Shown: piece after piece, positions 1-64,000 of the stretch
Layout of the letters: each line of letters begins with the position of its first letter
Position numbering within the stretch: position 1 is the stretch's first letter
NCBI GenBank assembly: GCA_965249275.1
Contig: CBDFLQ010000006.1
Location: 672,001-736,000, forward strand
Source of the DNA: Dehalococcoidia bacterium
Lineage (GTDB): Bacteria > Chloroflexota > Dehalococcoidia > Plut-88900
Direction: 5' to 3'
Length of the DNA stretch: 64,000 nt
The notes under the pieces: model-generated
Database searches by the model: none
What the model was told of the DNA's origin: nothing
The model's input: the letters and a program-made list of their open reading frames with translations, nothing else
Translations under genes and position numbers: made by a program

Positions 1-1451
1 GCGTCACCGTAGACGGTGCGGAAGAAGCTGGGGAAGGGCCGTTTGATTACAAGAAATCCACCCTTGTCGGGCTCCGTGATCGGCACGCCCTCCCTGTCCA
101 CAATATCCATCTCGACCCCCGGCAGCGGCCTCCCGACTCGGCCCGGCTTCACTTTCATGATCGGCATGGTCCCCAGGCACGGGCCGCCCGTCTCCGTCTG
201 CCACCAGTTATCGACGATATAGCCCCACTCTCCATTCCCGCACAGGTGCTCGTAGGCCCACTTCTGGGCCTCGGGGTTCAGGGGTTCGCCGGCACAGGTC
301 AGCAGGCGAAGGGAGCGAAGGTCGTAGTTTTTGGCATAGTGCTCGCCGTAGCGCATCAACATCCTTAACACGGTGGGAGCGGTGAACATGACGTTGACGC
401 CATATTTTTCGATGACGTTGTAGAAGGCGCCGGGGTCTGGGTAGTCGGGTGCCCCTTCCTTGAACACCGTAGTCGCCCCGTACAGAAGCGGCGCATACAC
501 GATGTAGCTGTGCCCCACAACCCACCCGATGTCCGACGTGCACCAGTAGACGTCGTCCTCTTTCATGTCCCAGAAGGCCCGGAAGTGGTAATACGTCCCG
601 ACCATGAAACCGCCGTGTACGTGGAGCACACCCTTGGGCTTCCCCGTAGTGCCGCTTGTGTAGAGGATGAAAAGGGGGTCTTCGGCGTTCATCACCTCGG
701 GTTCGCAGTCGACACCCCCGCTGGCCAGAAGCTCATCGAAGTCGACCTCTTTCTCCATCAGGGGTGTGTCCTTCGTCTCCCGACGCCACACCACGATGTG
801 CTTCAGATGGTCGATGTCTTTCGATGCTTCGTCGCTTATGCCTTTGAGGTCGACGGGCTTGCCACGCCTGTATCCGAAGTCCGCGGTTATCACTACCTTA
901 GCCTCTGCATCTAGAATTCTCTGACGCAGCGCCCCGACGCTGAATCCCGCGTACACCACGCTATGCACCGCCCCAATCCGGGCGCAGGCCAGCATGGATA
1001 TCGCTCCCTCGGAAGTCAGTGGCATGTATATGATCACCTTGTCGCCCTTCCCGACCCCCAGGCTCCTCAGCCCATTGGCCATCCGGTTGACCAACTGGGC
1101 AAGCCGCCCGTAGGTGAGCACCTTCTCCGACCCGTCCTCCCCTATCCACACGAAGGCCGCCTTATTTTTGCGGCCGTCTTTCAGATGCCGGTCCAGGCAG
1201 TTGTAAGTTATGTTGCATTCGCCGTCCGGGAACCACTTGAAGTTGGGGTAGTCCCATTCGAAAACCCGGGTCCAGGGTTTGTACCAGTCCAGCTCCGACG
1301 CCACCTCCGACCAGAACCCCTCAGGGTCTTCCGTGGAGCGTTTGTACTCGCTTTCGTAGTCCTGAATGTTGGCGTTTTCAACCAGCCAGGCAGGCGGCTC
1401 TATCTCGCTCGTCTCCTGCAGCAGATGGTCGATCTGTCTTTGCTCTACCAC
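1..1451 (-). CDS. acs: Acetyl-CoA synthetase (partial, runs off left edge; not in ORF track)
   Basis: Manual translation from GTG at 1451 gives MVEQRQIDHLL..., with EDPLFILYTSGTTGKPKGVLHVHGG, YWCTSDIGWVVGHSYIVYAPL, CAGEPLNPEA and DNWWQTETG, the typical acetate-CoA ligase motifs. Confidence 0.92.
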   Translation of the reverse strand, partial: MVEQRQIDHLLQETSEIEPPAWLVENANIQDYESEYKRSTEDPEGFWSEVASELDWYKPWTRVFEWDYPNFKWFPDGECNITYNCLDRHLKDGRKNKAAFVWIGEDGSEKVLTYGRLAQLVNRMANGLRSLGVGKGDKVIIYMPLTSEGAISMLACARIGAVHSVVYAGFSVGALRQRILDAEAKVVITADFGYRRGKPVDLKGISDEASKDIDHLKHIVVWRRETKDTPLMEKEVDFDELLASGGVDCEPEVMNAEDPLFILYTSGTTGKPKGVLHVHGGFMVGTYYHFRAFWDMKEDDVYWCTSDIGWVVGHSYIVYAPLLYGATTVFKEGAPDYPDPGAFYNVIEKYGVNVMFTAPTVLRMLMRYGEHYAKNYDLRSLRLLTCAGEPLNPEAQKWAYEHLCGNGEWGYIVDNWWQTETGGPCLGTMPIMKVKPGRVGRPLPGVEMDIVDREGVPITEPDKGGFLVIKRPFPSFFRTVYGD

Positions 1452-1616
1452 AATCTCTCTCCCGTTCAGGCAGGATTAAAAGGGCCTTAAAAAGGCCGCA
1501 AAAGAGTCCGTGACATGTTAGCAGTTATCAGAGGTGCGCGAAACGGGCAGGACTACCGCCCCCCGCCCCACTACTGCTAATATGTCCCCGCAACCCAACA
1601 AATCCAGGAGACCGTA

Positions 1617-2573
1617 ATGACCAATAAAAACATAGGAATTGTTAACGTACCCGGCGACCCCCGAGCTATCGTGGACGGCATCAAGGAACTCGAAAATGCC
1701 GGAATCCCCGCCATCTGGCTCACCACCGGCGCCCCCGGAGCCGACGCCCTTACCATCTTCTCCGCCGCCGCTGCCATCACTGACACCATAAAGATGGGCA
1801 CTGCCATAACCCCCACCTGGGGCCAGCACCCGGTCTATTCCGTCCAACAGATCCAGGTCATCGCCAACCTGGCGCCCGGCAGGCTCCGGTTCGGAGTAGG
1901 GCCAAGCGGCAAGGGCGGGATGATCAAGACCTACGGCGCCGACTTCCGGCAGCCCGTGACGAACATGCGGGAGTACATCCAGGTAGCCAAGTCGCTGCTT
2001 CAGAATGGAGAGGTCAATTTCGATGGAAGCCAGTACCGGGCCCGAGCCAGGATCAGCCCCTCCATACCAGACGTCCCGGTCATCGGCTCGGCCTTGGGCA
2101 CGGGTGCATTCCGAGCCTGCGGAGAGGTCGCCGACGGTGCGATAAGCTGGCTCTGCCCGCCTCCCTACCTCAAGAACTACGCCAGCCCAGCTCTCGAAGA
2201 AGGGGCCCGCAACGCAGGCCGCCCCACCCCACCCCTCTTCGCCCATTTCGTCACCTGCCTTCACGAAGACATCGACGAAGTGCGCGCCGCCGTCCGGCAG
2301 GACTTCACCTACTTCGCCTCCGCCGAGTTCTACATCAACATGTTCGCAGCCGCCGGGTTCCCGGGAATCAGCAGTGAGAGCGGCCTTTCGGACGAACTGA
2401 TCGACTCCTTTACTTTCTACGGCGACCAGAACGCCATCGCATCCAGTATCCAAGGGCTATTTGATGACGGTGCCGACGAAGTCTACGCATCCATCGTCAC
2501 CCCGGGCCCCGACGCCACAGCTTCCAGGCAGCGCACCGTCGCCGCCCTCAGCGAGATCAACAAGAGCCTATAG
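1617..2573 (+). CDS. LLM-class (luciferase-like) flavin/F420-dependent oxidoreductase
   Basis: 318 aa; IKMGTAITPTW..HP, GRLRFGVGPS, GEVADG motifs. Confidence 0.85.
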   Translation: MTNKNIGIVNVPGDPRAIVDGIKELENAGIPAIWLTTGAPGADALTIFSAAAAITDTIKMGTAITPTWGQHPVYSVQQIQVIANLAPGRLRFGVGPSGKGGMIKTYGADFRQPVTNMREYIQVAKSLLQNGEVNFDGSQYRARARISPSIPDVPVIGSALGTGAFRACGEVADGAISWLCPPPYLKNYASPALEEGARNAGRPTPPLFAHFVTCLHEDIDEVRAAVRQDFTYFASAEFYINMFAAAGFPGISSESGLSDELIDSFTFYGDQNAIASSIQGLFDDGADEVYASIVTPGPDATASRQRTVAALSEINKSL

Positions 2574-2636
2574 ACGAGCCCGGTCAGATAACAGGCGGGA
2601 GTCGGGAGCCTAATCCACAGAGGAAGGAGGCATCTC

Positions 2637-4292
2637 ATGGCCGAATCACCCATGAACATGCAGGACTACGAAGAGACCTACGCCTCCTTCCGACTGGACG
2701 TGCCGGAGTTCTACAACTTCGCCTTCGACGTGGTCGACAAGTGGGCCGAGGACCGCACCAAGCTCGCCCTTCTGACTATCGATTCCGAAGGCGAAACCGC
2801 CGAGCACCACACCTTCTGGGACCTGAAAGTGCAGTCCAACCGGTTCGCCAACATCCTCCGGGCCCAGGGTATTAAGAAAGGCGACCGTGCCTTCCTCATG
2901 CTCCCACGCAACCCCGAGTGGTACGTCGCGCTTCTCGGAATGATCAAGCTCGGGGTGCTGCCGATGCCCGCTACCACTATGTGCACCCCCAAGGACATCG
3001 AGTACCGGATCAACGCCTCCGACGCCGCCATAGTCATAACGGACGTCGAGAACGCTTCGAAGGTAGACCAGGTCGCCGGACAATGCCCTTCTCTCAAGTG
3101 CCTGATGACCACCCGCGGCAGTAGGACCGGCTGGCTCTCCTATGACGACGAGATGGCCCAGGCCTCACCTTATCTCGAAGATGTCAAGCCCACCCGCAGT
3201 GACGACCCGCTCATGGTCTATTTCACCTCCGGCACCGTGGGCTACCCCAAGATGGTTCTCCACACCCAGGCTTCATACGGAATTGCCCACGTCATCACCG
3301 CCAAGTTCTGGCACGACCTCCGCTCCACCGACATGCAGTGGACCATCTCCGACACCGGGTGGGCCAAGACCGCATATGGCAAGCTCTTCGGTCAGTGGAC
3401 CCAGGGGGCGGCGGTAGTCCAGCATGACGCCAAGGGCCGCTTCGACCCCAAGGTGACCCTCAACATCCTCGGCAAGTTCGGCATCACCTCCTTCTGCGCC
3501 CCGCCGACGGTCTATCGCCTCCTGGTCCTCGAAGACCTGCAGAAGTACGACCTGTCCGGCCTGCGGCACTGCACCAGCGCCGGCGAGCCGCTTAACCCGG
3601 AGGTCATCAAGCAGTGGCAGGACGGCACGGGCCTCACCATCTACGACGGATATGGTCAGACCGAGTCGGTCCTTCTCGTCGGCAACTACCGGTGCATGCC
3701 CGTCATCCCCGGCTCGATGGGCAAGCCGACGCCCGGCTTCCTGGTTTCCATTGTCAACGAAGAGGGTGTCGAGCTTCCGACTGGAGAGGAAGGCCAAATA
3801 GCCGTGCGCGTCAAACCGGAACGACCCGTCGGGCTGTTCCGGGAGTACTGGCGCAACGAAGAGACCACCCGGGGCGTCTTCCTGGGAGACTGGTACTACA
3901 CCGGAGACAAGGCCTACAAGGACGAGAACGGATACTACTATTTCGTAGGTCGGGCCGACGATGTGATAATCTCCGCCGGTTACCGCATCGGCCCCTTTGA
4001 GGTCGAGAGTGCGCTTATAGAGCATCCGGCAGTCGCAGAATCCGCGGTCGTGGCCAGTCCTCACCCCGTGCGCGGCGATATAGTCAAAGCCTTCGTAATC
4101 CTGAGCCCCGGCCACATCCCCTCCGACGAGCTGGTAATCAGCCTCCAGGACCACGTCAAGCAGTCCACCGCTCCCTATAAATATCCTCGTGAAATAGAGT
4201 TCGTCACCGAGCTTCCCAAGACCATCAGCGGCAAAATCCGCCGCGTCGAGCTCCGGCAACGTGAGCTCCAGCGCTATGCCAAAGATGCCTAG
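2637..4292 (+). CDS. Medium-chain acyl-CoA synthetase (AMP-binding)
   Basis: YFTSGTVGYPK, YGQTE, GRADD, PKTISGKIRR motifs; AGGAGG RBS. Confidence 0.92.
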   Translation: MAESPMNMQDYEETYASFRLDVPEFYNFAFDVVDKWAEDRTKLALLTIDSEGETAEHHTFWDLKVQSNRFANILRAQGIKKGDRAFLMLPRNPEWYVALLGMIKLGVLPMPATTMCTPKDIEYRINASDAAIVITDVENASKVDQVAGQCPSLKCLMTTRGSRTGWLSYDDEMAQASPYLEDVKPTRSDDPLMVYFTSGTVGYPKMVLHTQASYGIAHVITAKFWHDLRSTDMQWTISDTGWAKTAYGKLFGQWTQGAAVVQHDAKGRFDPKVTLNILGKFGITSFCAPPTVYRLLVLEDLQKYDLSGLRHCTSAGEPLNPEVIKQWQDGTGLTIYDGYGQTESVLLVGNYRCMPVIPGSMGKPTPGFLVSIVNEEGVELPTGEEGQIAVRVKPERPVGLFREYWRNEETTRGVFLGDWYYTGDKAYKDENGYYYFVGRADDVIISAGYRIGPFEVESALIEHPAVAESAVVASPHPVRGDIVKAFVILSPGHIPSDELVISLQDHVKQSTAPYKYPREIEFVTELPKTISGKIRRVELRQRELQRYAKDA

Positions 4293-4340
4293 CCTTCTAA
4301 ATTGGCCCTATAGTCTCTTCGTGCAAGCCGGGAGAACAAC

Positions 4341-5588
4341 ATGACCTCCGACACCAGTCCCCTAGTGCCCGAGACTTTCGGCCCTCTCCAGGGCGTCAAG
4401 ATCCTGTCCAGCGGCACCATCATTGCGCAGCCCTTCGCCGCCCTTCTCGCCGCCGAAATGGGCGCGGAGGTCATCCAGATAGAGCGCCCCGGCCAGGGAG
4501 ACCTCGTGTGGCGCAACCTGGAATTCCCCATCGAAGGGCCCGGCGGGGCAAAGGTAGCCAGTGCATGGGTGCAGGAACGGCGCAACATGTTCCACGTCTC
4601 CCTGGACCTGTCACAGCCCAGGGGCAAGGAACTCTTTCTTCAGCTCGCCGCCCGGTCCGACATCTGGATGGAGTCCTCCAAGCCCGGCGCCTACCAGAAG
4701 TGGGGCCTGGACGACGAAACCGTTCTGAAGGCCAACCCGAAGCTCGTCATATGTCATGTGTCGGGCTATGGCCAAGAGGGTCATCCCGACTACCTAGGCC
4801 GCGCTTCCTATGACTTCGTTGGCCAGGGCTTCGGAGGCATGATGCACCTCACCGGATTCCCGGAACCCGAGCCTCCCGTCCGTGCCGTCCCCTGGACCGC
4901 CGACTACATCACCGCCGGCTTCTGTCTCTGGTCTTCCCTCGCTGGATACATCCACGCCCAGCGCACAGGGCAGGGGCAGGTTATCGACCTCGCCCAGTAC
5001 GAGGCCATCCACAAGACCCTCGCAGGGACTATGGTCGCCTACTACGAGATGGGTCTGAACCGAGGCCGCTCCGGCAACAAGGCCGGCCTCTTCCAGCCAT
5101 ACGACGTGTTCCATGCCAAGGACGGCTGGGTCATCATCGCCGCCGTGGGCACTCCCTACGACCGCGTGTGCGGCGTGCTGGGCCTCGACCCGAAAGAAGA
5201 GAAGTGGCAGAAGGCCCACCAGGGTGTCTACACCCCCGAGGGCCTGGAGTTCGACGCCATCCTCCGCGCCTGGGCAGAAGAACGCACCGTCCAGCAGATA
5301 GTCGACACTATGAACGAGGCCCAGGTCGCTGCCTGTCCAATCATGACCCCCGAGGACACAGCCAAAGACCCTCACTACGAGTTGCGGGACATGCACGTGG
5401 AGTGGGAAGACGTTCAACTTGGCCGCAAGGTCAAGGGCACGGGGGTCGTGCCCAAATTCTCGGAGACGCCGGGCAAGATCTGGCGTGGGTCCGTGGGTCT
5501 GGGCCACGACAACGAGCTCATCTTCTCCAAGCTGCTGGACCTCAGTTCCGATGAAATTGCGGCCCTAAAACAGGAAGGTATAACTTAG
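4341..5588 (+). CDS. Family III CoA-transferase (CaiB/BaiF)
   Basis: GPLQGVKIL..IAQPFAALLAAEMGAEVIQIE; VSGYGQEG; WTADY catalytic Asp region. Confidence 0.9.
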   Translation: MTSDTSPLVPETFGPLQGVKILSSGTIIAQPFAALLAAEMGAEVIQIERPGQGDLVWRNLEFPIEGPGGAKVASAWVQERRNMFHVSLDLSQPRGKELFLQLAARSDIWMESSKPGAYQKWGLDDETVLKANPKLVICHVSGYGQEGHPDYLGRASYDFVGQGFGGMMHLTGFPEPEPPVRAVPWTADYITAGFCLWSSLAGYIHAQRTGQGQVIDLAQYEAIHKTLAGTMVAYYEMGLNRGRSGNKAGLFQPYDVFHAKDGWVIIAAVGTPYDRVCGVLGLDPKEEKWQKAHQGVYTPEGLEFDAILRAWAEERTVQQIVDTMNEAQVAACPIMTPEDTAKDPHYELRDMHVEWEDVQLGRKVKGTGVVPKFSETPGKIWRGSVGLGHDNELIFSKLLDLSSDEIAALKQEGIT

Positions 5589-5596
5589 GACTTACC

Positions 5597-6358
5597 ATGC
5601 CGGACGCCACCCGACTCGACAATCAAGTTGCCATAGTCACCGGCGCCGCCCGAGGCATAGGCCGGGGCATCGCCCTCGTCCTCGCCGAGGCCGGAGCTTC
5701 TATAGTCATCGGTGACCTTTTGGACTCCTCGGAGACCGTTCGCTTAGTTGAAGACCTCGAGGGAAAGGCTGTCTCCATGCAGATGGACACCAGCCGCCCT
5801 CAGGACGCTCAGGCCCTAGTAGACCTTGCCCTTAACACCTTCGGACGGCTGGACATTCTGGTCAACGACGCCGGCATCGACGCTCCAGACGGAAACGCCT
5901 GGGACCTCCCCGACGAGCAGTGGACGCGGGTCATAGACGTGAATCTGAGCGGCGTCTTCTACTGCTCCAAGGCCGCCCTCCAACCCATGCTCAAAGCAGG
6001 CCAGGGCGCCATCGTCAACATCAGCTCCCAGTCGGCGCGCATCGGCTCCCAGGGCATGTCCCCCGCTTACAACACTTCAAAAGCGGGAGTGCTCGGCCTG
6101 ACCATGGCCTTCTCCGCCCAAGTGGCCGACAAAGGAGTGCGGGTCAATGCGGTAACCCCCGGCCTCGTGCGTTCCAAAGAGTTTGGCTGGTCGAAAGAAG
6201 AGGACGATGGGAAGACCGCCGAATACCCCCTGGGCCTCGGAGCGCCGAAGGACATCGGCGAAGCGGTCAGATATCTGGCCAGCCCCGCGTCCCGATGGGT
6301 ATCGGGGACTGCATTGCACATCTCGGGCGGATATCAAAAAGGTTCTAGCTGGTTCTAG
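5597..6358 (+). CDS. SDR family oxidoreductase
   Basis: TGAARGIG and YNTSK motifs. Confidence 0.9.
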   Translation: MPDATRLDNQVAIVTGAARGIGRGIALVLAEAGASIVIGDLLDSSETVRLVEDLEGKAVSMQMDTSRPQDAQALVDLALNTFGRLDILVNDAGIDAPDGNAWDLPDEQWTRVIDVNLSGVFYCSKAALQPMLKAGQGAIVNISSQSARIGSQGMSPAYNTSKAGVLGLTMAFSAQVADKGVRVNAVTPGLVRSKEFGWSKEEDDGKTAEYPLGLGAPKDIGEAVRYLASPASRWVSGTALHISGGYQKGSSWF

Positions 6359-6387
6359 CCACTCCACACCACCAAGGAAATCACACC

Positions 6388-7362
6388 ATGACAACCTCGT
6401 TCCCTAGCAAGGACTCACTCCGCATCTGCTTCGCCCACGTCGCCTACGCCCTCTCCGAAACCCTCCAAAAGCGCAACACCGGTATCTCCAGCTTCCAGGT
6501 ATGGGACGCTGACTCCCTCAAAGCCCGCTCCGACTATGATGTTCTTGTAATCTCCGGACTCTGGAACAACGACATCCTGGCCACCGCCTCCTACCTCCGC
6601 TTCCTACAGTCCATAGGCGCGGGCTACGACCAGTTCCCGCTTGACGAGCTCCGCAGCCGGGGTATCCGACTAGCCAACGCCAGCGGCGTCAACAAGAACG
6701 CCGTCAGCGAGCACACCTTCTCCCTCATCCTGTCCCTGACCCGACACCTGAAGTCGGGAGCCAAGCACCAGCGGGACCACTTCTGGCGGGGCATGATCTC
6801 CGAGATTCCGAAACGGGAAGACGAGCTTGCGGGGAAGACAATGGGAATCGTCGGGATGGGGGCTATCGGGTCCCGGGTTGCCAAAATAGCCAAGGCTTTC
6901 GACATGACGGTGCTCGCCACCAAGCGAAACCCCGCCACCGCCCAGGGCCCCGCCGACAAGGTCGTCACCCCTGATCGAGTTGACGAACTCCTCTCCGAAT
7001 CCGACTTTCTCGTGCTCACCTGCTCCCTGAACGACCAAACCCGCGGCCTCATCAACGCCGACTCCCTCTCCCGCATGAAGCCCACAGCCTGTCTCATCAA
7101 CATGGCCCGGGGTGGGTGTGTCGACGAAGGAGCCTTGGTGGACGCCCTGAATAGCGGCGTTATCGCCGGCGCAGGTCTGGACGTCGTTGACCAGGAACCC
7201 CTCCCCGACGATAGTCCCTTGTGGGACATGGACAACGTGGTCCTCACTCCCCACACCGGCGGCGAGACCCAGGCCTACGAGGACAACGTCATCGACATCC
7301 TCCTCGAAAACGTCAACCGCCTCACCTCCGGCCAATCCAACCTCTTCAATCAAGTCCTTTAG
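6388..7362 (+). CDS. D-2-hydroxyacid dehydrogenase
   Basis: GIVGMGAIG, INMARG, LDVVDQEP, TPHTGG motifs. Confidence 0.9.
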   Translation: MTTSFPSKDSLRICFAHVAYALSETLQKRNTGISSFQVWDADSLKARSDYDVLVISGLWNNDILATASYLRFLQSIGAGYDQFPLDELRSRGIRLANASGVNKNAVSEHTFSLILSLTRHLKSGAKHQRDHFWRGMISEIPKREDELAGKTMGIVGMGAIGSRVAKIAKAFDMTVLATKRNPATAQGPADKVVTPDRVDELLSESDFLVLTCSLNDQTRGLINADSLSRMKPTACLINMARGGCVDEGALVDALNSGVIAGAGLDVVDQEPLPDDSPLWDMDNVVLTPHTGGETQAYEDNVIDILLENVNRLTSGQSNLFNQVL

Positions 7363-7383
7363 CGTCCAACTGACCCAAAAGAC

Positions 7384-7420
7384 AATCGGGGCGTCGGCTT
7401 TGCCGACGCCCCGATTTTTT
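7384..7420 (+). terminator. Rho-independent terminator
   Basis: AATCGGGGCGTCGGC-TTT-GCCGACGCCCCGATT perfect hairpin followed by a T-run, between convergent genes. Confidence 0.85.
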
Positions 7421-7444
7421 CCTAAGAAGAGTGTCGTTCCTGGG

Positions 7445-8059
7445 TTACTGGACAGGCGAGAAGGCGGACGGGAGCATGAATTTGGTATTCATCCCAACAA
7501 TGTGTCCTCCAATGGCCGGAGGCCAGTCTCCCGCTGCCACGGCCGCCGCCCGGGTCTCGGTCCGGTGGTTCATGTCGTTGTAGGGCCAGATGTGGATTAG
7601 CTTGTTGAGCAGGCCCATGTCCGTCGAACCGGCGAAGAACACGTCCGAATGCTTCCGTCTGTCCGGCAGCTTGGCCCTGAACGCTTCCATAATCTCCGGC
7701 ATGGAGCCGGGCGTGGCGTCGTAGTAGCGCATTTCGTAGAGAGGGCCGTAGTTGCCGGGCTCTATCGGCTTCTGGAATGGTCCGGGCACGACAATCTCGC
7801 TCTCCATCTTGACTATCAGGTGGCTGCCCTTGGGGGGCCAGTTGGGATTCGCTGCAGCGGCGGCCCGAATCTCTGACCTCTGCTGCACGTCTTCATAGCC
7901 CCATACGTGAATAACCTGGTTCAGTGGCCCGACCTCCGTGTGCCAGAAAGCAGCAAGCTTTGAATACTTCTCCCGATGGGGAAGTGCCTCGCCAAAGATT
8001 TCTTCGAACTTGGGGACACCCCCGGGCTTCAGGGTATAGGTGCGGAATTCGTAGATCAT
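7445..8059 (-). CDS. NIPSNAP family protein (two domains), copy 1
   Basis: MIYEFRTYTLKPG..WHTEVGPLNQVIHVWGY, repeated as LYEMRYY..NKLIHIWPY. Confidence 0.88.
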   Translation of the reverse strand: MIYEFRTYTLKPGGVPKFEEIFGEALPHREKYSKLAAFWHTEVGPLNQVIHVWGYEDVQQRSEIRAAAAANPNWPPKGSHLIVKMESEIVVPGPFQKPIEPGNYGPLYEMRYYDATPGSMPEIMEAFRAKLPDRRKHSDVFFAGSTDMGLLNKLIHIWPYNDMNHRTETRAAAVAAGDWPPAIGGHIVGMNTKFMLPSAFSPVQ

Positions 8060-8189
8060 TTTCTCCTCCAGAACGTTAGGCTAACGACACAGTACGCTGG
8101 TAGTTTATCAGAGAGGAATGTAACCGGGCCGAGGGCCGTATCCTAGGTCCGACTCTTCTTCGATAATGCTTAGAAGCTTCGTCCAAACC

Positions 8190-8807
8190 CTAATGTGCAG
8201 GCGAGAAGGAGGATGGCACCATGATCTTGTTGTTCATGGTAACAAGGAACTTCCCTGTCGCCGGGGGCCAGTCCCCCGCCGCGACCGACGCCGCCCGGGT
8301 CTCGGATCGGTGATTCAGGTCGTTGTAGGGCCAAATGTGAATCAGCTTATTCAGCGACCCCATATCCGTGTACCCGCAGAAGAACAGCGGCGAATACTTC
8401 AGCCTTCCGGGAAGTTTGGCGCCCCAGATATCCATGATCTCGGGCATGGATCCGGGCAGGGTGTCGTAGTAGCGCATCTCGTATACGTGGCCGTAGTTGC
8501 CGGGCTCTATAGGCTTCTGAAATGGCGCGGGGATGACGATCTCGGTCTCCATCTTCACGATATATGCGTCGTCGCCTGCTGGAGGCCAGTTCGGGTCTGC
8601 GGCAGCAGCGGCCCGGACCTCGGCCCTGTGCTTCATGTCGTCGTAGCCCCAGACGTGGATGATCTGGTTCAGAGGCCCGATATCCGTGTGCCAGCAGGCA
8701 GTGAGCTTGGAATACTTCTCCCTGTGGGGCAGGGCATTGGCGAAACTCTCCTCGAACTTGCCCATGCTTCCGACGGTCAAGGTGTACGTGCGAAATTCGT
8801 AGATCAT
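8190..8807 (-). CDS. NIPSNAP family protein, copy 2 (tandem paralog)
   Basis: Colinear and highly similar to 7445..8059. Confidence 0.88.
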   Translation of the reverse strand: MIYEFRTYTLTVGSMGKFEESFANALPHREKYSKLTACWHTDIGPLNQIIHVWGYDDMKHRAEVRAAAAADPNWPPAGDDAYIVKMETEIVIPAPFQKPIEPGNYGHVYEMRYYDTLPGSMPEIMDIWGAKLPGRLKYSPLFFCGYTDMGSLNKLIHIWPYNDLNHRSETRAASVAAGDWPPATGKFLVTMNNKIMVPSSFSPAH

Positions 8808-8921
8808 GGTTTCCTCCAGGGTGATTCGATAGAGACGCGTGACATGGGGAGTTTATCAGAAGGTGGCCTGGCTGGGCGGGTGGTAGAATCCGAGAATACG
8901 TAGCTAGTTTGGGAGAGATAT

Positions 8922-9692
8922 ATGTCCAAAGACCTGTTTGACCTATCGGGTAGGGTGGCCATCGTTACTGGGGCGTCCTCGGGGCTGGGGGTGACATTCG
9001 CCGAGACCCTCGCCGAGGCAGGGGCCGACGTCGTCATCTGCGCTCGTCGCCTGGAGAAGCTTGAGGAGACGGGTCGTAAGGTGCGGGAGCTCAGTGCCAG
9101 GTGCCTCGTCGTCCAGACAGATGTCACCAAGGGCGAGCAGGTCGACAACCTCGTCGAACGCACTGTGGAGACCTTCGGCAAGATCGACATCCTTGTAAAC
9201 AACGCCGGAGCCTTCTTCAAGGGCTCCAAAATCGCCGAAGACCTGGACTTCAATGCGGTACAAAAGGTGATGGAGGCGAACCTGACCAGCGCGGCCCTCT
9301 GCTCTCACCGTGCCGGACTGAAGATGCTCGACCAGGGCTACGGGCGGATCATCAACATCGCGTCGGTGCTGGGGGTGGTCGGGGGAGTGCCCGAGGACTA
9401 CTCCTACGCGTATTCCATCTCGAAGCACGGGATGGTGGGGCTGACCAAGGCCCTCGCCCTGCAATGGGCTAAGAAGGGGATCACAGCCAACGCCATCGGC
9501 CCCGCCTATTTCGAGACCGAGTTGACAGAGTTCCTCTCCGACGAGTTTGCCGGTCTCGCCGAACGCACGCCCATGGGCCGCATGGGCAAGCCCCAGGAAC
9601 TCAAGACCGCACTGCTCTTCCTCGCCGCCGAGACCTCCAGTTACATCACCGGCCAGACCATCCTAGTAGACGGCGGCTGGACGGTCTGGTAG
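8922..9692 (+). CDS. SDR family oxidoreductase (gluconate 5-dehydrogenase-like)
   Basis: TGASSGLG, NNAG, YSISK motifs. Confidence 0.9.
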   Translation: MSKDLFDLSGRVAIVTGASSGLGVTFAETLAEAGADVVICARRLEKLEETGRKVRELSARCLVVQTDVTKGEQVDNLVERTVETFGKIDILVNNAGAFFKGSKIAEDLDFNAVQKVMEANLTSAALCSHRAGLKMLDQGYGRIINIASVLGVVGGVPEDYSYAYSISKHGMVGLTKALALQWAKKGITANAIGPAYFETELTEFLSDEFAGLAERTPMGRMGKPQELKTALLFLAAETSSYITGQTILVDGGWTVW

Positions 9693-9745
9693 GGGGAGAT
9701 TACGGTGAAGCGGGACCGGAACACACCGGTTAGATAGAACCTTCA

Positions 9746-10012
9746 CTAAAGGCGAGAGTTGACCAGAGCTCTCGACTCGTGTTCGAGAACGGCCTCCACC
9801 TGCCATCTCTCGACACCCGGGAACCACTCAAGAAAGTCATTCACAGAGGCTCCAGCCATCAGATTCTCAAAAAGGGCGTGTACCGGCACCCGAGTACCGC
9901 GGAATACCCAAGCCCCGCTGACCTTACCGCTGTGCCGCTCGACGGCAGCGCAAGATCCCCAATAATCGTTGGCAATTGCGTGAGTGGGCATTGTTTCATC
10001 GCCGTTCTTCAT
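9746..10012 (-). CDS. DUF433 domain protein (putative antitoxin-like HTH)
   Basis: GKVSGAWVFRGTRVPV..LFENLMAGASVNDFLEWFP signature; ATG at 10012 lies 7 nt after a TATAAT (possibly leaderless); start uncertain. Confidence 0.8.
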   Translation of the reverse strand: MKNGDETMPTHAIANDYWGSCAAVERHSGKVSGAWVFRGTRVPVHALFENLMAGASVNDFLEWFPGVERWQVEAVLEHESRALVNSRL

Positions 10013-10090
10013 AAGACGATTATAGGTCGGTAAATTTGCCAGGGTCAACGAAGTGCCCATGGCATGCAACTGGCATAAAGCCCGTTACAA

Positions 10091-10135
10091 AGAGGGTGGC
10101 CCCGTCTAGCGGTGGGGCCACCCTTCTTTATTTCT
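10091..10135. terminator. Hairpin/terminator
   Basis: AGGGTGGCCCC..GGGGCCACCCT inverted repeat just downstream of the acyl-CoA dehydrogenase. Confidence 0.6.
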
Positions 10136-10150
10136 TATTAGAATGAGGCC

Positions 10151-11320
10151 CTACTGCCTAGGCAACCCCAGCCCCCGAGTTGCGATGATATTCATCTGTA
10201 TCTCGTTGGTGCCGCCGGCTATGGTGCTGGAACGGGAGAACAGGTAGTTCTTCTCGATAAAGCCCTTTAGAGGCGCGTGCTTCGAGCCTTCCGTTAGCTG
10301 CCCGTGCAACCCGAGCACCTGCATTGCGGTGTCGAAGGCACGCTGCTCGGTGGAGGAGCCGCACAGCTTGTCTATCGAGGCCTCTTTGTTCGGCACCTCT
10401 CCCTTGCTCTGGATGTGGACCACCTGGTAGGAGAGCATGTAGGCGATCTCCACCTCGATGGCCATCTCCGCCAGCTTGTTGCGTACCACCGGATGCTGGA
10501 TCAGGGGCTTGCCCCCCACCATGGTTTCCGAGGCGAACTTCACCGTTTCGTCAAGGCAGCGCCGCGCCGACGCCGAGTGTGAAAGTGAGGACCGCTCAAA
10601 ATCCAGCAACGTCATGCCCGCATACCAGCCCCGGTTGATCTCCCCTACCACGTTCTCCTTCGGAATACGCACGTTGTCGAAGAAAGTCTCGTTGAAGGGG
10701 TGCCCGCCCGACATATCGATGATGGGTCGGACTGATACCCCAGGCGTCTTCATGTCGGCGAGAAACATGGTGATTCCCCGGTGCTTGGGAGCCTCGGGGT
10801 CGGTACGAGCCAGCAGCAGTACCCAGTCCGAGTAGTGAGCCTGGCTGGTCCATATCTTCTGACCGTTTATCACCCACTCGTCGCCTTCGAGCACCGCCCG
10901 TGTCCCGAGCGAAGCCAGATCGGACCCCGACTCGGGCTCCGAGTAGCCCTGGCACCAGACCACCTCGCCGCGTGCGATCCCGCTCAAGTGTTGCTTCTTC
11001 TGCTCCTCCGTGCCGTGGACCATGATGGCCGGGCCTATGTAGCCTATGCCCTCGCCGTCGCGGCCGGGAGCATAGGCGTAGGACCATTCATCTGTGAAGA
11101 TGGCCTGCTGCATGTGGGTCGCGCCCCCACCGCCGTACTCCTTCGGCCAGGAGAGTGCGAGCCAGCCCTGGTCGGCCAGCTTCTTGCGCATGGTCTTCTC
11201 CTCATCCCACCACTCCTCACTCCCCTCTACGGCGAATGTATCGTCGGCCCACTCCTTGGCGAGGAAGTCCTTAACCTCTTGCCTAAAGTCCTGCTCTTCT
11301 GCTGTGAATTGGTATTTCAT
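10151..11320 (-). CDS. Acyl-CoA dehydrogenase (FadE-like)
   Basis: WCQGYSEPESGSDLASL, INGQKIWTS, TIAGGTNEIQ motifs. Confidence 0.92.
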   Translation of the reverse strand: MKYQFTAEEQDFRQEVKDFLAKEWADDTFAVEGSEEWWDEEKTMRKKLADQGWLALSWPKEYGGGGATHMQQAIFTDEWSYAYAPGRDGEGIGYIGPAIMVHGTEEQKKQHLSGIARGEVVWCQGYSEPESGSDLASLGTRAVLEGDEWVINGQKIWTSQAHYSDWVLLLARTDPEAPKHRGITMFLADMKTPGVSVRPIIDMSGGHPFNETFFDNVRIPKENVVGEINRGWYAGMTLLDFERSSLSHSASARRCLDETVKFASETMVGGKPLIQHPVVRNKLAEMAIEVEIAYMLSYQVVHIQSKGEVPNKEASIDKLCGSSTEQRAFDTAMQVLGLHGQLTEGSKHAPLKGFIEKNYLFSRSSTIAGGTNEIQMNIIATRGLGLPRQ

Positions 11321-11425
11321 GGTTCCCCCCTTGGACCGGCTGCCCTTTAACCCGTAACGCCTCCCATAGTATCATCGAATCCTCATTCATTCGACCAGCC
11401 AAGGAGCCTCGCCCTAATAGTCATT

Positions 11426-12721
11426 ATGAGACTTGAACTAGCCAACTACCCCGTGAAACAAATCATCCTGGGAGACGAGACCCGGTACCTGGACGGCGAT
11501 CTCCACGTCAATCCCGACGAAGTCCGTGACATGATGTTCGACGAAGAATTCTTCGAAGACATTTCAGTCCACGTTGCCCACCCCGGAGACTCGACTCGCA
11601 TCATTCACGTCGTGGATGTGATTGAGCCCAGGCATAAGCAGTCGGGTACTGGGTGTGTATTCCCTGGTGTGCTTGGCCCACCCGCGCAGGTCGGCAACGG
11701 ACGAACGGCACGGCTGAGCGGAATGGCCGTCGTATCAACTTCGACCCCTGCTGCGGGTGAGGGCTATTACTGGAGAGAAGCGATAATGGACATGTCGGGG
11801 CCGGGGACCCGGTATTCCCCCTTCTCCGAAAATGCCAATCTGGTCCTGGAGTTATCCCCCAAGGACCCGGGCCCCGAGATTCCTGCGGAAGACGTAGAAA
11901 TGATCAACACCATCCGAGGGTCGATATACAGCCAGAGGTTGAATCTGGCGCTCAGGAAAGCCCAGATGGGGCTGGCATCCTATCTCGCTGAAACGGTCTC
12001 GGGCTCCGCTCCGGCTTCCGTAGATACCTACGAGCTAACGGAGGTTGACCCGGGCCTGCCCAAAGTGGCCTACGCCTGTCAGGTAATGGGAGAAACACTC
12101 TACGGAGTCACGATAGGTTGGCAGCCGACCTTGCTCCACCCGAACGAGCTTATGGACGGCGCCATCTACCGTCCCTTCAATACCCCCGGCGCAGTAAGGA
12201 CGACCATTTACCATCATCAGAACAATTCATTGATGAATGACTTGTACCAACGGCACGGCAAGGACCTCAATTTTCTGGGCGTTCTCCTGGTGCCCGCGGG
12301 GCCAGAAAAGCTGAGCGAAAAGGAGCTGGGCACGGGTTACGCCACCAAACTCCTCAAAATGTTGGACGCGGACGGTGTGGTCATCTCATGGATGGGTGGG
12401 GGGCACCTGGCAGTCGACCCCATGCTACTCATAAGAAACTGTGAACAGGCCGGGATTAGTGCATCACTCCTGAGTCCCGAGATGGCCCGCACTCCCGACG
12501 ACTCGGGCTTCGTTTACTTCGCACAAGAGGCCGAGGCCATTGTCAGCACCGGCAACTACGAAGAACAGGTCACTCTCCCGGCCGTGGATCGTGTCATTGG
12601 CGGAGAATCGATCTTTGTGTCTGACGATGATCCAAAGGAAGAATTGACCATCCACATCACCCAGATCCTCGGGGCTACCCAAACATTTGGTCTGGGTAGA
12701 CTGTCCGGGACTGCCTATTGA
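11426..12721 (+). CDS. Glycine/sarcosine/betaine reductase component B alpha/beta proprotein (GrdE-like), copy 1
   Basis: MRLELANYPVKQI.., PGDSTRIIHVVDVIEPR, GRT.RL.G.AV, MDMSGPG..YSPFS, PTLLHPNELMDGA, LNFLGV, AEAIVSTGN. Confidence 0.85.
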   Translation: MRLELANYPVKQIILGDETRYLDGDLHVNPDEVRDMMFDEEFFEDISVHVAHPGDSTRIIHVVDVIEPRHKQSGTGCVFPGVLGPPAQVGNGRTARLSGMAVVSTSTPAAGEGYYWREAIMDMSGPGTRYSPFSENANLVLELSPKDPGPEIPAEDVEMINTIRGSIYSQRLNLALRKAQMGLASYLAETVSGSAPASVDTYELTEVDPGLPKVAYACQVMGETLYGVTIGWQPTLLHPNELMDGAIYRPFNTPGAVRTTIYHHQNNSLMNDLYQRHGKDLNFLGVLLVPAGPEKLSEKELGTGYATKLLKMLDADGVVISWMGGGHLAVDPMLLIRNCEQAGISASLLSPEMARTPDDSGFVYFAQEAEAIVSTGNYEEQVTLPAVDRVIGGESIFVSDDDPKEELTIHITQILGATQTFGLGRLSGTAY

Positions 12722-12889
12722 GGGGCATGGGTAAGCTTCAACCGGGGGATCGGGTTTGATTCAGGTATTCCCAGGGCCTACGTCAGAGATATCGGCGCCA
12801 GCGCTCTCGGGCATGGGGTCGGGTGGAGTAGGTAAAGTGGGATTCCTCGGCACTACGACAAGCCTGGGCACGCTCCCCGAATTCCCATT

Positions 12890-14185
12890 ATGAAACTGGA
12901 GATTGCTAACTTCCCAGTAGAGCGCATCATCCTAGGAGACGAGACCCGGTACACCGACGGCGACCTACGGGTCAGCCCAGAGGCCGTTCGCTCCCGGATG
13001 TTCGACGGAGAGTTCTTCGACGACATTTCAGTCCACGTATCCCATCCCGGAGACTCGACCCGCCTCATCCATATCGTGGATGTAGTGGAGCCTCGATACA
13101 AGCAGTCGGGACCCGGGTGCGTTTTCCCAGGCGTCCTTGGGCCTCCGGTGCAGGTTGGAACCGGAAGAACGGCCCGGCTCAACGGCATGGCCGTAGTATC
13201 TACGTCCGGACCCGCCGCCGGAGAGAGCCAATACTGGCGCGAGGCCATCCTCGACATGTCGGGGCCGGGGGCCCGGTATTCCCACTTCTCACAAACGGCC
13301 AACCTCGTCGTGGAGATGTCTCCCAAGGACCCGGGGCCCGAGACCCCGCCGGAAGACATCGAGACCCTGAACACGCTGCGGGGATCCGTTCACAGCCAGA
13401 GGATGAACGTGGCGCTGAGGAAAGCGCAAATAGCTCTCGCCTCGTATCTCGCCGAGACGGTCTCGGGCTTCTCGCCTGTCTCTGTAGATACATATGAGCT
13501 TACGGAAGTTGACTTCTCACTCCCGAAGGTAGTCTACGGTTGTCAGGTGGTGAGGGACCTGATCTACGGTATCCCCCCAGGATGGCAGCCGACCCTGCTT
13601 CACCCGAACGAGCTGATGGATGGCGCCGTCTTCCGTCTCTCCAATTACCTCGCCTCAGCTAGGACTACCATCTACGATCAGCAGAACCATCCCCTGGTAG
13701 AGGACCTGTATCAACGTCATGGCATTGACCTGAATTTCCTGGGTGTGCTCCTGATTCCGGCGGGAGACGAAAAGCTGAGCGAGAAAGAGCTTTCCGCGGG
13801 GTACGCAGCCAAGCTTCTCAGGATGTTAGGGGCGAACGGGATCGTCCTTTCTTGGATGGGTGGAGGTCACCTGGCTATCGATCCCATGCTCTTGATTAGG
13901 AACTGCGCAAGGGCCGGTATAGGCACTTCGCTGCTGAGCCCCGAGATGGCCCGCACTCCCGACGACACCGGTTTCGTCTATTTCGCCCCCGAGGCGGAGG
14001 CAATCGTGAGTACGGGCAACTTCGAAGAGCAAGTCGTTTTGCCGCGTGTCGACCGAGTCATAGGCGGGAAAGCGCTTCTCATGTCCGGTGACGACTCACA
14101 GGGGGAGCTAACCGTTCGCATCGGGCAGATTCTCGGGGCCACCCATACCCTCGGGAAGGGCAAATTGTCCGGGATTGCATATTAA
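12890..14185 (+). CDS. GrdE-like proprotein, copy 2 (tandem paralog)
   Basis: Same length (431 aa) and colinear with copy 1. Confidence 0.85.
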   Translation: MKLEIANFPVERIILGDETRYTDGDLRVSPEAVRSRMFDGEFFDDISVHVSHPGDSTRLIHIVDVVEPRYKQSGPGCVFPGVLGPPVQVGTGRTARLNGMAVVSTSGPAAGESQYWREAILDMSGPGARYSHFSQTANLVVEMSPKDPGPETPPEDIETLNTLRGSVHSQRMNVALRKAQIALASYLAETVSGFSPVSVDTYELTEVDFSLPKVVYGCQVVRDLIYGIPPGWQPTLLHPNELMDGAVFRLSNYLASARTTIYDQQNHPLVEDLYQRHGIDLNFLGVLLIPAGDEKLSEKELSAGYAAKLLRMLGANGIVLSWMGGGHLAIDPMLLIRNCARAGIGTSLLSPEMARTPDDTGFVYFAPEAEAIVSTGNFEEQVVLPRVDRVIGGKALLMSGDDSQGELTVRIGQILGATHTLGKGKLSGIAY

Positions 14186-14279
14186 GCAGTATGGAGTAAT
14201 ATCGACATGTGAATCGGGTAGAATAGGGCCTCCAGCCTATTCACCGGATATTTCGGAATAGCCATATACGGGGGAGACC

Positions 14280-16571
14280 ATGACCACCACAGACTACGAG
14301 CCCAATGTCGTACTTGCCACGGTAGAGTTTGACACCATCGGGACCCGGCCCATCAGGCACGACGGCGTGGACAAGGTCACGGGTCGCGCCCAATACGGCG
14401 CCGACTTCCAGGCCAGCGATCTGCTCCACGGCAAGATCCTTCGAAGCCCCCACGCCCACGCTCGCATCATCTCCATCGACACATCCAAGGCGGAGGCCTA
14501 CTCGGGCGTCAAGGCCGTGGTCACCGCCGCCGACTTCCCCGCTGGCGAACAAGTGGGACAGATGCAGATGGGCGAGATCAGCATGAGCCTCCGCTTCATG
14601 CGGGACAACGTCCTAGCCAGCAAGAAGGTGTTGTACCCTGGACACCCCATAGTCGGGGTAGCGGCGGTGAACGCCCACGTGGCCGAGGAAGCCGTTAATC
14701 TCATCGACGTCGAATATGAGGTCCTCGAACCCGTGCCCACAGTCCTGGACGCTATCAGGGAAGGCGCACCTCTCCTGCACGATGACCTGATGACCGAAGA
14801 ATTCGGTCAGAAGACGGACAAGGTGAGCAACGTAGCCAGCCACTTCCAGCACACGATGGGAGACGTGGAAAAGGCATTAGCCGAAGCGGACTACGTGGTC
14901 GAGCGTGAGTTCGACACCAAGACCGTTCACCAGGGCTACATCGAGCTCCACAACGCCACCGCGTTCTGGAACCGGGATGGTCGGGTCACGATCTGGTGCA
15001 GCACCCAGGGCCCATTCGAGGTTCGGGACGCAACTGCCGGCATCCTGGGGCTGGACGTATCGCAGGTCAACCTGGTGCCCATGGAGATAGGCGGCGGGTT
15101 CGGGGGCAAGTTTGAGCCCTACGGCGACCCCGTAGCCGCCCTCCTTTCCAAGAAAACAGGCCACCCCGTCAAGATAGTCATGACTCGCCTGGAAGAGATC
15201 GAGAGTACGGGCCCGACCCCCGGCTCCTACATCAAGGTCAAGATGGGCGCCACCAAAGAGGGTAAACTCGTCGCGGCGCAGGCCTACATGGCATACGAAG
15301 CGGGGGCCTACCCCGGCTCTCCCATAGGCGCCGGTGCCCTGTGCATCTTCGGCCCCTACGACATCCCCAACGTCCTGATCGACGGGCTGGATGTCGTGGT
15401 TAATAAACCGAAGACCGCTGCCTACCGGGCCCCGGGCGCTACCAACGCCTCCTTCGCCTCGGAGACTATAGTCGACGAACTGGCGGCCATGGTGGGCATG
15501 GACCCCATCGACTTCCGCATGAACAACGCCTCCAAAGAAGGGACCAGAAGGGCCGACAGCGTACCCCACCCCAAGGTCGGCTGCATCGAGGTGCTCCAGG
15601 CTATGAAGGACCACCCCCACTGGAACGCCCCTCTGGAGGGCGAGAACCGGGGACGGGGTGTGGGGCTCGGGTTCTGGATGAACTTCGGCGGTCCGGCCAG
15701 CTGCACGATCAAGGTCAACGCCGACGGCACCGTGGCCCTCCGGGAAGGCTCCCCCGACATCGGAGGCACAAGGACGACGATCGCCATGCAGGCCGCCGAG
15801 GCGCTGGGCATATCGGCGGAGAGCGTGGTGCCGGGTGTCGTGGACACCGACTCGGTGGGCTACACCAACGGCACGGGCGGCAGCAGCGTCACCTTCAAGC
15901 AGGGGTTGGCCGCTCACGAGGCGGCCCAGCACGTCAAGCAGCAGATGATTGCCCGTGCCGCGACCATCTGGGCCATTGAGCCCGATTCTATCAAGTTCGA
16001 AAAGGGTGTCTTATTTTCCGAATCTGACCCCGAGCTGAGGATGACCTTCGCTGAGCTCGCCTCCAAGATTGAGGAGACGGGCGAGCCGATTGTCGGAGTC
16101 GGCAATGTCCAGGCCACCAAGGCCGGAGCCTCATTCGCCGGCTCCATCGCCGACGTGGAGGTCGACCCGGAGACCGGCAAAGTTAAAATCTTGCGCTTCA
16201 CCATGATCCAGGACGTGGGCAAGGCCGTACACCCCAGCTACGTCGAGGGACAGCTGCAAGGCGGCGGCGCTCAGGGCATCGGGTGGGCGATGAACGAGGA
16301 GTACTTCCTCAACGATAAGGGCCAGGTCCTCAACTCCAGCCTGCTGGACTACCGCCTCCCCACAAGCCTCGACCTCCCGATGATCGACACCGTAATCGTC
16401 GAGGTCCCGAACCCCGGCCACCCATTCGGTGTGCGGGGCGTCGGCGAGGCGAACATCATCCCGCCTGCCGGGGCCTTGGGCAACGCCATCGCCAACGCAA
16501 TCGGCGTCAGGATGGCGAACCTGCCGATGAATCCGCCAGCGATACGGGAAGCCATCGGGCGCAAGGGCTAG
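14280..16571 (+). CDS. Xanthine dehydrogenase family molybdopterin-binding large subunit
   Basis: DKVTGRAQY, RSPHAHARI, GGGFGGK, AYRAPG, EGQLQGG, GVRGVGE motifs. Confidence 0.9.
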   Translation: MTTTDYEPNVVLATVEFDTIGTRPIRHDGVDKVTGRAQYGADFQASDLLHGKILRSPHAHARIISIDTSKAEAYSGVKAVVTAADFPAGEQVGQMQMGEISMSLRFMRDNVLASKKVLYPGHPIVGVAAVNAHVAEEAVNLIDVEYEVLEPVPTVLDAIREGAPLLHDDLMTEEFGQKTDKVSNVASHFQHTMGDVEKALAEADYVVEREFDTKTVHQGYIELHNATAFWNRDGRVTIWCSTQGPFEVRDATAGILGLDVSQVNLVPMEIGGGFGGKFEPYGDPVAALLSKKTGHPVKIVMTRLEEIESTGPTPGSYIKVKMGATKEGKLVAAQAYMAYEAGAYPGSPIGAGALCIFGPYDIPNVLIDGLDVVVNKPKTAAYRAPGATNASFASETIVDELAAMVGMDPIDFRMNNASKEGTRRADSVPHPKVGCIEVLQAMKDHPHWNAPLEGENRGRGVGLGFWMNFGGPASCTIKVNADGTVALREGSPDIGGTRTTIAMQAAEALGISAESVVPGVVDTDSVGYTNGTGGSSVTFKQGLAAHEAAQHVKQQMIARAATIWAIEPDSIKFEKGVLFSESDPELRMTFAELASKIEETGEPIVGVGNVQATKAGASFAGSIADVEVDPETGKVKILRFTMIQDVGKAVHPSYVEGQLQGGGAQGIGWAMNEEYFLNDKGQVLNSSLLDYRLPTSLDLPMIDTVIVEVPNPGHPFGVRGVGEANIIPPAGALGNAIANAIGVRMANLPMNPPAIREAIGRKG

Positions 16572-16585
16572 GAACGGCAATCGTC

Positions 16586-17773
16586 ATGCGATTCGACAGC
16601 AACGTCTTCTACCACCCTCTGCAGGTCTACCCCGTGGACCGGATGCTGGACGAGTGGCGGCAGACTGTGAAGCTCTACGATCAGACCGGTTTCACCGGAG
16701 TTTGGATCGGGGAGCACCACTTCTGGCACTCGGGGTTCCACGTGGCTGCACCGAGCCCCGTGCAGGTATGCACCCACCTGGCCTCGATCACCGAGCGGCT
16801 GCGCGTCGCCCAGAGCGCCTGCATCCTCCCCGACTACCACCCCATCCGGCTGGCCGAGGAGCTGGCCATGCTCGACCAGATGACCAAGGGTCGGCTAGAC
16901 GTGGGCGTGGCACGGGGCACCAACAGCCCCGCCTGCATCCAGTTCAATATCGACGCCGACCGCCGCAACAAGGATCGCAACTACGCCCTGTTCAAGGAGA
17001 CCCTGGAAATCATGATCAAGGCGTGGACCGAAGACGCCCTGGTCCACGAAGGCGAGTTCTATACGTTCCCTGTGCCCGGCTGGACTGAGAAAGACCCTCG
17101 CATCTACACCGGCGACACTTCGCACTACGGCCCCAACGGGGAACTCATTGGGCTAGGGGTCGTGCCCAAGCCTTACCAGAAACCCCACCCCCCGATTTAC
17201 CAGGCAGCGGACTCCACCGAGTCCTATAGGTTCGCTGCTGAAAAGGGAATTTCGGTCACGGGATTCGGGCGCACTCTCGAGGGGTTGCGGGAGGCGTGGA
17301 CGGCCTACCGGGACACGGCGTCACGCGTGTCCGGTCGTGAGATACCGATGGGTGAGACAGCCAACGGCGACACCCTGAACATCATGAGGATGTTCTACAT
17401 GGCCGAGACCCAGGAACAGGCCGAACAGGAAGCCCGCGAGGGCATCAACGCCCACTACGAGATCACCTTCGGGCTGAGCCGGAACTGGGGGCGCACCGGG
17501 GCAATTGCCAAGGGCGAGGAGATCAGCGCCGAGCAGATGAACATGGACTGGTTCGACTTCGCCATGTCCAAAGATGTCATCCTCGTCGGCACACCCGAGA
17601 CCGTCGCCGAGAAAATTGAGAGGCTGCAAAACGAGCTTAACTGTAGGCACGTCACCCTCTGGCCCAACCCCTCCTTCCTCCCATTCGAAAAGGTGTACCA
17701 CAGCCTGGTGCTCTTCGCCGAGCGGGTAATCCCCTACTTTGAAAAGAAGCGGGCACCTGCCCCTGTGGGATAA
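16586..17773 (+). CDS. LLM-class flavin-dependent monooxygenase
   Basis: WIGEHHF, HPIRLAEELAMLD, GRLDVGVARG, PKPYQKPHPP motifs. Confidence 0.9.
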   Translation: MRFDSNVFYHPLQVYPVDRMLDEWRQTVKLYDQTGFTGVWIGEHHFWHSGFHVAAPSPVQVCTHLASITERLRVAQSACILPDYHPIRLAEELAMLDQMTKGRLDVGVARGTNSPACIQFNIDADRRNKDRNYALFKETLEIMIKAWTEDALVHEGEFYTFPVPGWTEKDPRIYTGDTSHYGPNGELIGLGVVPKPYQKPHPPIYQAADSTESYRFAAEKGISVTGFGRTLEGLREAWTAYRDTASRVSGREIPMGETANGDTLNIMRMFYMAETQEQAEQEAREGINAHYEITFGLSRNWGRTGAIAKGEEISAEQMNMDWFDFAMSKDVILVGTPETVAEKIERLQNELNCRHVTLWPNPSFLPFEKVYHSLVLFAERVIPYFEKKRAPAPVG

Positions 17774-17845
17774 ACCTGCAAATCAACACCGCCAAATATT
17801 TGTTAGAGACAACTTAGAAAATCTGGAAAAGGGAGACCAAAGTTC

Positions 17846-18844
17846 ATGGCTGACGATCGAGTCCTGATAGTAGACGGAGCACAGCACCACAAGTGGACCC
17901 AAGAGACCTTTGAGGACATCCGCCAAGGCGACATCAGCGCGGTCAACATCACGCTTGCCATCTGGGAAAACGCCCGCGAGACCCTCGCCGAGATCGGGCA
18001 ATGGTACCGCCGCTTCGACCAGTTCTCGGACCTCATAATGCCCGTCTACACCTCGGACGACATTAGGGCTGCCTATAAGGCCAAGAAAACCGGAATACTC
18101 TTCGGCTTTCAGAACACCTCTCCCCTCGAAGACAACATCGAGTTTGTAGCAGTCTTCGCCAAGCTCGGCGTCCGGGTTATGCAGCTCACCTATAACACTC
18201 AGAACCTGATCGGCTGCGGTTGCTACGAGCCCAACGACAGCGGTCTCACCTACTTCGGAGCGGACGTGATCGCCGAGATGAACCGGCACGGCGTCGTCAT
18301 TGACCTCTCCCACACCGGCGAACGGACTTCAATGGACGCCATCGAGGCCTCTACGCAGCCGGTGGCCATCACCCACGCCAACCCGACCTGGTGGAAGGAC
18401 GTCCAGCGCAACAAGTCGGATGACATGATGAGGGCCCTTGCTGAGAACGGCGGCGTGATGGGCCTGGGCACCTACCCAAACCTCTTCGCCCCCGATGGAA
18501 CCCTGGAGCAGTTCTGCGACATGGTCGCCCGCACCGTCGACTTCATGGGCATCGACCATGTGGGTCTCGGCAGCGACCACAACACAGGCTTCCTCCCCGA
18601 CGAAAAGCGCTACTGGGCCCGTGGCCGCTGGTCGCGGGAAGTGCCAAAGTTCATGAGCGCCAAGGGCTTCCACAGCCCCAAGTGGCCCCAGGTCGACTGG
18701 CCCGAATGGTGTGAGAAACCCTCGGGCATCGGGCTCATCCCCAATGGCCTCCGGGAGCACGGCTTCAACAATGAAGAGGTCTCCAAGATCATGGGCGGCA
18801 ACTACCTGCGGGTGTTCGACCAGGTATCCGCAGCCGCGAGCTAG
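17846..18844 (+). CDS. Membrane dipeptidase family (M19) amidohydrolase
   Basis: FGFQN, QLTYN, GCYE..DSGLT, IDLSH, THAN, HVGLGSD, MGGNYLRV motifs. Confidence 0.88.
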   Translation: MADDRVLIVDGAQHHKWTQETFEDIRQGDISAVNITLAIWENARETLAEIGQWYRRFDQFSDLIMPVYTSDDIRAAYKAKKTGILFGFQNTSPLEDNIEFVAVFAKLGVRVMQLTYNTQNLIGCGCYEPNDSGLTYFGADVIAEMNRHGVVIDLSHTGERTSMDAIEASTQPVAITHANPTWWKDVQRNKSDDMMRALAENGGVMGLGTYPNLFAPDGTLEQFCDMVARTVDFMGIDHVGLGSDHNTGFLPDEKRYWARGRWSREVPKFMSAKGFHSPKWPQVDWPEWCEKPSGIGLIPNGLREHGFNNEEVSKIMGGNYLRVFDQVSAAAS

Positions 18845-18991
18845 CGGTTTTCGGGTGACGGTAGGTCAGGTAGGGAACGTGCCTGTCCACCGCGACCGGC
18901 GGGACTTCGTCATCCAGCCCGGTGACTCCGGCAAGCCGGAGGACTATCCGGTGAACCCAGCTTATCGAAATTGACCTATCCAGGGGATGCT

Positions 18992-20041
18992 ATGGCTGAC
19001 AGTATTAGCTTGATGGCCCATTTAGTTCCACGACTAACTATACAAGTCGAGAATGCCGCTACCGACGCATTGGCCTATATCCTGAACAACTCCACCCAGT
19101 GTATGCAGGCGTTGAACGACCTGCTCCAAGAAGATGGCTTTGACATTAAGCCGGTTGCCAGGGTGGAAACCCAGGTAACCTACGAGGGTGGTTATCGGCC
19201 TGACATGGCAGGCTACGACAAGACCAATGTAGCACGCCTCCTTGTCGAGGCGAAGTTCTGGACCGCACTCGATGAAGGCCAAGCCAGCGGTTACGCCCAA
19301 CTGTTCGAACAACCCGGCCTGGCGGCACTCCTGTTCATCGGGCCCGAAATCAGAATTCCGACGCTGTGGGCTGAGATAGAGCGGCAGATGGCAAAGGAGA
19401 GCAGACTGGAACCCGTCGAATCACCTCCGGGAGTCCGGAGGGCCAGGGTGACTTGGACGGAACCGAGTGACACGGAACTACATTTAGTGCTGGTAAGCTG
19501 GGTCCGATTGCTTGACAGGATGGACGCTCTCGCTAACGGTGATGATGTCAAATCGGATATACGACAACTTCGAGGCCTCGCCCATGAGCAGGGCGATCAA
19601 CTCTTCCTGCCGATTCGTTCCGAAGAGCTGAGCCCCAGCCTTGCGCGCCGTGTAGTTTGGTACAGGCGGCTTGTCGACGATACCGTCGATGCCCGAGGTG
19701 TCTCAGAAGGCTGGATGGATATCAAAGGCCTACGTGCAACGGCGCAGTGGTTCGGGTACGGGCGGTGGATCCGCTTCTCCGGTGTGGAAAGTAATTTCTG
19801 GTTCGGAGTCAACCATGAACGGTGGGCTGGGAACGGGGACACTCCTCTATGGCTCTCCGTTTCTGACAGGAATCATGTGAGCATGGATGAGATCGGCAGG
19901 GAACTAGGGGTGCGAATTCACAACGAGTGGGTCCCAATCCATCTCAAAACGGGCGTAGAGTACGACAAGGTCCTGGATGATGTGGTATCGCAGCTGAAGA
20001 TGATAGCTAAGATTGCAGGGGTTCATCAAACCAGTGAGTAA
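18992..20041 (+). CDS. Putative PD-(D/E)XK nuclease-fold protein
   Basis: ENAATDALAYIL..ETQV..RPDMAG..LLVEAKFW (PD..ExK); codon usage looks AT-richer than neighbours. Confidence 0.65.
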   Translation: MADSISLMAHLVPRLTIQVENAATDALAYILNNSTQCMQALNDLLQEDGFDIKPVARVETQVTYEGGYRPDMAGYDKTNVARLLVEAKFWTALDEGQASGYAQLFEQPGLAALLFIGPEIRIPTLWAEIERQMAKESRLEPVESPPGVRRARVTWTEPSDTELHLVLVSWVRLLDRMDALANGDDVKSDIRQLRGLAHEQGDQLFLPIRSEELSPSLARRVVWYRRLVDDTVDARGVSEGWMDIKGLRATAQWFGYGRWIRFSGVESNFWFGVNHERWAGNGDTPLWLSVSDRNHVSMDEIGRELGVRIHNEWVPIHLKTGVEYDKVLDDVVSQLKMIAKIAGVHQTSE

Positions 20042-20109
20042 CCGCCTACCGGATCGGGCCCCGGAGATTAGGCCCGTATGACATCTCTCCGTGAAGGAAT
20101 CCCCATACC

Positions 20110-21285
20110 TTGAGGTTCGACGGCAACGTCTACTACCACCTTCTCGAGCGGTACCCGCCCGACCTGCTGATGGAGGAGTGGCGGGAAGAGGCCACTCTCT
20201 TCGACCAGGCGGGCTTCACAACGATATGGATCGGGGAACAGCACTTCTGGATTGCGGCCCCCAATCCCATCCTCATCAATACGCACCTGGCGACTCACAC
20301 CAGGCGGCTCAGGGTCGGGCAGAGCGCCTGCGTCCTCCCCGACTGGCATCCCATCCGCCTCGCCGAGGACCTTGCCCTCCTGGACAACATGACCCGCGGC
20401 AGGCTGGACGTCGGCATCGCCCGGGGCGTGAACACCTTGGCCGGGATCACCTTCAACGCCGACGCTGACCGCCGAGACCAGGCTCGGAACTACGCCCTGT
20501 TCAGCGAGACCCTGGACGTGCTAATCAAGGCCTGGACCGAGGTCGCTTTTGTTCATCAAGGCCGGTTCTACAACTTCCCTCCCTCGGGATGGAAAGAGCA
20601 AGGACCGCGTATATACTCGGACGATCCGGCGCACTACGCGCCGGATGGCGAGATTATCGCCCTCCCCGTGCGCCCGAAGCCCTACCAGAAGCCCCACCCT
20701 CCCATCTGGCAGGCCGCCGACTCCACCGCCTCCTATGCCTTCGCCGCAGAACGAGGCCACGCTACTACCTGTCTCAGCCGCTCCTTCGAAGGTGTCAGGG
20801 AAGCCTGGAACACCTACAAGGAAACAGCTTCCCGCGTCTGGGGTCGGGATGTACCCATGGGCCGAAGCGCCGACGGCAAGACCCTCAACGTCATGCGCAC
20901 CTGCTACGTCGCCGAGACCCAGGAGCAGGCAGAACGCGAGGCCCGAGAAGGAATCAATCGCTGGTACGACGTTACGGTCGGGCTGAACGCCAGCCGGGGG
21001 AAGCAGTCGTGTGTAGCATCCTGGGAGACCTTGCAGGACCGGGACCTCAACGCCGAGTGGTTCGATTTCCTTATGGAGAAAGAGATCATCTGGGTCGGGT
21101 CTCCTGAGTACGTAGCCGAGAGAATCGACCACCTCCGCACCGAGCTTAACTGCGCCCACGTCACCATCTGGCCCAATCCAGTGGGCCTGCCCTATAAAAA
21201 AGTGATGCACAGCCTGGAACTCTTCGCCGACCGGGTCATCCCGATGGTTGAGTCACAGGAGCCCGTGCCCACAACGTCACAATAG
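20110..21285 (+). CDS. LLM-class monooxygenase (close paralog of 16586..17773)
   Basis: TTG start; MRFDGNVYYH.., WIGEQHF, PKPYQKPHPP. Confidence 0.88.
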   Translation: MRFDGNVYYHLLERYPPDLLMEEWREEATLFDQAGFTTIWIGEQHFWIAAPNPILINTHLATHTRRLRVGQSACVLPDWHPIRLAEDLALLDNMTRGRLDVGIARGVNTLAGITFNADADRRDQARNYALFSETLDVLIKAWTEVAFVHQGRFYNFPPSGWKEQGPRIYSDDPAHYAPDGEIIALPVRPKPYQKPHPPIWQAADSTASYAFAAERGHATTCLSRSFEGVREAWNTYKETASRVWGRDVPMGRSADGKTLNVMRTCYVAETQEQAEREAREGINRWYDVTVGLNASRGKQSCVASWETLQDRDLNAEWFDFLMEKEIIWVGSPEYVAERIDHLRTELNCAHVTIWPNPVGLPYKKVMHSLELFADRVIPMVESQEPVPTTSQ

Positions 21286-21307
21286 TCATAGCAAGAGGTA
21301 TTGGGAA

Positions 21308-22249
21308 ATGAGCATGGGTACTATAGGCGTAGAGGTATCGGGGCGGAACGCAACCGAAATCGTCGGACAAATACAACGGCTCGAAGATCTGGGCGTCAAG
21401 GCTGCCTGGGCCACCTCGGGCGGGGACGCAGACCCGATCACCTTGCTTGCCGTAGCGGCCGTGCAGACCGAGTCCATACTCCTCGGCACATCCATCGTCC
21501 CAACCTGGCCCCGCCACCCGATTACCACCGCCCAGCAGGCAAACGTGCTCGCCAATCTGGCTCCGGGTCGCTTCCGCCTCGGCATCGGGCCAAGCCACTA
21601 CTCGGAAATGTACGAGCCCTTCCGTTTCAACTTTCGAAAGCCCCTTACCAACCTGCGGGAATACCTTCGAATCGTGAAACCCTTGATCCAAAAGGGCTCC
21701 GTAGACTTCGACGGTGAACAGTACCACGCACACGTCGCCGCCTCTGATGCGTTCCCAGGCATGCCCGTCATGGCCTCGGCGCTAAGACCGAAATCCTTTC
21801 AGCTCTGCGGTGAGGAAGCCGATGGCGCTATCAGTTGGGTCTGCCCACTTGCTTACTTGCGAGACACAGCGCTCCCGGCCATGAGGGAAGCAGCCGAAGC
21901 CGCCGGACGCCCGACACCCCCGCTAATAGCTCACGCTGTCGTCTCGGTCCACGAAAACTACGACGAAGTCAAAGAGGCTGCCCTGGAAGAGATGGCGTAC
22001 TATCCCACAGCACCCTTCTACCAGCAGATGTTCGCACTGGCCGGGTACCCCGAGGCCGAGGAGCTTAATGGCTGGAGCGACCGGATGCTCAAGGAGATCG
22101 TGGTATCCGGCCCCGAGGATGAAGTCGCACCAAGGCTGGAACAGTTCTTCGACGCAGGCGCCGGAGAGGTGCTTGTCTCCATCATCCCCGCAGGCCCCGA
22201 CAAGCGAGCCTCGTGGGAGCGGACGGCCAGACTCCTGGCGGGTCTTTAG
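21308..22249 (+). CDS. LLM-class F420-type oxidoreductase (paralog of 1617..2573)
   Basis: LGTSIVPTWPRHP, GRFRLGIGPSH, GEEADG; ATG at 21308 follows GAGG. Confidence 0.85.
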   Translation: MSMGTIGVEVSGRNATEIVGQIQRLEDLGVKAAWATSGGDADPITLLAVAAVQTESILLGTSIVPTWPRHPITTAQQANVLANLAPGRFRLGIGPSHYSEMYEPFRFNFRKPLTNLREYLRIVKPLIQKGSVDFDGEQYHAHVAASDAFPGMPVMASALRPKSFQLCGEEADGAISWVCPLAYLRDTALPAMREAAEAAGRPTPPLIAHAVVSVHENYDEVKEAALEEMAYYPTAPFYQQMFALAGYPEAEELNGWSDRMLKEIVVSGPEDEVAPRLEQFFDAGAGEVLVSIIPAGPDKRASWERTARLLAGL

Positions 22250-23424
22250 TCTTCCCAGTAGGGCGTGTAGCCGGCCGTGGTGAGTCGGTCAAGGCCCGTG
22301 GCCGTAACCTGGTACATGTCCTCGACTTTGACGACTACTGTTTCCCCGTTCACCTCCACCGAGGTCTCAGGCTCCAGGCAGATCACCATCCCCTCTTCAA
22401 GCTGCGCGTCAACCATCATCATGTCCGGGCGATAGATGATGGGAAGCTCGCAGGCCCGGAGCCCGGTCCCATGGCCCAGGGAGTAGGGCGTAGTCGGGTA
22501 GCCGGACTTTGCCAGCAGGTCGTTGACCGTACGGTCCAGGTGGGAGACTCGGACGCCGGGCTTGGCCTCGGCCTCCGTGGCCCGGTGAGATTCCATCAGC
22601 ACCTTCCAGGCCTTCTGCACGAGCGCGGGAGGCTCACCCACGAAACCCGTCCTGCACATGTCGGAGCCGTACCCGCCTTTTACGTAGCACCCCCAGTCGA
22701 ACGCCATCGTTCCGCCTTCCTCCATCTTGCTCCCCCTCGGGAACCAGCCGGCCGTAAGCTGGCTTTCACCCTTGATGCAAACGTTATGGGTGATGAATTC
22801 GGCGCCTTGGGCACGCATCGTGCCGTCAATGGCGGAAAGCACCTCAAAGTCCAGCGCTCCCTCCTGCATCGCCTCCAGTCCAGCGTCCCCTCCCATAGAT
22901 GCAATCTCCGCGCTGGAGCGGATCAGCTTGATCTCCTCCGAGTGCTTCACCTGCCGAGCCATGGCCAGCGGCATATAGGCGTCCAAGAAAGTGGCCTCCG
23001 ACATCATCCGTTTCATCCCGTCCCACAGCTGGAACGGCATCGCGTCGACCCCCACCCGCCGTGCCCCGAGGCTCCGTAGCTTGCGCGAAAGAATATCGAC
23101 CCAGATCTCGGCCTGGGTGATACTGGACACCCATGAGGGCGTCGGTACGAACTCCTTGATCCAGGGCAGGTCGGGCATCGGCTTGTCTACCACCCGGTCG
23201 ACATAGGGAATGTAGAGGTAAGCCTCGCCTTCCTGCGTCACAATTGCCGCGAACCAGTCGTAGGATTCGCAGATCAGGAAGACACCGAAGTCCGTGGCAT
23301 AGCGGATGTTATCGTGGCCCATGAGGACGAGGGCGTCAACGTTGGCGTCCTTCATCACCTGGGCGACCCTCTCGGTGCGGTACTTGCGAAGGCCGTCCCA
23401 ATCGATATCCGGGTAAGAGTACAT
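22246..23424 (-). CDS. M24 family Xaa-Pro peptidase/creatinase-like hydrolase
   Basis: Creatinase-like N-terminus (DNIRYATD); metal ligands in FDWG, SDMCRT, GHGTG, LEPE, VED. Confidence 0.85.
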   Translation of the reverse strand: MYSYPDIDWDGLRKYRTERVAQVMKDANVDALVLMGHDNIRYATDFGVFLICESYDWFAAIVTQEGEAYLYIPYVDRVVDKPMPDLPWIKEFVPTPSWVSSITQAEIWVDILSRKLRSLGARRVGVDAMPFQLWDGMKRMMSEATFLDAYMPLAMARQVKHSEEIKLIRSSAEIASMGGDAGLEAMQEGALDFEVLSAIDGTMRAQGAEFITHNVCIKGESQLTAGWFPRGSKMEEGGTMAFDWGCYVKGGYGSDMCRTGFVGEPPALVQKAWKVLMESHRATEAEAKPGVRVSHLDRTVNDLLAKSGYPTTPYSLGHGTGLRACELPIIYRPDMMMVDAQLEEGMVICLEPETSVEVNGETVVVKVEDMYQVTATGLDRLTTAGYTPYWED

Positions 23425-23548
23425 GCTCACCTCCCGCCAAGTCTTTCTGCCGCTATTCTATGGCTTTTCGACGCCGGAGGGCTAGGCGCGCGGTGATACA
23501 CTAGCCCCCGAGACCGGTGCGATACCAAAAGCGCTAAGGAGCATCCAA

Positions 23549-24553
23549 TTGAGCATGGAGGAGCGGGCCCAGAGCATCTACAACGACGCCATCGCCATCG
23601 ATGGGCTGAACATCAGCAACTGGGAGAGCCCGGCTGTTTATCAAAGCCTGAGCAACGGCAACCTCACGGCCATCAACGCCACCATCGCCGTCTGGGAGGG
23701 TTTCGAGGAGACCATGGACCACGTGGCAGGCTGGAAGCGCCGTTTCCGAGAGATGCCCGACACCCTCTCCCAGGTCCGGTCGGTGGACGACATATTGCGC
23801 GCCAAGGATGAGGGCAAGGTGGGGATAATCCTCGGGTTTCAGAACGCCTCACCCATCGAGAACAAGCTCGACAGGCTGGAGCTCTTTCACGACTTGGGAG
23901 TAAGGGTGATTCAGGTCACATATAACGAAAGAAACCTGCTCGGCAACGGCTGCTGGGAACGCACAGACGAGGGTCTTAGCAACTTTGGGGAAGACGCCGT
24001 GCGGGAGATGAACCGGCTGGGCATACTCATTGACCTCTCCCACGTCGGGGACCGGACCACCCTGGAAACGGCAGAGTTGTCGGATAAGCCGGTTTCGGCC
24101 ACCCACGCCAATGCCCGCTCCCACTTCGAGCACGTCCGCAACAAGACCGACGATGCGCTAAAGCTCATCGCCGAGAAGGGTGGCGTTGTCGGGGCCAACG
24201 CGTTCCCGCCCTTCCTGCCCAAGAGCTTCGAGTCGACCCTATCCGACTACGTGGACGCAATAGACGACCTCGTGGACAGAATAGGAATCGACCACGTTGC
24301 CATTGGCACCGACTACACCCAGGACCAATCCAACTCCTTCTTCGATTGGCTGTTCTCGCAGCAGGGCACCAAGATTCGTCCCCGCCCCGTTCCCTACCCC
24401 TCGCCCCTCCTACACCCCAAGGGCATGGAAACTCCCGACCGCTTCTCCAACATCGCGCTTGAGCTTCTGAACCGCGGCTACGGCGAAGAGGACATCAGGA
24501 AGGTACTGGGTGGTAACTGGGTACGCCTGCTGCGGGAAGTGTGGGCTGATTAA
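23549..24553 (+). CDS. Membrane dipeptidase family (M19) amidohydrolase
   Basis: IDGL, LGFQN, QVTYN, IDLSH, THAN, IGTDYTQ, LGGNWVR motifs. Confidence 0.88.
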   Translation: MSMEERAQSIYNDAIAIDGLNISNWESPAVYQSLSNGNLTAINATIAVWEGFEETMDHVAGWKRRFREMPDTLSQVRSVDDILRAKDEGKVGIILGFQNASPIENKLDRLELFHDLGVRVIQVTYNERNLLGNGCWERTDEGLSNFGEDAVREMNRLGILIDLSHVGDRTTLETAELSDKPVSATHANARSHFEHVRNKTDDALKLIAEKGGVVGANAFPPFLPKSFESTLSDYVDAIDDLVDRIGIDHVAIGTDYTQDQSNSFFDWLFSQQGTKIRPRPVPYPSPLLHPKGMETPDRFSNIALELLNRGYGEEDIRKVLGGNWVRLLREVWAD

Positions 24554-24723
24554 GCCATAATCGCCGGGCGTGACGCGTTTCGGGCCCCAGGGTCCGCTGA
24601 CACGGACCGCGAAGGGGATTAGGCCCAGATGATGTACTGCCGCCGAGCCAGGCGCAGGCGACGGCGGCAATCTAGTCCGAATCGGTAAATAAGCCGGTAC
24701 TATACCTCTTAGGCGGTCCACAT

Positions 24724-25953
24724 TTGAACCAAAACGCTCCACCCACCGGGCGGCGCTTGCTCGTGATCGGCTCCCTGACCTCGGGCCACGCCATCAGCTT
24801 CTCCACGATAATCACCATTGGGCTGCTGCTACCCTATATTGCCTCAGACCTGGACCTGTCTCCCTTGGAACAGGGTGTGCTGGGCGCCTCGGCAACCCTG
24901 GCGGTTCTCTTCCTGAACATACCAACGGCCTGGATTGCATCCCGATACCGGCCCTGGAGAGTCGCTAGCCTGGGGTTGATGATCGTGGCCGGGTTCACGT
25001 TGTTGCAAGGCTGGGCCCCGGGCTTCGTTCTCCTCCTCTTGGGAAGGTTCGGCATGTCCATTGCCTTTGCCCAAACTGAGGCCGCTACCGCCTTGTTGGT
25101 GCAGCAATGGTCGACCCGCAGGCAGGTTGCCCCGACTAACGGCATGATGATCTCCGGCGGAGACATAGTAATCGGCATCGCATTGCTGATGACGCCTTAT
25201 CTCATCGATTGGCTGGGCGGATGGCGAAACGTCATGTACATGTGGGCGGGCCTTAGCTTTCTCGCCGCGGCCTCCTGGATGGTGCTGGGAGGAGAACGGC
25301 AGACCCCCGATTACGTCGAGCGGTTCCGTTCTCAACAGGGAAACCCTCTTGCCAGCATTGTCAAATACAAGGAGCTTTGGATCTTGGGCGTGGGTATGGC
25401 GGGTGGGTTGGCCATGGAGAGCGCTTACACCATATTCTGGCCGACCTTCGCACAGCAGGAAATGTCGGTCGACCCAAAGATTGTCGGGCTTGGGATGGGC
25501 TTGTACATGTTCGCCGCCGCTCCCGCCGAGCTGCTTGTCGTGTCCCTGCGCTTTCTTCAGAACAGGCAACTGACAGTGATGGCGGTGACCGGGGTGGTGA
25601 CGATGGGCACACACATGGCCTTACTCTTCACCGGGTCGGAGGTACTGATAGTCCTCATCAACATATTCCGTGGGTTTTCCATCTGCTACTTCCCGGTAAT
25701 CGTCACTATGGTCTACCAGTTGCCCGGCATCCGGCCCCGAGAAGTGGCCATAGGACTGGCTTTCATCTACACCGTGATGAACGCGGGCTCAGCCATAGGG
25801 CCCCTGATCGTCGGCGGTATCGTGCAGGTAACTGGCGATCTGCAGATGGCCCTCTTCGTCACAACGCTGCTCCCCTTGTCTCTCGTAATGTCAGCCTTGC
25901 TGCTGAAACCGAGGATCGGCCGCCACTTAAGCGAGGAATCCGCGTTGACGTAG
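24724..25953 (+). CDS. MFS transporter
   Basis: 409 aa with about 12 hydrophobic segments; LLLGRF and GWRNV motifs. Confidence 0.8.
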   Translation: MNQNAPPTGRRLLVIGSLTSGHAISFSTIITIGLLLPYIASDLDLSPLEQGVLGASATLAVLFLNIPTAWIASRYRPWRVASLGLMIVAGFTLLQGWAPGFVLLLLGRFGMSIAFAQTEAATALLVQQWSTRRQVAPTNGMMISGGDIVIGIALLMTPYLIDWLGGWRNVMYMWAGLSFLAAASWMVLGGERQTPDYVERFRSQQGNPLASIVKYKELWILGVGMAGGLAMESAYTIFWPTFAQQEMSVDPKIVGLGMGLYMFAAAPAELLVVSLRFLQNRQLTVMAVTGVVTMGTHMALLFTGSEVLIVLINIFRGFSICYFPVIVTMVYQLPGIRPREVAIGLAFIYTVMNAGSAIGPLIVGGIVQVTGDLQMALFVTTLLPLSLVMSALLLKPRIGRHLSEESALT

Positions 25954-26032
25954 GTGAGCCGGGGCAATTCCGCTCCCGTGCGTGGTATAGTCACCCCTCT
26001 GACCCACCCATTTTCGCTTTCGGAGGCGCGCC

Positions 26033-26431
26033 ATGAATGATATCGACAAAGTGCTGGAAACGTGCAAGACCGTCGCCGTGGTGGGCCTCTCCCCCCGCCC
26101 CGAACGGGATAGCAACGGCGTAGCGGCATACATTCAGGAGCATGGGTACAGGATAATACCTGTGAATCCCGCTACCCAGGAGATTCTCGGAGAGAAATGC
26201 TACCCTGACCTCGCCTCCATCCCGGAACCCGTGGACGTGGTCGACATCTTCCGCCGCTCCGAAGAGGTGCCAACCATCGTCGCCGATGCCATCAAGATCG
26301 GGGCCCGGGCCGTATGGATGCAGAAGGGCGTGATCAGCGAAGAAGGCGCCTCGGCAGCGCGGGCCGCAGGCCTCACGGTAGTCATGAACGAATGCATTGA
26401 ATGCGAAGTGCGGGCTCGGGCGGGGGGATGA
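26033..26431 (+). CDS. CoA-binding protein (YccU-like)
   Basis: VAVVGLSPRPERDS, IPVNP, VDIFRRSE, WMQKG motifs. Confidence 0.9.
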   Translation: MNDIDKVLETCKTVAVVGLSPRPERDSNGVAAYIQEHGYRIIPVNPATQEILGEKCYPDLASIPEPVDVVDIFRRSEEVPTIVADAIKIGARAVWMQKGVISEEGASAARAAGLTVVMNECIECEVRARAGG

Positions 26432-26510
26432 ATTGTCGGCAGGTAGGCTTTGCTATAATCCTGACTGGGAATTGGTGCCGGGTGCCTCTGATTAAGGTAG
26501 CGAGGTAATT

Positions 26511-27083
26511 ATGCCAAAAGTAATGTTTGACAACACTGAGTTTGACAGCTTCCACGAAGCGGTATGTGCCGCTCTATTCGAAAGGTATGGATGGAAATGG
26601 GAAAAACCCAGGAAAGCATTGGCGGGATGGTTCCCTGATTTTCTTCTAAAGGGCGATTCTACCGTATACGTTGAATGTAAAGGGAGTGTTCAATGGGACG
26701 AGATTCAATCGCTACCATTGCAAAAATACGAAGACGCAATAGGCGGACAACCGTGTGAAGTTCTTCTGATTCTTCAGTCCCCACGGAGGGAGAAGAACAC
26801 AAGGGGTTTTGTGAATAGCTTCCTTGGGTATCTATACGATGGGGATACTTGGTCGTATGCCGCCCTTGGTAGGTGGTCAGGAAGCGTAGGATTTTGCCAC
26901 AATGCTAACGGTTGGAAAGACCGCATGTCTGGGCAAAATATCCATGGCTCAATAGGAGATGGGCAAAGACCTGACGTCGATCGGGACTGGCGTGCTGCAA
27001 CCCATCTAGTGAACGGCAAACGGGTTTCTTTCTTCAAGCGGGACGTTGATTCAGACATAGAGGAGTGGGAACTCCCCTCTTAG
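26511..27083 (+). CDS. Putative PD-(D/E)XK nuclease
   Basis: FDSFHEA..ALFE..GWKWE..WFPDFLL..YVECKG; AT-richer than flanks. Confidence 0.65.
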   Translation: MPKVMFDNTEFDSFHEAVCAALFERYGWKWEKPRKALAGWFPDFLLKGDSTVYVECKGSVQWDEIQSLPLQKYEDAIGGQPCEVLLILQSPRREKNTRGFVNSFLGYLYDGDTWSYAALGRWSGSVGFCHNANGWKDRMSGQNIHGSIGDGQRPDVDRDWRAATHLVNGKRVSFFKRDVDSDIEEWELPS

Positions 27084-27101
27084 TCATCTAATTCGTTTCT
27101 A

Positions 27102-27305
27102 TCACTTCGGCAGCCCTCGCTCATCGTACAAAAAGTCCCCGTGTTCAACAGCCGACGGACCATCGCACAACTGTGCGGCGCAGCGTTGCCCTATCTCGTG
27201 TAACTCCTGGATTCGGGCTTCAACGATTCTCTGACGCTCCATACTCTCCTTGTGTCCAACCTCACAAGGGGTCTCTTCATTATTCGCTTCAAAACTCACG
27301 GGCAT
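27102..27305 (-). pseudogene. Degenerate Rv0623-like (PSK_trans_fac/VapB) antitoxin
   Basis: C-terminal HGDFLYDERGLPK is typical of this family; the N-terminal RHH segment looks shortened; no VapC follows. Confidence 0.55.
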
Positions 27306-27404
27306 TTCTCCAAAGTCCAAGCTTTCTAGGCAAGTCTACTAGATTCTCCAGATTCCCGTTGGACACTATTCGAGTATTTTATGGGCGTTAACCCCACCCC
27401 CCAA

Positions 27405-27434
27405 TTGACACCACCACCCCGCTAAAGGTATGTT
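27405..27434 (+). promoter_or_regulatory. Putative sigma70 promoter
   Basis: TTGACA-18 nt-TATGTT upstream of the amidohydrolase-cupin-LLM cluster. Confidence 0.5.
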
Positions 27435-27474
27435 TTGTGCCGTTTCCGGCCCGTGCCCCGGGGACGACCTAGCC

Positions 27475-29136
27475 ATGCCTCAAGTAGACGTCATATTCCA
27501 CAACGGCCCGATTTTAACCGTCGACGCACAGGACACGGTCTCCGGGGCCGCGGCGGTGATTGGCAACAAGATCTCCGCCGTAGGTCATGCGGAAGAAGTG
27601 CTGGCGTCCAAGGGTGATGGTACCCTCGTCGTAGACTTGGCCGGGCGAGCCCTCGTCCCCGGCTTCAACGACGCCCACACCCACCTGGAACTCACGAGCC
27701 TGGGCCTCGGGCTCGCCGTCAGTTGCCACACCCCACCCCACGAGAGTATTAAGGACATCCTCACCACCCTGAGTGAGCACGCCGCGGGTGTGCCCAAAGG
27801 CGACTGGATCATCGCCCAGGGCAGCCTCTTTCAGGACATGCGCCTCCGGGAAAAGCGCTACCCCGACCGGCACGATCTGGACCGCGTCAGCGTCGATCAT
27901 CCCATCCTGTTCAAGACCAGCTACCACATGGTGATAGTCAACAGTAAGGTGTTGGAGATCGCAGGTATAACCTCGGATACCCCCGACCCCCAGGGCGGCA
28001 TCATCGAAAGAGACTCCTCCGGCGAGCCCACGGGCCGCATGAAGGACATGTATCACCGGCTCCCAGTCCCTATGCCCGACTACGAAACGGTCAAGGACGC
28101 CATCCGACGCACCGTCCACGACCGTTTCCTGGCCAACGGCGTCACCACCGTCCAGGAGATGTCCGAGACCGTGTCGGGCCTCGGGGCCATGCGGGAGCTC
28201 ATAGACTCCGGCGAGATGCCCCTCAGACTGAGCGTCTATATCCACGTGCCCGGCACCCTGCCTCTGGACAACGTGCTGAATAACGAGATCGGAGACTTCG
28301 AATTCGACGACGCGTGGCTCAGGCTCGGCGGGGTCAAGTTGTTCATTGACGGCGGGTTTTCCGCAAGGGCCGCCGCCCTCCGGGACCCCTACGAAGGCTA
28401 CCCCGACATCACCGGCAAGCTCGGATACGAGGACCGGGAGCTCAGGAGGATCGTGCGCAAGGTGCACCGGGCCGGACTCCAGCTGCGCATGCATACCAAC
28501 GGCGACCGAGCCATCAAGCAGCTCATTGATGCCTTCGAGACGGTGTTCGGAATTCCGGCGGGTGTCGGAGAGGACTGGCCCTACCGACACCGCGCCGAGC
28601 ACGTAGGCAACGTTCTCCTACGCGACGACCTGACCATCTCGCGGCTGGCAAGCGCCAAGATTCTGCCGGTACCCAACCCTGCATTCATCTACAGCGTCGC
28701 CGAGTTTGTTGCCCCATATCTCGGCCCGGAGCGGAGCCATCCATCCTTCCGATTCAGGACCCTTTTGGACGCCGGGTTCCGAGTTCCGGGCAGCTCGGAC
28801 TGCACGGGCACCGACCCGTGGCTCGTCAACCCCATGTTCGGCATCTGGTGCATGGTCAACCGTCGCACCTACTCCGGAGACCTGTTGGAACCCGAGGAAA
28901 AGGTCTCCGTCGCCGAGGCCATACGCATTTACACCTACAATTCCGCCTACGCCGAATTCCAGGAAGAGGTCAAAGGGTCCATCGAGGAAGGGAAGCTGGC
29001 CGACCTCGTGGTGCTTGACCGTGACCCGATCACCGCGCCGGAAGAGACGTTGAAGGACATACGCGTCGACCAAACATGGGTAGACGGCAAGCTAGTTTTC
29101 AGTAGAGACCCGAATGAGGAGAGCAGCAATGGGTGA
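27475..29136 (+). CDS. Amidohydrolase family 3 (YtcJ-like)
   Basis: PGFNDAHTH, KLFIDGG, HTNGDRA, HRAEH, GSSD, GSIEEGKLADLVVLD motifs. Confidence 0.9.
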   Translation: MPQVDVIFHNGPILTVDAQDTVSGAAAVIGNKISAVGHAEEVLASKGDGTLVVDLAGRALVPGFNDAHTHLELTSLGLGLAVSCHTPPHESIKDILTTLSEHAAGVPKGDWIIAQGSLFQDMRLREKRYPDRHDLDRVSVDHPILFKTSYHMVIVNSKVLEIAGITSDTPDPQGGIIERDSSGEPTGRMKDMYHRLPVPMPDYETVKDAIRRTVHDRFLANGVTTVQEMSETVSGLGAMRELIDSGEMPLRLSVYIHVPGTLPLDNVLNNEIGDFEFDDAWLRLGGVKLFIDGGFSARAAALRDPYEGYPDITGKLGYEDRELRRIVRKVHRAGLQLRMHTNGDRAIKQLIDAFETVFGIPAGVGEDWPYRHRAEHVGNVLLRDDLTISRLASAKILPVPNPAFIYSVAEFVAPYLGPERSHPSFRFRTLLDAGFRVPGSSDCTGTDPWLVNPMFGIWCMVNRRTYSGDLLEPEEKVSVAEAIRIYTYNSAYAEFQEEVKGSIEEGKLADLVVLDRDPITAPEETLKDIRVDQTWVDGKLVFSRDPNEESSNG

Positions 29137-29551
29137 TCAAGAGGAACGAGGCCCCAACCACATCAAGAACTATGCGCTCGGACCCATGCAGCCCTACGGC
29201 AACTATCCCCAATCTCTACTGGACACGTTCAGAGTTAAATCGCTCCTGAGCCCCGGCGCTCACCTAAAGACAGAGGACGCCCACGCCGGCCTGCTCGAAA
29301 TAGCCCCGGGCACCGACTACGCGGCTCACACTCACGCTTGGCCCGAGGCCTACTTTATCATCAAAGGGACCGCGGATTGCGTCTGGGGCGAGGACTCGTT
29401 CACCGCAGGCCCCGGCACCATGATTTACGGCGGGCCCTTTACATCCCACGCCATGGTCATCACCAGTGAAGAACCTCTCCTGACCCTCATTTTCAGCTGG
29501 GCCCCGGGCGGCGACAGAAGTGTCTTCGATGAAGATGGAAAACTAATCTAA
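29129..29551 (+). CDS. Cupin domain protein (DMSP lyase DddK/DddW/DddQ-like motif)
   Basis: GLLEIAPGTDYAAHTHAWPEAYFIIKG...SHAM (HxH..E.Y..H). Confidence 0.75.
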   Translation: MGDQEERGPNHIKNYALGPMQPYGNYPQSLLDTFRVKSLLSPGAHLKTEDAHAGLLEIAPGTDYAAHTHAWPEAYFIIKGTADCVWGEDSFTAGPGTMIYGGPFTSHAMVITSEEPLLTLIFSWAPGGDRSVFDEDGKLI

Positions 29552-29575
29552 CCAACCTGGAAAAGTAATCGACAA

Positions 29576-30595
29576 ATGAAATTCAGCTACTACCTGCCCT
29601 GCTACTACACGGACAAGTCCAAACCCGCTTCCGAGCTCTACTCCGAGGCCGAATACCAGGCCCAATACGCCGAAGAACTCGGTTACGACGCCATCGTCAT
29701 ACCCGAGCACTATTTCATGAACTACCTGGCCTGCCCGAACTTGCTTATGTTCGCGGTCAGGATCTCGCAGCTGGTGAAGCTGCGGATCATGTCGGCGGTC
29801 ATACCCATCCCCTTGTACCATCCGCTTAGGCTTGCCCAGGACATCGCCTTCGCCGACGTGCTGTCGGGAGGCAGGCTGGAGATCGGTCTGGGACGCGGGG
29901 CCTTCGTCCACGAGTTTGAGCGGCTGCAGATACCCCGTGACCAGAACCGGGCAATGTTCAACGAATGCCTCGAAATCATGATCAAGGCCTGGACCTCGGA
30001 GAATGACTTCTCATACGAGGGAGACTTCTGGCAATTCCCGGAGACTACCGTCCTCCCCCGACCCCTCCAGCAGCCCCACCCCCCGATCTGGATGTCGGGC
30101 CAGTCCGACCTCTCGGTCCAGTACGCCGTGTCCCACGGTTACAAGCTGATGAATACCCCATTGCGGAGCGGGTTCGAGGCACTGGAGGAAACCTACGAGG
30201 TCTACTCAGATGCGCTCGAAGAGCGGGGCAGAACGGAAGAGGAGTGCCCACTCCTGATTCTTCGTAACGCCTTCGTCTCCGAGGACAAGGATGTCCTCGA
30301 ACGGCAGGCTCAGAACCTGCACCTTAACCACCAGCAATTCGTGACCGTGTACACAGGCCCGAGCGTCGTAAAGGAAGGCATGATTGAGCCGCAGAACGTC
30401 CCCTACGAGCCGTGGGAGGTGTTTGACAACGTCATAAGCGGCACTCCCGACGAGGCGATTCAGAAGGTCGAGCAGTACCGAGACCTGGGGATCAAGTATC
30501 TCTGCGTGAACATGGGCTTTGGCGGCAGCCACGAGGAAGTGATGGAATCCATGCGCCTCTTCTCAGAACAGGTGATGCCCCACTTCCCGGACTAA
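29576..30595 (+). CDS. LLM-class flavin-dependent monooxygenase
   Basis: PEHYF, HPLRLAQD, GRLEIGLGRG, PRPLQQPHPPIW motifs. Confidence 0.9.
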   Translation: MKFSYYLPCYYTDKSKPASELYSEAEYQAQYAEELGYDAIVIPEHYFMNYLACPNLLMFAVRISQLVKLRIMSAVIPIPLYHPLRLAQDIAFADVLSGGRLEIGLGRGAFVHEFERLQIPRDQNRAMFNECLEIMIKAWTSENDFSYEGDFWQFPETTVLPRPLQQPHPPIWMSGQSDLSVQYAVSHGYKLMNTPLRSGFEALEETYEVYSDALEERGRTEEECPLLILRNAFVSEDKDVLERQAQNLHLNHQQFVTVYTGPSVVKEGMIEPQNVPYEPWEVFDNVISGTPDEAIQKVEQYRDLGIKYLCVNMGFGGSHEEVMESMRLFSEQVMPHFPD

Positions 30596-30699
30596 GCTCT
30601 GTTAACTCCCAGACCCAACCGCCTAAGGGCACAATCCCATTATTTCGCATACGCCCTGTTCGATCCACAAAGCAAAATGCTTGGGTCGAGCTGAACGAC

Positions 30700-30920
30700 C
30701 GGCGCAAGAGGCCCGACGCTCTCCTCGGTAACTCCGTAGGCGATGGGGAAGGTGAGTTCCTCTTCTTCAGCCATCCGAGCCGCCGTCTCACGGTCCTCTA
30801 TCGTCGCCCCGATTACTCATATTCCCAGCTGGTCCAACTCCTCGCGGCTTCTCTCGTAGGAGGCTAACTACATCCTGCTTTAGGTTCACCTCTCGCCCAT
30901 ATAGAACAGCAGGGCAATCT
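30700..30920 (-). pseudogene. Decayed AhpC/TSA peroxiredoxin-like selenoprotein
   Basis: One frame reads IALLFYMGER-TGA-T*SRM*LASYERSREELDQLGI*VIGATIEDRETAARMAEEEELTFPIAYGVTEE, resembling FYRGxWUPxC..L..Y....EL...G..V...S.D........LTFP.AYG but with extra stops. Confidence 0.6.
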
Positions 30921-31059
30921 AAACTCCAAATCAAGGCCCCAGAACCGGAATGAAATCCCAATATCAACACAACTTGGTAATGAGGCTGGTCGTGTATAAT
31001 GCCAACCGGAAGCCGAGCCCCGGAATGGGTGTATTTCAAGCGTGACGAGGGAGCAGGCC

Positions 31060-32370
31060 ATGACAAATTTGAAGGTAGTCCACTATCTGAACCAGTTCTT
31101 CGCCGGTGTGGGTGGTGAAGAGAAGGCCGACGTTGGCCCCGGAGCCCGGGAAGGCGCAGTCGGACCCGGCATGGCGCTGAACCAGGCCCTTGGAGACGCC
31201 GGTGAGGTCATCGGCACCGTCTACTGCGGCGACAACCACATCTCCGAAAACCCCGAAACGGCGACCCAGGAGGTCGTCGAGCTTATATCTCAGTTCAAAC
31301 CCGATATCGTGATTGCCGGGCCGGGATTCGGCTCCGGACGGTACGGATTGGCCTGTGGTCAGGTATGCCTGGCAGTTAAAGAGAATCTCAAAATCCCTGC
31401 CCTTACCGGCGTCCACAAGGAGAGCCCCGCTGCCGAGACCTACAAGGGTAAAGTCCTGATGGCCTCCACCAAGGACTCGGCTGCCGGTATGGTCGAGGCA
31501 ATGACTGTAATCGCACGGCTCGCCTCCAAGCTGGCCGACAAAGAAGAGTTGGGTCCGGCCATGGAAGAAGGCTACCTACCCACCGGACGACGCGTTAACC
31601 GATTCTCCGACAAGACTGCTGCGGAGCGGGCGGTGGACATGTTGATGCGCAAGCTCCGTGGCGAAGACCCGAAGACCGAATGGCCCCTCCCCAAGTACGA
31701 GCAAGTTGCTCCCGCTGCGGCCCTCGCCAGTGCCGGGAACGCCACCATAGCCATCGTCACAGAGGGCGGAATCGTACACCGTGGAAACCCAGAGAAGCTG
31801 GAATCGGGCTGGGCCACCAAGTGGGTCAAGTTCGACACGGCGGAAGAGCCGGAGATGACCCCCGACAAGTTCCAGAGTATCCACGGCGGTTTCGACACCA
31901 CCACCGCCAGCGCCGAGCCCAACCGCATGGTTCCACTGGATGCCGCCCGCGAGATGGAGTCCGAGGGGACAATCGGCAAGCTGCACGACTACGTCTACAG
32001 CACCACGGGCAACATGGGGCCAATTGCCAGCTTTAAGCAGTTCGGGGAGGAGATAGCCGCCGAGCTAACCTCGGCGGGCGTCCAGGGAGTGATTCTAACC
32101 GCAACCTGAGGCACCGGAACGCGTAGCGGCGCTACGCTTCAGAAAGAGCTTGAGAGGGCTGGCCTCCCGACCGCTCTCGTAACCACCCTGTTCAATCTCG
32201 CAGAGGGAGTCGGGGCCAGCCGTATCGTCAAAGGCAAGGCTATCCCACACCCTCTCGGAGACCCGAGCCAGACCTACGAGGGCGAAAAGCAACTGCGTAA
32301 GGAGATGCTGAAGAAGGCCCTGGAGGCCCTGGAGACCGAGGTCGCATCCCCCACGGTTTTCACTACCTAG
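31060..32370 (+). CDS. grdB: Glycine/sarcosine/betaine reductase selenoprotein B (436 aa, Sec at codon 350)
   Basis: VVHYLNQFFAGVGGEEKAD start; the frame continues through TGA 32107-32109 as VILTAT-U-GTGTRSGATLQKELERAG..VGASRIV..AIPHPLGDP..KALEALETEV..TAG. Confidence 0.92.
32116..32140 (+). promoter_or_regulatory. SECIS-like hairpin of grdB
   Basis: GCGTAGC-GGC-GCTACGC 7-bp stem starting 11 nt after UGA, extendable by GAA/TTC; G in apical loop. Confidence 0.7.
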
Positions 32371-32383
32371 CAACTACATCTGT

Positions 32384-33868
32384 ATGACTACCCAATCCCC
32401 CGCATTCACAAGCAACGGCCAGGACTCACCACCGGTAATCAAGGGAGTGGCCTATTGCTTGGCCCACGTGCCAGACCTGGTGCGCCTCGGGTCTAAACCT
32501 TCCCGGGACATACCAATCGAACCCAACGTTCTGGACATGATTCATCAGCACCTGCGGGACTTCGACGACGCTGTGGCCTACCCTCCACACCAGGTATTCA
32601 TCGGCAACATGCGCCCCGACGACCTGAAGGATGTCCCCAAGCCGTGGTTCGATAATCTGGCCGGTGATGCCAAAAGGACCGGCCCATTCGGCGAGGTTAT
32701 GCCCCAGGCCGAGTTTTACGGCTTGATGAAGATGTGTGACCAGTTCGACCTGATGCTCCTGGAAGAGGGTTTCCTTGAAGAAGCCCGCACCGCGATGTCG
32801 GCTCACCCTCTCATCACCAAAGAAGACCTGGACAACCTTGGTAAGGCCACGCCCATCTCCGAGATCGAAAAGGCCATAAGCGAAGAGGATGCCCTTCCCC
32901 TATACATGGACAAGACCCGACTGGTCGGGTGCCTGCAAAGGGGCCACGAGGAGGATAAGTCCCTCGTCCCCGACTTCCTCATCGAAAACCTCGCAGCCAA
33001 GGCCTCTGCCGTCCTCGCTCTCAGACACCTCTGCAACACTGCTACCGATACGCCGCCCCAGAACATAGACTACCTGCTCGGCTGCGGCGAAGAGGCCATC
33101 GGTGATAGATACAACCGGGGCGGTGGAAACCTCGCCAAGGCCGTCGGAGAGATGTGCGGCTGCTTGAACGCCACCGGGTCGGACGTCAAGGCATTTTGCT
33201 GCGCCCCGAACCACGCTATAATCGTAGGCGGTGCCCTCATCAAGTCGGGCGTGTTCGAAAACGTGGCGGTGGTGGCTGGCGGCTCATTCGCCAAGCTTGG
33301 CATGAAGTACCGGGGCCACGTGACTCATGAAATGCCCGTGCTCGAAGACGTCCTGGCGTCCATTGCAATACTCCTGGGCCCCGACGACGGTGAGAACCCC
33401 CACGTACGTCTCGATATGATAGGCAAGCACAATATTTCGTCCGGTACGTCAAACCAGGCCATCACACAGGCCGTGGTCATAGACCCCCTGAAAAAGCACG
33501 GCCTCAAGATCACCGATATCGACCGATTCGCCACCGAGCTGCACAACCCGGAGATCACCGAGCCCCAGGGCAGCGGCAACACCCCCAGGACCAACTACCG
33601 GATGCTGGGCGGCATGGCGGTCAAGGAGTCGGAGATTGAGGCCTCGGAACTGGACCAGTTCGTCGACAAACACGGGATGCTCGGCTTCTCCCCGACCCAG
33701 GGGCACATAGCCTCGGCGGTTCCTTTCCTGGGCCACGCCCGGGAGATGATCATGTCTGGAGACATAAACCGGGCCATGTTCTACGCCAAAGGGAGCCTGT
33801 TCCTGGGCCGCATGACCCAGCTCTCCGATGGTATATCCTTCATGATGGAGCGCAACGGCGGCCAGTAA
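32384..33868 (+). CDS. grdC: Glycine reductase complex component C beta subunit (GrdC, FabH-like)
   Basis: YPPHQVFIGNM, GPFGEVMPQ, ENLAAKAS, EEAIGDRYNRGGGNLAKA, ELHNPEIT, GFSPTQGHI, KGSLFLGRMT motifs. Confidence 0.9.
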   Translation: MTTQSPAFTSNGQDSPPVIKGVAYCLAHVPDLVRLGSKPSRDIPIEPNVLDMIHQHLRDFDDAVAYPPHQVFIGNMRPDDLKDVPKPWFDNLAGDAKRTGPFGEVMPQAEFYGLMKMCDQFDLMLLEEGFLEEARTAMSAHPLITKEDLDNLGKATPISEIEKAISEEDALPLYMDKTRLVGCLQRGHEEDKSLVPDFLIENLAAKASAVLALRHLCNTATDTPPQNIDYLLGCGEEAIGDRYNRGGGNLAKAVGEMCGCLNATGSDVKAFCCAPNHAIIVGGALIKSGVFENVAVVAGGSFAKLGMKYRGHVTHEMPVLEDVLASIAILLGPDDGENPHVRLDMIGKHNISSGTSNQAITQAVVIDPLKKHGLKITDIDRFATELHNPEITEPQGSGNTPRTNYRMLGGMAVKESEIEASELDQFVDKHGMLGFSPTQGHIASAVPFLGHAREMIMSGDINRAMFYAKGSLFLGRMTQLSDGISFMMERNGGQ

Positions 33869-33951
33869 CCTGTATCCAGGGGTAGAATTAAGCCGTTTCG
33901 ACGCTATTTTAAGATTGGTTAGAACGTTTACTGAAACTCAGGAGGTGCGCT

Positions 33952-34410
33952 TTGGATTTTAAAGGTATGAAGGTGATCGCCATAGGAGAGCGGGACGGCG
34001 TCCAGGGCCCGGCTATCGCCGAGGTGGTACGCAGCGCAGGGGCAGAGGTTATCCTGGAACAGACCCAGTGCTTCGTCTGAACTGCCGCAGGCGCCATGGA
34101 CCTGGATGGTCAGGCAGAGATTAAGAAGGCAATAGAATCCAACGGCAAGGACAACGTTATAGTGGTCCTCGGTTCGCCCGACGCTAACAGCGCCGAGCTC
34201 TACGCCGAGACCGTAACCCACGGTGACCCGAGCTGGGCCGGCCCCTTGGCAGGCGTTCCTCTGGGCCTGCCGGTATACCACGTCGTTGAGCCCATGGTTA
34301 AAGACGCTGTGGACCCCGGGACCTACGATGAGCAGGTCGGGGTCATGGACGTGGCACTGGAGAAAGACCTCATCACCGCCGCCCTGGACAAGGTGCGCAA
34401 CAGGGGCTAA
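33952..34410 (+). CDS. grdA: Glycine/sarcosine/betaine reductase selenoprotein A (152 aa, Sec at codon 43)
   Basis: AGGAGG RBS and TTG start; MDFKGMKVIAIGERDGVQGPAI..TQCFV-U(TGA 34078-80)-TAAGAMDL..AETVTHGDPSWAGPLAGVPLGL. Confidence 0.93.
34082..34117 (+). promoter_or_regulatory. SECIS-like hairpin of grdA
   Basis: CTGCC..GCCAT-GGACCTGG-ATGGT..GGCAG; upper stem starts 12 nt after UGA. Confidence 0.6.
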
Positions 34411-34440
34411 TCCCCGGACAGTGGTCTGGCCCTTTGTATG

Positions 34441-34496
34441 GGGAGTCCAGAGGGGTAACACCCCTTTGGTGGGGGTTTGGGGGTATCCCCCCAAAA
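34441..34496. repeat. REP-like double hairpin
   Basis: AGGGGT-AAC-ACCCCT and TTTGGGGG-TATC-CCCCCAAA. Confidence 0.55.
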
Positions 34497-34587
34497 TTAC
34501 TTGTATTTTCCCTTCCCCTTGCGAAAGAGAGAATAGGCGCAGCGAAAAAGAAGTCATTCCCGCCATTTCACCGAAGGAGACGCTACT

Positions 34588-35337
34588 ATGGAGAACAGGA
34601 AGAGAGTCGGAATGATGATGCCCTCGGCAGACGGTACCGCCGAGCCTGACTTTCAGATGGTACTCGGGCCCAAAGGAGTGGCTGTGCACGGGCACCGGCT
34701 CTGGCAGGACAACAACCGCCACGACCCCGAAGAGCACTTCGGTAAGATGAACTCGGAGATCGAGTCCGCTGCCCGGTACTTGTCCTCCGTTCGCCTGGAC
34801 GCCATAGCCTACACCTGCACCACTGGCAGCTTCTTCAAGGGGCCCGGGTGGGACCAGGAAATGCTTCAGAAGATTAAGAGCGCGTCGGGGGTGGAGGCTT
34901 TCGCAACTACTCCTTCGGTCGTGAAGGCCCTGCAGTTCAAGGGGGCTCGCAAGATCTCGGCCATCACACCCTACCCGGAATGGAACAACATAAAGCTCAG
35001 GGAATACATGGAAGCAATGGGCTTCGAAGTCCTTAACGTCGACGCCCACCCCAAGCCGTCCCTGGGCGAGATCATGGCCTACGAGCAGGACCCCGACGAG
35101 ATAGTCGAATACGGCATCGAAAAGTGCGACCCCGACGCTGATGTCCTCTTCTGCTCCTGCACTGACTGGCGGTCCATGGAGGCCGCAGAACGCCTGGAGA
35201 AGGAGACCGGCAAACCGGTCGTCACATCGAACCAGGCCACCATCTGGCTCATCCTCCAGCACCTCGGCATAGATGAGCCGGTAAAGGGCTTCGGCAGTCT
35301 GCTGGAGACTCCCGCCCCAGCCGCCGTCGCTGGATAA
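34588..35337 (+). CDS. Asp/Glu racemase / maleate isomerase family protein, copy 1
   Basis: YTCTTGS and CSCTD catalytic Cys motifs; ITPY; PVVTSNQA. Confidence 0.88.
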   Translation: MENRKRVGMMMPSADGTAEPDFQMVLGPKGVAVHGHRLWQDNNRHDPEEHFGKMNSEIESAARYLSSVRLDAIAYTCTTGSFFKGPGWDQEMLQKIKSASGVEAFATTPSVVKALQFKGARKISAITPYPEWNNIKLREYMEAMGFEVLNVDAHPKPSLGEIMAYEQDPDEIVEYGIEKCDPDADVLFCSCTDWRSMEAAERLEKETGKPVVTSNQATIWLILQHLGIDEPVKGFGSLLETPAPAAVAG

Positions 35338-35368
35338 CTATCTGGTTTTACCCTTATACCTGTAGACC

Positions 35369-35411
35369 AAGCAATTGGGAGTGAGTACATCACACTCACT
35401 CCCAATTGCTT
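35369..35411. terminator. Perfect 18-bp inverted repeat (terminator or processing hairpin)
   Basis: AAGCAATTGGGAGTGAGT-ACATCAC-ACTCACTCCCAATTGCTT. Confidence 0.65.
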
Positions 35412-35496
35412 TCTGGTTTATACTGGGGATTGCCCTCCCAAATTCTGGTATTATCGGCAAAGCGGGTTTCCAGTGAGCGGGTAAGGAGGTCCTGAT

Positions 35497-36240
35497 ATGA
35501 ACCTACGAAGAAGAATTGGATTGATCATGCCGGCCCAGGACTCGACCAGCGAGCCCGATTTCTCAATGGCCCTGGGCTTGAAGGACTACTCCATCCACGG
35601 CCAGCGTATTTGGGACGGCTTCGACATCTCCGGCACCGCACGCATGGACAGGATGAACACCGAGATCGATACCGCCGCCAAGTACCTGACACAGGCGGAA
35701 GTCGATGCCGTAGCCTACTGCTGCACCACCGGCAGTTTTTATCGGGGCCCGGGCTGGGACGTAGAGATCGTCGAAAAGCTGGAGGCCGCATCGGGAGTTC
35801 CCGCCGTTGCCACCACGCCCTCCGTTGCCGCCGCCCTTTCCCACATCGGGGCCAGGAAGATATCCGTAGTCACGCCATACCCACAATGGAACAACGACAG
35901 ACTGCGGGAATACTTCACGGCCAAGGGCTTCGAGGTCCTGAACGTCGATACCCCTGCTGACGCATCGGTGTTCGGGTTCAACATGTGCAACCACGACCCG
36001 GAGACCGTCCTCGAATACGGAGTCGAGCACTGCCTCCCGGAGGCCGACACCCTCCTGGTCTCCTGCACCGGCTGGCGTTCCTTGGAGGTCGTCGAAGAGC
36101 TGGAAGCCCGCACGGGGAAGATGGTGGTGACGGCAAACCAGGCCTCAATCTGGTGCCTCCTTAACAAGATGGGCTGGGATGCTTCAATAAGCGGCTGCGG
36201 CCAGCTCTTATCAAACAGGGCTCCGGCAGCAGTGGGGTAG
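35497..36240 (+). CDS. Asp/Glu racemase / maleate isomerase family protein, copy 2
   Basis: YCCTTGS, VSCTG, VVTANQA; tandem paralog. Confidence 0.88.
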   Translation: MNLRRRIGLIMPAQDSTSEPDFSMALGLKDYSIHGQRIWDGFDISGTARMDRMNTEIDTAAKYLTQAEVDAVAYCCTTGSFYRGPGWDVEIVEKLEAASGVPAVATTPSVAAALSHIGARKISVVTPYPQWNNDRLREYFTAKGFEVLNVDTPADASVFGFNMCNHDPETVLEYGVEHCLPEADTLLVSCTGWRSLEVVEELEARTGKMVVTANQASIWCLLNKMGWDASISGCGQLLSNRAPAAVG

Positions 36241-36275
36241 AAGCGGAGCTAATTTCCTAACCGGAATCGAGGTGC

Positions 36276-37394
36276 GTGTTGGCGGAATACAAGGTCATCT
36301 CAGCAGACTCCCATCTGAACGAGCCCCAGGAGGTCTACGACCGCCTCCCCGCCGAGTACCGCGCCCGTGCCCCGCGCATCGAGGTGCGGGACGACCAGCG
36401 TTACATCATCGTCGAGGGCCAGGGCCCGGCTCGCATCGAGGCCCCCAACCCCCTCAAAGAAGATGATATGAATCGCTACTGGCGGGACGACGAAGAGGTG
36501 GGCCGCGTCATGCACCGGGCCGGAGGCACCGACATCCCTCTCCGCCTCACCGATCAGGAAACCGATGGGGTCAGCGCCGAGGTCATCTATCCCCACGGCA
36601 CGTTCCACACCTTCTCCTCCAAGGACCCGGGGTTCCAGCTCGCTCTGTCCAGGGTCTACAACGACTACTATAACGAGGTCTTTGGCCCGCACCCGGACCG
36701 TTTCGTAGTCTCCGCGGTCGTCCCGACTCTGGATATAGACAACGCCGTGGAAGAGGCCACCCGGGTGGCTAACATGGGCTTTCGTTCAGCGTCCATACCC
36801 ATAAGCATGCCCATGCAGCCCTACAACGATCCCAGCTATGAGCCTTTCTGGTCGGCGATGGGCGATCTTGGCGTACCCCTGGCCCTCCATGTCTTCACCG
36901 ATGGCCCGACCGGCGAAGACGCCCCCACCGAGGTCAAGCGCTCCCGTCCGGGAGAGGACCTAGCCGGAGAAGTCGTAGAGATGGCTGCCGCCATGAAGCC
37001 CCTCTGCCTGCTGGTGGCTTCCGGCGTGCTGGAACGACACCCGGGCCTGAAGTTCGTGCTGGTCGAGTGCGGAATCGGCTGGTTGGCCTGGGTCCTCCAG
37101 ACCCTCGATGAGATGCACGAGAAGCGCCACATGTGGATCGAACCCCGCCTCCCGGACAGGCCCAGCGACTACTTCCGCAGGCAAGGCGGCGCCACTTTCG
37201 GCGACGACCTGGTCGGGCTCCGGATGAGGGACGTGACGGGTGTCGAGAGCCTGCTCTGGGGCAGTGACTACCCCCACGACGAGGGCACCTTCCCCCATTC
37301 CAGAGAGGTCATTGAGCGCACTTTCAAGGACGTTCCTGAAAATGAAAAGCGGATGATTGTCGGTGGGAACGCTGAGAGGATATACGGCTTCTAG
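36276..37394 (+). CDS. Amidohydrolase family 2
   Basis: ISADSH, LALHV, VECGIGW, WGSDYPHDEG motifs. Confidence 0.9.
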   Translation: MLAEYKVISADSHLNEPQEVYDRLPAEYRARAPRIEVRDDQRYIIVEGQGPARIEAPNPLKEDDMNRYWRDDEEVGRVMHRAGGTDIPLRLTDQETDGVSAEVIYPHGTFHTFSSKDPGFQLALSRVYNDYYNEVFGPHPDRFVVSAVVPTLDIDNAVEEATRVANMGFRSASIPISMPMQPYNDPSYEPFWSAMGDLGVPLALHVFTDGPTGEDAPTEVKRSRPGEDLAGEVVEMAAAMKPLCLLVASGVLERHPGLKFVLVECGIGWLAWVLQTLDEMHEKRHMWIEPRLPDRPSDYFRRQGGATFGDDLVGLRMRDVTGVESLLWGSDYPHDEGTFPHSREVIERTFKDVPENEKRMIVGGNAERIYGF

Positions 37395-38301
37395 TCTAAT
37401 ACGGAGACCGCTCCCCTTCCTGGTCTTGGCGGTTGCTCTGCTGTTGCTCGTTGCCTGCCGCCAGCCCTTTGACCCTGGCTTCAGATTTGTCCTAGTCTCC
37501 CAGGAAGTCGCGGTTGAGCAGGCCCGGTTCACCTTCGTTCTCCTGGACCAGTCTGAACACGCCATCGAAGATGCCCAAATCAGCGTCGACTTCCTGCCCC
37601 CCGGTGACTACCCTGCGCCCCCAACGGCGAATGCTGTTTACAGAAAGATCGTACTGGACGACGTCCGGGTGTCAGCCTCAGAGTGGTATGACGCCGACGT
37701 GGAGGTCCGTGGCATCTACGCCATAGACCGTCCCCCCTTTGACAGACCCGGTGAATGGGAGCTAAAACTCTCTATATTTCATGGCGATAGTGAATCGCCC
37801 GTGGAGATACGGGCGTCGGTGCAGGTGCTGGCAGAGAGCTCGACGCCGAAACTAGGCGAAACAGTTTCGCCCATCGAACACAGGACTGCCGCCGACGTTG
37901 CAGACCTCACCGAGATCTCCACCAGCCCCGATCCTCTCCCCGAGATGTATCAAACCTCCGTGGGAGAAGCGTTGGCCCAGGGTCAGCCCTTCCTCGTAGT
38001 CTTCGCTACCCCGGCATTCTGCCAGAGCCGTATCTGCGGCCCGGTCGTCGAGACGGTAGCCTCGCTCATCCCGGACTACGGAGAAGACCTCGCATTCATC
38101 CACATCGAGCCCTACGACCTGGACCTCATCCGTGGAGGCGGCAATTTTGAGCCTTCCCTGGAGGCCAAGGCCTGGGGTCTCCCCAGCGAGCCCTGGGTCT
38201 TTCTTGTAGACGACTCGGGCCGATTGACGGCCAAGTTCGAAGGTATAGTCACCCCTGAGGAGCTTGACGAGGCTATCCGGGCTACTCTCGCACGGGGCTA
38301 G
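37357..38301 (+). CDS. Lipoprotein with C-terminal thioredoxin-like domain
   Basis: Lipobox LLVAC; FATPAFCQSRICGP, FIHIEPY, WGLPSEPWVFLVD; start uncertain. Confidence 0.7.
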   Translation: MSVGTLRGYTASSLIRRPLPFLVLAVALLLLVACRQPFDPGFRFVLVSQEVAVEQARFTFVLLDQSEHAIEDAQISVDFLPPGDYPAPPTANAVYRKIVLDDVRVSASEWYDADVEVRGIYAIDRPPFDRPGEWELKLSIFHGDSESPVEIRASVQVLAESSTPKLGETVSPIEHRTAADVADLTEISTSPDPLPEMYQTSVGEALAQGQPFLVVFATPAFCQSRICGPVVETVASLIPDYGEDLAFIHIEPYDLDLIRGGGNFEPSLEAKAWGLPSEPWVFLVDDSGRLTAKFEGIVTPEELDEAIRATLARG

Positions 38302-38304
38302 GGC

Positions 38305-38499
38305 CTAGTGGAACGGGCAGACCCAGATAGCGGTGTTCTGGTACCAGTCCGTGTCATACCCAGCCGATTCTGAGTAGTCGTACCCCGCAACCGGCTTGCC
38401 GCTAAGCGCGTTCTCAGCGACTACATAAGACCCCCCAAACAGGATCGCCAGCACGATCAACAGGTGTATGGTCGGAAGTATGAGTAATTTCTTATTCAA
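38305..38499 (-). CDS. Small membrane/secreted protein ending in CPFH
   Basis: 64 aa, TTG start, hydrophobic N-terminus. Confidence 0.5.
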   Translation of the reverse strand: MNKKLLILPTIHLLIVLAILFGGSYVVAENALSGKPVAGYDYSESAGYDTDWYQNTAIWVCPFH

Positions 38500-38590
38500 G
38501 GTCCTGCACCAAGCCGCGAGGAACCGACCTTGAGAGAATCATAACACTTGGGAGTGAGAGGATAGGCAGGCGCAATGCGCCCGACTATGT

Positions 38591-39574
38591 TCAGGTTCCT
38601 TGAGGCGGTGGGGCGGAGTCCAGGGGCGCAGAGCGGGAGGCGGAGATAACCACTTTTACTTTTCCGGCCCGAGTCCTCAACGCCTCTTTCAGGTCCAGGG
38701 GGTGTAGCACGTACACGTCGTAGGCAAGGCGCAGCTTACGCATCAGGTTTATGAGTAGCCAGCTTGCATCGAAGTGCCACCACCGGAGCCCATGCTGCGC
38801 CGACCGCGGTGAGGCGTGATGGGTGTTGTGTCCCCCCTCCCCGAATCCCAGCAATCCTACTAGCCAATGGTTAGTGCTCCGGTCATTGGTGTTGAAGGGT
38901 CGGCCCCCAAACACGTGGCAAACCGAGTTCACCGACCACGTCACGTGATGTGTCAGGAACACCCGGACCAGCCCTGCCCACAGCAGTGCGCTCCATCCGC
39001 CGATTAGGTAGGGTATCACGAGGCTCAGGGCACACCAGATCAAGCTGGTGCGATGGATGAATACCATGGTCCGGTCGTTGACCAGGTCCCGGGCCCACTT
39101 GTTGTTGTCGGGCCTCTTCGTCCCGAACATCCAGCCAACCTGCGCATGGACGAACCCCTTCAGCAGATTGCTGCTCAGCTGGGGGCTGTGGATGTCCCCT
39201 TCCTGATCGGAATAGGCGTGGTGCTTCCGGTGAATGGCAACCCATGATATCGGACCGCCCTGCCAGGACATTGTTCCGAGGATGACCAGAAGCAGTTTTA
39301 GTGGCGTGTGGGTCTTGAAGCTTCCATGGGCCAGGTAACGGTGAAACCCGATGGTCACCCCTAGCCCCACCAGGACGTACATTACGAAGAGCAGGGTCAA
39401 GTCCAGCCAGTCCACCAGGCTGCCCCACGCCGCATATATCGCATATACCGTCGCTGCCAGTGGCACGAACACTAGAATGCTGATGGCCACCTTCTGGTAC
39501 AGGCTTTCAAGTCGGGGCGTTTGCCCAGTGGTTTCCTGGCGGAACGGGTCTGCCGTAAGTTTCCTAGATATCAT
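38591..39574 (-). CDS. Acyl-CoA (delta-9) desaturase
   Basis: His boxes HRYLAH, HRKHH, HNTHH; NSVCH. Confidence 0.92.
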   Translation of the reverse strand: MISRKLTADPFRQETTGQTPRLESLYQKVAISILVFVPLAATVYAIYAAWGSLVDWLDLTLLFVMYVLVGLGVTIGFHRYLAHGSFKTHTPLKLLLVILGTMSWQGGPISWVAIHRKHHAYSDQEGDIHSPQLSSNLLKGFVHAQVGWMFGTKRPDNNKWARDLVNDRTMVFIHRTSLIWCALSLVIPYLIGGWSALLWAGLVRVFLTHHVTWSVNSVCHVFGGRPFNTNDRSTNHWLVGLLGFGEGGHNTHHASPRSAQHGLRWWHFDASWLLINLMRKLRLAYDVYVLHPLDLKEALRTRAGKVKVVISASRSAPLDSAPPPQGT

Positions 39575-39707
39575 CTTCCATTTTCCGCGCGCTGCTTCGG
39601 GGGTCTGCTGACTGGAGTTCGATAGGCCTACGGGCTTTAGCCCGAGAGTTCCGGCACACGGATAAATTCGGTGTCTGAGACTCAGGCCAAGCCCTTACGC
39701 TCGACTC

Positions 39708-39998
39708 TTATCTGTCCAGCGCCTCGAAGATTTGTAGGTCGTAGCTCAACAGGTGGGGTCGCATCTCTGCGTCGTCTACATAGATAGACGCGGGGATCTC
39801 GTTGGGGCCTGACGGCTTGATAACTGGCTGAGTCCACTCGACGTAGGCTACGTCGGCGTCGCTGCCCATTCCACCTACGTAGATGGTCGCCTTGGCTCGG
39901 CCGTTCTTCTCGTATGCTGCGCAAATCTTATCCAGAGAGGCCGCCACATCCCGGGCTTTTCCAGGCTTCGTACGACATACTCTTCTCAATAGGTACAT
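39708..39998 (-). CDS. Small hypothetical protein (dimeric alpha/beta-barrel-like)
   Basis: GGAG RBS; MYLLRRVCRTKPGKA.. pattern; lies downstream of fhs. Confidence 0.6.
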   Translation of the reverse strand: MYLLRRVCRTKPGKARDVAASLDKICAAYEKNGRAKATIYVGGMGSDADVAYVEWTQPVIKPSGPNEIPASIYVDDAEMRPHLLSYDLQIFEALDR

Positions 39999-40075
39999 AA
40001 CCGCTCCTCCAAATGCTTGTTTAACAGTATCCGCCGACCATTTATGTTATCACAGGAACCCGACCCACGGAGTCC

Positions 40076-41698
40076 CTACAATCCCAGAATGTTTCCCTTT
40101 TCATCAACGTCCAGGGCGCGGGGCAAGGCCGGGAGACCGGGCATAGTCACCATGGTACCAGCGAGGGGGTAAATGAATCCTGCCCCCGCCGAGGCCCGCA
40201 CGTCCGAAATCTCAAACATATACCCCGATGGCCGACCCTTGAGTCTTGCGTTGTGGGAGATGGACAGGTTGGTCTTCGCCATGCAGACAGGCCACTTACC
40301 CCAGCCCATGTCCTGGTAGGTCTTGAGCCTCCTGCGGGCAGCCGGGGCCCATGCCACGTCATCGGCATTGTAGACCTTTTGGGCTAGGGCTAGGACCTTA
40401 TCCTCGGTGGAGGCTTCTTCGGGGTACAGGTACGATATCTCGGGCTTGTCGCCCGAGCTCGCATCCATGACGGCTCGGGCCAGCTCCAAGCATCCGTCTC
40501 CACCTTCGGTAAAGCCCCGGCTCTCGGCAGACCGAACGCCATCAAGGCCTGCCACTGCGTTGCGTACGGTGGCTATCTCTTCATCGGTGTCGGCAGGAAA
40601 GCGGTTGACGGCAACCACCACCGGCAGGTTGAAGCTGCGTATCATCCCGATAAGGTGAAGCAGATTGGGCATACCGTCGACAACGGCCTTCGGATTGCCC
40701 TTGTCTAGCTGGGCCAGAGGGACCCCGGCATGCGACTTAAGCGCCTTGACCGACGCTACGATCACCGTGGCATGGGGCTCGACGTCGTTAAACCGGGCCT
40801 TGATATGCATGAACTTCTCGAAGCCCAGGTCGGCCCCAAAACCCGCTTCCGTGACTACGTAGTCCGCCAGCGCAAGGGCCATCTTGTCCGCGATGACCGA
40901 ACTGCACCCGTGGGCGATGTTGCCGAAAGGCCCGGCGTGGACCATCACGGGCTGACCCTCGGCTGTCTGCACGAGGTTGGGCAGAATGGCGTAGCGAAGC
41001 AGCGACATCATGGACCCTACCGCGCCCACGTCATCCGCGGTAACCGGCTTACCGGCTCGCGTGAAACCGACCACTATGCGAGAGATGCGGGCCCTCAGGT
41101 CCTCCAGCCCCGAGGCCAGGGCCAGTATGGCCATCACCTCCGAGGCGGTTACGATATCGAACCCCGTCTCTCGCACGGGAGCGTTGCCCTCTCCGCCGAT
41201 GCCCGTCATTATCGAGCGCAAGGCCCGGTCTTCGACATCCGTGACCCTTCGCCACGTGATGTCCTCAGGCCCGAATCCTTCGATCTGACCCCGCTGCACG
41301 ACGTTGTCCGTGAGAGCGGCCAGCAGGTTGTGCGCCGAGCCCACCGCATGGGCATCTCCGGTGAAGTGGATGTTGATCTCGTCATCGGGCACGACGGTGG
41401 TCTTGCCGCCGCCCGTGCCTCCACCCTTGATCCCGAATATCGGGCCAAGGGACGGCTCCCTCAGGTTGGCGATCACCTTTTCACCCAGCTTGCCCAGGCC
41501 TTGGGTCAATCCCACCGTGACCGTGGTCTTTCCCTCACCTGCTCGGGTGGGCGTTAGCCCGGTGACCACTATCATCTTGCCCCTGGACCCCGACGTATCG
41601 ACGGATTCCAGGGGGATCTTCGCCTTGTAGTGGCCGTAGGGAACTATCAATTTTTCGTCGAGGCCAATAGTGGCCGCGATCTCTTGAATGGGCCGCAT
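40076..41698 (-). CDS. fhs: Formate--tetrahydrofolate ligase
   Basis: PTRAGEGKTT, LREPSLGP..KGG, HAGPFGNIAHG, TEAGFGADLG.EKF, CMAKT motifs. Confidence 0.96.
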   Translation of the reverse strand: MRPIQEIAATIGLDEKLIVPYGHYKAKIPLESVDTSGSRGKMIVVTGLTPTRAGEGKTTVTVGLTQGLGKLGEKVIANLREPSLGPIFGIKGGGTGGGKTTVVPDDEINIHFTGDAHAVGSAHNLLAALTDNVVQRGQIEGFGPEDITWRRVTDVEDRALRSIMTGIGGEGNAPVRETGFDIVTASEVMAILALASGLEDLRARISRIVVGFTRAGKPVTADDVGAVGSMMSLLRYAILPNLVQTAEGQPVMVHAGPFGNIAHGCSSVIADKMALALADYVVTEAGFGADLGFEKFMHIKARFNDVEPHATVIVASVKALKSHAGVPLAQLDKGNPKAVVDGMPNLLHLIGMIRSFNLPVVVAVNRFPADTDEEIATVRNAVAGLDGVRSAESRGFTEGGDGCLELARAVMDASSGDKPEISYLYPEEASTEDKVLALAQKVYNADDVAWAPAARRRLKTYQDMGWGKWPVCMAKTNLSISHNARLKGRPSGYMFEISDVRASAGAGFIYPLAGTMVTMPGLPALPRALDVDEKGNILGL

Positions 41699-41714
41699 CC
41701 CTGTTTACCTCTGT

Positions 41715-42893
41715 CTACTCCCCGCGTCTGGAGACGATGGGGAGCTTGACGTAGGGCTGGTTTTTGGAGCCGTCGATTGGGCGCCGCTCCAGGAACGCGG
41801 TCCTGCGCTCCATGCACTCTTCGGAGGCCATGTAGTCGGGTATGTGCCTCTGCACGGGCCCGACTTCCGGCAGGATGTGATCGTTGTATTCCAGGAAGGA
41901 GATCTTCTGCATCTGCAGGATTACCGGGCTGACGTTCTTGATTAGCTTGATCCACCGGTCAACCTCGGCCCACAGTCCATCGGGCTCGACCACCTTGTTG
42001 ACCAGGCCCATGTCAAAAGCTTCCTGAGCCGTGTACTGCTGGCAGACCATCCAGATCTCCCGGCCCCTCTTCTGCCCGACCCGCGCGGCCAACTCGGCAA
42101 CGGAGTGGCCCGCAGCCGGACTCCCGACCCGGGGTCCGGTTTGCCCGAACCGAGACCGCGTCGTGGCAATTGTGAAGTCCGACTGGTAGGCCAGGATGTT
42201 CCCCGACCCTATCGCGTAGCCGTCCACCGCCGCTATGACTGGCATCGGCATCTGCGGCACGACGCTGTGCAGGTCGACTTTGGCCGTACCGGAGTACATT
42301 GCGCTCTCCACGTCGGGGTCGTAGGACTGGTCGTTCCCGGTGCAGAATCCATTGGGCCCTGCGCCGGAAATGACCGTTACTCGGATCGAGCTGTCGTCGG
42401 CAGCGTCAAGCAGAGCTGTGGCAATCTCGTCCATCGTAATGCCCCGTTTGGCGTTGTAGGTATCGGGGCGGTTTATCAGCAGCCAGGCAACGCCGTCATC
42501 CTTGTGGTAGACGATGTCGTTGTAGGCGTCGGAGTTGATGATAGGGTCCCTGTAGTTGGTGAACTTCTGGTCGATCATGTCGACGGCCCCGGAGGCTACC
42601 TGTAGCAGTTCACCGGCAGAGTAGTCGCCCTGGGTAGGCCCCGTGATGGCATCGGCGCCCATCTCTGCGTTGACGCCGCCGCGGCCGTTCAACCACCGAG
42701 TGTAGCCTCGCATGAAGTCGTGGACTGCGGGACAGGCCTTGTGACTGAAATCGATCCTGTTACCCGACGCAAGATCGTCCACGGTCACGGCAAATGCTGC
42801 GTTGCCGTTGCCGCCGGACTTGAGGCTCAGGTTGAACCTTACACCAGCCGGCTTGTAGTCGTTGCTGGCCTCGAAATTGATATTAGCGGACAT
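41715..42893 (-). CDS. MenB/BadI-like crotonase with ~120-aa N-terminal extension
   Basis: INRPDTYNA, FCTGNDQ, GYAIGSGN, FGQTGPRVGS, VGQKRGREIW motifs. Confidence 0.75.
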   Translation of the reverse strand: MSANINFEASNDYKPAGVRFNLSLKSGGNGNAAFAVTVDDLASGNRIDFSHKACPAVHDFMRGYTRWLNGRGGVNAEMGADAITGPTQGDYSAGELLQVASGAVDMIDQKFTNYRDPIINSDAYNDIVYHKDDGVAWLLINRPDTYNAKRGITMDEIATALLDAADDSSIRVTVISGAGPNGFCTGNDQSYDPDVESAMYSGTAKVDLHSVVPQMPMPVIAAVDGYAIGSGNILAYQSDFTIATTRSRFGQTGPRVGSPAAGHSVAELAARVGQKRGREIWMVCQQYTAQEAFDMGLVNKVVEPDGLWAEVDRWIKLIKNVSPVILQMQKISFLEYNDHILPEVGPVQRHIPDYMASEECMERRTAFLERRPIDGSKNQPYVKLPIVSRRGE

Positions 42894-43075
42894 ATGGGGC
42901 CACCTCCATAAGTTTGTCTAGGACTCGGGCGAAATCTTCGTGATTGCCCTGCCCGCGATAATACCACACGCACCCTTTAACTTACTCGTCAAGTGGCCCG
43001 GACAAGCCACTCCCACGATGCGACTCTTGCATGCTCCGGCCGGAGAGGAAGGAGTCCTATTCCCTTTCCCTAGAT

Positions 43076-43207
43076 GAGGCCTTTGCATAACCTGTGTTGG
43101 CGGGGGCGTGAGGCCGCTCGTGCTGAGGCTCTCGAAGTATGAGCGGGGGGTCTTAGGGCATCTGGATGCAACAACAGAAACGCGATATACAGCTACGCAA
43201 AGGCCTC
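43076..43207. mobile_element. MITE with 16-bp TIRs and 5-bp TSD, inserted in a REP hairpin and carrying a second REP
   Basis: GAGGCCTTTGCATAAC..GCTACGCAAAGGCCTC (14/16 match), flanked by a TAGAT direct repeat; internal CCGCTCGTGCTGAG..TCGAAG..GAGCGG. Confidence 0.75.
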
Positions 43208-43324
43208 TAGATGGGATAGGGCTAGGGTGTTCTCCAATAATCGACCAACAAAACCATTGCTCAACAGGTCATCTCATGATGGCCCCACCAGAAAATGAAA
43301 ATCTCATCCGTGGCTGAGAACTGC

Positions 43325-44461
43325 CTACCCCACCTCTACCCCCATCAACCTCGCAGCCGTCCCACCAAGGATATCCGCGCGCTGCTCATCGGTCAGGAAG
43401 TCGCAGTGGCGGCGAAACTGGTCCAGGCACTGGTTGTAGGTGCAGAACCGGCCCACCATCGGCATGTCCGAGCCCCAGATCAGCCGGTCCGCCCCGACAC
43501 GCTCCACGCACTCATGTATCGCCGATTCAGTTTCCTTCCAAGGGTACTCCCACCGCCTCCCCACCTGTATAACGATCACTATCTGCATGTAGCAATTGGG
43601 CGACTGGAACGGCTCCCAGATCTCCTCGGGGAAGACGATCTTGTCACCTTCCATAAAGGGCATCCAGGGCAGACCGTGAGTAATCATCGTCGTCAGGTGT
43701 GGGTAACGCTCCATCCAGCGGATGAGCGCACGTTGCTCTTCCATATAGGCGTCGGTCCAGGAAGCTTGGTAAGCGCCGCCCGCCGTGCCCCCGATTAACG
43801 TGAAATAGACCGGCACGTTGCGCTCGGCCAGGGCATCCCAGAAGGGCCGCATGGGGCCGTCGTCCCAAGGCTCATCATGGCCAACCTCTACTCCCCCGGC
43901 AGGGGCGTAGTAGTAGCCGGGGATGAACTGATATCCGACCACCCCACCCGCCGCCAGCTCCCTGTCCAGGGCCTTGATCGCAGCGTCCGGATCGTTGGGT
44001 ATCGAGGCTTCTCTGAGGTAAACGGTGCGACGGAACCGGTCCGGGAACCGGGTGGTGGCATCCCGCAGGTAGGCGTTGAGGTGGGTAGGGTGACCCATGG
44101 TGGGATAGGTGTGCAGGACGCCCAGGTCTATGCCCGCGTAGTCCATCTCGGCCAGCATCACCTCCGGGGTGCATTCAAGGTTGTGTAGCATTGGCGGGGT
44201 GTGCTGCTTGGCGTAGACCTCGCCCTCGTATTCCCAGGCGATGTTGCCGTTGTGCCGGGTCCAACGGATGTCTCTAAGCTCTCCCGTCTCCGGGTCGACG
44301 AGAACCGAGTTGTCAAAAACCTTCCGGTCTCTGACCCGCCACACGGGCTGGTAGTGTCCCCCGTATTCTGACTGCAGCATCCGCATCTTCTCGTCCAGGG
44401 TGTCATAGCCCTGAGGAAGGTCCATTTGGGGAAAGCAATAGTTGTGGCCGTCTATGATCAT
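43325..44461 (-). CDS. Amidohydrolase family 2
   Basis: IIDGHNY, EMDYAGID, THG, LIWGSDMP, ILGGTAAR motifs. Confidence 0.82.
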   Translation of the reverse strand: MIIDGHNYCFPQMDLPQGYDTLDEKMRMLQSEYGGHYQPVWRVRDRKVFDNSVLVDPETGELRDIRWTRHNGNIAWEYEGEVYAKQHTPPMLHNLECTPEVMLAEMDYAGIDLGVLHTYPTMGHPTHLNAYLRDATTRFPDRFRRTVYLREASIPNDPDAAIKALDRELAAGGVVGYQFIPGYYYAPAGGVEVGHDEPWDDGPMRPFWDALAERNVPVYFTLIGGTAGGAYQASWTDAYMEEQRALIRWMERYPHLTTMITHGLPWMPFMEGDKIVFPEEIWEPFQSPNCYMQIVIVIQVGRRWEYPWKETESAIHECVERVGADRLIWGSDMPMVGRFCTYNQCLDQFRRHCDFLTDEQRADILGGTAARLMGVEVG

Positions 44462-44534
44462 GGTCGCCTCCGGTGTTGGAGCTTCTATAATCGAGTGTTA
44501 GTGCACTAACCAAGAAGGAGCTTCAGAATAAGTG

Positions 44535-45602
44535 TCAAGCGGGCACTCCCGGCAGCGTGTCCCGAATCCCCAGCCGGTCTATGGTCGCACGCACGCGGGC
44601 CCAGGTGGCGTCCTCCACCTCCACGCCGTTAGCCTGCCGTTCTCTTCGGGTCCGTGCCTCGATCTCCCCAGGGTAAAGGATTTCATCGAATCCTGACATC
44701 AGGGGCGTGTCCTTCACGTAGTCGATGGTCCAGTCAACGTTTTCGGCCAACCCCGTCGGCGATCTCAGTTTGCTTATGTCAATCACAATTATCGTCGAGT
44801 CCCCGACCGACTGCCCCGAGCCCTCAAAAGAAATGGGCGAGTCCTGGCCGAGCATCCTCCCCAGCAGAAACACGAACATGCTCAGGGCGAACCCCTTGTG
44901 TCCCATGCTCAGCCCGCCCAAAGGCAGAACGGTGCCTCCGTCGAAGTAGTCTTGAGGGTTGCTGCTGGGTTGACCCTCTGAGTCCAGTAGCCATTCCCCC
45001 GGCAGTGATTTTGAGCGAGCCTGGTACACCCGCACCTTGCCTACCGCCGTAGCCGAGGTGGCGAAGTCCAACAAAATGATGCGGCCTTCGGTGTGCGGGA
45101 ACGCCATCGACATTGGGTTGGTCCCCAATCGACCCTTGATACCGCCGAAGGGCGCCACTCCGAAGTCATTGTCCAGCTGGTTCCCGCCGAACATGATTGC
45201 GGCCATACCCTCTTTCGCCGCCATCTCCGGGTACGTGCCAAAGCGCCCCGAGTGCGCGATATTGCACATAGTAACCATCCCGATTCCGTATTCCCTCGCC
45301 AGCCGTATCGCCGTCTCAGTGGCGAACTTCGCCCCAACCTGCCCGAATACCCCATGACCATCTACCTTTGCTACAGCCTTCTCTTCATAGGCAATAGTTG
45401 GTCTAGCCTTGGGGTCTACGCGACCTTCCTCTATTCGCTGCACGTAGTCGGGAATGCGGAGCAGGCCGTGAGAGTCATGTCCTGTGAGATTGGCGTCGGC
45501 CAGGTGAACGGCTACAGTATCGGCGTTCTCCTCCGCGGCCCCCGCCGCGAGAAGTATCTCGTAGACTACGTCCCTTAGTTGCTGACCTGTGAGTATTGGC
45601 AT
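44535..45602 (-). CDS. Ldh_2 family oxidoreductase (type 2 malate/L-lactate dehydrogenase)
   Basis: GHDSHG, HSGRFG, GTNPM, LDFATS, GHKGFAL, YPGE motifs. Confidence 0.9.
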   Translation of the reverse strand: MPILTGQQLRDVVYEILLAAGAAEENADTVAVHLADANLTGHDSHGLLRIPDYVQRIEEGRVDPKARPTIAYEEKAVAKVDGHGVFGQVGAKFATETAIRLAREYGIGMVTMCNIAHSGRFGTYPEMAAKEGMAAIMFGGNQLDNDFGVAPFGGIKGRLGTNPMSMAFPHTEGRIILLDFATSATAVGKVRVYQARSKSLPGEWLLDSEGQPSSNPQDYFDGGTVLPLGGLSMGHKGFALSMFVFLLGRMLGQDSPISFEGSGQSVGDSTIIVIDISKLRSPTGLAENVDWTIDYVKDTPLMSGFDEILYPGEIEARTRRERQANGVEVEDATWARVRATIDRLGIRDTLPGVPA

Positions 45603-45758
45603 CGGTTGTGCTCCCGTTTTCTCGGGTCTTGATGGCCGGTATTGTACACGGCATCCGCCCCTTGCCGGCAAAAATTAAGTAGAATGCCGTTGGCATTTAA
45701 CCGTCGCCCGGATTTCTTACAATCGAAGTCGTCAAGACACTACGTCAGGAGGCAACAA

Positions 45759-46367
45759 GTGACTACCGAGGAAAAGTTGACCATGTCTTTGGGAGAGGCG
45801 ATGTTCTCCCAGAGGGCAATAAGGCGCTTCAAACCCGACCCCATCCCCGATGAAGACCTGCACGCCGCCCTTGAAGCCGCCACCAAGGCCCCGAGCGGGT
45901 CCAACCTGCAGCCCTGGCGCTTCATAGTGATTCGGTACCCCGAGTTGAAGGAGAAATTCGGAAAGCTCTATCACGAGGCCTGGTGGGCCAAGCGCCGGGA
46001 CCAGGGCATCTTCCCCAAAGACATTCCGGCGGGCAAGGGCACCATTCAGTCAGCCAGGCAATTGGCCGACGAAATAGGCCAGGCCCCCGTCATCGTGCTC
46101 GTTTGCGCCACTTCCCAAGGTGCCGGTTCAATGGCCTCCGTAATCCCTGCAGCACAGAACCTGCTCCTCGCCGCCCGTGGCCAGGGCATCGGGGGCGTCC
46201 TCACAACCCTCCACCCGGATGTCGACGAGCGCGTACAGCAGTTGCTCAACATGCCCGCTGAGGCCCAGGTCGTATACTGCATCCCCCTCGGATACCCGAG
46301 AGGCCACTTCGGCCCCACCCAACGTAAACCCCTCTCCGAAGTCGTCGCCTACGATGGCTGGAACTAA
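45759..46367 (+). CDS. Nitroreductase family protein
   Basis: RAIRRFKPDPI, APSGSNLQPWRF, IPLGYP; AGGAGG RBS before GTG. Confidence 0.9.
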   Translation: MTTEEKLTMSLGEAMFSQRAIRRFKPDPIPDEDLHAALEAATKAPSGSNLQPWRFIVIRYPELKEKFGKLYHEAWWAKRRDQGIFPKDIPAGKGTIQSARQLADEIGQAPVIVLVCATSQGAGSMASVIPAAQNLLLAARGQGIGGVLTTLHPDVDERVQQLLNMPAEAQVVYCIPLGYPRGHFGPTQRKPLSEVVAYDGWN

Positions 46368-46412
46368 GAGCCGGAATTGGGAGAGGAGTCTTATCCCCTC
46401 TCCCTTGATGGG

Positions 46413-46462
46413 TGTATAGACCGGGGACATAGGTTACACATGTTCGGAGACATGGGTTACAC
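46413..46462. mobile_element. IS481-family terminal remnant
   Basis: TGTATAGACCGGGGACATAGGTTACACATGTTCGGAGACATGGGTTACAC: TGT terminus plus tandem GGrGACATrGGTTACAC motifs. Confidence 0.6.
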
Positions 46463-46497
46463 CATAAGGCATGGTAAATCTGATTCAGGAGGGTTTT

Positions 46498-46536
46498 CCG
46501 TTCGCACTGAGCAGAGTCGAAGGGTTAACCGAACGG
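46498..46536. repeat. REP family CCGYTCR..CTGAG..TCGAAG..GARCGG (other copies at 43114-43146, 50695-50729, 57304-57338)
   Basis: Four similar imperfect palindromes, all intergenic. Confidence 0.8.
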
Positions 46537-46662
46537 AATGGGAGGGGTTTCCCAGCCCAACGCCAGGAGTTATGCAAAGGCATCTCAATTGGCCGCAGGC
46601 TCGTTGATGAGAGGCGATGATGCGGAAAGTGCGCCTTTAGCGTGCGCCGAGATGGGAGAGGG

Positions 46663-47586
46663 CTAGGGTGAGGGTGATCCCGCCCCCGCTGCCACCATCC
46701 CCTCATCCGCCGCAACAGCGCCCTTGAGCGCAGCAATCGCCACCTCTATCTGGCTGTCGTCGGGGCGCCGAGTGGTGAGCATCTGCAGCAGCAACCCCGG
46801 ACCCAGCAGCACCTTCAGAAACCGGTTCGCCGAATATCGACCGTGAATCCTCAATACCTCGTAGGAGATACCCGCAATTACCGGCAAAAGCGCTATCCGG
46901 GACAAGATCCTTATCCACAACGGCGGATGCCCCAGGGCCAGGAACACGAGAATTGCGATCAGCACTACCAGCAATAAGAACGCCGTGCCGCATCTCGGGT
47001 GCAGGGTGGTGTACTTCCGAACGTTGTCGACGCTCAGCTCCTCGTCATGTTCCATGGCGTGGATCGACATGTGCTCGGCGCCGTGGTAGGCGAATACCCG
47101 CTGGATATCCTTCATCCTGCCAATCAGGAGGATGTATCCGAGAAACAAGCCCAGCCGCACCCCGCCTTCTATCACATTTAGCAGAGCCGCCGAGCTTATT
47201 CGGTCGTCAAGCCACTCGTTGAGAAAGACCGGCCCGACAAAGAACACCGCGATCCCAAAAGCGAGGCCTACTGCCAGGGTGACCCACAGCATCACGTCAG
47301 TCCCCGTGCCTCTCTCCTCCCCCTCCCCACCTTCGAGCTCATCTATAGCGACCTGGGCCGAGTACATCAGGGCCCGGGTCCCGATGACCATCACCTCTAA
47401 GAGTGTGATGAATCCCCGAACTAATGGGACCTTCTTGAGCGTGCCCGTAAAGAGGCTTTGTATCGGGTCGGTCTTGAGCTGAATCTCGTTGTCCGGGCGG
47501 CGCACCGCAATGGCAATGTTGCTCTTGCCCCGGATCATCACCCCTTCTATGACGGCCTGCCCGCCGTAGGGGACCCGTTTTGCCAA
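46663..47586 (-). CDS. DUF1385 (YqhQ-like) membrane protein
   Basis: GGQAVIEGVM, YHGAEH, HPRCGTAF, QIEVAI motifs. Confidence 0.92.
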   Translation of the reverse strand: MAKRVPYGGQAVIEGVMIRGKSNIAIAVRRPDNEIQLKTDPIQSLFTGTLKKVPLVRGFITLLEVMVIGTRALMYSAQVAIDELEGGEGEERGTGTDVMLWVTLAVGLAFGIAVFFVGPVFLNEWLDDRISSAALLNVIEGGVRLGLFLGYILLIGRMKDIQRVFAYHGAEHMSIHAMEHDEELSVDNVRKYTTLHPRCGTAFLLLVVLIAILVFLALGHPPLWIRILSRIALLPVIAGISYEVLRIHGRYSANRFLKVLLGPGLLLQMLTTRRPDDSQIEVAIAALKGAVAADEGMVAAGAGSPSP

Positions 47587-47597
47587 CTCTTCTCCTT

Positions 47598-47629
47598 AAA
47601 TCAAAAGAGGGAGCACATAAGCTCCCTCT
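47598..47629 (-). terminator. Terminator after rpmE
   Basis: AGAGGGAGC-TTATGT-GCTCCCTCT followed by TTTGATTT on the minus strand. Confidence 0.75.
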
Positions 47630-47650
47630 AGTGGTCGGACAGGACTAAAG

Positions 47651-47854
47651 TTACTTGATCCCGTACCTTCTATTGAACTGCTCGACCCTGCCGCCGCTGT
47701 CTATAATCCGCTGCTGGCCGGTGAAGAAGGGGTGGCACTTGCTGCAAAGCTCCAGCCTGATCTCCGACTTGGTGGACCCGGTTTCGAAGATAGTGCCGCA
47801 GCTTCCGCAGGTCACGGTGCAGAGTTGGTACGTCGGGTGTAACTCAGTTTTCAT
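47651..47854 (-). CDS. rpmE: 50S ribosomal protein L31 (Zn-binding type)
   Basis: MKTELHP..CGSCG..CSKCHPFFTG. Confidence 0.97.
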   Translation of the reverse strand: MKTELHPTYQLCTVTCGSCGTIFETGSTKSEIRLELCSKCHPFFTGQQRIIDSGGRVEQFNRRYGIK

Positions 47855-47856
47855 TC

Positions 47857-48120
47857 TTAAGCGTCCTGGACCGGGTTGATGCTGACTTTCTTACGGTACT
47901 TGGAATGGCGCTGAAACTCGACCTTACCGTCCTTAAGGGCGAACAGGGTGTGGTCCCTCCCGACACCCACGTTGGTCCCGGGATGGATCTTCGTTCCCCG
48001 CTGCCTCACGATGATGGAGCCCGCAGTCACGAGCTCACCACCGTACCGCTTCACCCCGAGCCTCTGGCCCTGGCTGTCCCGGCCGTTTCTGCTGCTGCCG
48101 CCGCCCTTCTTATGAGCCAT
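47857..48120 (-). CDS. rpmA: 50S ribosomal protein L27
   Basis: [21 protein letters not shown]. Confidence 0.98.
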
Positions 48121-48503
48121 TACGCTTCACTTTCGACCTTCGCAGGCTGCTTGGCAGCCCTGGATCTCGGGGCTCGGCCTGCGTTTATTCTTTCTATAGC
48201 GACTTTGGTGTGGTCCTGGCGGTGTCCCGTCTTGCGGCGGTACCTCACCTTCGACTTGTACTTGAAGACGATGACCTTTTTGTCGCGCCCTTGCCCCAGC
48301 ACCCGTGCCTTGACCTTGGCCCCGGACACCGTCGGCGCCCCGACTTTAACAGCGCCGCCCTTCGAGACGAGCAGCACTCGGTCGAACTCGACAGCGCTGC
48401 CCGGTTCAAGTGCTAGTTTGTCGAGCACGACAGTGTCGCCCACTGAGGCTCTGTACTGTCGGCTCCCCGACTGGAATATTGCGTAGTCTTTTATTTCATT
48501 CAC
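48120..48503 (-). CDS. rplU: 50S ribosomal protein L21
   Basis: [21 protein letters not shown]. Confidence 0.96.
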
Positions 48504-48512
48504 AACCCTCGA

Positions 48513-48542
48513 ATTTTACTTCAATGACTAATCGCCTGTCAA
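48513..48542 (-). promoter_or_regulatory. sigma70 promoter of rplU-rpmA-rpmE
   Basis: TTGACA-18 nt-TAAAAT on the minus strand. Confidence 0.6.
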
Positions 48543-48613
48543 AGCGGGTGCTTTGCTATACTTTCCCCCGTCAAACATAAGGTACGTCCATGCCGCGGAA
48601 AGACTAGACTCTA

Positions 48614-49675
48614 TTGCCCAACCTCAGCATTCCCTCCAAGTCCGCCCTTCTTAAGATAATCTTAGTCCTTCTGTTCCTGGCCATTGGGGGAACTGCCGGA
48701 ACATTCAGTTATCTGGGATTCGTAGAACTGCACCAGCTCAATGAGTCCATCACTCAGGACCGTGAACGTCTTGCGCTGCTGGAAAGCGCCCCCACCCCTC
48801 AGCACACACCTACCCTTCAACCCGCACCCACCCCCCAACCCGTCCCCACGCCTCAGCCTACTCCTACAACCCAGCCAACTTCTACTCCCCAACCCGTCCC
48901 CACCCCCCAGCCCATTCCGACGCCTCAGCCCATCCCCACCCCTCAACCCACCTCTACTCCAATAACCTTGCCACCCACCGTCACCCCGATAAGCCTGCCC
49001 CCGTCCCTAACTCCCGTACCCACGTGGAATGATCTGTACACACAAATCAGGCGCTCCGTGGTGAAAGTGGAAACTACTGGGGGCAGCGGGACCGGTTGGG
49101 TGTATGAAGAGGGATGGCTGGTCACGGCAGCCCATGTCGTCAAGGGTTACAGGACCGTGACCGTTCACTATCAAGACTCGGAAGGTCAAGAGAAGTCCGC
49201 TATGGTAAACGTGCTGGTCAGAGACCGGCTCCATGATGTCGCAGCCATCGAGCTAAAGGACATAGACCTCCCGCCCATCCCTGGCCGGCGAGATGTGGAA
49301 GCCAAGGATGGCGGCGAGGCTGTTATGACTGTGGGCTACTCATCCGACCCGCCAATTGGATGGCCGAGCACAAGGGTTGGCATCCTGACTACCGTCTCCG
49401 AATTACCTTGGCTCGAAAACCTTAAGGCCATCGAGACCGACGCCTCATTTGACCCAGGTGATTCGGGAGGTCCAATTCTGGATCTCAACGGCAACGTCAT
49501 AGGCATAGCCCAGGCCACCGTCATAAGGTCAGGCTCACAACGGATACAGGGCAGACAATTCGCCGTGGGAATACGAGAGGTCGAAGCCGTATGGGAGCAA
49601 CTCAAGCGTAATGAGCGCCTGAACCAGGGCTCAGACTACTGGATATATCGCCGCTCTGAAGGCCCCGACGAGTAG
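48614..49675 (+). CDS. Membrane-anchored trypsin-like serine protease with Pro/Thr/Gln repeat linker
   Basis: N-terminal TM segment; (PTPQPx)n; TAAH, HDVA, PGDSGG catalytic triad. Confidence 0.85.
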   Translation: MPNLSIPSKSALLKIILVLLFLAIGGTAGTFSYLGFVELHQLNESITQDRERLALLESAPTPQHTPTLQPAPTPQPVPTPQPTPTTQPTSTPQPVPTPQPIPTPQPIPTPQPTSTPITLPPTVTPISLPPSLTPVPTWNDLYTQIRRSVVKVETTGGSGTGWVYEEGWLVTAAHVVKGYRTVTVHYQDSEGQEKSAMVNVLVRDRLHDVAAIELKDIDLPPIPGRRDVEAKDGGEAVMTVGYSSDPPIGWPSTRVGILTTVSELPWLENLKAIETDASFDPGDSGGPILDLNGNVIGIAQATVIRSGSQRIQGRQFAVGIREVEAVWEQLKRNERLNQGSDYWIYRRSEGPDE

Positions 49676-49772
49676 ATTGGCCTCCCTCCCGCAAAGTTCT
49701 ACGATCTAGCGCTGCCTCTCGTGCATATAGCTTGTAATCAAACTTACTTGTTCACTAAAGGAGTATGCAAAC

Positions 49773-50537
49773 ATGCCTAACACCCTGGCTGGAAAAGTTG
49801 TCATAGTTACCGGAGGTGGCTCGGGCATCGGGAAGTCGGCCGTCATGCTGCTGGTCCGAGAAGGCGCCAAGGTCATGATCGCCGACATCGACGAGCAAGC
49901 TGGGCAAGAGACGGCTGCGCTCATCCGAGCCCGTGGTGGAGAGTCCGGCTTCGTTCGAACGGACGTCTCTCGGGAGTCGGATGTCGAGGCGATGGTCGCC
50001 CGCACCATCGAGACTTTCGGCAGGCTGGACTGCGCCTTCAACAATGCCGGCATCCTCGAAGAGGGCAGCCCCGACGTCACCGGCTACTCGCTGGACCTCT
50101 GGAACCGGGTCATAAGTATCAACCTGACCGGCGTTTGGCTTTGCATGAAACACGAAATCCCGGAGATGCTCAAGCAAGGCGGCGGCGCGATTGTCAACAA
50201 TGCGTCGGTCGCCGGCTTCGTCGGACTCCCCGGTGCGACGGCCCTCGTAGCCAGCAAACATGGCGTCGTCGGCCTCACGAAGAATGCGGCCCTCGAATAC
50301 GCCGAGCGCGGAATCCGGGTGAACGCTGTGTGCCCGAGCTTCATCAAGACCCCGATACTCGAGCCCTATTTCGCCGCCTACCCAGAGGAAGAGATGGAGA
50401 TGGTTCGCAAAGAGCCGATCGGCAGAATGGGCGCCCCCGAGGAGGTCGCCGAGGCCGCAGTCTGGCTCCTATCAGACGCCGCATCATTCGTCACCGGCCA
50501 CTCCATGGTCGTAGACGGCGGCTACACCGCTATGTAG
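49773..50537 (+). CDS. SDR family oxidoreductase
   Basis: TGGGSGIG, NNAG; the YxxxK motif reads LVASK (Tyr replaced by Leu). Confidence 0.85.
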   Translation: MPNTLAGKVVIVTGGGSGIGKSAVMLLVREGAKVMIADIDEQAGQETAALIRARGGESGFVRTDVSRESDVEAMVARTIETFGRLDCAFNNAGILEEGSPDVTGYSLDLWNRVISINLTGVWLCMKHEIPEMLKQGGGAIVNNASVAGFVGLPGATALVASKHGVVGLTKNAALEYAERGIRVNAVCPSFIKTPILEPYFAAYPEEEMEMVRKEPIGRMGAPEEVAEAAVWLLSDAASFVTGHSMVVDGGYTAM

Positions 50538-50598
50538 ACTGCACGGTGGATGTGATCCTTGCCCAGCCCAAATCCGTGGACTAGGGAATGGGCCAGTT

Positions 50599-50756
50599 CC
50601 CTCTCCCTCGTCGAGAGTTGTGCATTACCGTCATTCCTGCGGAGGCAGGAATCCAGGGGTAATGTGGGATAGGGTTCGATCCTCAGGGGCCGGGCCGCTC
50701 ATCCTGAGGTGACTCGAAGGGTCGAGCGGGGGGAGGCCACGCCCTGCAAATCCGTC
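50599..50756. repeat. Composite REP/MITE remnant
   Basis: CCCTCTCCC half-site, degenerate TIR GAGAGTTGTGCATTAC, GTCATTCCTGCGGAGGCAGGAATCCA hairpin, and the CCGCTCATCCTGAG..GAGCGG REP. Confidence 0.6.
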
Positions 50757-50792
50757 GCGAACAGTTAATAAAAAATCTACGGAGGCGACCCT

Positions 50793-51788
50793 ATGCTGCG
50801 TTCCAAATGGACTTCTAAAGGCATGGTCATGGAAGACATCGACCCCGGCCCCCTTGCCCCGGGCCACGTCCGAATCTCGGTGAGCGCCTGCGGCATCTGC
50901 GGCTCCGACCTCCACATCTATGGAGGCCGCAGCCCCAGGAAACATGACGTAGTCATGGGCCACGAGATCGTCGGCACGATTGTCGACGGTAGCGCCGGCC
51001 TCCACGACACCCTCTATGCCATCGAGCCCCTGAACGCCTGCATGAGCTGTAACTACTGTGCTGCAGGCGCCACTAACATCTGCCCCAACATGAAATTCAT
51101 CGGCATCGCCATACCGGGAGGTCTCGCCGAGTCCATAGACGTCCCCACCCACACCCTCCACCCCGTCCCCGACTCCCTGTCCCCGCTTCTTGCCTCTATG
51201 GTCGAGCCTATGGCTTGCTCCTACCGAGGCATTGCGCTGGGTCGGCTGAGGATCGAAAGTCGGGTGCTTGTCCTGGGCGCCGGGACCATCGGCCTCTTTG
51301 CAGGCCTCCTGGCCCGGGACCGTGCCGCCGAGGTCGCCATTACCGCCCGACACCCCCAGCAAGCCGACGCCGCCCGAAGGCTGGGGCTCACTCCCCTAGG
51401 CGAGAACGAATGGGAGGATTGGGCCAATGACCGCGGCCCCGATGTTGTCATCGAGACGGTCGGCGGAGAGGCCGACACCATCAACGATGCAATAAAAGCC
51501 GCCCAACCCGAGGCCCGCATCGTCATCGTCGGCATATTCACAGCCCCGTCTCAGGTCGACGGACTGGCCCTTGTCGTGAAAGAGGTGGACATCGTCGGAT
51601 CGAGCATGTACGGCGTCGGAGCACACGGCCGTGAATTCGCCTCCACCCTAGATTCCCTCGCCCGCTACTCCTCCGAGGTCGGCTTCATGCAGACCCACCA
51701 GTTCCCCCTAAGCTCCGTAACCGAGGCCTTCGACACCGCCCTGGACAAGTCCACGGGTGCCATAAAGGTCACCGTCTTGCCGGGGTGA
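50793..51788 (+). CDS. Zn-dependent alcohol dehydrogenase (MDR)
   Basis: CGICGSDLH, GHE, CMSCNYC..C, GAGTIG motifs. Confidence 0.92.
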   Translation: MLRSKWTSKGMVMEDIDPGPLAPGHVRISVSACGICGSDLHIYGGRSPRKHDVVMGHEIVGTIVDGSAGLHDTLYAIEPLNACMSCNYCAAGATNICPNMKFIGIAIPGGLAESIDVPTHTLHPVPDSLSPLLASMVEPMACSYRGIALGRLRIESRVLVLGAGTIGLFAGLLARDRAAEVAITARHPQQADAARRLGLTPLGENEWEDWANDRGPDVVIETVGGEADTINDAIKAAQPEARIVIVGIFTAPSQVDGLALVVKEVDIVGSSMYGVGAHGREFASTLDSLARYSSEVGFMQTHQFPLSSVTEAFDTALDKSTGAIKVTVLPG

Positions 51789-51959
51789 TGGGGGTTACTT
51801 GTTCGTCATTCCACCCCGCGAGCCGGAATCCATCTCACGAGATCGTAGCTATCTGGTAGGCCATCCCGCGGCGGCGAACACTCTCTACATCGCCCCGAAG
51901 ATATGTACCGTATGCTTCAGCTGTGCCTGGAGTAGTTTGATCAATGTCTCTGAAGTCAG

Positions 51960-53099
51960 CTAATTCAGGTGGTAAAGCTTTATGACATTCTCCCCCATCA
52001 CCTTGCGTTGGTCCGCCTCGGGTAGGTCTTGCAAGGTCTGTCTCAAGTTCTTCACCGGCTCTAGTGGAGAGTCGGAGTGGGGATAGTCGTAGGCCCACAC
52101 CAGCTTGTCTGCTCCGAGAAGCTTGATAACTATAGGGCCGAATTCGTCGTCTGGGTCCATGGAGAGCCAGCACTGATTTTGGAAGTATTCACTGGGACTC
52201 TTCTTCATCTCGGTAGTGAAGCCTATGATTTCGAACTTTTCGTCCATCCTCTCCAGCAAATAAGGCATCCAGAGGGTGCCTGATTCTAGGACTACCAGCT
52301 TCAATTTGGGGAACCTATCGAAGACACTTCCCTGGAAGAAGCTCATGAAGCTGAGTTGAGTATCGGTAGTATTGACAAAGCCCCACCAGTTAGGAGTGGT
52401 TAGATCCGGGTATAGGATGCCGCCGATGCCATTCGCCCCCGGTGAGGCAGCCACGTGAAGGCCCACTGGAATGTCCTGCTCCTGGAATTCAGCCCATAGG
52501 GGGTCCCAGTGGGCATCACCATATGGGATGTTGTGGGAAGCAGCCGAGGGTGTCATCACCGCTCTGGGGGCAACAGTGACGGTGCGCTTTAGCTCCTTTA
52601 GGCTCTCCGATATGTCTAACCACGGAAGGATAAGGGCTGGATAAAGCCGCTGTGGATGGTGGTTGCAAAAATCCACGATCCAGTCGTTATATACGCGGCA
52701 ATAGGCTGCTGCGATTTCGGGGTCCTCGGCGGAACCCGGCCAGTCTAGGCCCAGGGTGGGATAGAGAATGCTCTTGTCAATCCCTTCCTGGTCCATCAGC
52801 TTGACCCGCTCGTGCGGGCAGCATCCGCCGGGGTTCATGGCCCGACCGTCCTCCCACGTGAGGGTGGGGTTCTCGAAGACGTTTTTGCGTCGCCACTCCT
52901 TGCTCTTGCCAATGGTGGTCGTATTGGTCGAGGTGCCTTTGGCTAAGAAATGGTTTGGTTGTCCGTCAACCACCCAATACTCCAGGCCGTTTTCATCCTT
53001 CTCGAAGTGCATGGCCCGATCCCGATATTTGGGCTCCAGGTTATTCTCCCAGAGGCCCGAGGGCTCCAGAATATGTCCATCCACATCTACGAACTTCAT
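51960..53099 (-). CDS. Amidohydrolase family 2
   Basis: MKFVDVDGHILEP, LYPTLG, LESG..W, WAYDYPHSD; GGAGG RBS. Confidence 0.9.
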   Translation of the reverse strand: MKFVDVDGHILEPSGLWENNLEPKYRDRAMHFEKDENGLEYWVVDGQPNHFLAKGTSTNTTTIGKSKEWRRKNVFENPTLTWEDGRAMNPGGCCPHERVKLMDQEGIDKSILYPTLGLDWPGSAEDPEIAAAYCRVYNDWIVDFCNHHPQRLYPALILPWLDISESLKELKRTVTVAPRAVMTPSAASHNIPYGDAHWDPLWAEFQEQDIPVGLHVAASPGANGIGGILYPDLTTPNWWGFVNTTDTQLSFMSFFQGSVFDRFPKLKLVVLESGTLWMPYLLERMDEKFEIIGFTTEMKKSPSEYFQNQCWLSMDPDDEFGPIVIKLLGADKLVWAYDYPHSDSPLEPVKNLRQTLQDLPEADQRKVMGENVIKLYHLN

Positions 53100-53302
53100 G
53101 GTAACAACCACCTCCCTACGGCATGCAGATAACAGGTTCACGTTAGCCAGACACAGGTAGCCAGTGCTATCGTCGCTGAGCAAGGCGTTTCAAGACCGCA
53201 TATATAGCATCGGTCTGGGGGCTACCCTCCAGACCGATGCCTCGGCAAAATTTCGCTTTTTCAGGGTAACCGTACAGAGCTATTGCACACGACAACACCT
53301 TA

Positions 53303-54613
53303 TTACTGGTACACAGCGTTCCATTCCGCCTGCAATCTGTCGGAGTTTTCACCTGCCCACCTCTCGTTTAGAAAGATGGCGTAGTCAAGGGTATCGGCTG
53401 TGAGAGGTAGCGAGTCTCTGACAGCGTCGTAGGCAGAGTCCTCTGCAATTACCTGCGCCCCCTTTAGGTTTACGGGACCATAGGTAATGCCCAGGCTCAC
53501 TGCAGCGTTTATCTCAGGGAAGGACGACCATGCGGCCCATAAGTTAGCCAGTAGATACGCATTGGGATTCGATTCCTTAAGCCCTGCAGGCATGCCGAAC
53601 ATATCGGTGCTAACTATGTATCCGGCCTCCCAATCCAACGCAAGGGGAGCGTCGTCCTGCCTTACCGCGTCGTAGATCCGGCCATTCCCACAAACCCCCA
53701 TAACTATGTCACGGGAAATGAGAAGCTCAGGACACTGGACACCGAATTCGGTAAAAATTACACCGCCCTTGGGGTCTTCGCTTAGCTCCCTCCATTTATC
53801 GAAGGAACGGTCGATCTCCTCTTGGGTGAAAGGTCCCCCCAAGAAGGTTCGCCCTTCTTCGGTTTCCAGGAGGCTGGGATCATCCGCCAATAGGCCGATG
53901 GTAGGATTATGAGGCCACCAGGAATTAGTGGCACGTCGTCCAGGGAATTTCTCGGTGTCAAAGAAGTCGGCCCAGGAGTCGGGTTGCTCGGTGCCCTCAG
54001 GATATTCATCGGTGTTGTAGCCGAGGACGTATGTCCAGGAGCTACCCCCTCCGGCGCCGTGTGGGAAGTTTTCCTGAACTGAAGGGAGCAAGTCAGGGAA
54101 GGTCCCACCTACTATGGCCATGTCAAAAGGCTCCAGGTCCCCGGTTATGATAAAAGACCTGATGTCCTGGCTGCCCAGATCGACTATGTGCCATTCAGGG
54201 TCCTCTATGTTAGCCATGGCACGGAACTTGCTATACACTACCGGGCTGTCCTCAATTATTACAATGCCGAACTTCTCTTCGAAAGGTGTAAGGAGAGCTG
54301 CCCGCTGGGCATTCTCGTAGGCGCCGCCCCACGAAACCCAAGTGAAGCTCTCGCCTCTGTGCTTCTCCAACTCCGCCTCTAGCTCTTCAAGGGTCGCCGG
54401 CTCCTCCGGCGTCCACTCCTCTATAGGTCTAATTTGTGGCTCCGGGGTGGGAGTAACCTGGGCTGCCAGAGTTGCCGTTGCCGGTGCGGGAGTATCATCG
54501 CCTCCGCAGGCGGCTGCCACCATTGCAATAGATATCAGGAGCCCCAAGATTCCTAGCACAACTATGTGCCGCTTAGATAGCCCTTTTCCGCGTATTCCAC
54601 GTAGCCTACTCAT
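53303..54613 (-). CDS. ABC transporter substrate-binding lipoprotein (PotD/PotF-like)
   Basis: Lipobox AAAC; VSWGGAYENAQ, WADFFDTEKFPGRR, NGRI, YGPVN motifs. Confidence 0.85.
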   Translation of the reverse strand: MSRLRGIRGKGLSKRHIVVLGILGLLISIAMVAAACGGDDTPAPATATLAAQVTPTPEPQIRPIEEWTPEEPATLEELEAELEKHRGESFTWVSWGGAYENAQRAALLTPFEEKFGIVIIEDSPVVYSKFRAMANIEDPEWHIVDLGSQDIRSFIITGDLEPFDMAIVGGTFPDLLPSVQENFPHGAGGGSSWTYVLGYNTDEYPEGTEQPDSWADFFDTEKFPGRRATNSWWPHNPTIGLLADDPSLLETEEGRTFLGGPFTQEEIDRSFDKWRELSEDPKGGVIFTEFGVQCPELLISRDIVMGVCGNGRIYDAVRQDDAPLALDWEAGYIVSTDMFGMPAGLKESNPNAYLLANLWAAWSSFPEINAAVSLGITYGPVNLKGAQVIAEDSAYDAVRDSLPLTADTLDYAIFLNERWAGENSDRLQAEWNAVYQ

Positions 54614-55295
54614 CTGCCTCCTCCCGAAACTTAGCTTCCCTCGTGGGATAGCATCACATACCTATTAGCTCGCTTTGGGACTCCTTCTCACTAGTGTGAT
54701 ATATTTAGCAATATTCAACGTTCGTTCAATCACAAAAACTGGGACAACTCTTGTCAACTGTTTCCCACTTCCACCCGAATCGGCCTCCTGGAGGATTCAA
54801 CACGCTTAGTAGAAATTCGTGCCGGGGATAAAATAGCGTCAGGAATGGGTTGTTACCGGGATGCCGACGGGGGGGTTAGAAAGCCCACACCCTCCAATAT
54901 ACAGTAGAGTAATTCTCACTGATCCACTCTCAGGGGCAGCGTAGGAAGAAAGGAATAGACACCGGGTCTGCCTAAGAAGTTCATAGACTCCTTTATAGCG
55001 ACGTTTCCGCTACCCGCTTTAAATACATCGTACATGCGAATGGGAGTTACGTCAAGAAGTGAGGATTGTTTCACTATGTATTAAAGCCATGAGAATCTAC
55101 TTGCCAGAAGAGATTTTGATCATCCTTTCCGTGGTTGAATCATGCAGCCTTACAGGTCCAGAAGGCCTTTAGAACGGCTGCCAACACTTCTCGCAACAAT
55201 ACCCCACCCCCCGCTTGGTAACGATATATCAATAAAACAGGGCGGGTGGGCGGGACTCCACTTAATCCCGGGAGTAGGGACGCCACCCCTCCCCC

Positions 55296-55320
55296 GTAGG
55301 GGTGGTTCGCGAACCGCTCT
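55296..55320. repeat. GTAG-type REP (RAYT-associated class)
   Basis: GTAGGGGTGGTTCGCGAACCGCTCT. Confidence 0.65.
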
Positions 55321-55389
55321 GACCTCTGAGTAACCCCACCTCCGTCTCCGCCGCATCGAGCCATGTGCAACAAAAGTGACACGAACCCC

Positions 55390-55419
55390 TTGACCCAATG
55401 CGTACGCCTGTACTATATT
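55390..55419 (+). promoter_or_regulatory. sigma70 promoter with LexA-box-like operator (element 1)
   Basis: TTGACC-caatgc-GTAC-gcct-GTAC-TATATT. Confidence 0.6.
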
Positions 55420-55424
55420 CACCC

Positions 55425-56040
55425 CCGACTAGCTCGTCACACACCTAAACCCTAAGGAGGAACCACAACCCAGGGGGAAGCCCAGCCCCGGCCCCGAGGA
55501 CTCAACGTCTAAGCCCATCCCAAAGGGCGGCCCACACGCCGCCCCTCGGCTCAAGCGAACGCCGCCATCTCCTCATACCAAAGGCCCCGGCTATCCCTTC
55601 CCCCACCCAGGCGATGGAAGGCCCACAGACTATCCTCGGCAGGCCCCGTCCAACGACGCCCCTGCCGATTCAACGCCCCTCATCATCGGGTGCGTTTACC
55701 CCGGCCCATTGCGCGCCGGTTTCCCGGGTAGGTCAACCGACCCCCGGTTTAGCAAGGCCCTCGTGTCCTTGTTTGTCCCGCCGTCCCTGCCATCCGTCTA
55801 CCCGGCGGATGCACCGGGACGCCGGTTCCGAAAGACCGCCTCAGGCGGCATCTTCCACGTCAGCGGTCCGGTCATGTGCCGCTCACGAATTGGGATCTGC
55901 CCCACACAACCCTGACCACAGCCGGCAACATGTGGGGATAATCCAGCCCGGCGCCGACGGCTCGGCAGCAACCCCCGGCCTGGTTTCTAGTCACGGACCT
56001 TCCATCGCCTGCCCCTCCACCAAAGCAAACCGAAACCCCC
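55425..56040 (+). ncRNA. Candidate large structured ncRNA, copy 1 (unclassified)
   Basis: Scaffold 55453-55620 shared with copy 2; 14-bp long-range stem 55608-55621/55998-56011; 3' motif GCAAACCGAAACCCC at 56025-56039. Confidence 0.6.
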
Positions 56041-56102
56041 GGACGACAACCAAATATCGCCCCTCACCCCATGTATAATCCCCTGGCAGGAGGACACCCG
56101 AC

Positions 56103-57212
56103 ATGCGAGAACACCCCCTAGTTGACGTCGACAGCCACGTCCTTGAGCCCATGTCCGTCTGGCAGGACTACCTGGAACCCGACCTCAGGCCCCGTGCCAT
56201 CCGCTGGTCCACCGACGACAACGGGCGCGAGCTAATGCTGATCGACGGCAAGCCCGCGCGCCAGTTCATGCTCCGCAACGGCTGGATGGGCAGCCCCAAG
56301 GTCCCCGGAGGCCGCGCCTTCGAAGACCGGGTGACCACATCCCTCGGCGCAGCCAACGGCGCAGACCGCGTCCAACTGCTCGACAACGAAGGCATCGACA
56401 TCACCCTCCTCTACCCCACCCTCGGCATCCAGTGGGAGCCCGAGTTCGATGACTACAATCTCGCCGCCGCCCACGCCCGAGCCTACAACTCCTGGATCAC
56501 CGACCTCTGTAAACCCCATTCAGACCGCCTGGTTCCCGTAGCCCACGTAGTCGCCTCGGACGTCCAGGAGGGAGCGGCGGAGCTGGAGCGGGCCGCGGGG
56601 CTTGGGGCCCGGGGCGGCATGGTCAGCGGCAGACCCATTAACGGCATCCCCTACGGAGACCCATACTATGACCCCCTCTGGGCGCAGGCCCAGGAGTCCC
56701 GCATACCCCTCGCCCTGCACGTCATGGGCTACCCCAAGCACCTCGGCTACGACATGTACCCCGACACCAGCCCTAAGATCGCCTGGTGGGGCTTCGTCAC
56801 CCTCGGCCTGGAGGTCATCATCGGCCTGACCACCCTCTTCCAGGGCGCCGTCTTCGAACGGTTCCCGGACCTGCGCATCGTCGTCCTGGAGGCGGGGTCG
56901 GGGTGGCTGCCCTACTGGCTCGACAGGATGGACGAATACACGGAGCTCTTCACCTACGCCACGTCGCTATCGATGAAGCCGACCGAATACTTCAAACGAC
57001 AGTGCTGGATCTCCTTCGAACCCAGCGAGGAGATGATGCCCGAGACCATGGATTTCATAGGCGTCGACAAATTCATGTGGGCCGCCGACTACCCCCACAC
57101 CGACTCCGTCGCCGACCCAGTCCGTCTCCTAACAAAAATGCTCGCGCCCCTCTCCCAGGAAGACCGCTGGAAAGTCCTCGGCGACACCGCCGTCGAACTC
57201 TATGGCCTTTAA
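56103..57212 (+). CDS. Amidohydrolase family 2 (paralog of 51960..53099)
   Basis: VDVDSHVLEP, LYPTLG, LEAGSGW, WAADYPHTD; own TATAAT and AGGAGG upstream. Confidence 0.9.
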   Translation: MREHPLVDVDSHVLEPMSVWQDYLEPDLRPRAIRWSTDDNGRELMLIDGKPARQFMLRNGWMGSPKVPGGRAFEDRVTTSLGAANGADRVQLLDNEGIDITLLYPTLGIQWEPEFDDYNLAAAHARAYNSWITDLCKPHSDRLVPVAHVVASDVQEGAAELERAAGLGARGGMVSGRPINGIPYGDPYYDPLWAQAQESRIPLALHVMGYPKHLGYDMYPDTSPKIAWWGFVTLGLEVIIGLTTLFQGAVFERFPDLRIVVLEAGSGWLPYWLDRMDEYTELFTYATSLSMKPTEYFKRQCWISFEPSEEMMPETMDFIGVDKFMWAADYPHTDSVADPVRLLTKMLAPLSQEDRWKVLGDTAVELYGL

Positions 57213-57231
57213 TAATCCTCTCTCCCTCGAC

Positions 57232-57384
57232 GAGACCTTTCTATGAATCGGGATTCATTGCGCCGGGGAACTATATTGCCCTTGCATTGGGGGCGGGGGG
57301 AATCCGCTCATCCTGAGCAGGGTCGAAGGGTCGAGCGGATTCCGGGAGGAGTCCCAGATAGTAGGCAGGTTGTGCAAAGATCCC
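57232..57384. mobile_element. Degenerate MITE of the same family as 43076-43207
   Basis: GAGACCTTT.. and GTTGTGCAAAGATCCC ends; TCGAC/TCGAT flanks within a CTCTCCC/GGAGA REP; internal REP. Confidence 0.6.
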
Positions 57385-57544
57385 TCGATAGGAGAAGCCT
57401 AGGGCCTGCCCCGAGTCCCCCAAGGAAGGGAGGGTGCTCCCCATAACCTTATTGCGAACCATTGCAATAGCAACAGTTCGCATGTATAATCCTCCCAAGG
57501 CTTAAGCGCCTACATAGAAATCGGCGCAGAGAAAGGAAAACCCA

Positions 57545-57955
57545 ATGGTAAAGATCTACAACGTCCACAAAGCTATTGAAAACCTGACCCCCATAGTCAA
57601 CCGGGGCGAGAGTACCCCCGAAGAAGTGGTAGTCGCAGGCTTCGAGATTCTCGGCAGGGGCGATTTCCACGATGCGGCCATCAACCTCGGCACCTTCAAC
57701 GGCGACGCCGGCTGGGAGCGGCACGTCCAGGGTGACGAGATCGTACACATTGTGGCCGGCGAGACGGCAATCCAGATGCTCGTGGACGGCGAGCGCCAAA
57801 CCATTCAGGTAAGCGCGGGCGACCTACTGGTCGTGCCCCAGGGCACATGGCATCGCTTGCAGTCCGAAAAGGGAGTGACCGTCCTGACCGCAACCCCCGA
57901 GGGCCACGAAGACCACGCCTTCGTCGACGACCCCAGAGAACTGTACCCCTGCTAA
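57545..57955 (+). CDS. Cupin domain protein
   Basis: WERHVQGDE and VVPQGTWH motifs. Confidence 0.85.
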   Translation: MVKIYNVHKAIENLTPIVNRGESTPEEVVVAGFEILGRGDFHDAAINLGTFNGDAGWERHVQGDEIVHIVAGETAIQMLVDGERQTIQVSAGDLLVVPQGTWHRLQSEKGVTVLTATPEGHEDHAFVDDPRELYPC

Positions 57956-58115
57956 GCGTGTTGCTAAGCTTATGAATCCGGAGGGTTCATCTCCCTCCTT
58001 TGACTCTAGTTTGGGGTGGAGACGTTATTGTCTCCACCCTTGCACTATCCGACATGCGAGCCCCCAAGCCAGAATCTAACCCCGCCCCATCCCCCCGTGC
58101 TACACTCCCTCCGAC

Positions 58116-58859
58116 ATGCGAGCCCTCGCCCTAGCCTCTATGCTTTTATTCATAACAATACTTTCAGCCTGCGATAATGACACTCCTATCGAATGGGGCT
58201 ACACCGGCCCCGGCGCCCCCGAGAACTGGGCCGCCCTATCCCCCGACTTCGCCGCCTGCGCAAGCGGCAAACAGCAGTCCCCCATCGACATCACAGACTA
58301 CCAAGTTGGCGGACCCGACCCGATCTCCTTCTCATACGCCACCGCCGAGACAACCCTCCGCAACGACGGCAGACAGGTCCACGCCGACTCCGCCCCCGGC
58401 AACACCGCCATGCTAGGAGGTCGGGAATTCACGCTGAAGTCGGCGCACTTTCACTCGCCCTCGGAGCACCTGGTGGACGGCAATAGCTTTGCCGCCGAGC
58501 TTCACATGGTCCACGCCGACTCAGACGGCCGTCTGGCAGTCGTCGGGCTCCTGTTCACCCTCGGTGAGCCCAGCCCCGTAGCACAGTCGATTCTCGACGC
58601 CTCCCCACCCCCCGACGGCACTGGCAACGCCCATATCCCTCTCGCCGGCTCCCTCCCCACCGAGCTCTCCTACTACCGCTACGACGGCTCGAAAACCACT
58701 CCCCCCTGCGATGAGCCCGTCGACTGGCACGTCCTACGACAGCCAATGACCATATCCCAGGAGCAGGTGGAAGGCTTGCTTTCGCTGAGCGGAGGCCCCA
58801 ATAACCGCGCCGTCCAGCCGACTGGCGACCGCGTCATTACAATCGGCGGCGCGCCTTAG
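58116..58859 (+). CDS. Alpha-carbonic anhydrase lipoprotein
   Basis: Lipobox LSAC; WGY.G, QSPIDI, HFHSPSEH, ELHMVH, GSKTTPPC motifs. Confidence 0.92.
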   Translation: MRALALASMLLFITILSACDNDTPIEWGYTGPGAPENWAALSPDFAACASGKQQSPIDITDYQVGGPDPISFSYATAETTLRNDGRQVHADSAPGNTAMLGGREFTLKSAHFHSPSEHLVDGNSFAAELHMVHADSDGRLAVVGLLFTLGEPSPVAQSILDASPPPDGTGNAHIPLAGSLPTELSYYRYDGSKTTPPCDEPVDWHVLRQPMTISQEQVEGLLSLSGGPNNRAVQPTGDRVITIGGAP

Positions 58860-58893
58860 TAAGGGGCTAAGAGAGTGGGGGTTGTACGGCCCC

Positions 58894-60063
58894 TTACGGA
58901 ATCACGCTGCCGGCGATCAGGGTGCTGGCTGCGGCAAACATGCCACCCGGCCCGTGAGCAATCCCGACCTTGGCATCCTTCACCTGCCGCTCTCCCGCCT
59001 CGCCTCGAAGCTGACGCGTCAACTCGATCAGCGTGAAGATGCCGTACATCCCCGAGTGGGTGTAGGAGAGGCCGCCGCCGTTGGTGTTCATCGGGAACTC
59101 GCCGCCCGGCGCAGTCCTCTGCCCCTCGACGAACGGCCCGCTCTCCCCAGGCCCAACGAACCCCAGGTCCTCCAGTGCCAGCATTGGCGTGAAGGAGAAC
59201 GCGTCGTACAGCTCCGCCACGTCAATGTCCGAGTGCTTGACCCCGGCCATATCGAATGCAGCCTTACCGGACTTCCGTGCGCAGTCGGAGGTTGTCATGT
59301 CCCTCATCATGCTCACTCGCTCGTGGGAGACCGCCTCCCCCGTCCCGAGAACGTATACCGGCTTGTGCTTCAGGTCCTTGGCCCGGTCCGCGGTGGTGAG
59401 CACTATCGCTCCTCCGGCGTCGGTAACCAGGCAGCACATAAGGAGGGTGAAGGGCCAGCAAATCATCCGGGCATCCATAACGTCTTGGATTGTGATGGGG
59501 TCTTTCATCCGGGCCATCGGGTGCATCATTGCCCACTTCCGCGTCGCCACCGACACCTCCGCCAGCTGCTCCCGAGTCGTGCCGTACTTGTGCATGTGCC
59601 GGGTGACGGGTATCGAGAAAGTAGTAGTCGGGCCGAACGTCCCGAACGGGTCTTCGAACTGGCCATTGTGGGTTGCGCTTTCATCTGCGAAACCGGGCAG
59701 GCCCATGCGTGAGCGGCCGCTTTCGCCGTGACTGATGACCGCCGTGTTGATCACGCCCGCGCTCAGTGCCAGCATCGCGTGCTCCACGTGCATGATGAAG
59801 GAGCACCCCCCGACAATCGTGCTGTCCGCGTACCGGGGCATGACGCCAAGGTACTCGCACAGGTCGTTCACCGTGGTCTCGGGGGACCCGCCTGCCATGA
59901 ACAGCCCGTCTACGTCTCCCAGGCCCAGGCCCGCATCATCGAGGGCGTTTCGTATCGACTCGGCGTGCAGCGTGAGCACCGACTTATCGGGCAGCTTGCC
60001 CATCTCGTCAGACTCAGACGCTCCGACTATGGCGACCTTACCGCGCAAATCTTTCGGGGCCAT
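58894..60063 (-). CDS. Thiolase-superfamily protein (SCP-x/Ltp2-like)
   Basis: CCLVTDAGGA, ELYDAFS, NTNGGGLSYTH, QLRGEAG.RQV motifs. Confidence 0.88.
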   Translation of the reverse strand: MAPKDLRGKVAIVGASESDEMGKLPDKSVLTLHAESIRNALDDAGLGLGDVDGLFMAGGSPETTVNDLCEYLGVMPRYADSTIVGGCSFIMHVEHAMLALSAGVINTAVISHGESGRSRMGLPGFADESATHNGQFEDPFGTFGPTTTFSIPVTRHMHKYGTTREQLAEVSVATRKWAMMHPMARMKDPITIQDVMDARMICWPFTLLMCCLVTDAGGAIVLTTADRAKDLKHKPVYVLGTGEAVSHERVSMMRDMTTSDCARKSGKAAFDMAGVKHSDIDVAELYDAFSFTPMLALEDLGFVGPGESGPFVEGQRTAPGGEFPMNTNGGGLSYTHSGMYGIFTLIELTRQLRGEAGERQVKDAKVGIAHGPGGMFAAASTLIAGSVIP

Positions 60064-60090
60064 GTCAGTCTCCTTATCACGTCAAAAGGC

Positions 60091-60498
60091 TCATGCGGGC
60101 CGGAACTGTGGCAGCGTCACTTCGTCGGTCACGTCAAGGTAGGCGATCTCGACGGCCATGTCGCAGTGGACCTTCTCCGGGTCGGGCTCGATGCCGATGA
60201 GGTTGCTCATCATCCGAGGCCCCTCTTCCAGCTCGACAACGGCGATGACGTATGGGTCAGACCCGAAGCCGGGGGCCGGCCTGTGGTTTATCACGAACGA
60301 GTACAGCGTCCCCTTCCCGCTGGCCTCGAACCACTCCACGTTTGACGAAAAGCAGTGGGGACAGAAGGGACGAGGATAGAAATACGCCTTACTGCAGTCC
60401 TTGCAGCGCTGTATGAGCAGCTTATGCTCCTTCAGCGCGTCCCAGTAGGGCCTGGTCTCGGGGGTTGGTGAGGGCAGGGGACGATTAGTATCCGCCAA
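60091..60498 (-). CDS. DUF35 Zn-ribbon/OB-fold protein
   Basis: QRCKDC..FCPHC; GTLYSF; VELEEGPRMMSN; GGAGG RBS before TTG at 60498. Confidence 0.9.
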   Translation of the reverse strand: MADTNRPLPSPTPETRPYWDALKEHKLLIQRCKDCSKAYFYPRPFCPHCFSSNVEWFEASGKGTLYSFVINHRPAPGFGSDPYVIAVVELEEGPRMMSNLIGIEPDPEKVHCDMAVEIAYLDVTDEVTLPQFRPA

Positions 60499-60670
60499 TG
60501 GGGCCACCTCCCTGGGCATCCGTTGGGAATTCCGACGCCGCCTATCCTATCGCCCACCCGTTCCCGGTGTCAATCTGATGTACTCGTCCGGTAGGTCAGT
60601 GACACACTGGCCTTTTATTCAGTCCTCCAGAGGCGGATCCGCCCAAGGCGGATGTTCCATCTTCGATTGT

Positions 60671-61295
60671 GGGGTTTCGGTTTGCGTTCTGTCTGTTGGG
60701 TTTTGGGGTGGCGATGAAAGACGCTTGCTGGATTCGGCTCCCTATCTTTAGATAATGCGGGCTAGGAGGCGTCCCGGGAACGTGGGGACGGGGCTCCGCC
60801 GCCGCCTAGACCTGGAAGTATGGTCGGACGTACGGGTCCGTCATCCGTCATAGGCTCCAATGAAGGTTGGCTGCGCTGTCCGCCGCAGGCGGGTGCAGGA
60901 AGGGGAAAGTCCAGGGTCAGTTCCCCTCGCAGGAGTACGGGGTATCCGGTTCGCCGCCTGTATCCAGGAGCCGGGAGTGGCGGACAGTCCAGTTTTATTT
61001 GAGGAAGCGGACGGAGAGCCGAGCGGTCCTCGGCTACGGGCTGCCCCGTTCCGCTCCATAGGACAAGGTTGCTCCGTGAGGAGACTTTTAAGTACGGTCC
61101 AGGGCGTCTTCCATCGCCTGATGGTCAGGGAAGGGATAGCCGGGGCCCTTGGTAGAGGAGATGGCGGCGTTCGCTTGTGCCGTGGGGCGGCATGTGGGCC
61201 GCCCTTTGGGATGGGCTTGGACGTTGAGTCCTCGGGGGCCGGGTGGGCTTCCCTAGTGTTTGGTTCCTCCTTAAGGTGGGTGTCGGGTCTAGACT
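60671..61295 (-). ncRNA. Candidate large structured ncRNA, copy 2 (unclassified)
   Basis: Scaffold 61273-61108 shared with copy 1; 15-bp long-range stem 61118-61104/60724-60710 with one G-U pair; 3' motif at 60685-60671. Confidence 0.6.
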
Positions 61296-61301
61296 GGTCC
61301 A

Positions 61302-61330
61302 ATAATAGAACACATGTCTTATGAAGTCAA
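61302..61330 (-). promoter_or_regulatory. sigma70 promoter with LexA-box-like operator (element 2)
   Basis: TTGACT-tcata-AGAC-atgt-GTTC-TATTAT (17-nt spacer). Confidence 0.65.
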
Positions 61331-61380
61331 GGGGTGGATGTCACACTTTTGGGGGGGCACCGCCCCGGCCCTTCCGGGGA

Positions 61381-61578
61381 ACCCTCACCCCCTTGGTCCC
61401 CCTCTCCCTTAGGGCCTTCAAGGGAGAGGGGGAAAGAAGAATAGAGGCCCGCATACGTGCTAGGCACGTATGCGGGCCTCTAATTCAGTACTGGGGGGAG
61501 GGGGAGGAAAAAACAGAGGCAGAGGCTGGCACTTCTGCGCCCACGTATGCCTCTAATTCAGTACTGAGGGGAGGGGGT
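61381..61578. repeat. REP cluster with perfect 19-bp inverted repeat and ~28-bp direct repeat
   Basis: CCCCCTCTCCCTT..AAGGGAGAGGGGG; TAGAGGCCCGCATACGTGC-TAG-GCACGTATGCGGGCCTCTA (61442-61482); GCCTCTAATTCAGTACTGrGGGGAGGGGG twice. Confidence 0.7.
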
Positions 61579-61661
61579 GATGTCACCCCTTTATGTGAAC
61601 GTGATCAGCTACTATCCTCACCATGACACCGTCATATGTGTCACCCATATTTGTGAATGAC

Positions 61662-61690
61662 TTGACAGATATGGACTAGTATTTTATTCT
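61662..61690 (+). promoter_or_regulatory. sigma70 promoter
   Basis: TTGACA-17 nt-TATTCT upstream of the surface protein gene. Confidence 0.65.
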
Positions 61691-61723
61691 ACGCCGCAGG
61701 ATTTTTTCTAACAAGGTTAGCAC

Positions 61724-64000
61724 ATGCCTCACGTCCTGCGAGTGTCCTACACGTTTGGAATCTTCGCCATCATCGGGATTGCCCTGTTCTTTGCAGTCGG
61801 AGTCTTTGCCGACGACCATAATTCCGTGGACCTATCCCCTTCCGTTTTATGGGAGGGAGAGGAGATCACTCAGCCGGTTGTCGGAGAGTTCCTAACCGCT
61901 GCCCTGGTTGCCGATGACCCGACCGGCATGTCCTGGCAGTGGGCCCGCTCCCAAGATGGAGAGAGCGGCTGGGAGGACATTGAGGCTGCAACCTCCACGA
62001 AGTACATCCCCACCGGGGATGACGTAGGGCGCTACCTCCGGGCAGCCGTCTCATATACCGATGGAGACGGCAACACGCAGAGTGCAGAGGCAATCACCAC
62101 CGATCAGGTGGAGCAAGAGAGGAGTGGTGTCCGCTGCCCATGGTGCGAACCTGGGCCGATATGGACGGCGACACCCGTGCCCACCAATACACCCGTGCCC
62201 ACCAATACACCCGTGCCCACCAATACACCCGTGCCCACCAATACACCCGTGCCCACCAATACACCCGTGCCCACCAATACACCTGTGCCCACCAATACAC
62301 CCGTGCCGACCAATACGCCCGTCCCGACCAATACACCCAGACCCGTCATCCCCACACCCACTCCCCTCAGCAAACCCCCACCCCCAACAGGGGTTCACGC
62401 AGAGGCACAGAGCTATACGTCAATTCTCATCTCTTGGAACAGGGACAGCAGGGGCGGAGTACAGAGTTATGACGTAGACTATGATGACTCCAGCGAGCCC
62501 CGGGACCACCACGGTGGTGGCCCCAACACCTTCAACCTGGTCTCCGGCCTCCGGATTTGCACTCTGTACACATTCACCGTTCAGGCCTTTGGTGACGGGA
62601 CTACCTACGCCGCTCGATGGAGCGACCCGTCCCACCCAGTAGAAGAGTGGACTCTCTGTCCTACCCCCACTCCGACCTCTACCCCTACCCCTACCCCCAC
62701 TCCGACCCCTACCCCTACCCCTACCCCTACCCCTACTCCCACCCCTACCCCTACTCCCACCCCTACCCCTACCCCTACTCCTACGGCCAGGCCTTGTCTG
62801 GTGGACTGCGAGCCACTACATATATGCAATACGAAGGCCGTTATCCCTGGATTTTCCAACAAACCTCACCTTGTGGCAGACTGTGTTGTCCTAAAAAGCA
62901 TCATAGACACCCTGAGGGGTGATGCGGGCGATGCATTGAATTGGAATGGCGAAACACTGTTGCGTGAATGGGAAGGACTCGGCTTTAGCCCCAAAACTGA
63001 CGAGCAGACCAACACGACCTATGATCGTGTTACAGCGTTGTACTTGAACGATAAGAACTTTAGCGGGACAATCCCTGCAAGGCTCGGCTATTTGTCTGCA
63101 CTCAATATCCTGTTTCTAAATGACAATGCTTTAACAGGATTTCTCACAGAATTAATAGTCGGAGATGAAATAGTGACCATTAACCTTGCTAACAATTCGT
63201 TGGAAGGACAAATCCCATCCGAATGGGGATATCGGGACAAACTCCAATCTCTTATCCTCAATGACAATATATTGGATGGAGGAATTCCGAGTTCACTGGC
63301 TAACCTCGAAAATCTTGATTTCCTATATCTCCAAAACAATGAATTAGAAGGTCCAATACCAAGTGCAATAGGAGACATGCCTTCTCTTAGCAGATGGTAT
63401 CTTGCGGGCAATAACCTCAGTCCTTGCTTACCTACATCACTGCTCAACATCGAAGAGAATGACTTTACTTTTCTTGGGCTCATTATCTGCCTTCCGACTC
63501 CTAAGAGAGAAGTACTTTGTCCATTAGCTGGAAGGATTGATCCTTCTGATTATGATGACAACAGCACTATTGTTAATATCGGGCCTGGCTCGTATCAAGT
63601 GCATAGATCGTCCACGTATATGTTCTTTCCTTTACCTGACCTCGGAGGTTCAGAACTTGGCCTGTCTGGGCTAGCTGCTTGTGGTAATAGCGCCGTTGCC
63701 ACTGCATCGGTCACGACTGTCAACACTAGTTTGTATGGCGCTGTTTACCATGGATACAATTCCGGTAGAACTGGATCTTTAGGACACTCCACACCGATTT
63801 TGGGACAAATGTGTACGAATAGTCGGACCTGTCTGTGGCAAAGTGGGTTTCTATTCGCAGGACAGGGTTGGGGTAACCAATTTCAAGTGTACGGTACGCA
63901 CCGTATATCTAGCAGCGGTGGGACTATAAACACATACCGGACAACTGGAGGATATAGTGTCGACGACGTAAGATTTGCTCAACCACCTCCCCATCCTCCG
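61724..64000 (+). CDS. Large secreted/surface protein: signal peptide, Ig-like domain, (TPVPTN)9, FN3, (PT)n, plant-type LRRs (partial, at least 759 aa; not in ORF track)
   Basis: Open from ATG 61724 to the window end: MPHVLRVSYTFGIFAIIG.., SWQWARS..YLRAAVSYTDG, SILISW..VSGLRICTLYTFTVQA..WSDPS, LYLNDKNFSGTIPARLGYLSAL..LYLQNNELEGPIPSAIGDM. Confidence 0.88.
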   Translation, partial: MPHVLRVSYTFGIFAIIGIALFFAVGVFADDHNSVDLSPSVLWEGEEITQPVVGEFLTAALVADDPTGMSWQWARSQDGESGWEDIEAATSTKYIPTGDDVGRYLRAAVSYTDGDGNTQSAEAITTDQVEQERSGVRCPWCEPGPIWTATPVPTNTPVPTNTPVPTNTPVPTNTPVPTNTPVPTNTPVPTNTPVPTNTPVPTNTPRPVIPTPTPLSKPPPPTGVHAEAQSYTSILISWNRDSRGGVQSYDVDYDDSSEPRDHHGGGPNTFNLVSGLRICTLYTFTVQAFGDGTTYAARWSDPSHPVEEWTLCPTPTPTSTPTPTPTPTPTPTPTPTPTPTPTPTPTPTPTPTPTARPCLVDCEPLHICNTKAVIPGFSNKPHLVADCVVLKSIIDTLRGDAGDALNWNGETLLREWEGLGFSPKTDEQTNTTYDRVTALYLNDKNFSGTIPARLGYLSALNILFLNDNALTGFLTELIVGDEIVTINLANNSLEGQIPSEWGYRDKLQSLILNDNILDGGIPSSLANLENLDFLYLQNNELEGPIPSAIGDMPSLSRWYLAGNNLSPCLPTSLLNIEENDFTFLGLIICLPTPKREVLCPLAGRIDPSDYDDNSTIVNIGPGSYQVHRSSTYMFFPLPDLGGSELGLSGLAACGNSAVATASVTTVNTSLYGAVYHGYNSGRTGSLGHSTPILGQMCTNSRTCLWQSGFLFAGQGWGNQFQVYGTHRISSSGGTINTYRTTGGYSVDDVRFAQPPPHPP
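62171..62332 (+). repeat. 18-bp coding tandem repeat x9 (TPVPTN)
   Basis: ACACCCGTGCCCACCAAT units. Confidence 0.95.
62660..62782 (+). repeat. 6-bp coding tandem repeat (Pro-Thr)n
   Basis: CCTACC/CCCACT units. Confidence 0.9.

What the first reader, a model, noticed from the sequence alone, without database searches (positions are those of the whole stretch)
55370..61350. Two copies of a candidate novel ~620-nt structured ncRNA: conserved scaffold plus exchangeable domain
Seen: 55.4-56.0 kb (+) and 61.3-60.7 kb (-) share one architecture. (1) A promoter. (2) A ~170-nt scaffold from TAAGGAGGAACCA to CAGGCGATGGAAG, with about 6 differences over the central ~110 nt. (3) A long-range closing stem. 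(4) An unrelated interior. (5) An identical 3' motif GCAAACCGAAACCCC. Differences preserve pairing: GGGGGAAG/CTTCCCCC versus TAGGGAAG/CTTCCCTG; GGAC/GTCT versus GGAC/GTCC; an invariant GGGCGGC/GCCGCCC stem with a varying loop. G-U pairs occur on the promoter-sense strand, supporting a folded transcript of that polarity. No ORF is conserved, and both downstream genes have their own promoter-like signals, so these look like independent RNAs. They match no RNA class I recognise (not RNase P, tmRNA, 6S, SRP or an intron). Inference: an undescribed multi-copy RNA or ssDNA system, such as a ribozyme, RNP scaffold, or template for an RT or nuclease encoded elsewhere.
Basis: partly seen in the sequence, partly recalled or inferred. 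Interest (0 to 1): 0.92.

Follow-up and report, generated by a model that had tools for sequence, protein, structure and literature searches.

The report
Promoter-homing transposon with transcribed structured body
The two look-alike "RNA genes" are two of 54 copies of a gene-less jumping element that carries its own promoter, is copied into a folded 600-base RNA, and lands exactly five bases in front of host promoters.

Summary
The two copies are 2 of 54 in this 2.9-Mb genome. The CM counts 23-70 copies in each of the 8 other genomes of the genus and none in 116 other genomes of the class.

Each unit has a sigma-70-type promoter, an invariant AAGGAGG, a ~170-nt 5' domain, a 15-17-bp helix closing a 340-530-nt interior (10 classes) and a CA-rich tail. 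Rfam gives no match. Some helices covary. RNA-library contigs cover both bodies.

It is not a free-standing RNA gene. Sixteen copies have sharp ends, TGATCCCGTTCAC... and ...GAACGAGTACA. Ten of the 16 are flanked by an exact 5-bp direct repeat, against 2 of 240 mismatched controls. Relatives repeat this: 8 of 19 against 3 of 342. Seven sites filled in relatives are empty here.

The right end lies 5 bp upstream of a host -35: TTG follows the repeat in 16 of 26 copies.

Verdict: a large, MITE-like, non-autonomous transposon that homes to promoters and has a transcribed, structured body. What the RNA does is unresolved.

The parts
55390..55419 (+). Copy A: own promoter (TTGACC-18-TATATT), preceded by GTGACACGAACCCC
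   Evidence: the same promoter type precedes all 53 full copies
55454..55624 (+). Copy A: 5' domain ('scaffold'). It runs from the invariant AAGGAGG (55454-55460) to the 5' arm of the closing helix (55608-55624).
55625..55994 (+). Copy A: interior domain, class 1 (13 copies in the genome)
55995..56060 (+). Copy A: 3' arm of the closing helix (55995-56011) and C/A-rich tail holding GCAAACCGAAACCCC (56025-56039). No right-end module is recognisable in this copy.
60579..61605 (-). Copy B: complete element from left end to right end, 1027 nt including a nested block
   Evidence: listed there as length 1029, counted from the pattern start
61572..61605 (-). Copy B: left end, TGATCACGTTCACATAAAGGGGTGACATCACCCC
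61331..61571 (-). Copy B: nested block of other small repeats, inserted between the left end and the unit's own -35. IS438 sits at this same place in relatives.
   Evidence: (D16)
61302..61330 (-). Copy B: own promoter (TTGACT-17-TATTAT)
61104..61272 (-). Copy B: 5' domain, from AAGGAGG (61272-61266) to the 5' arm of the closing helix (61120-61104)
60725..61103 (-). Copy B: interior domain, class 2 (11 copies)
60613..60724 (-). Copy B: 3' arm (60724-60710), C/A-rich tail with GCAAACCGAAACCCC (60685-60671), and two ~22-nt GGAACATCCGCC..GGAGGA-type mini-repeats
60579..60612 (-). Copy B: right end, ...GGCCAGTGTGTCACTGACCTACCGGACGAGTACA
60544..60578 (-). Host target. It comprises the 5-mer TCAGA (60578-60574) and the downstream operon's own promoter, TTGACA-18-TAGGAT (60573-60544). 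Both exist already in the empty site of relative G001.

Best explanation
The feature is a family of non-autonomous, MITE-like DNA transposons. They are 0.74-0.9 kb long, encode no protein, and were found only in this genus among the genomes searched.

Shown:
- The element has defined ends. The left end is TGATCCCGTTCAC...GTGACA; the right end is ...TGTCAC...GAACGAGTACA.
- It makes a 5-bp target duplication.
- Its right end lies exactly 5 bp upstream of the -35 hexamer of a host promoter, pointing the same way as that promoter.
- Just inside its left end it carries its own sigma-70-type promoter.
- Its body is represented in RNA libraries.
- The predicted transcript is C-rich. It starts with a Shine-Dalgarno-like AAGGAGG that has no ORF behind it, folds into a ~170-nt 5' domain, has a 15-17-bp long-range helix closing a 340-530-nt multi-hairpin domain, and ends in an unstructured C/A-rich tail.
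- Copies exchange modules: orthologous sites in different species keep the scaffold but carry another interior.
- The spot just upstream of the unit's own -35 collects further insertions.

Inferred:
- An IS481-type (rve/DDE) transposase moves it in trans. The right end resembles the ends of the resident IS481-like IS, which also makes 5-bp duplications.
- The promoter and AAGGAGG are relics of a lost transposase gene's expression signals.
- The folded body is kept because it makes the insertion tolerable. In this reading, transcription from the strong internal promoter is absorbed into a stable structured RNA and ended, probably by Rho, in the C/A-rich tail before it disturbs the host promoter 5 bp further on.

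I put about 0.8 on the transposon reading and about 0.3 on this particular role for the RNA.
For: Copy number and range:
- 54 copies in G000.
- The CM counts 23-70 per genome in 8 of 8 congeners. It finds 0 of 116 other genomes of the class.

Ends:
- 17 left-end and 20 right-end matches in G000. All lie at these units except one solo left end at the groES-groEL promoter and one loose 3-mismatch match.
- 16 copies have both ends, 739-1029 bp apart.

Target duplication:
- 10 of 16 copies have an exact 5-bp repeat and 12 of 16 match at 4 or more of 5 positions. Mismatched control pairs give 2 of 240 exact, and both of those come from one duplicated locus.
- In relatives, 8 of 19 are exact and 13 of 19 match at 4 or more of 5. 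Controls give 3 of 342 and 7 of 342.

Mobility:
- 7 distinct sites filled in relatives are empty in G000 (junctions).
- The copy-B site is empty in G001 and keeps TCAGA plus TTGACA.

Target:
- The hexamer after the duplication is TTGnnn in 16 of 26 copies (TTGAC in 9) and TTTnnn in 4. A -10-like hexamer often follows about 17 nt later.
- In relatives it is TTG in 11 of 19.
- By base composition TTG is expected at about 1.2% of positions (my arithmetic).
- The next gene is co-oriented in 40 of 53 copies, using crude gene calls.

Non-coding:
- No conserved ORF.
- tblastn of four transposases against the bodies gives a best E of 0.04, scattered over strands and frames.

Link to an IS:
- The right end matches the IS481-like IS end at 20 of 34 positions without gaps. 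The 99.9th percentile of 20,000 random 34-mers is 18.
- That IS has TG..CA ends and 5-bp duplications and is named by NCBIfam.

RNA:
- Folding z-scores are -6.0 and -5.4.
- On the CM alignment 89.6% of cells pair, against 83.3% when shuffled (0 of 500 shuffles reach it). The covariation score is 0.181, against 0.095 shuffled and at most 0.102 when slid. The variable hairpin has double-sided changes in 6 of 7 pairs.
- The closing helix is present in 52 of 53 copies, with class-specific complementary extensions.
- RNA-library contigs from 3 studies cover the scaffolds and interiors of both copies.
- No intrinsic terminator lies on the sense strand.
- The sense strand is 38% C and 25% G.

The published description of prokaryotic MITEs fits: TIRs, direct repeats, sigma-70-like promoters, stable stem-loop transcripts, position upstream of genes (PMC10969869, section 2.1 and passages).
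Against: - Only 16 of 53 copies have both ends. Copy A has neither recognisable end and no duplication.
- The two ends are poor inverted repeats. They share 14 of 33 positions without gaps, about the 95th percentile of random. What they share is TG, CGTTC and GTGACA blocks.
- Copy B itself shows no matching duplication (GTAGC against TCAGA). Its left flank is another repeat.
- No autonomous partner with these ends was found in 9 genomes.
- The left end does not resemble the IS481-like IS significantly.
- Many duplications in relatives are orthologues of G000 copies, so the number of independent events is smaller than the counts suggest.
- A plain MITE needs no conserved internal structure. The covariation, and the deep divergence of interior classes that keep one architecture, are not explained by mobility alone.
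- The proposed buffering or termination role has no direct evidence. Contigs give no strand, no ends and no expression level.
- The element is 2-3 times longer than typical MITEs and is GC/C-rich rather than AT-rich.
Confidence: 0.78

Rival explanations
1. The unit is a genuine trans-acting structured RNA, such as a ribozyme or RNP scaffold, and the RNA's function is the reason it exists. The transposon ends are only the vehicle that spreads the RNA gene.
For: - Covariation in the variable hairpin, P1 and the closing helix.
- The blocks AAGGAGG, GAGGACTCAAC and CCATCTCCTC are invariant, or nearly so, in all 56 aligned sequences.
- Interior classes are deeply diverged yet keep one architecture and shared motifs.
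- A second unit type with another 5' domain shares the interior.
- Every copy has its own promoter.
- RNA-library contigs cover the bodies.
- The size, about 600 nt, is typical of large structured RNAs.
Against: - It is confined to one genus.
- It is present or absent at orthologous sites with no sign of dosage control.
- 40-70 diverging copies are not what a single-function RNA needs.
- No candidate partner protein family was found.
- No Rfam relative exists.
- Much of the scaffold signal rests on two major haplotypes.
- Helices 3 and 5 are weak.
Confidence: 0.12
2. The unit is a cis-regulatory leader, riboswitch-like or attenuator-like, that controls the downstream gene. Its copies mark a regulon.
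For: - The next gene is co-oriented in 40 of 53 copies.
- The unit sits directly upstream of host promoters.
- The copy-A site holds a unit in 6 of 6 genomes examined.
- The long structured leader and C/A-rich tail would suit Rho-dependent attenuation.
Against: - Downstream genes are unrelated in function: Lgt, GlnRS, a semialdehyde dehydrogenase, an S58 peptidase, hydrolases and a ChsH2/thiolase pair.
- Each has its own promoter after the unit.
- 13 of 53 copies face a convergent gene.
- Orthologous genes do without the unit in sister species.
- The unit at one locus is swapped for another class or type between species.
Confidence: 0.05
3. The folded strand is itself the transposition intermediate or guide. 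It could be an RNA copied by a reverse transcriptase, a single-stranded DNA handled by an HUH enzyme, or a bridge or guide RNA that picks the target.
For: - The structure is strand-specific, with G-U pairs on the sense strand.
- There is a long inverted repeat.
- The target choice is precise.
Against: - The promoter, which lies upstream of the transcript, is part of the moved unit. An RNA copy would lose it.
- 5-bp duplications and TG..CA ends are the mark of DDE transposition.
- RVT_1, TnpB, IS110 and Y1 enzymes are not found in G000.
- The only constant part of the target is TTGAC, too short for an RNA guide.
Confidence: 0.04

Closest known systems
Prokaryotic MITEs that carry promoters, e.g. 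the Correia element of Neisseria (PMC10969869, section 2.1 and passages read)
   Same: Both are non-coding and multi-copy, with terminal inverted repeats and a flanking direct repeat. Both carry a sigma-70-like promoter, lie mostly just upstream of genes, and give transcripts with stable stem-loops.
   Different: This element is 740-900 bp, whereas MITEs are typically under 500 bp. It is GC- and C-rich, not AT-rich. Its inverted repeats are poor. It has a ~600-nt body with covarying helices and about 10 interior classes. It inserts at a fixed 5-bp distance from the -35, in one orientation. From recall, not from a call: Correia elements are about 100-155 bp with a TA duplication.
IS481-family insertion sequences: the resident copies here are 'c329' (190 bits, below the 224 cut-off) and 'b401' (231 bits)
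   Same: TG...CA termini and a 5-bp target duplication. The element's right end matches the c329 end at 20 of 34 positions. Both show strong site preference.
   Different: The element has no transposase gene. Its left end is not significantly similar to the IS. The resident IS targets a REP-like hairpin (GGAAT/ATTCC), not promoters.
'Putative mobile promoters' / promoter reuse in prokaryotes (PMC3575422; only the search listing and the start of the abstract were seen)
   Same: Near-identical promoter regions stand upstream of unrelated genes within one genome.
   Different: Here the vehicle is identified (ends and target duplication). The promoter does not replace the host promoter; it is placed 0.7 kb upstream of it.
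Target-selecting transposons such as Tn7 (named in a PMC10969869 passage as targeting attTn7)
   Same: Orientation-specific insertion at a fixed distance from a recognised site, with a 5-bp duplication. The 5-bp figure for Tn7 is from recall.
   Different: The target here is a class of sites (-35 hexamers of many promoters), not one chromosomal site. No Tns-like genes were looked for or seen.
Large structured bacterial RNAs (OLE, GOLLD, ROOL, HEARO; names from recall)
   Same: Length of about 600 nt and many helices. From recall, HEARO is also multi-copy and tied to a mobile element.
   Different: No Rfam 15 family, these included, matches at the gathering or E-value thresholds. The range is one genus.

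Membership tests
Prokaryotic MITE (features as listed in PMC10969869, section 2.1) | Flanking direct repeats made by duplication of the target | tested here: met
   Exact 5-bp repeats in 10 of 16 copies against 2 of 240 controls. In relatives, 8 of 19 against 3 of 342.
Prokaryotic MITE | Terminal inverted repeats of about 4-30 bp | tested here: inconclusive
   The ends are sharp. Both begin TG and carry CGTTC at positions 7-11 and GTGACA at 21/22-26/27. Ungapped identity is only 14 of 33, about the 95th percentile of random.
Prokaryotic MITE | No transposase gene (non-autonomous) | tested here: met
   No conserved ORF. No transposase similarity in the bodies.
Prokaryotic MITE | Total length typically under 500 bp | tested here: not met
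   739-902 bp for 15 complete copies, and 1029 bp for copy B with its nested block.
Prokaryotic MITE | AT-rich, inserted in AT-rich intergenic DNA | tested here: not met
   The sense strand is 38% C, 25% G, 22% A and 15% T. Scaffold GC is 0.60-0.67.
Prokaryotic MITE | Transcripts with stable stem-loop structure | tested here: met
   Fold z-scores of -6.0 and -5.4. RNA-library contigs cover the bodies. The strand of those contigs is not known.
Prokaryotic MITE | A related IS that can mobilise it in trans | tested here: inconclusive
   The right end matches the IS481-like IS end at 20 of 34 positions, but the left end is not significant. No partner with the same ends was found in 9 genomes.
Any described RNA family (Rfam 15) | Match to a covariance model | tested here: not met
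   No hit at gathering score over the window. Only chance-level hairpin hits appear at E-value thresholds over the region and over 20 diverse units.
Guide or template RNAs of mobile elements (IS110 bridge RNA, TnpB/IscB omega RNA, retron, group II intron) | The cognate enzyme is encoded in the genome | tested here: not met
   PF01548, PF07282, PF00078 and PF01797 each gave 0 matches in G000, which is 87% complete. Controls gave matches.
Riboswitch / cis-regulatory leader | Association with a functionally coherent set of downstream genes, conserved with those genes | tested here: not met
   10 downstream proteins fall in unrelated Pfam families. Orthologous genes lack the unit in sister species.

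The most novel reading that the evidence does not exclude
This genus may harbour a guild of mobile elements that read promoters. The element studied here, a shorter repeat and an rve-type IS ('IS438') have unrelated termini, yet all insert exactly 5 bp upstream of a TTGAC -35 hexamer, in one orientation. That points to target capture through the promoter itself or through RNA polymerase/sigma bound to it. On this reading the element's conserved, covarying ~600-nt RNA is an active part of the system. It might couple its own transcription to targeting or to transposase control, or insulate the host promoter. It would not be a passive passenger.
Probability: 0.15. Interest if true: 0.85.

Novelty: new variant of a known kind. 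Interest (0 to 1): 0.55.

Why it matters
The finding shows that a 'novel ncRNA' with good covariation can be the body of a transposon, so ends and target duplications should be checked before an RNA class is named.

The element is unusual among bacterial non-autonomous transposons in three ways:
- It is large.
- It keeps a folded, transcribed body in many diverged subfamilies.
- It sits at a fixed 5-bp distance from host -35 hexamers.

If the targeting is mechanistic, it would be a bacterial counterpart of the eukaryotic elements that integrate next to RNA polymerase III start sites (my comparison, from recall). It would also be a natural tool for placing cargo next to promoters.

The element also explains the mosaic 'promoter cassettes' and long intergenic regions of this genome. 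It occupies about 1.3% of the genome (54 copies of about 0.7 kb in 2.9 Mb; my arithmetic).

Tried and rejected
Known RNA:
- Three Rfam searches found nothing beyond hairpin-like chance hits.
- ARAGORN found nothing.

Structure methods that led nowhere:
- RNAalifold on the plain MAFFT alignment gave a poor consensus of 19 pairs at -8.5 kcal/mol, because the variable helices were misaligned.
- Mutual information was dominated by linkage between two major scaffold haplotypes.
- I therefore used a hand-set structure and a CM alignment. Such an alignment leans towards the structure given.

Trans targets: interiors matched only other units, the second unit type and small repeats.

Decayed CDS: tblastn of four transposases gave a best E of 0.04, scattered.

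Partner enzymes RT, TnpB, IS110 and Y1 were absent in G000.

Autonomous partner: paired ends in 9 genomes are 699-995 bp apart. The one exception is 2075 bp apart and holds a nested IS438.

Distant homologues: the only hit outside the genus is a 26-bit partial match (leader plus one hairpin) in G009. I do not count it.

RNA runs:
- All four runs laid are contigs, so they give no strand, ends or level.
- Bins 55000-55447, 58136-58583 and 61272-61700 had next to no cover in the four runs.
- Contigs break at repeats, so the gap between unit and downstream gene says nothing.
- One laid run carries the label 'sponge metagenome'. I draw no habitat claim from it.

Papers:
- (SAR202, sponge, noncoding RNA, repeat) listed nothing on such an element.
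- One search listed 8 papers, none describing an IS or MITE that targets -35 hexamers. Two searches do not show that this is not in print.
- Supplements were not opened.

Full report
**Observation**

The repeat finder reports inverted arms 55486-55574 and 61155-61243 (89 nt, 93%), with two adjoining arms.

Both copies have a promoter matching 10 of 12 consensus positions. Both have a long-range stem and the motif GCAAACCGAAACCCC. Rfam 15 gives no hit at gathering scores over the window. Over 55300-61450 it gives only chance-level hairpin hits at E up to 10.

**Copy number and range**

The 186-nt scaffold is not present twice but 54 times in the 2.9-Mb genome, at 69-100% identity. One copy is cut by a contig end, which leaves 53 full copies.

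All 53 are preceded by the same promoter type: GTGACAY, about 3 nt, CCCC, TTGAC, a 17-18-nt spacer, and TAYTAT-like. All 53 have the 5' arm GCGATGG and a 3' arm TCCATCGCC 340-532 nt further on.

BLAST finds the scaffold in 8 of 8 other genomes of the genus. It finds it in 0 of 3 other genera of the family and 0 of 29 other families sampled. A covariance model counts 54 in G000 and 23-70 in each congener.

Outside the genus the model gives one 26-bit partial match in a fragmented genome. It gives nothing in 116 other genomes of the class. The order holds only these 12 genomes.

**Anatomy**

The interiors fall into 10 classes of 13, 11, 10, 6, 4, 3, 2, 2, 1 and 1 copies. Class representatives align weakly but share motifs.

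Classes 5, 6, 7 and 9 are also homologous to the interior of a second unit type. That type has the same promoter but another 5' domain, in about 11 copies.

The closing helix is 15-17 bp in 52 of 53 copies. Beyond the shared GGCGATGGAAG/CTTCCATCGCC it carries class-specific complementary extensions: GGTCC/GGACC, GACGC/GCGTC and GAAGCCC/GGGCCTC.

No ORF is conserved. The sense strand is 38% C and 15% T.

**Structure**

Both copies fold better than shuffles, with z-scores of -6.0 and -5.4 on the sense strand and -4.2 on the antisense strand of copy A.

On the CM alignment of 73 scaffolds (63 distinct rows), 89.6% of cells pair, against 83.3% in shuffles (0 of 500 reach it). The covariation score is 0.181, against 0.095 shuffled and at most 0.102 for slid partners.

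The support is uneven:
- The variable hairpin has double-sided changes in 6 of 7 pairs, and P1 in 3 of 7.
- The GGAC/GUCY hairpin has 23 of 63 A.C cells.
- Helix 5 varies on one side only.

The alignment was fitted to my structure, and the sequences are related. These figures therefore overstate the case.

**Expression**

Twelve metatranscriptome runs from 3 studies hold small shares of the stretch. In the four runs laid, contigs cover the scaffolds and interiors of both copies. Examples are records 9 and 25-27 on copy A, and 15, 16, 21-24 and 30-32 on copy B. These are contigs, so they give no strand, end or level.

**What it is**

Three observations led away from an RNA gene.

1. Downstream genes are unrelated in function, and each has its own promoter.

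2. Orthologous sites differ between species.
   - Copy B is kept in G002 and G003. It has another interior in G005 and is missing in G001, where the intergenic region is about 220 nt.
   - The copy-A site holds a unit in all six genomes examined, but of different classes. In G005 it holds the second unit type.
   - Seven distinct sites filled in relatives are empty in G000.

3. The units have ends.
   - A left-end motif (17 of 19 matches) and a right-end motif (20 of 20 matches) occur only at these units. The exceptions are a solo left end at the groES-groEL promoter and one loose match.
   - In the 16 copies with both ends, homology stops sharply at TGATCCCGTTCAC... and ...GAACGAGTACA.
   - The flanking 5-mers are identical in 10 of 16 copies and match at 4 or more of 5 positions in 12 of 16. 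Mismatched pairs give 2 of 240, both from one duplicated locus.
   - In 19 complete copies fetched from four relatives, the figures are 8 of 19 and 13 of 19, against 3 of 342 and 7 of 342. Several of these are orthologues of G000 copies. Four have flanks not seen in G000.

This is the signature of DDE-type transposition of a non-autonomous element.

**Target**

In the 26 copies where the right-end pattern matched, the hexamer directly after the 5-bp duplication is TTGnnn in 16 (TTGAC in 9) and TTTnnn in 4. A -10-like hexamer often follows about 17 nt later. In relatives TTG follows in 11 of 19.

The duplicated 5-mer lies between the element and the TTGAC. The G001 empty site already has TCAGA plus TTGACA. 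The -35 is therefore part of the target, not of the element. Two other filled-versus-empty comparisons also resume homology at the host -35.

This accounts for the co-orientation with the next gene (40 of 53, crude gene calls).

**Candidate mobiliser**

G000 has 22 rve-domain genes in three IS types:
- An IS481-like IS of about 1.06 kb (190 bits, below the 224 cut-off), with TG..CA ends and 5-bp duplications inside a REP-like hairpin.
- An IS481-family IS (231 bits).
- A third type with two copies.

The element's right end matches the first IS's end at 20 of 34 positions without gaps. This is above the 99.9th percentile of random 34-mers. The left end does not match significantly.

No longer version of the element with a transposase between these ends was found in 9 genomes. 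The single 2075-bp case holds a nested IS ('IS438').

In 6 of 6 copies fetched, IS438 sits between ...ACCCC and TTGAC of a unit's own promoter, with a 5-bp duplication. This is the same relation to a -35 hexamer, although its termini are different. Copy B has a 240-nt block of other repeats at that very spot.

**The two copies in the window**

Copy B is a complete element, 60579-61605 on the minus strand. It has both ends, a nested block, and its right end 5 bp from the TTGACA of the ChsH2-like/thiolase operon promoter. Its flanking 5-mers do not match, and its left flank is another repeat shared with a second copy.

Copy A has the promoter, scaffold, class-1 interior and tail, but no recognisable left or right end. 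It is either an old, eroded copy or a product of recombination between copies.

**What remains open**

A plain MITE does not need covarying internal helices, invariant blocks or ten diverged interior classes with one architecture. I commit, with low confidence, to the following reading:
- The promoter and AAGGAGG are relics of a lost transposase gene's signals.
- The folded body with its C/A-rich tail makes the insertion tolerable by absorbing and ending transcription before the host promoter.

The rival readings are not excluded. These are that the RNA is the point of the element, or that it takes part in targeting.

The body is also not a decayed copy of the four transposases tested.

**Comparison with the literature**

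The MITE review (PMC10969869; section 2.1 and passages read) lists these features: TIRs, direct repeats, length typically under 500 bp, AT-richness, stable stem-loop transcripts, sigma-70-like promoters in several MITEs, and Correia elements mostly just upstream of genes.

This element meets the direct-repeat, non-coding, promoter and structured-transcript features. It fails on size and composition, and its inverted repeats are poor.

'Promoter reuse in prokaryotes' (PMC3575422; listing and start of abstract only) describes groups of near-identical promoters. This element is one concrete vehicle for that.

I found no description of -35-directed insertion in the two searches made. That does not show it is not in print.

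Noticed in passing
G000 C5:156945, C5:477201, C5:735580(-), C5:272098(-), C6:57505, C6:128785, C6:141657, C6:946494, C6:841637(-), C7:453337, C7:724391. Also L062:3575-4300 (G005, at the copy-A site).: A second unit type in about 11 copies. It has the same promoter but another 5' domain (CAGGCCCGAC..GTCGGCCCTAAT, then AAGGAGTCCCATGAGTCGCA, that is an SD plus ATG). Its interior is homologous to classes 5, 6, 7 and 9. One copy carries the AGCGATGGAAGGTCC arm.
   Followed up: partly
L101:240-1566 (G002); L102-L105 (G005); L106 (G001): 'IS438' is a ~1.3-kb rve-type IS with a 435-aa open frame and only a weak IS481/IS3 match. In 6 of 6 copies fetched it sits between ..GTGACAYNAACCCC and the TTGAC of a unit's own promoter, with a 5-bp duplication (ACCCC). 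It was not found in G000.
   Followed up: partly
G000 C6:928700-928830 (-): The groES-groEL promoter carries a solo copy of the element's left end (TGATCCCGTTCACATAGAGGGGTGACATCAACCCC). It is fused to a different -35/-10 and followed by a CIRCE-like inverted repeat (TTAGCACTC-N9-GAGTGCTAA).
   Followed up: no
G000, e.g. C7:510030-511090, C7:521100-522160, C6:524500-525560 (about 11 copies): An IS481-like IS of ~1.06 kb with ends TGTAAGTGTTAGG.. and ..CTGACATCTACA. It is always inserted in a REP-like hairpin (GTCATTCC...GGAATGAC) with a 5-bp duplication, GGAAT or ATTCC. Several copies lie right next to the units studied here.
   Followed up: partly
G000, e.g. C5:115700-117100, C7:459950-461300 (8 copies): An IS481-family IS (401-aa frame) whose copies are 99% identical to one another. 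It is inserted in another hairpin repeat (CCCTCTCCC-TCGATG-GGAGAGGG CTAGGGTG^AGGGTGA). That repeat also flanks the left side of several units.
   Followed up: no
window 60625-60665 (-); G000 C6:42140-42165, C6:148280-148300, C7:805080-805125: A ~22-nt mini-repeat, GGAACRTCCGCCTMTGGAGGA, which forms a hairpin with an SD-like GGAGGA. It occurs in 1-3 tandem copies in the tails of many units and is inserted into the loop of a scaffold hairpin in three copies.
   Followed up: no
L064:1330-1480 (G001), L066 reverse complement 1440-1500 (G008), L062:4330-4460 (G005); G000 C5:232030-232150: Arrays of CAATCAA-type heptamers, up to about 10 in a row. They lie just upstream of the amidohydrolase gene's promoter in relatives but not at that site in G000. 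They look like a binding-site array.
   Followed up: no
window 62135-62374 and 62630-62810 (+): An 18-nt tandem repeat (ACACCCGTGCCCACCAAT, about 10 copies) and a 12-nt CCTACCCCTACC-type repeat lie inside the long ORF that starts at 61724. They would encode Pro/Thr-rich linkers.
   Followed up: no
window 61442-61482 and 61476-61577: A 19-bp perfect hairpin followed by a T-run (terminator-like, minus strand), and a duplicated 29-nt GCCTCTAATTCAGTACTG.. repeat. Both lie inside the block nested in copy B. Similar hairpin repeats recur next to other units.
   Followed up: no
L062:3850-4130 (G005); G000 C7:348800-348998 (-): An ~88-nt tandem repeat (GGGCCTCCGCGGCATTGCGCCGCGTAAGAT..CTCCACCTGGCGTGGAAGCG, about 4 copies) lies inside a unit of the second type. 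A related repeat follows another promoter of the same type in G000.
   Followed up: no

What the first reader, a model, noticed from the sequence alone, without database searches (positions are those of the whole stretch)
55608..56011. Length-conserved but sequence-unrelated cargo domain closed by a covarying long-range stem
Seen: in copy 1, CAGGCGATGGAAGG pairs with CCTTCCATCGCCTG across 376 nt. In copy 2, GGCGATGGAAGACGC pairs with GCGTCTTTCATCGCC across 379 nt (60725-61103), so both arms changed together. The interiors do not align by eye, yet each is packed with stems (copy 1: TCGGCAGG/CCTGCCGA, GTCCCG/CGGGAC, CCCCACA/TGTGGGG; copy 2: CTGTCCGCC/GGCGGACAG, CAGGCGG/CCGCCTG, AGGGGAA/TTCCCCT). 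Inference: selection on size and structure rather than sequence, as for an excised or circularised domain, a retron-like a1/a2-bounded template, or a decoy or guide payload.
Basis: partly seen in the sequence, partly recalled or inferred. Interest (0 to 1): 0.78.

Follow-up and report, generated by a model that had tools for sequence, protein, structure and literature searches.

The report
Promoter-seeking mobile repeat carrying structured RNA
The two stems are real, but they belong to a mobile repeat found about 55 times in this sponge-associated Dehalococcoidia genome; it lands right beside gene promoters and carries its own promoter and a folded non-coding RNA, whose middle part varies widely in length.

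Summary
Both long-range stems exist exactly as described. They are one conserved helix, with core GGCGATGGAAG/CTTCCATCGCC, present in all 55 copies of a repeat in this 2.9-Mb genome. The repeat occurs in every genome searched of the same genus and in no other genome searched.

The length match (376 vs 379 nt) is a coincidence of the two commonest subfamilies. Across 125 copies the interior runs from 198 to 709 nt and falls into about 15 sequence types, some weakly and collinearly related.

The unit is a non-autonomous transposon of 738-870 bp. It has imperfect terminal inverted repeats, TG..CA ends and a 5-6-bp target duplication. Filled and empty sites exist between species. Its 3' end abuts a -35-like TTGAC hexamer of a host promoter, in the promoter's orientation.

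Inside lie a near-consensus sigma-70 promoter, an invariant AAGGAGG with no start codon, a conserved 5' domain, the closing helix, the variable domain and a C/A-rich tail. There is no conserved ORF, no Rfam match, and no reverse transcriptase in the genome. Paired columns are conserved more than unpaired ones, and sponge metatranscriptome contigs cover the unit.

The retron, circle and cargo readings have no support. What the RNA does is unknown.

The parts
55390..55419 (+). Copy 1: internal sigma-70-type promoter, TTGACC-18-TATATT
   Evidence: It matches 10 of 12 consensus positions. The equivalent promoter scores at least 9 of 12 in 53 of 55 own copies.
55453..55460 (+). Copy 1: TAAGGAGG, a Shine-Dalgarno-like motif about 27 nt after the predicted RNA start, with no start codon behind it
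   Evidence: Read directly from the sequence. AAGGAGG is present in 54 of 55 own copies and is nearly invariant in 83 aligned copies.
55461..55607 (+). Copy 1: conserved 5' domain, with motifs GAGGACTCAACG, AGCCCATCC, CAAGCGAA and CCATCTCCTC, plus a hairpin whose stem sequence differs between copies
   Evidence: Alignment of 83 copies; hairpin variants; profile R1.
55608..55621 (+). Copy 1: 5' arm of the domain-closing helix
55622..55997 (+). Copy 1: variable central domain, 376 nt. Its type has n=22 copies of 351-378 nt.
55998..56011 (+). Copy 1: 3' arm of the closing helix
56012..56048 (+). Copy 1: C/A-rich 3' tail. This copy has lost both transposon termini.
   Evidence: Tail alignment. No left-end or right-end motif was found for this copy.
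61581..61607 (-). Copy 2: left terminus of the transposon (TGATCACGTTCACATAAAGGGGTGACA)
61352..61573 (-). Copy 2: about 220-bp foreign repeat nested between the left terminus and the element's own -35. The borders are approximate.
   Evidence: Compared with uninterrupted copies. It contains direct repeats at 61476-61504 and 61549-61577 and a 19-bp hairpin followed by a T run.
61302..61330 (-). Copy 2: internal promoter, TTGACT-17-TATTAT
   Evidence: It matches 10 of 12 consensus positions.
61266..61272 (-). Copy 2: AAGGAGG
   Evidence: Read directly from the sequence.
61104..61118 (-). Copy 2: 5' arm of the closing helix
60725..61103 (-). Copy 2: variable central domain, 379 nt. Its type has n=23 copies of 376-520 nt, median 387.
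60710..60724 (-). Copy 2: 3' arm of the closing helix, with one G.U pair
60606..60709 (-). Copy 2: C/A-rich tail and 3' extension, including a small hairpin repeat
60579..60605 (-). Copy 2: right terminus of the transposon (…GTCACTGACCTACCGGACGAGTACA)
60544..60573 (-). Host promoter, TTGACA-18-TAGGAT. It starts 5 nt after the element's last base and precedes the ChsH2-like and thiolase-like genes.

Best explanation
The region is one copy of a non-autonomous DNA transposon: a large MITE, or a 'mobile insertion cassette'. It is probably derived from an IS481-type element.

Shown:
- Complete copies run from (T)GATCCCGTTC... to ...CGAACGAGTACA and are 738-870 bp long.
- They have imperfect bipartite inverted termini and a 5-6-bp target duplication.
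- They are present at some sites in one species and absent at the same sites in another.
- The 3' end lies so that the duplication abuts a -35-like TTGAC hexamer of a host promoter, with the element pointing the same way as that promoter.
- Each copy carries a near-consensus promoter just inside its left end.
- The transcribed part has a fixed plan: AAGGAGG without a start codon, a conserved ~150-nt 5' domain, an 11-bp helix extended by 3-5 subfamily-specific pairs, a variable domain, and a C/A-rich tail.
- The reported stem is that helix. The 'cargo' is the fast-evolving, subfamily-specific middle domain.

Inferred:
- The transposase comes in trans from a resident IS481-like element or a lost relative.
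- It recognises TTGACA-like DNA because the inner part of its own termini is (G/T)TGACA.
- The transcript is a long-lived folded RNA, with AAGGAGG acting like a STAB-SD 5' stabiliser.
- No terminator follows on the sense strand, so transcription probably runs on into the host promoter and gene. The unit would then act as a mobile promoter-plus-leader cassette.

My rough odds for the role of the RNA are: cis leader or promoter donor 45%, stand-alone RNA acting in trans 35%, no function 20%.
For: Copy number and range:
- The 5' module gave 55 hits in the own genome.
- Core-helix pairing out of 11 is 11 in 33 copies, 10 in 21 and 9 in 1.
- By blastn, 8 of 8 congeners are positive and 0 of 32 other genomes.
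- With profile R1, 5 of 151 class genomes match, all in this genus.

Mobility:
- Two precise filled-versus-empty junctions were found.
- Of 28 loci in congeners whose flanks map to this genome, 9 have no co-oriented element here.
- In 16 of 23 unique pairs of termini, at least 5 of 6 flanking bases are duplicated, against 95 of 2000 mismatched control pairs.
- The left and right termini align with 20 identities, and 0 of 500 shuffles score as high.

Target site:
- TTG sits at offset 6 after the 3' end in 30 of 45 unique flanks, and at most 2 of 45 at any other offset from 0 to 29.
- 25 of those 30 have TAnnnT 16-18 nt further on.
- The -35-like hexamer is already present in both empty sites.
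- The downstream ORF is co-directional in 40 of 54 copies, binomial p 5e-4, using crude ORF calls.

Source element:
- The resident 1056-bp IS has TGTA..TACA ends and a 5-bp duplication.
- Its transposase is closest to the IS481 family at 189.7 bits, below the 224-bit cut-off.
- Its terminus matches the element's right terminus at 23 positions, with 0 of 500 shuffles as high.

RNA:
- Both window copies have promoters matching 10 of 12 consensus positions.
- Contigs of 4 of 4 sponge RNA runs, from 2 studies, cover 55467-56033 and bridge the 5' arm.
- There is no conserved ORF and no Rfam hit even at E<=10.
- In the copy-1 type, 98.5% of cells are paired.
- With the structure taken from copy 1 alone, 62% of paired columns are invariant in the other 21 copies against 39% of unpaired columns (p 1e-5), and 93.4% of cells stay paired.
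- Helix mismatches are G.U 49 against A.C 17, after setting aside 32 A.C cells at core position 10, which I read as a 1-nt register shift in one subfamily.
- An RNase J family gene is present.
- No sense-strand terminator-like site lies between the RNA and the host promoter or gene.
Against: Covariation:
- Covariation within a type is thin. Only 3 of 104 pairs change on both sides, and 64 pairs never vary.
- RNAalifold on the 83-copy 5'-domain alignment found only 15 pairs, one of them compensatory. That MAFFT alignment is poor in the hairpin region.
- High similarity among copies could reflect recent spread or gene conversion rather than selection.

RNA evidence:
- The RNA evidence comes from contigs only, so it gives no strand, no ends and no levels, and DNA carry-over is not excluded.
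- Nothing covers 55386-55466 or 56034-56114.

Termini and source:
- The left terminus is not significantly like the IS terminus (192 and 70 of 500 shuffles score as high).
- That IS inserts into a different target, GTCATTCC.
- No autonomous element with the same termini was found.
- Copy 1 has no termini. Copy 2's flanks match at only 3 of 6 positions.
- 15 of 45 3' flanks lack TTG at offset 6.

Other:
- Only two clean empty sites were examined.
- Read-through into host genes and the STAB-SD role are untested.
- No Rho gene was found, so the C/A-rich tail is unexplained.
Confidence: 0.68

Rival explanations
1. A host-domesticated, multi-copy family of ~0.6-kb structured RNAs that act in trans, for example by binding or titrating a protein or 30S subunits. 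On this view the transposon features are only the vehicle that spread the gene.
For: - 28 of 55 own copies have lost both recognisable termini. Of these, 27 keep AAGGAGG, 26 keep a promoter scoring at least 9 of 12, and 27 keep at least 10 of 11 helix pairs.
- At 15 of 19 shared orthologous loci the interior type is the same across species.
- There is structural constraint.
- The 5' domain is conserved across all congeners, down to about 75% identity.
- Contigs of the 5' domain have higher word depth than those of the flanking gene, which is weak evidence.
Against: - No target or partner was found. The interiors of the two window types match nothing else in the genome.
- About 15 different middle domains are hard to fit to a single trans function.
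- Copies without termini may simply be young decay products.
- Contig depth cannot rank expression.
Confidence: 0.3
2. A purely selfish MITE. The stems and conservation are by-products of recent amplification, and the RNA has no role. Any effect is limited to its promoter acting on neighbouring genes, as in Correia elements.
For: - The unit has termini, target duplications and presence/absence differences between species.
- Copies of one type are 83-93% alike.
- Most stem pairs never vary.
- Sigma-70 promoters in MITEs are well known (PMC10969869, passages read).
Against: - Substitutions avoid paired columns. Minor-allele cells per column are 0.85 in paired against 1.74 in unpaired columns, using a structure taken from one copy only.
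- The helix and 5' domain persist in species where the termini have diverged beyond recognition.
- AAGGAGG and the helix are kept in decayed copies.
Confidence: 0.25
3. One reading: a retron-like template bounded by a1/a2 repeats, an excised or circularised domain, or a guide or decoy payload.
For: - A long-range helix brackets a structured variable region.
- The variable region differs between copies.
Against: - No RVT_1, Y1 transposase or TnpB zinc-ribbon match was found in the genome, which is 87% complete.
- Interior length varies from 198 to 709 nt.
- There are no joints in RNA contigs, and contigs run across the 5' arm.
- There is no similarity to phages, plasmids, viral contigs or other parts of the genome.
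Confidence: 0.03
4. A protein-coding gene. The 154-aa ORF at 55614-56078 starts at the ATG inside the helix.
For: An ORF of 154 aa exists in copy 1.
Against: - From the same ATG the ORF length is 4-184 aa among the 20 of 22 copies of this type in which a stop codon was met, and no stop was met in the other 2.
- In four other types the ORF is 4-91 aa.
- In copy 2 the ORF is 8 aa.
Confidence: 0.01

Closest known systems
Correia elements (CREE) of Neisseria and other promoter-bearing MITEs (MITEAba12, BrickBuilt, QMITE1, SonMITE_1)
   Same: - Non-autonomous, bounded by TIRs and target duplications, and present in many copies.
- Mostly located just upstream of genes.
- Carry sigma-70-type promoters that can drive neighbouring genes.
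- Their transcripts fold stably.
(Review PMC10969869, passages read.)
   Different: - This element is about 5 times longer, at 738-870 bp.
- Its stable helix is internal, not formed by the termini.
- It carries a conserved ~150-nt RNA domain plus a swappable middle domain.
- Insertion is orientation-specific and abuts the -35 hexamer. I found no such rule in the passages I read.
QMITE1/QMITE2 of Coxiella burnetii, which give rise to the sRNAs Cbsr3, Cbsr13 and Cbsr16
   Same: A MITE family from which small RNAs are transcribed, and their function is unknown (PMC10969869).
   Different: - Those sRNAs are small and incidental to some copies.
- Here every copy has a dedicated promoter and a ~0.6-kb RNA with a conserved plan.
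Mobile insertion cassettes (MICs): TIR-bounded units without a transposase that carry passenger genes
   Same: Size range, lack of a transposase, and a passenger transcription unit between inverted termini.
   Different: The passenger here is a non-coding RNA gene, not a protein gene.
IS481 family insertion sequences
   Same: - TG..CA-type termini and a 5-6-bp target duplication.
- A resident IS481-like element, which I took as 12 copies from the rve matches with a 329-aa open frame, has a terminus that matches the element's right terminus at 23 positions.
   Different: - This element has no transposase inside it.
- Its left terminus is not similar to the IS terminus.
- The resident IS targets GTCATTCC, not promoters.
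- The typical TSD range of the IS481 family is recalled from memory.
STAB-SD 5' stabiliser of Bacillus mRNAs (Agaisse & Lereclus 1996; seen only as reference 106 in PMC3997798)
   Same: A perfect Shine-Dalgarno sequence near the 5' end of an RNA with no start codon behind it. An RNase J family gene is present in this genome.
   Different: The role is not tested here. The match is by analogy only.
Retron msr-msd RNA
   Same: Inverted repeats bracket a structured region.
   Different: - There is no reverse transcriptase in the genome.
- The genome holds 55 copies.
- The unit is bounded by transposon termini and duplications.
Large structured bacterial RNAs in Rfam, such as GOLLD, ROOL, OLE and HEARO (family names recalled from memory)
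   Same: Several hundred nucleotides, many helices, and unknown function.
   Different: - No Rfam family matches, even at E<=10.
- This RNA is carried by a mobile element and occurs in dozens of copies in each genome searched of one genus.

Membership tests
MITE / non-autonomous DDE transposon | Terminal inverted repeats | tested here: met
   The left and right termini align with 20 identities, and 0 of 500 shuffles score as high. The shared bipartite motif is CxCGTTC, then 9-10 nt, then GTGACA.
MITE / non-autonomous DDE transposon | Target-site duplication | tested here: met
   16 of 23 unique terminus pairs match at 5 or more of 6 flanking bases, 8 of them perfectly. The control gave 95 of 2000.
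MITE / non-autonomous DDE transposon | Presence/absence at orthologous sites | tested here: met
   Two precise junctions were found. 9 of 28 mapped loci have no element in this genome.
MITE / non-autonomous DDE transposon | No transposase gene inside | tested here: met
   There is no conserved ORF. The only rve gene seen inside a copy belongs to a separate nested IS with its own termini.
MITE / non-autonomous DDE transposon | Small size (usually under about 0.5 kb; recalled) | tested here: not met
   Complete copies are 738-870 bp. The unit is therefore better described as a large MITE or a mobile insertion cassette.
IS481-family derivative | Termini matching those of an autonomous IS481-family element that could act in trans | tested here: inconclusive
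   The right terminus resembles the terminus of the resident IS481-like element (23 identities, 0 of 500 shuffles as high). The left terminus does not (192 and 70 of 500). The transposase scores 189.7 bits against a 224-bit cut-off.
Retron | Adjacent reverse transcriptase | tested here: not met
   There is no RVT_1 match anywhere in the genome, which is 87% complete.
Retron | msDNA / branched RNA-DNA product | not testable with these tools
   This needs wet-lab detection.
Any Rfam family | Covariance-model match | tested here: not met
   There were 0 matches at gathering score over the whole window and 0 at E<=10 over 55200-56200.
Riboswitch / gene-specific leader | Constant association with one gene family or pathway | tested here: not met
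   Downstream genes differ. They include Amidohydro_2, ChsH2-like plus thiolase-like, and what I read by eye as tRNA genes in other copies.
IS200/IS605 (PATE) or TnpB omega-RNA element | Y1 transposase or TnpB in the genome | tested here: not met
   There are no Y1_Tnp and no TnpB zinc-ribbon matches.
Protein-coding gene | ORF kept across copies | tested here: not met
   From the shared ATG the ORF is 4-184 aa within one type, counting the 20 of 22 copies in which a stop was met, and 4-91 aa in four other types.

The most novel reading that the evidence does not exclude
This is a promoter-homing transposon family whose own conserved RNA is a working part of the element. The RNA comprises the 5' domain, the closing helix and an exchangeable middle domain. 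It might tether the transposition machinery to RNA polymerase or to sigma-70-bound -35 DNA, or it might control the trans-acting transposase. The subfamily-specific middle domains would then be functional variants. That would be an RNA-assisted DDE transposon with a new target-selection rule: orientation-specific insertion abutting -35 hexamers.
Probability: 0.15. Interest if true: 0.85.

Novelty: new variant of a known kind. Interest (0 to 1): 0.6.

Why it matters
- It explains a repeat that I estimate makes up about 1% of this genome (55 copies of roughly 0.7 kb). The repeat occurs in dozens of copies in every genome searched of the genus, and gene callers and Rfam leave it blank.
- If the target rule holds, it is unusually precise for a bacterial transposon: same orientation as the host promoter, with the duplication abutting the -35 hexamer. 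It suggests a way in which a DDE transposase reads promoter-like DNA.
- The copies act as natural markers of promoters in uncultivated sponge-associated Dehalococcoidia.
- The ~0.6-kb RNA is a new structured RNA family with a conserved scaffold and exchangeable middle domain, and it appears in sponge metatranscriptome contigs.
- If each copy adds a second strong promoter and a stabilised leader to the gene it lands beside, the family could rewire the expression of dozens of genes at once.

Tried and rejected
- Rfam: nothing was found at the gathering score, and nothing at E<=10.
- Retron, group II, DGR, IS200/605 and TnpB readings: no RVT_1, Y1_Tnp or TnpB zinc-ribbon match was found in the genome.
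- Coding reading: rejected.
- Rho-dependent stop at the C/A-rich tail: the only match to the Rho family scored 27.7 bits against a cut-off of 509, so I dropped the idea. The genome is 87% complete.
- Interiors as captured host, phage or plasmid sequence: there was no match in phages or plasmids, none in viral contigs, and none elsewhere in the genome for the two window types. Some other types hold small nested repeats or hit further partial copies.
- Search for an autonomous element with the same termini: among pairs of termini in 9 genomes of the genus, only one was longer than about 1.2 kb, in G002. It turned out to hold a different, nested rve IS with its own termini.
- RNAalifold on the 83-copy 5'-domain alignment gave a poor consensus of 15 pairs. 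Mononucleotide shuffles of the short G+C-rich hairpin segments were uninformative: only 26 of 72 distinct segments beat 95 of 100 shuffles.
- RNA contigs left 55386-55466 and 56034-56114 uncovered in all four runs, and no joints were listed. Because these are contigs that break at repeat borders, I draw no conclusion about RNA ends, read-through or circles.
- A blastn look for the element upstream of the orthologous amidohydrolase gene gave mixed results. G003, G002 and G001 carry an element with another interior. G005 and G008 gave no clear match.
- Literature: three searches found no description of this element or of -35-abutting insertion. I read only listings and abstracts, plus passages of PMC10969869 and one reference entry in PMC3997798. 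Supplements were not available.
Full report
**Observation.**
- In copy 1 (+ strand), CAGGCGATGGAAGG at 55608 pairs with its complement at 55998 across 376 nt.
- In copy 2 (- strand), GGCGATGGAAGACGC at 61118-61104 pairs with GCGTCTTTCATCGCC at 60724-60710 across 379 nt, with one G.U pair.
- MFE folds of both whole units keep this helix. The z-scores are -4.8 and -3.6, and 0 of 20 shuffles folded as well in each case.
- A pairwise alignment shows conserved flanks and an interior with no clear similarity.

**A repeat family, not two copies.**
- The 5' flank of the helix occurs 55 times in the window's own genome, which has 2.9 Mb, 7 contigs and 59% G+C.
- In all 55 copies a partner for the 11-nt core GGCGATGGAAG lies downstream. 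The pairs formed out of 11 are 11 in 33 copies, 10 in 21 and 9 in 1.
- By blastn the family is in 8 of 8 other genomes of the same genus, each with dozens of hits. It is in 0 of 3 genomes of other genera of the family and 0 of 29 further genomes of the class.
- A sequence profile of the 5' domain (R1, built from 83 copies) found it in 5 of 151 genomes of the class. All five belong to this genus, and the other 146 had no match.
- A conserved 25-nt motif hit 79 stretches in 6 public records, all titled 'MAG: Dehalococcoidia bacterium'.
- The motif hit 6 contigs of one metagenome project and no viral contig.
- Runs labelled sponge metagenome are among those that hold the stretch.

**Length and relatedness of the interior.**
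- In the own genome the distance between the core arms is 288-520 nt.
- I collected 152 profile hits. Of these, 141 had the motif and a partner, 138 were unique, and 125 had at least 10 of 11 core pairs. In those 125 the interior is 198-709 nt.
- They fall into 15 blastn types. The two largest are the window's own types: copy-2 type (n=23, 376-520 nt, median 387) and copy-1 type (n=22, 351-378 nt, median 375). The near-equal lengths are therefore a coincidence of the two commonest subfamilies.
- Types are not wholly unrelated. Weak collinear matches link the own-genome types into two groups.
- The two groups differ in the inner extension of the helix: GUCC/GGAC in one and ACGC/GCGU in the other. 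A third form, AGCC/GGCU, also occurs.
- Some length variation comes from small nested repeats.

**The unit is a transposon.**
- Comparing loci of congeners with this genome gave two precise filled/empty pairs.
- The inserted block starts (T)GATC(C/T)CGTTCA... and ends ...CGAACGAGT(A/G)CA.
- The empty site holds one copy of a short sequence that flanks the block on both sides.
- In 23 unique pairs of termini from this genome and congeners, 16 have at least 5 of 6 flanking bases duplicated and 8 are perfect. Mismatched control pairs reached this in 95 of 2000 cases. Most such units are 738-870 bp.
- The two termini are imperfect inverted repeats with 20 identities, and 0 of 500 shuffles score as high.
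- Of 28 loci in congeners whose outer flanks map here, 15 carry the same interior type in this genome, 4 carry a different type, and 9 have no co-oriented element.
- Copy 2 is a full unit at 61607-60579 on the - strand. A foreign repeat of about 220 bp is nested between its left terminus and its promoter. Its flanks match at only 3 of 6 positions.
- Copy 1 has lost both termini.

**Target site.**
- I examined 45 unique 3' ends.
- The base after ...GAGTAC is A in 40 of them.
- Five variable bases follow, and then T (40), T (37), G (39), A (31), C (32).
- TTG stands at offset 6 in 30 of 45. At every other offset from 0 to 29 it stands in at most 2.
- 25 of those 30 have TAnnnT 16-18 nt after the hexamer.
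- In both empty sites the TTGA(C/G) hexamer is already there.
- For copy 2 the scan tool finds the host promoter TTGACA-18-TAGGAT at 60573-60544, directly after the element.
- The nearest long downstream ORF is co-directional in 40 of 54 copies, binomial p 5e-4. These are crude ORF calls, and one copy at a contig edge was left out.
- Two other elements sit at the same kind of place, just upstream of the element's own -35. One is an rve IS in G002. The other is the nested repeat in copy 2.

**Possible source.**
- The genome gave 22 rve-domain matches, which I grouped into three IS families.
- One family is a 1056-bp IS with a 320-aa transposase. I took it as 12 copies, from the matches with a 329-aa open frame.
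- Its transposase is closest to the IS481 family, at 189.7 bits with E 7.8e-56. This is below the 224-bit cut-off.
- It has TGTA..TACA ends and a 5-bp ATTCC duplication.
- Its terminus contains TTGACA and matches the element's right terminus at 23 positions (0 of 500 shuffles as high). It does not match the left terminus.
- It inserts into a different sequence, GTCATTCC.
- The link to this IS is therefore plausible but not shown.

**The transcription unit.**
- Just inside the left end lies a promoter: TTGACC-18-TATATT at 55390-55419 and TTGACT-17-TATTAT at 61330-61302. Both match 10 of 12 consensus positions.
- 53 of 55 own copies score at least 9 of 12.
- About 27 nt after the predicted start comes AAGGAGG, present in 54 of 55 copies, with no start codon behind it.
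- Next comes a 5' domain with invariant blocks, and a hairpin whose stem has at least five different self-complementary sequences.
- The closing helix, the variable domain and a C/A-rich tail follow.
- The ORF from the ATG inside the helix is not kept.
- Rfam gives nothing.
- Contigs of 4 of 4 sponge RNA runs, from 2 studies, cover 55467-56033. Several run across the 5' arm, for example a 505-nt contig over 55543-56009. None cover 55386-55466 or 56034-56114.
- Because these are contigs, they show presence only. They give no strand, ends or levels.

**Structural constraint.**
- I aligned 22 copies of the copy-1 type and applied the RNAalifold structure.
- 98.5% of cells form standard pairs, against 29-42% when partners are slid by 1-3 columns.
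- 3 of 104 pairs change on both sides. Only 2 of 500 shuffles reach that number.
- The covariation score is 0.033 against a shuffled mean of 0.028, and 0 of 500 shuffles reach it.
- 64 of the 104 pairs never vary, so the direct covariation evidence is thin.
- Substitutions avoid paired columns. 74% of paired columns are invariant against 35% of unpaired columns.
- To avoid circularity I repeated this with a structure predicted from copy 1 alone and counted on the other 21 copies. The figures are 62% against 39% (p 1e-5), and 93.4% of cells stay paired.
- In the closing helix of 138 copies, mismatches are G.U 49 and A.C 49. Of the A.C cells, 32 come from a 1-nt register shift in one subfamily. 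That leaves 17, a bias towards the sense strand.
- Copies that have lost both termini keep the promoter, AAGGAGG and the helix.

**How it most likely works.**

*Shown:* the anatomy, mobility between species, the target position and orientation, promoter-like signals, the absence of coding capacity, and conservation of pairing.

*Inferred:*
- A trans-acting IS481-type transposase binds the bipartite termini. Because the inner part of those termini resembles TTGACA, it captures -35 hexamers as targets. The element therefore ends up 5 bp upstream of host promoters, pointing the same way.
- The internal promoter makes a folded RNA. An RNase J family gene is present, so the 5' AAGGAGG may protect the RNA in the way described for STAB-SD. 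I saw that work only as a reference entry.
- No terminator-like site follows on the sense strand, and no Rho gene was found. Transcription may therefore continue into the host promoter and gene, making the unit a mobile promoter-plus-leader cassette.
- The closing helix would keep the variable middle domain folded on itself, so that it can diverge without disturbing the conserved scaffold.
- A stand-alone trans-acting RNA, or no RNA function at all, remain live alternatives.

**Comparison and novelty.**
- Promoter-bearing MITEs (Correia and others) and MITE-derived sRNAs (Coxiella QMITE) are known (PMC10969869, passages read).
- This family differs in four ways. It is larger. Its stable helix is internal rather than terminal. 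Its RNA has a conserved scaffold with exchangeable middle domains. Its insertion rule, if it holds, is precise and orientation-specific, with the target duplication abutting the -35 hexamer.
- Three literature searches turned up no description of it. I read listings and abstracts only, and could not see supplements.
- I class it as a new variant of a known kind.

Noticed in passing
G000:C6:928757-928830 (own genome, outside the window): A lone left terminus of the element (TGATCCCGTTCACATAGAGGGGTGACATCAACCCC) is fused directly to the -35 of a promoter. A CIRCE-like inverted repeat (TTAGCACTC-N9-GAGTGCTAA) and genes I read by eye as groES-groEL follow it. It may be a remnant left by deletion between the element's -35 and the host's -35.
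   Followed up: partly
window 61352-61573 (- strand): A repeat of about 220 bp is nested between copy 2's left terminus and its promoter. It has direct repeats at 61476-61504 and 61549-61577 and a 19-bp hairpin plus T run at 61482-61442. Related G-rich hairpin repeats (GGGAGAGGG...) precede the promoters of many other copies.
   Followed up: partly
L132:545-1860 (G002:C1, outside the window): An IS with a 423-aa rve-domain transposase is inserted exactly between the left terminus and the -35 of an element copy. This is the same kind of site that the element itself uses in host promoters.
   Followed up: partly
L142:206-1261 and further copies in G000 (outside the window): A 1056-bp IS481-like IS with TGTA..TACA ends is always inserted in GTCATTCC|G of a REP-like repeat, with a 5-bp ATTCC duplication. 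Several copies lie within 1 kb of element copies.
   Followed up: partly
window 60606-60660 (- strand), and the copies at G000:C7:805028, C6:148348 and C6:42196: A small hairpin repeat (about ATCGAAGATGGAACATCCGCC...GGAGGA) lies in the 3' extension of many copies. In three copies it also occurs as an insertion inside the 5' domain.
   Followed up: no
window 62135-62374 and 62630-62809: There are tandem 18-nt and 12-nt repeats, encoding Pro/Thr-rich repeats, inside the long ORF that starts at 61724.
   Followed up: no
window 46498-46532, 50695-50729, 57304-57338: A 35-nt REP-like repeat (CCGCTCATCCTGAG...GTCGAAGGGTCGAGCGG) occurs three times in the window. Similar sequence lies in the filler upstream of some element copies.
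   Followed up: no
window 7446-8860, 11377-13140, 16772-21242: There are pairs of 70-74% identical direct repeats of 190-300 nt, spaced 745-3509 nt apart. They look like tandem paralogous genes.
   Followed up: no
window 53303-54613 (- strand): A 436-aa ORF upstream of copy 1 has no Pfam match at E<=0.001.
   Followed up: no
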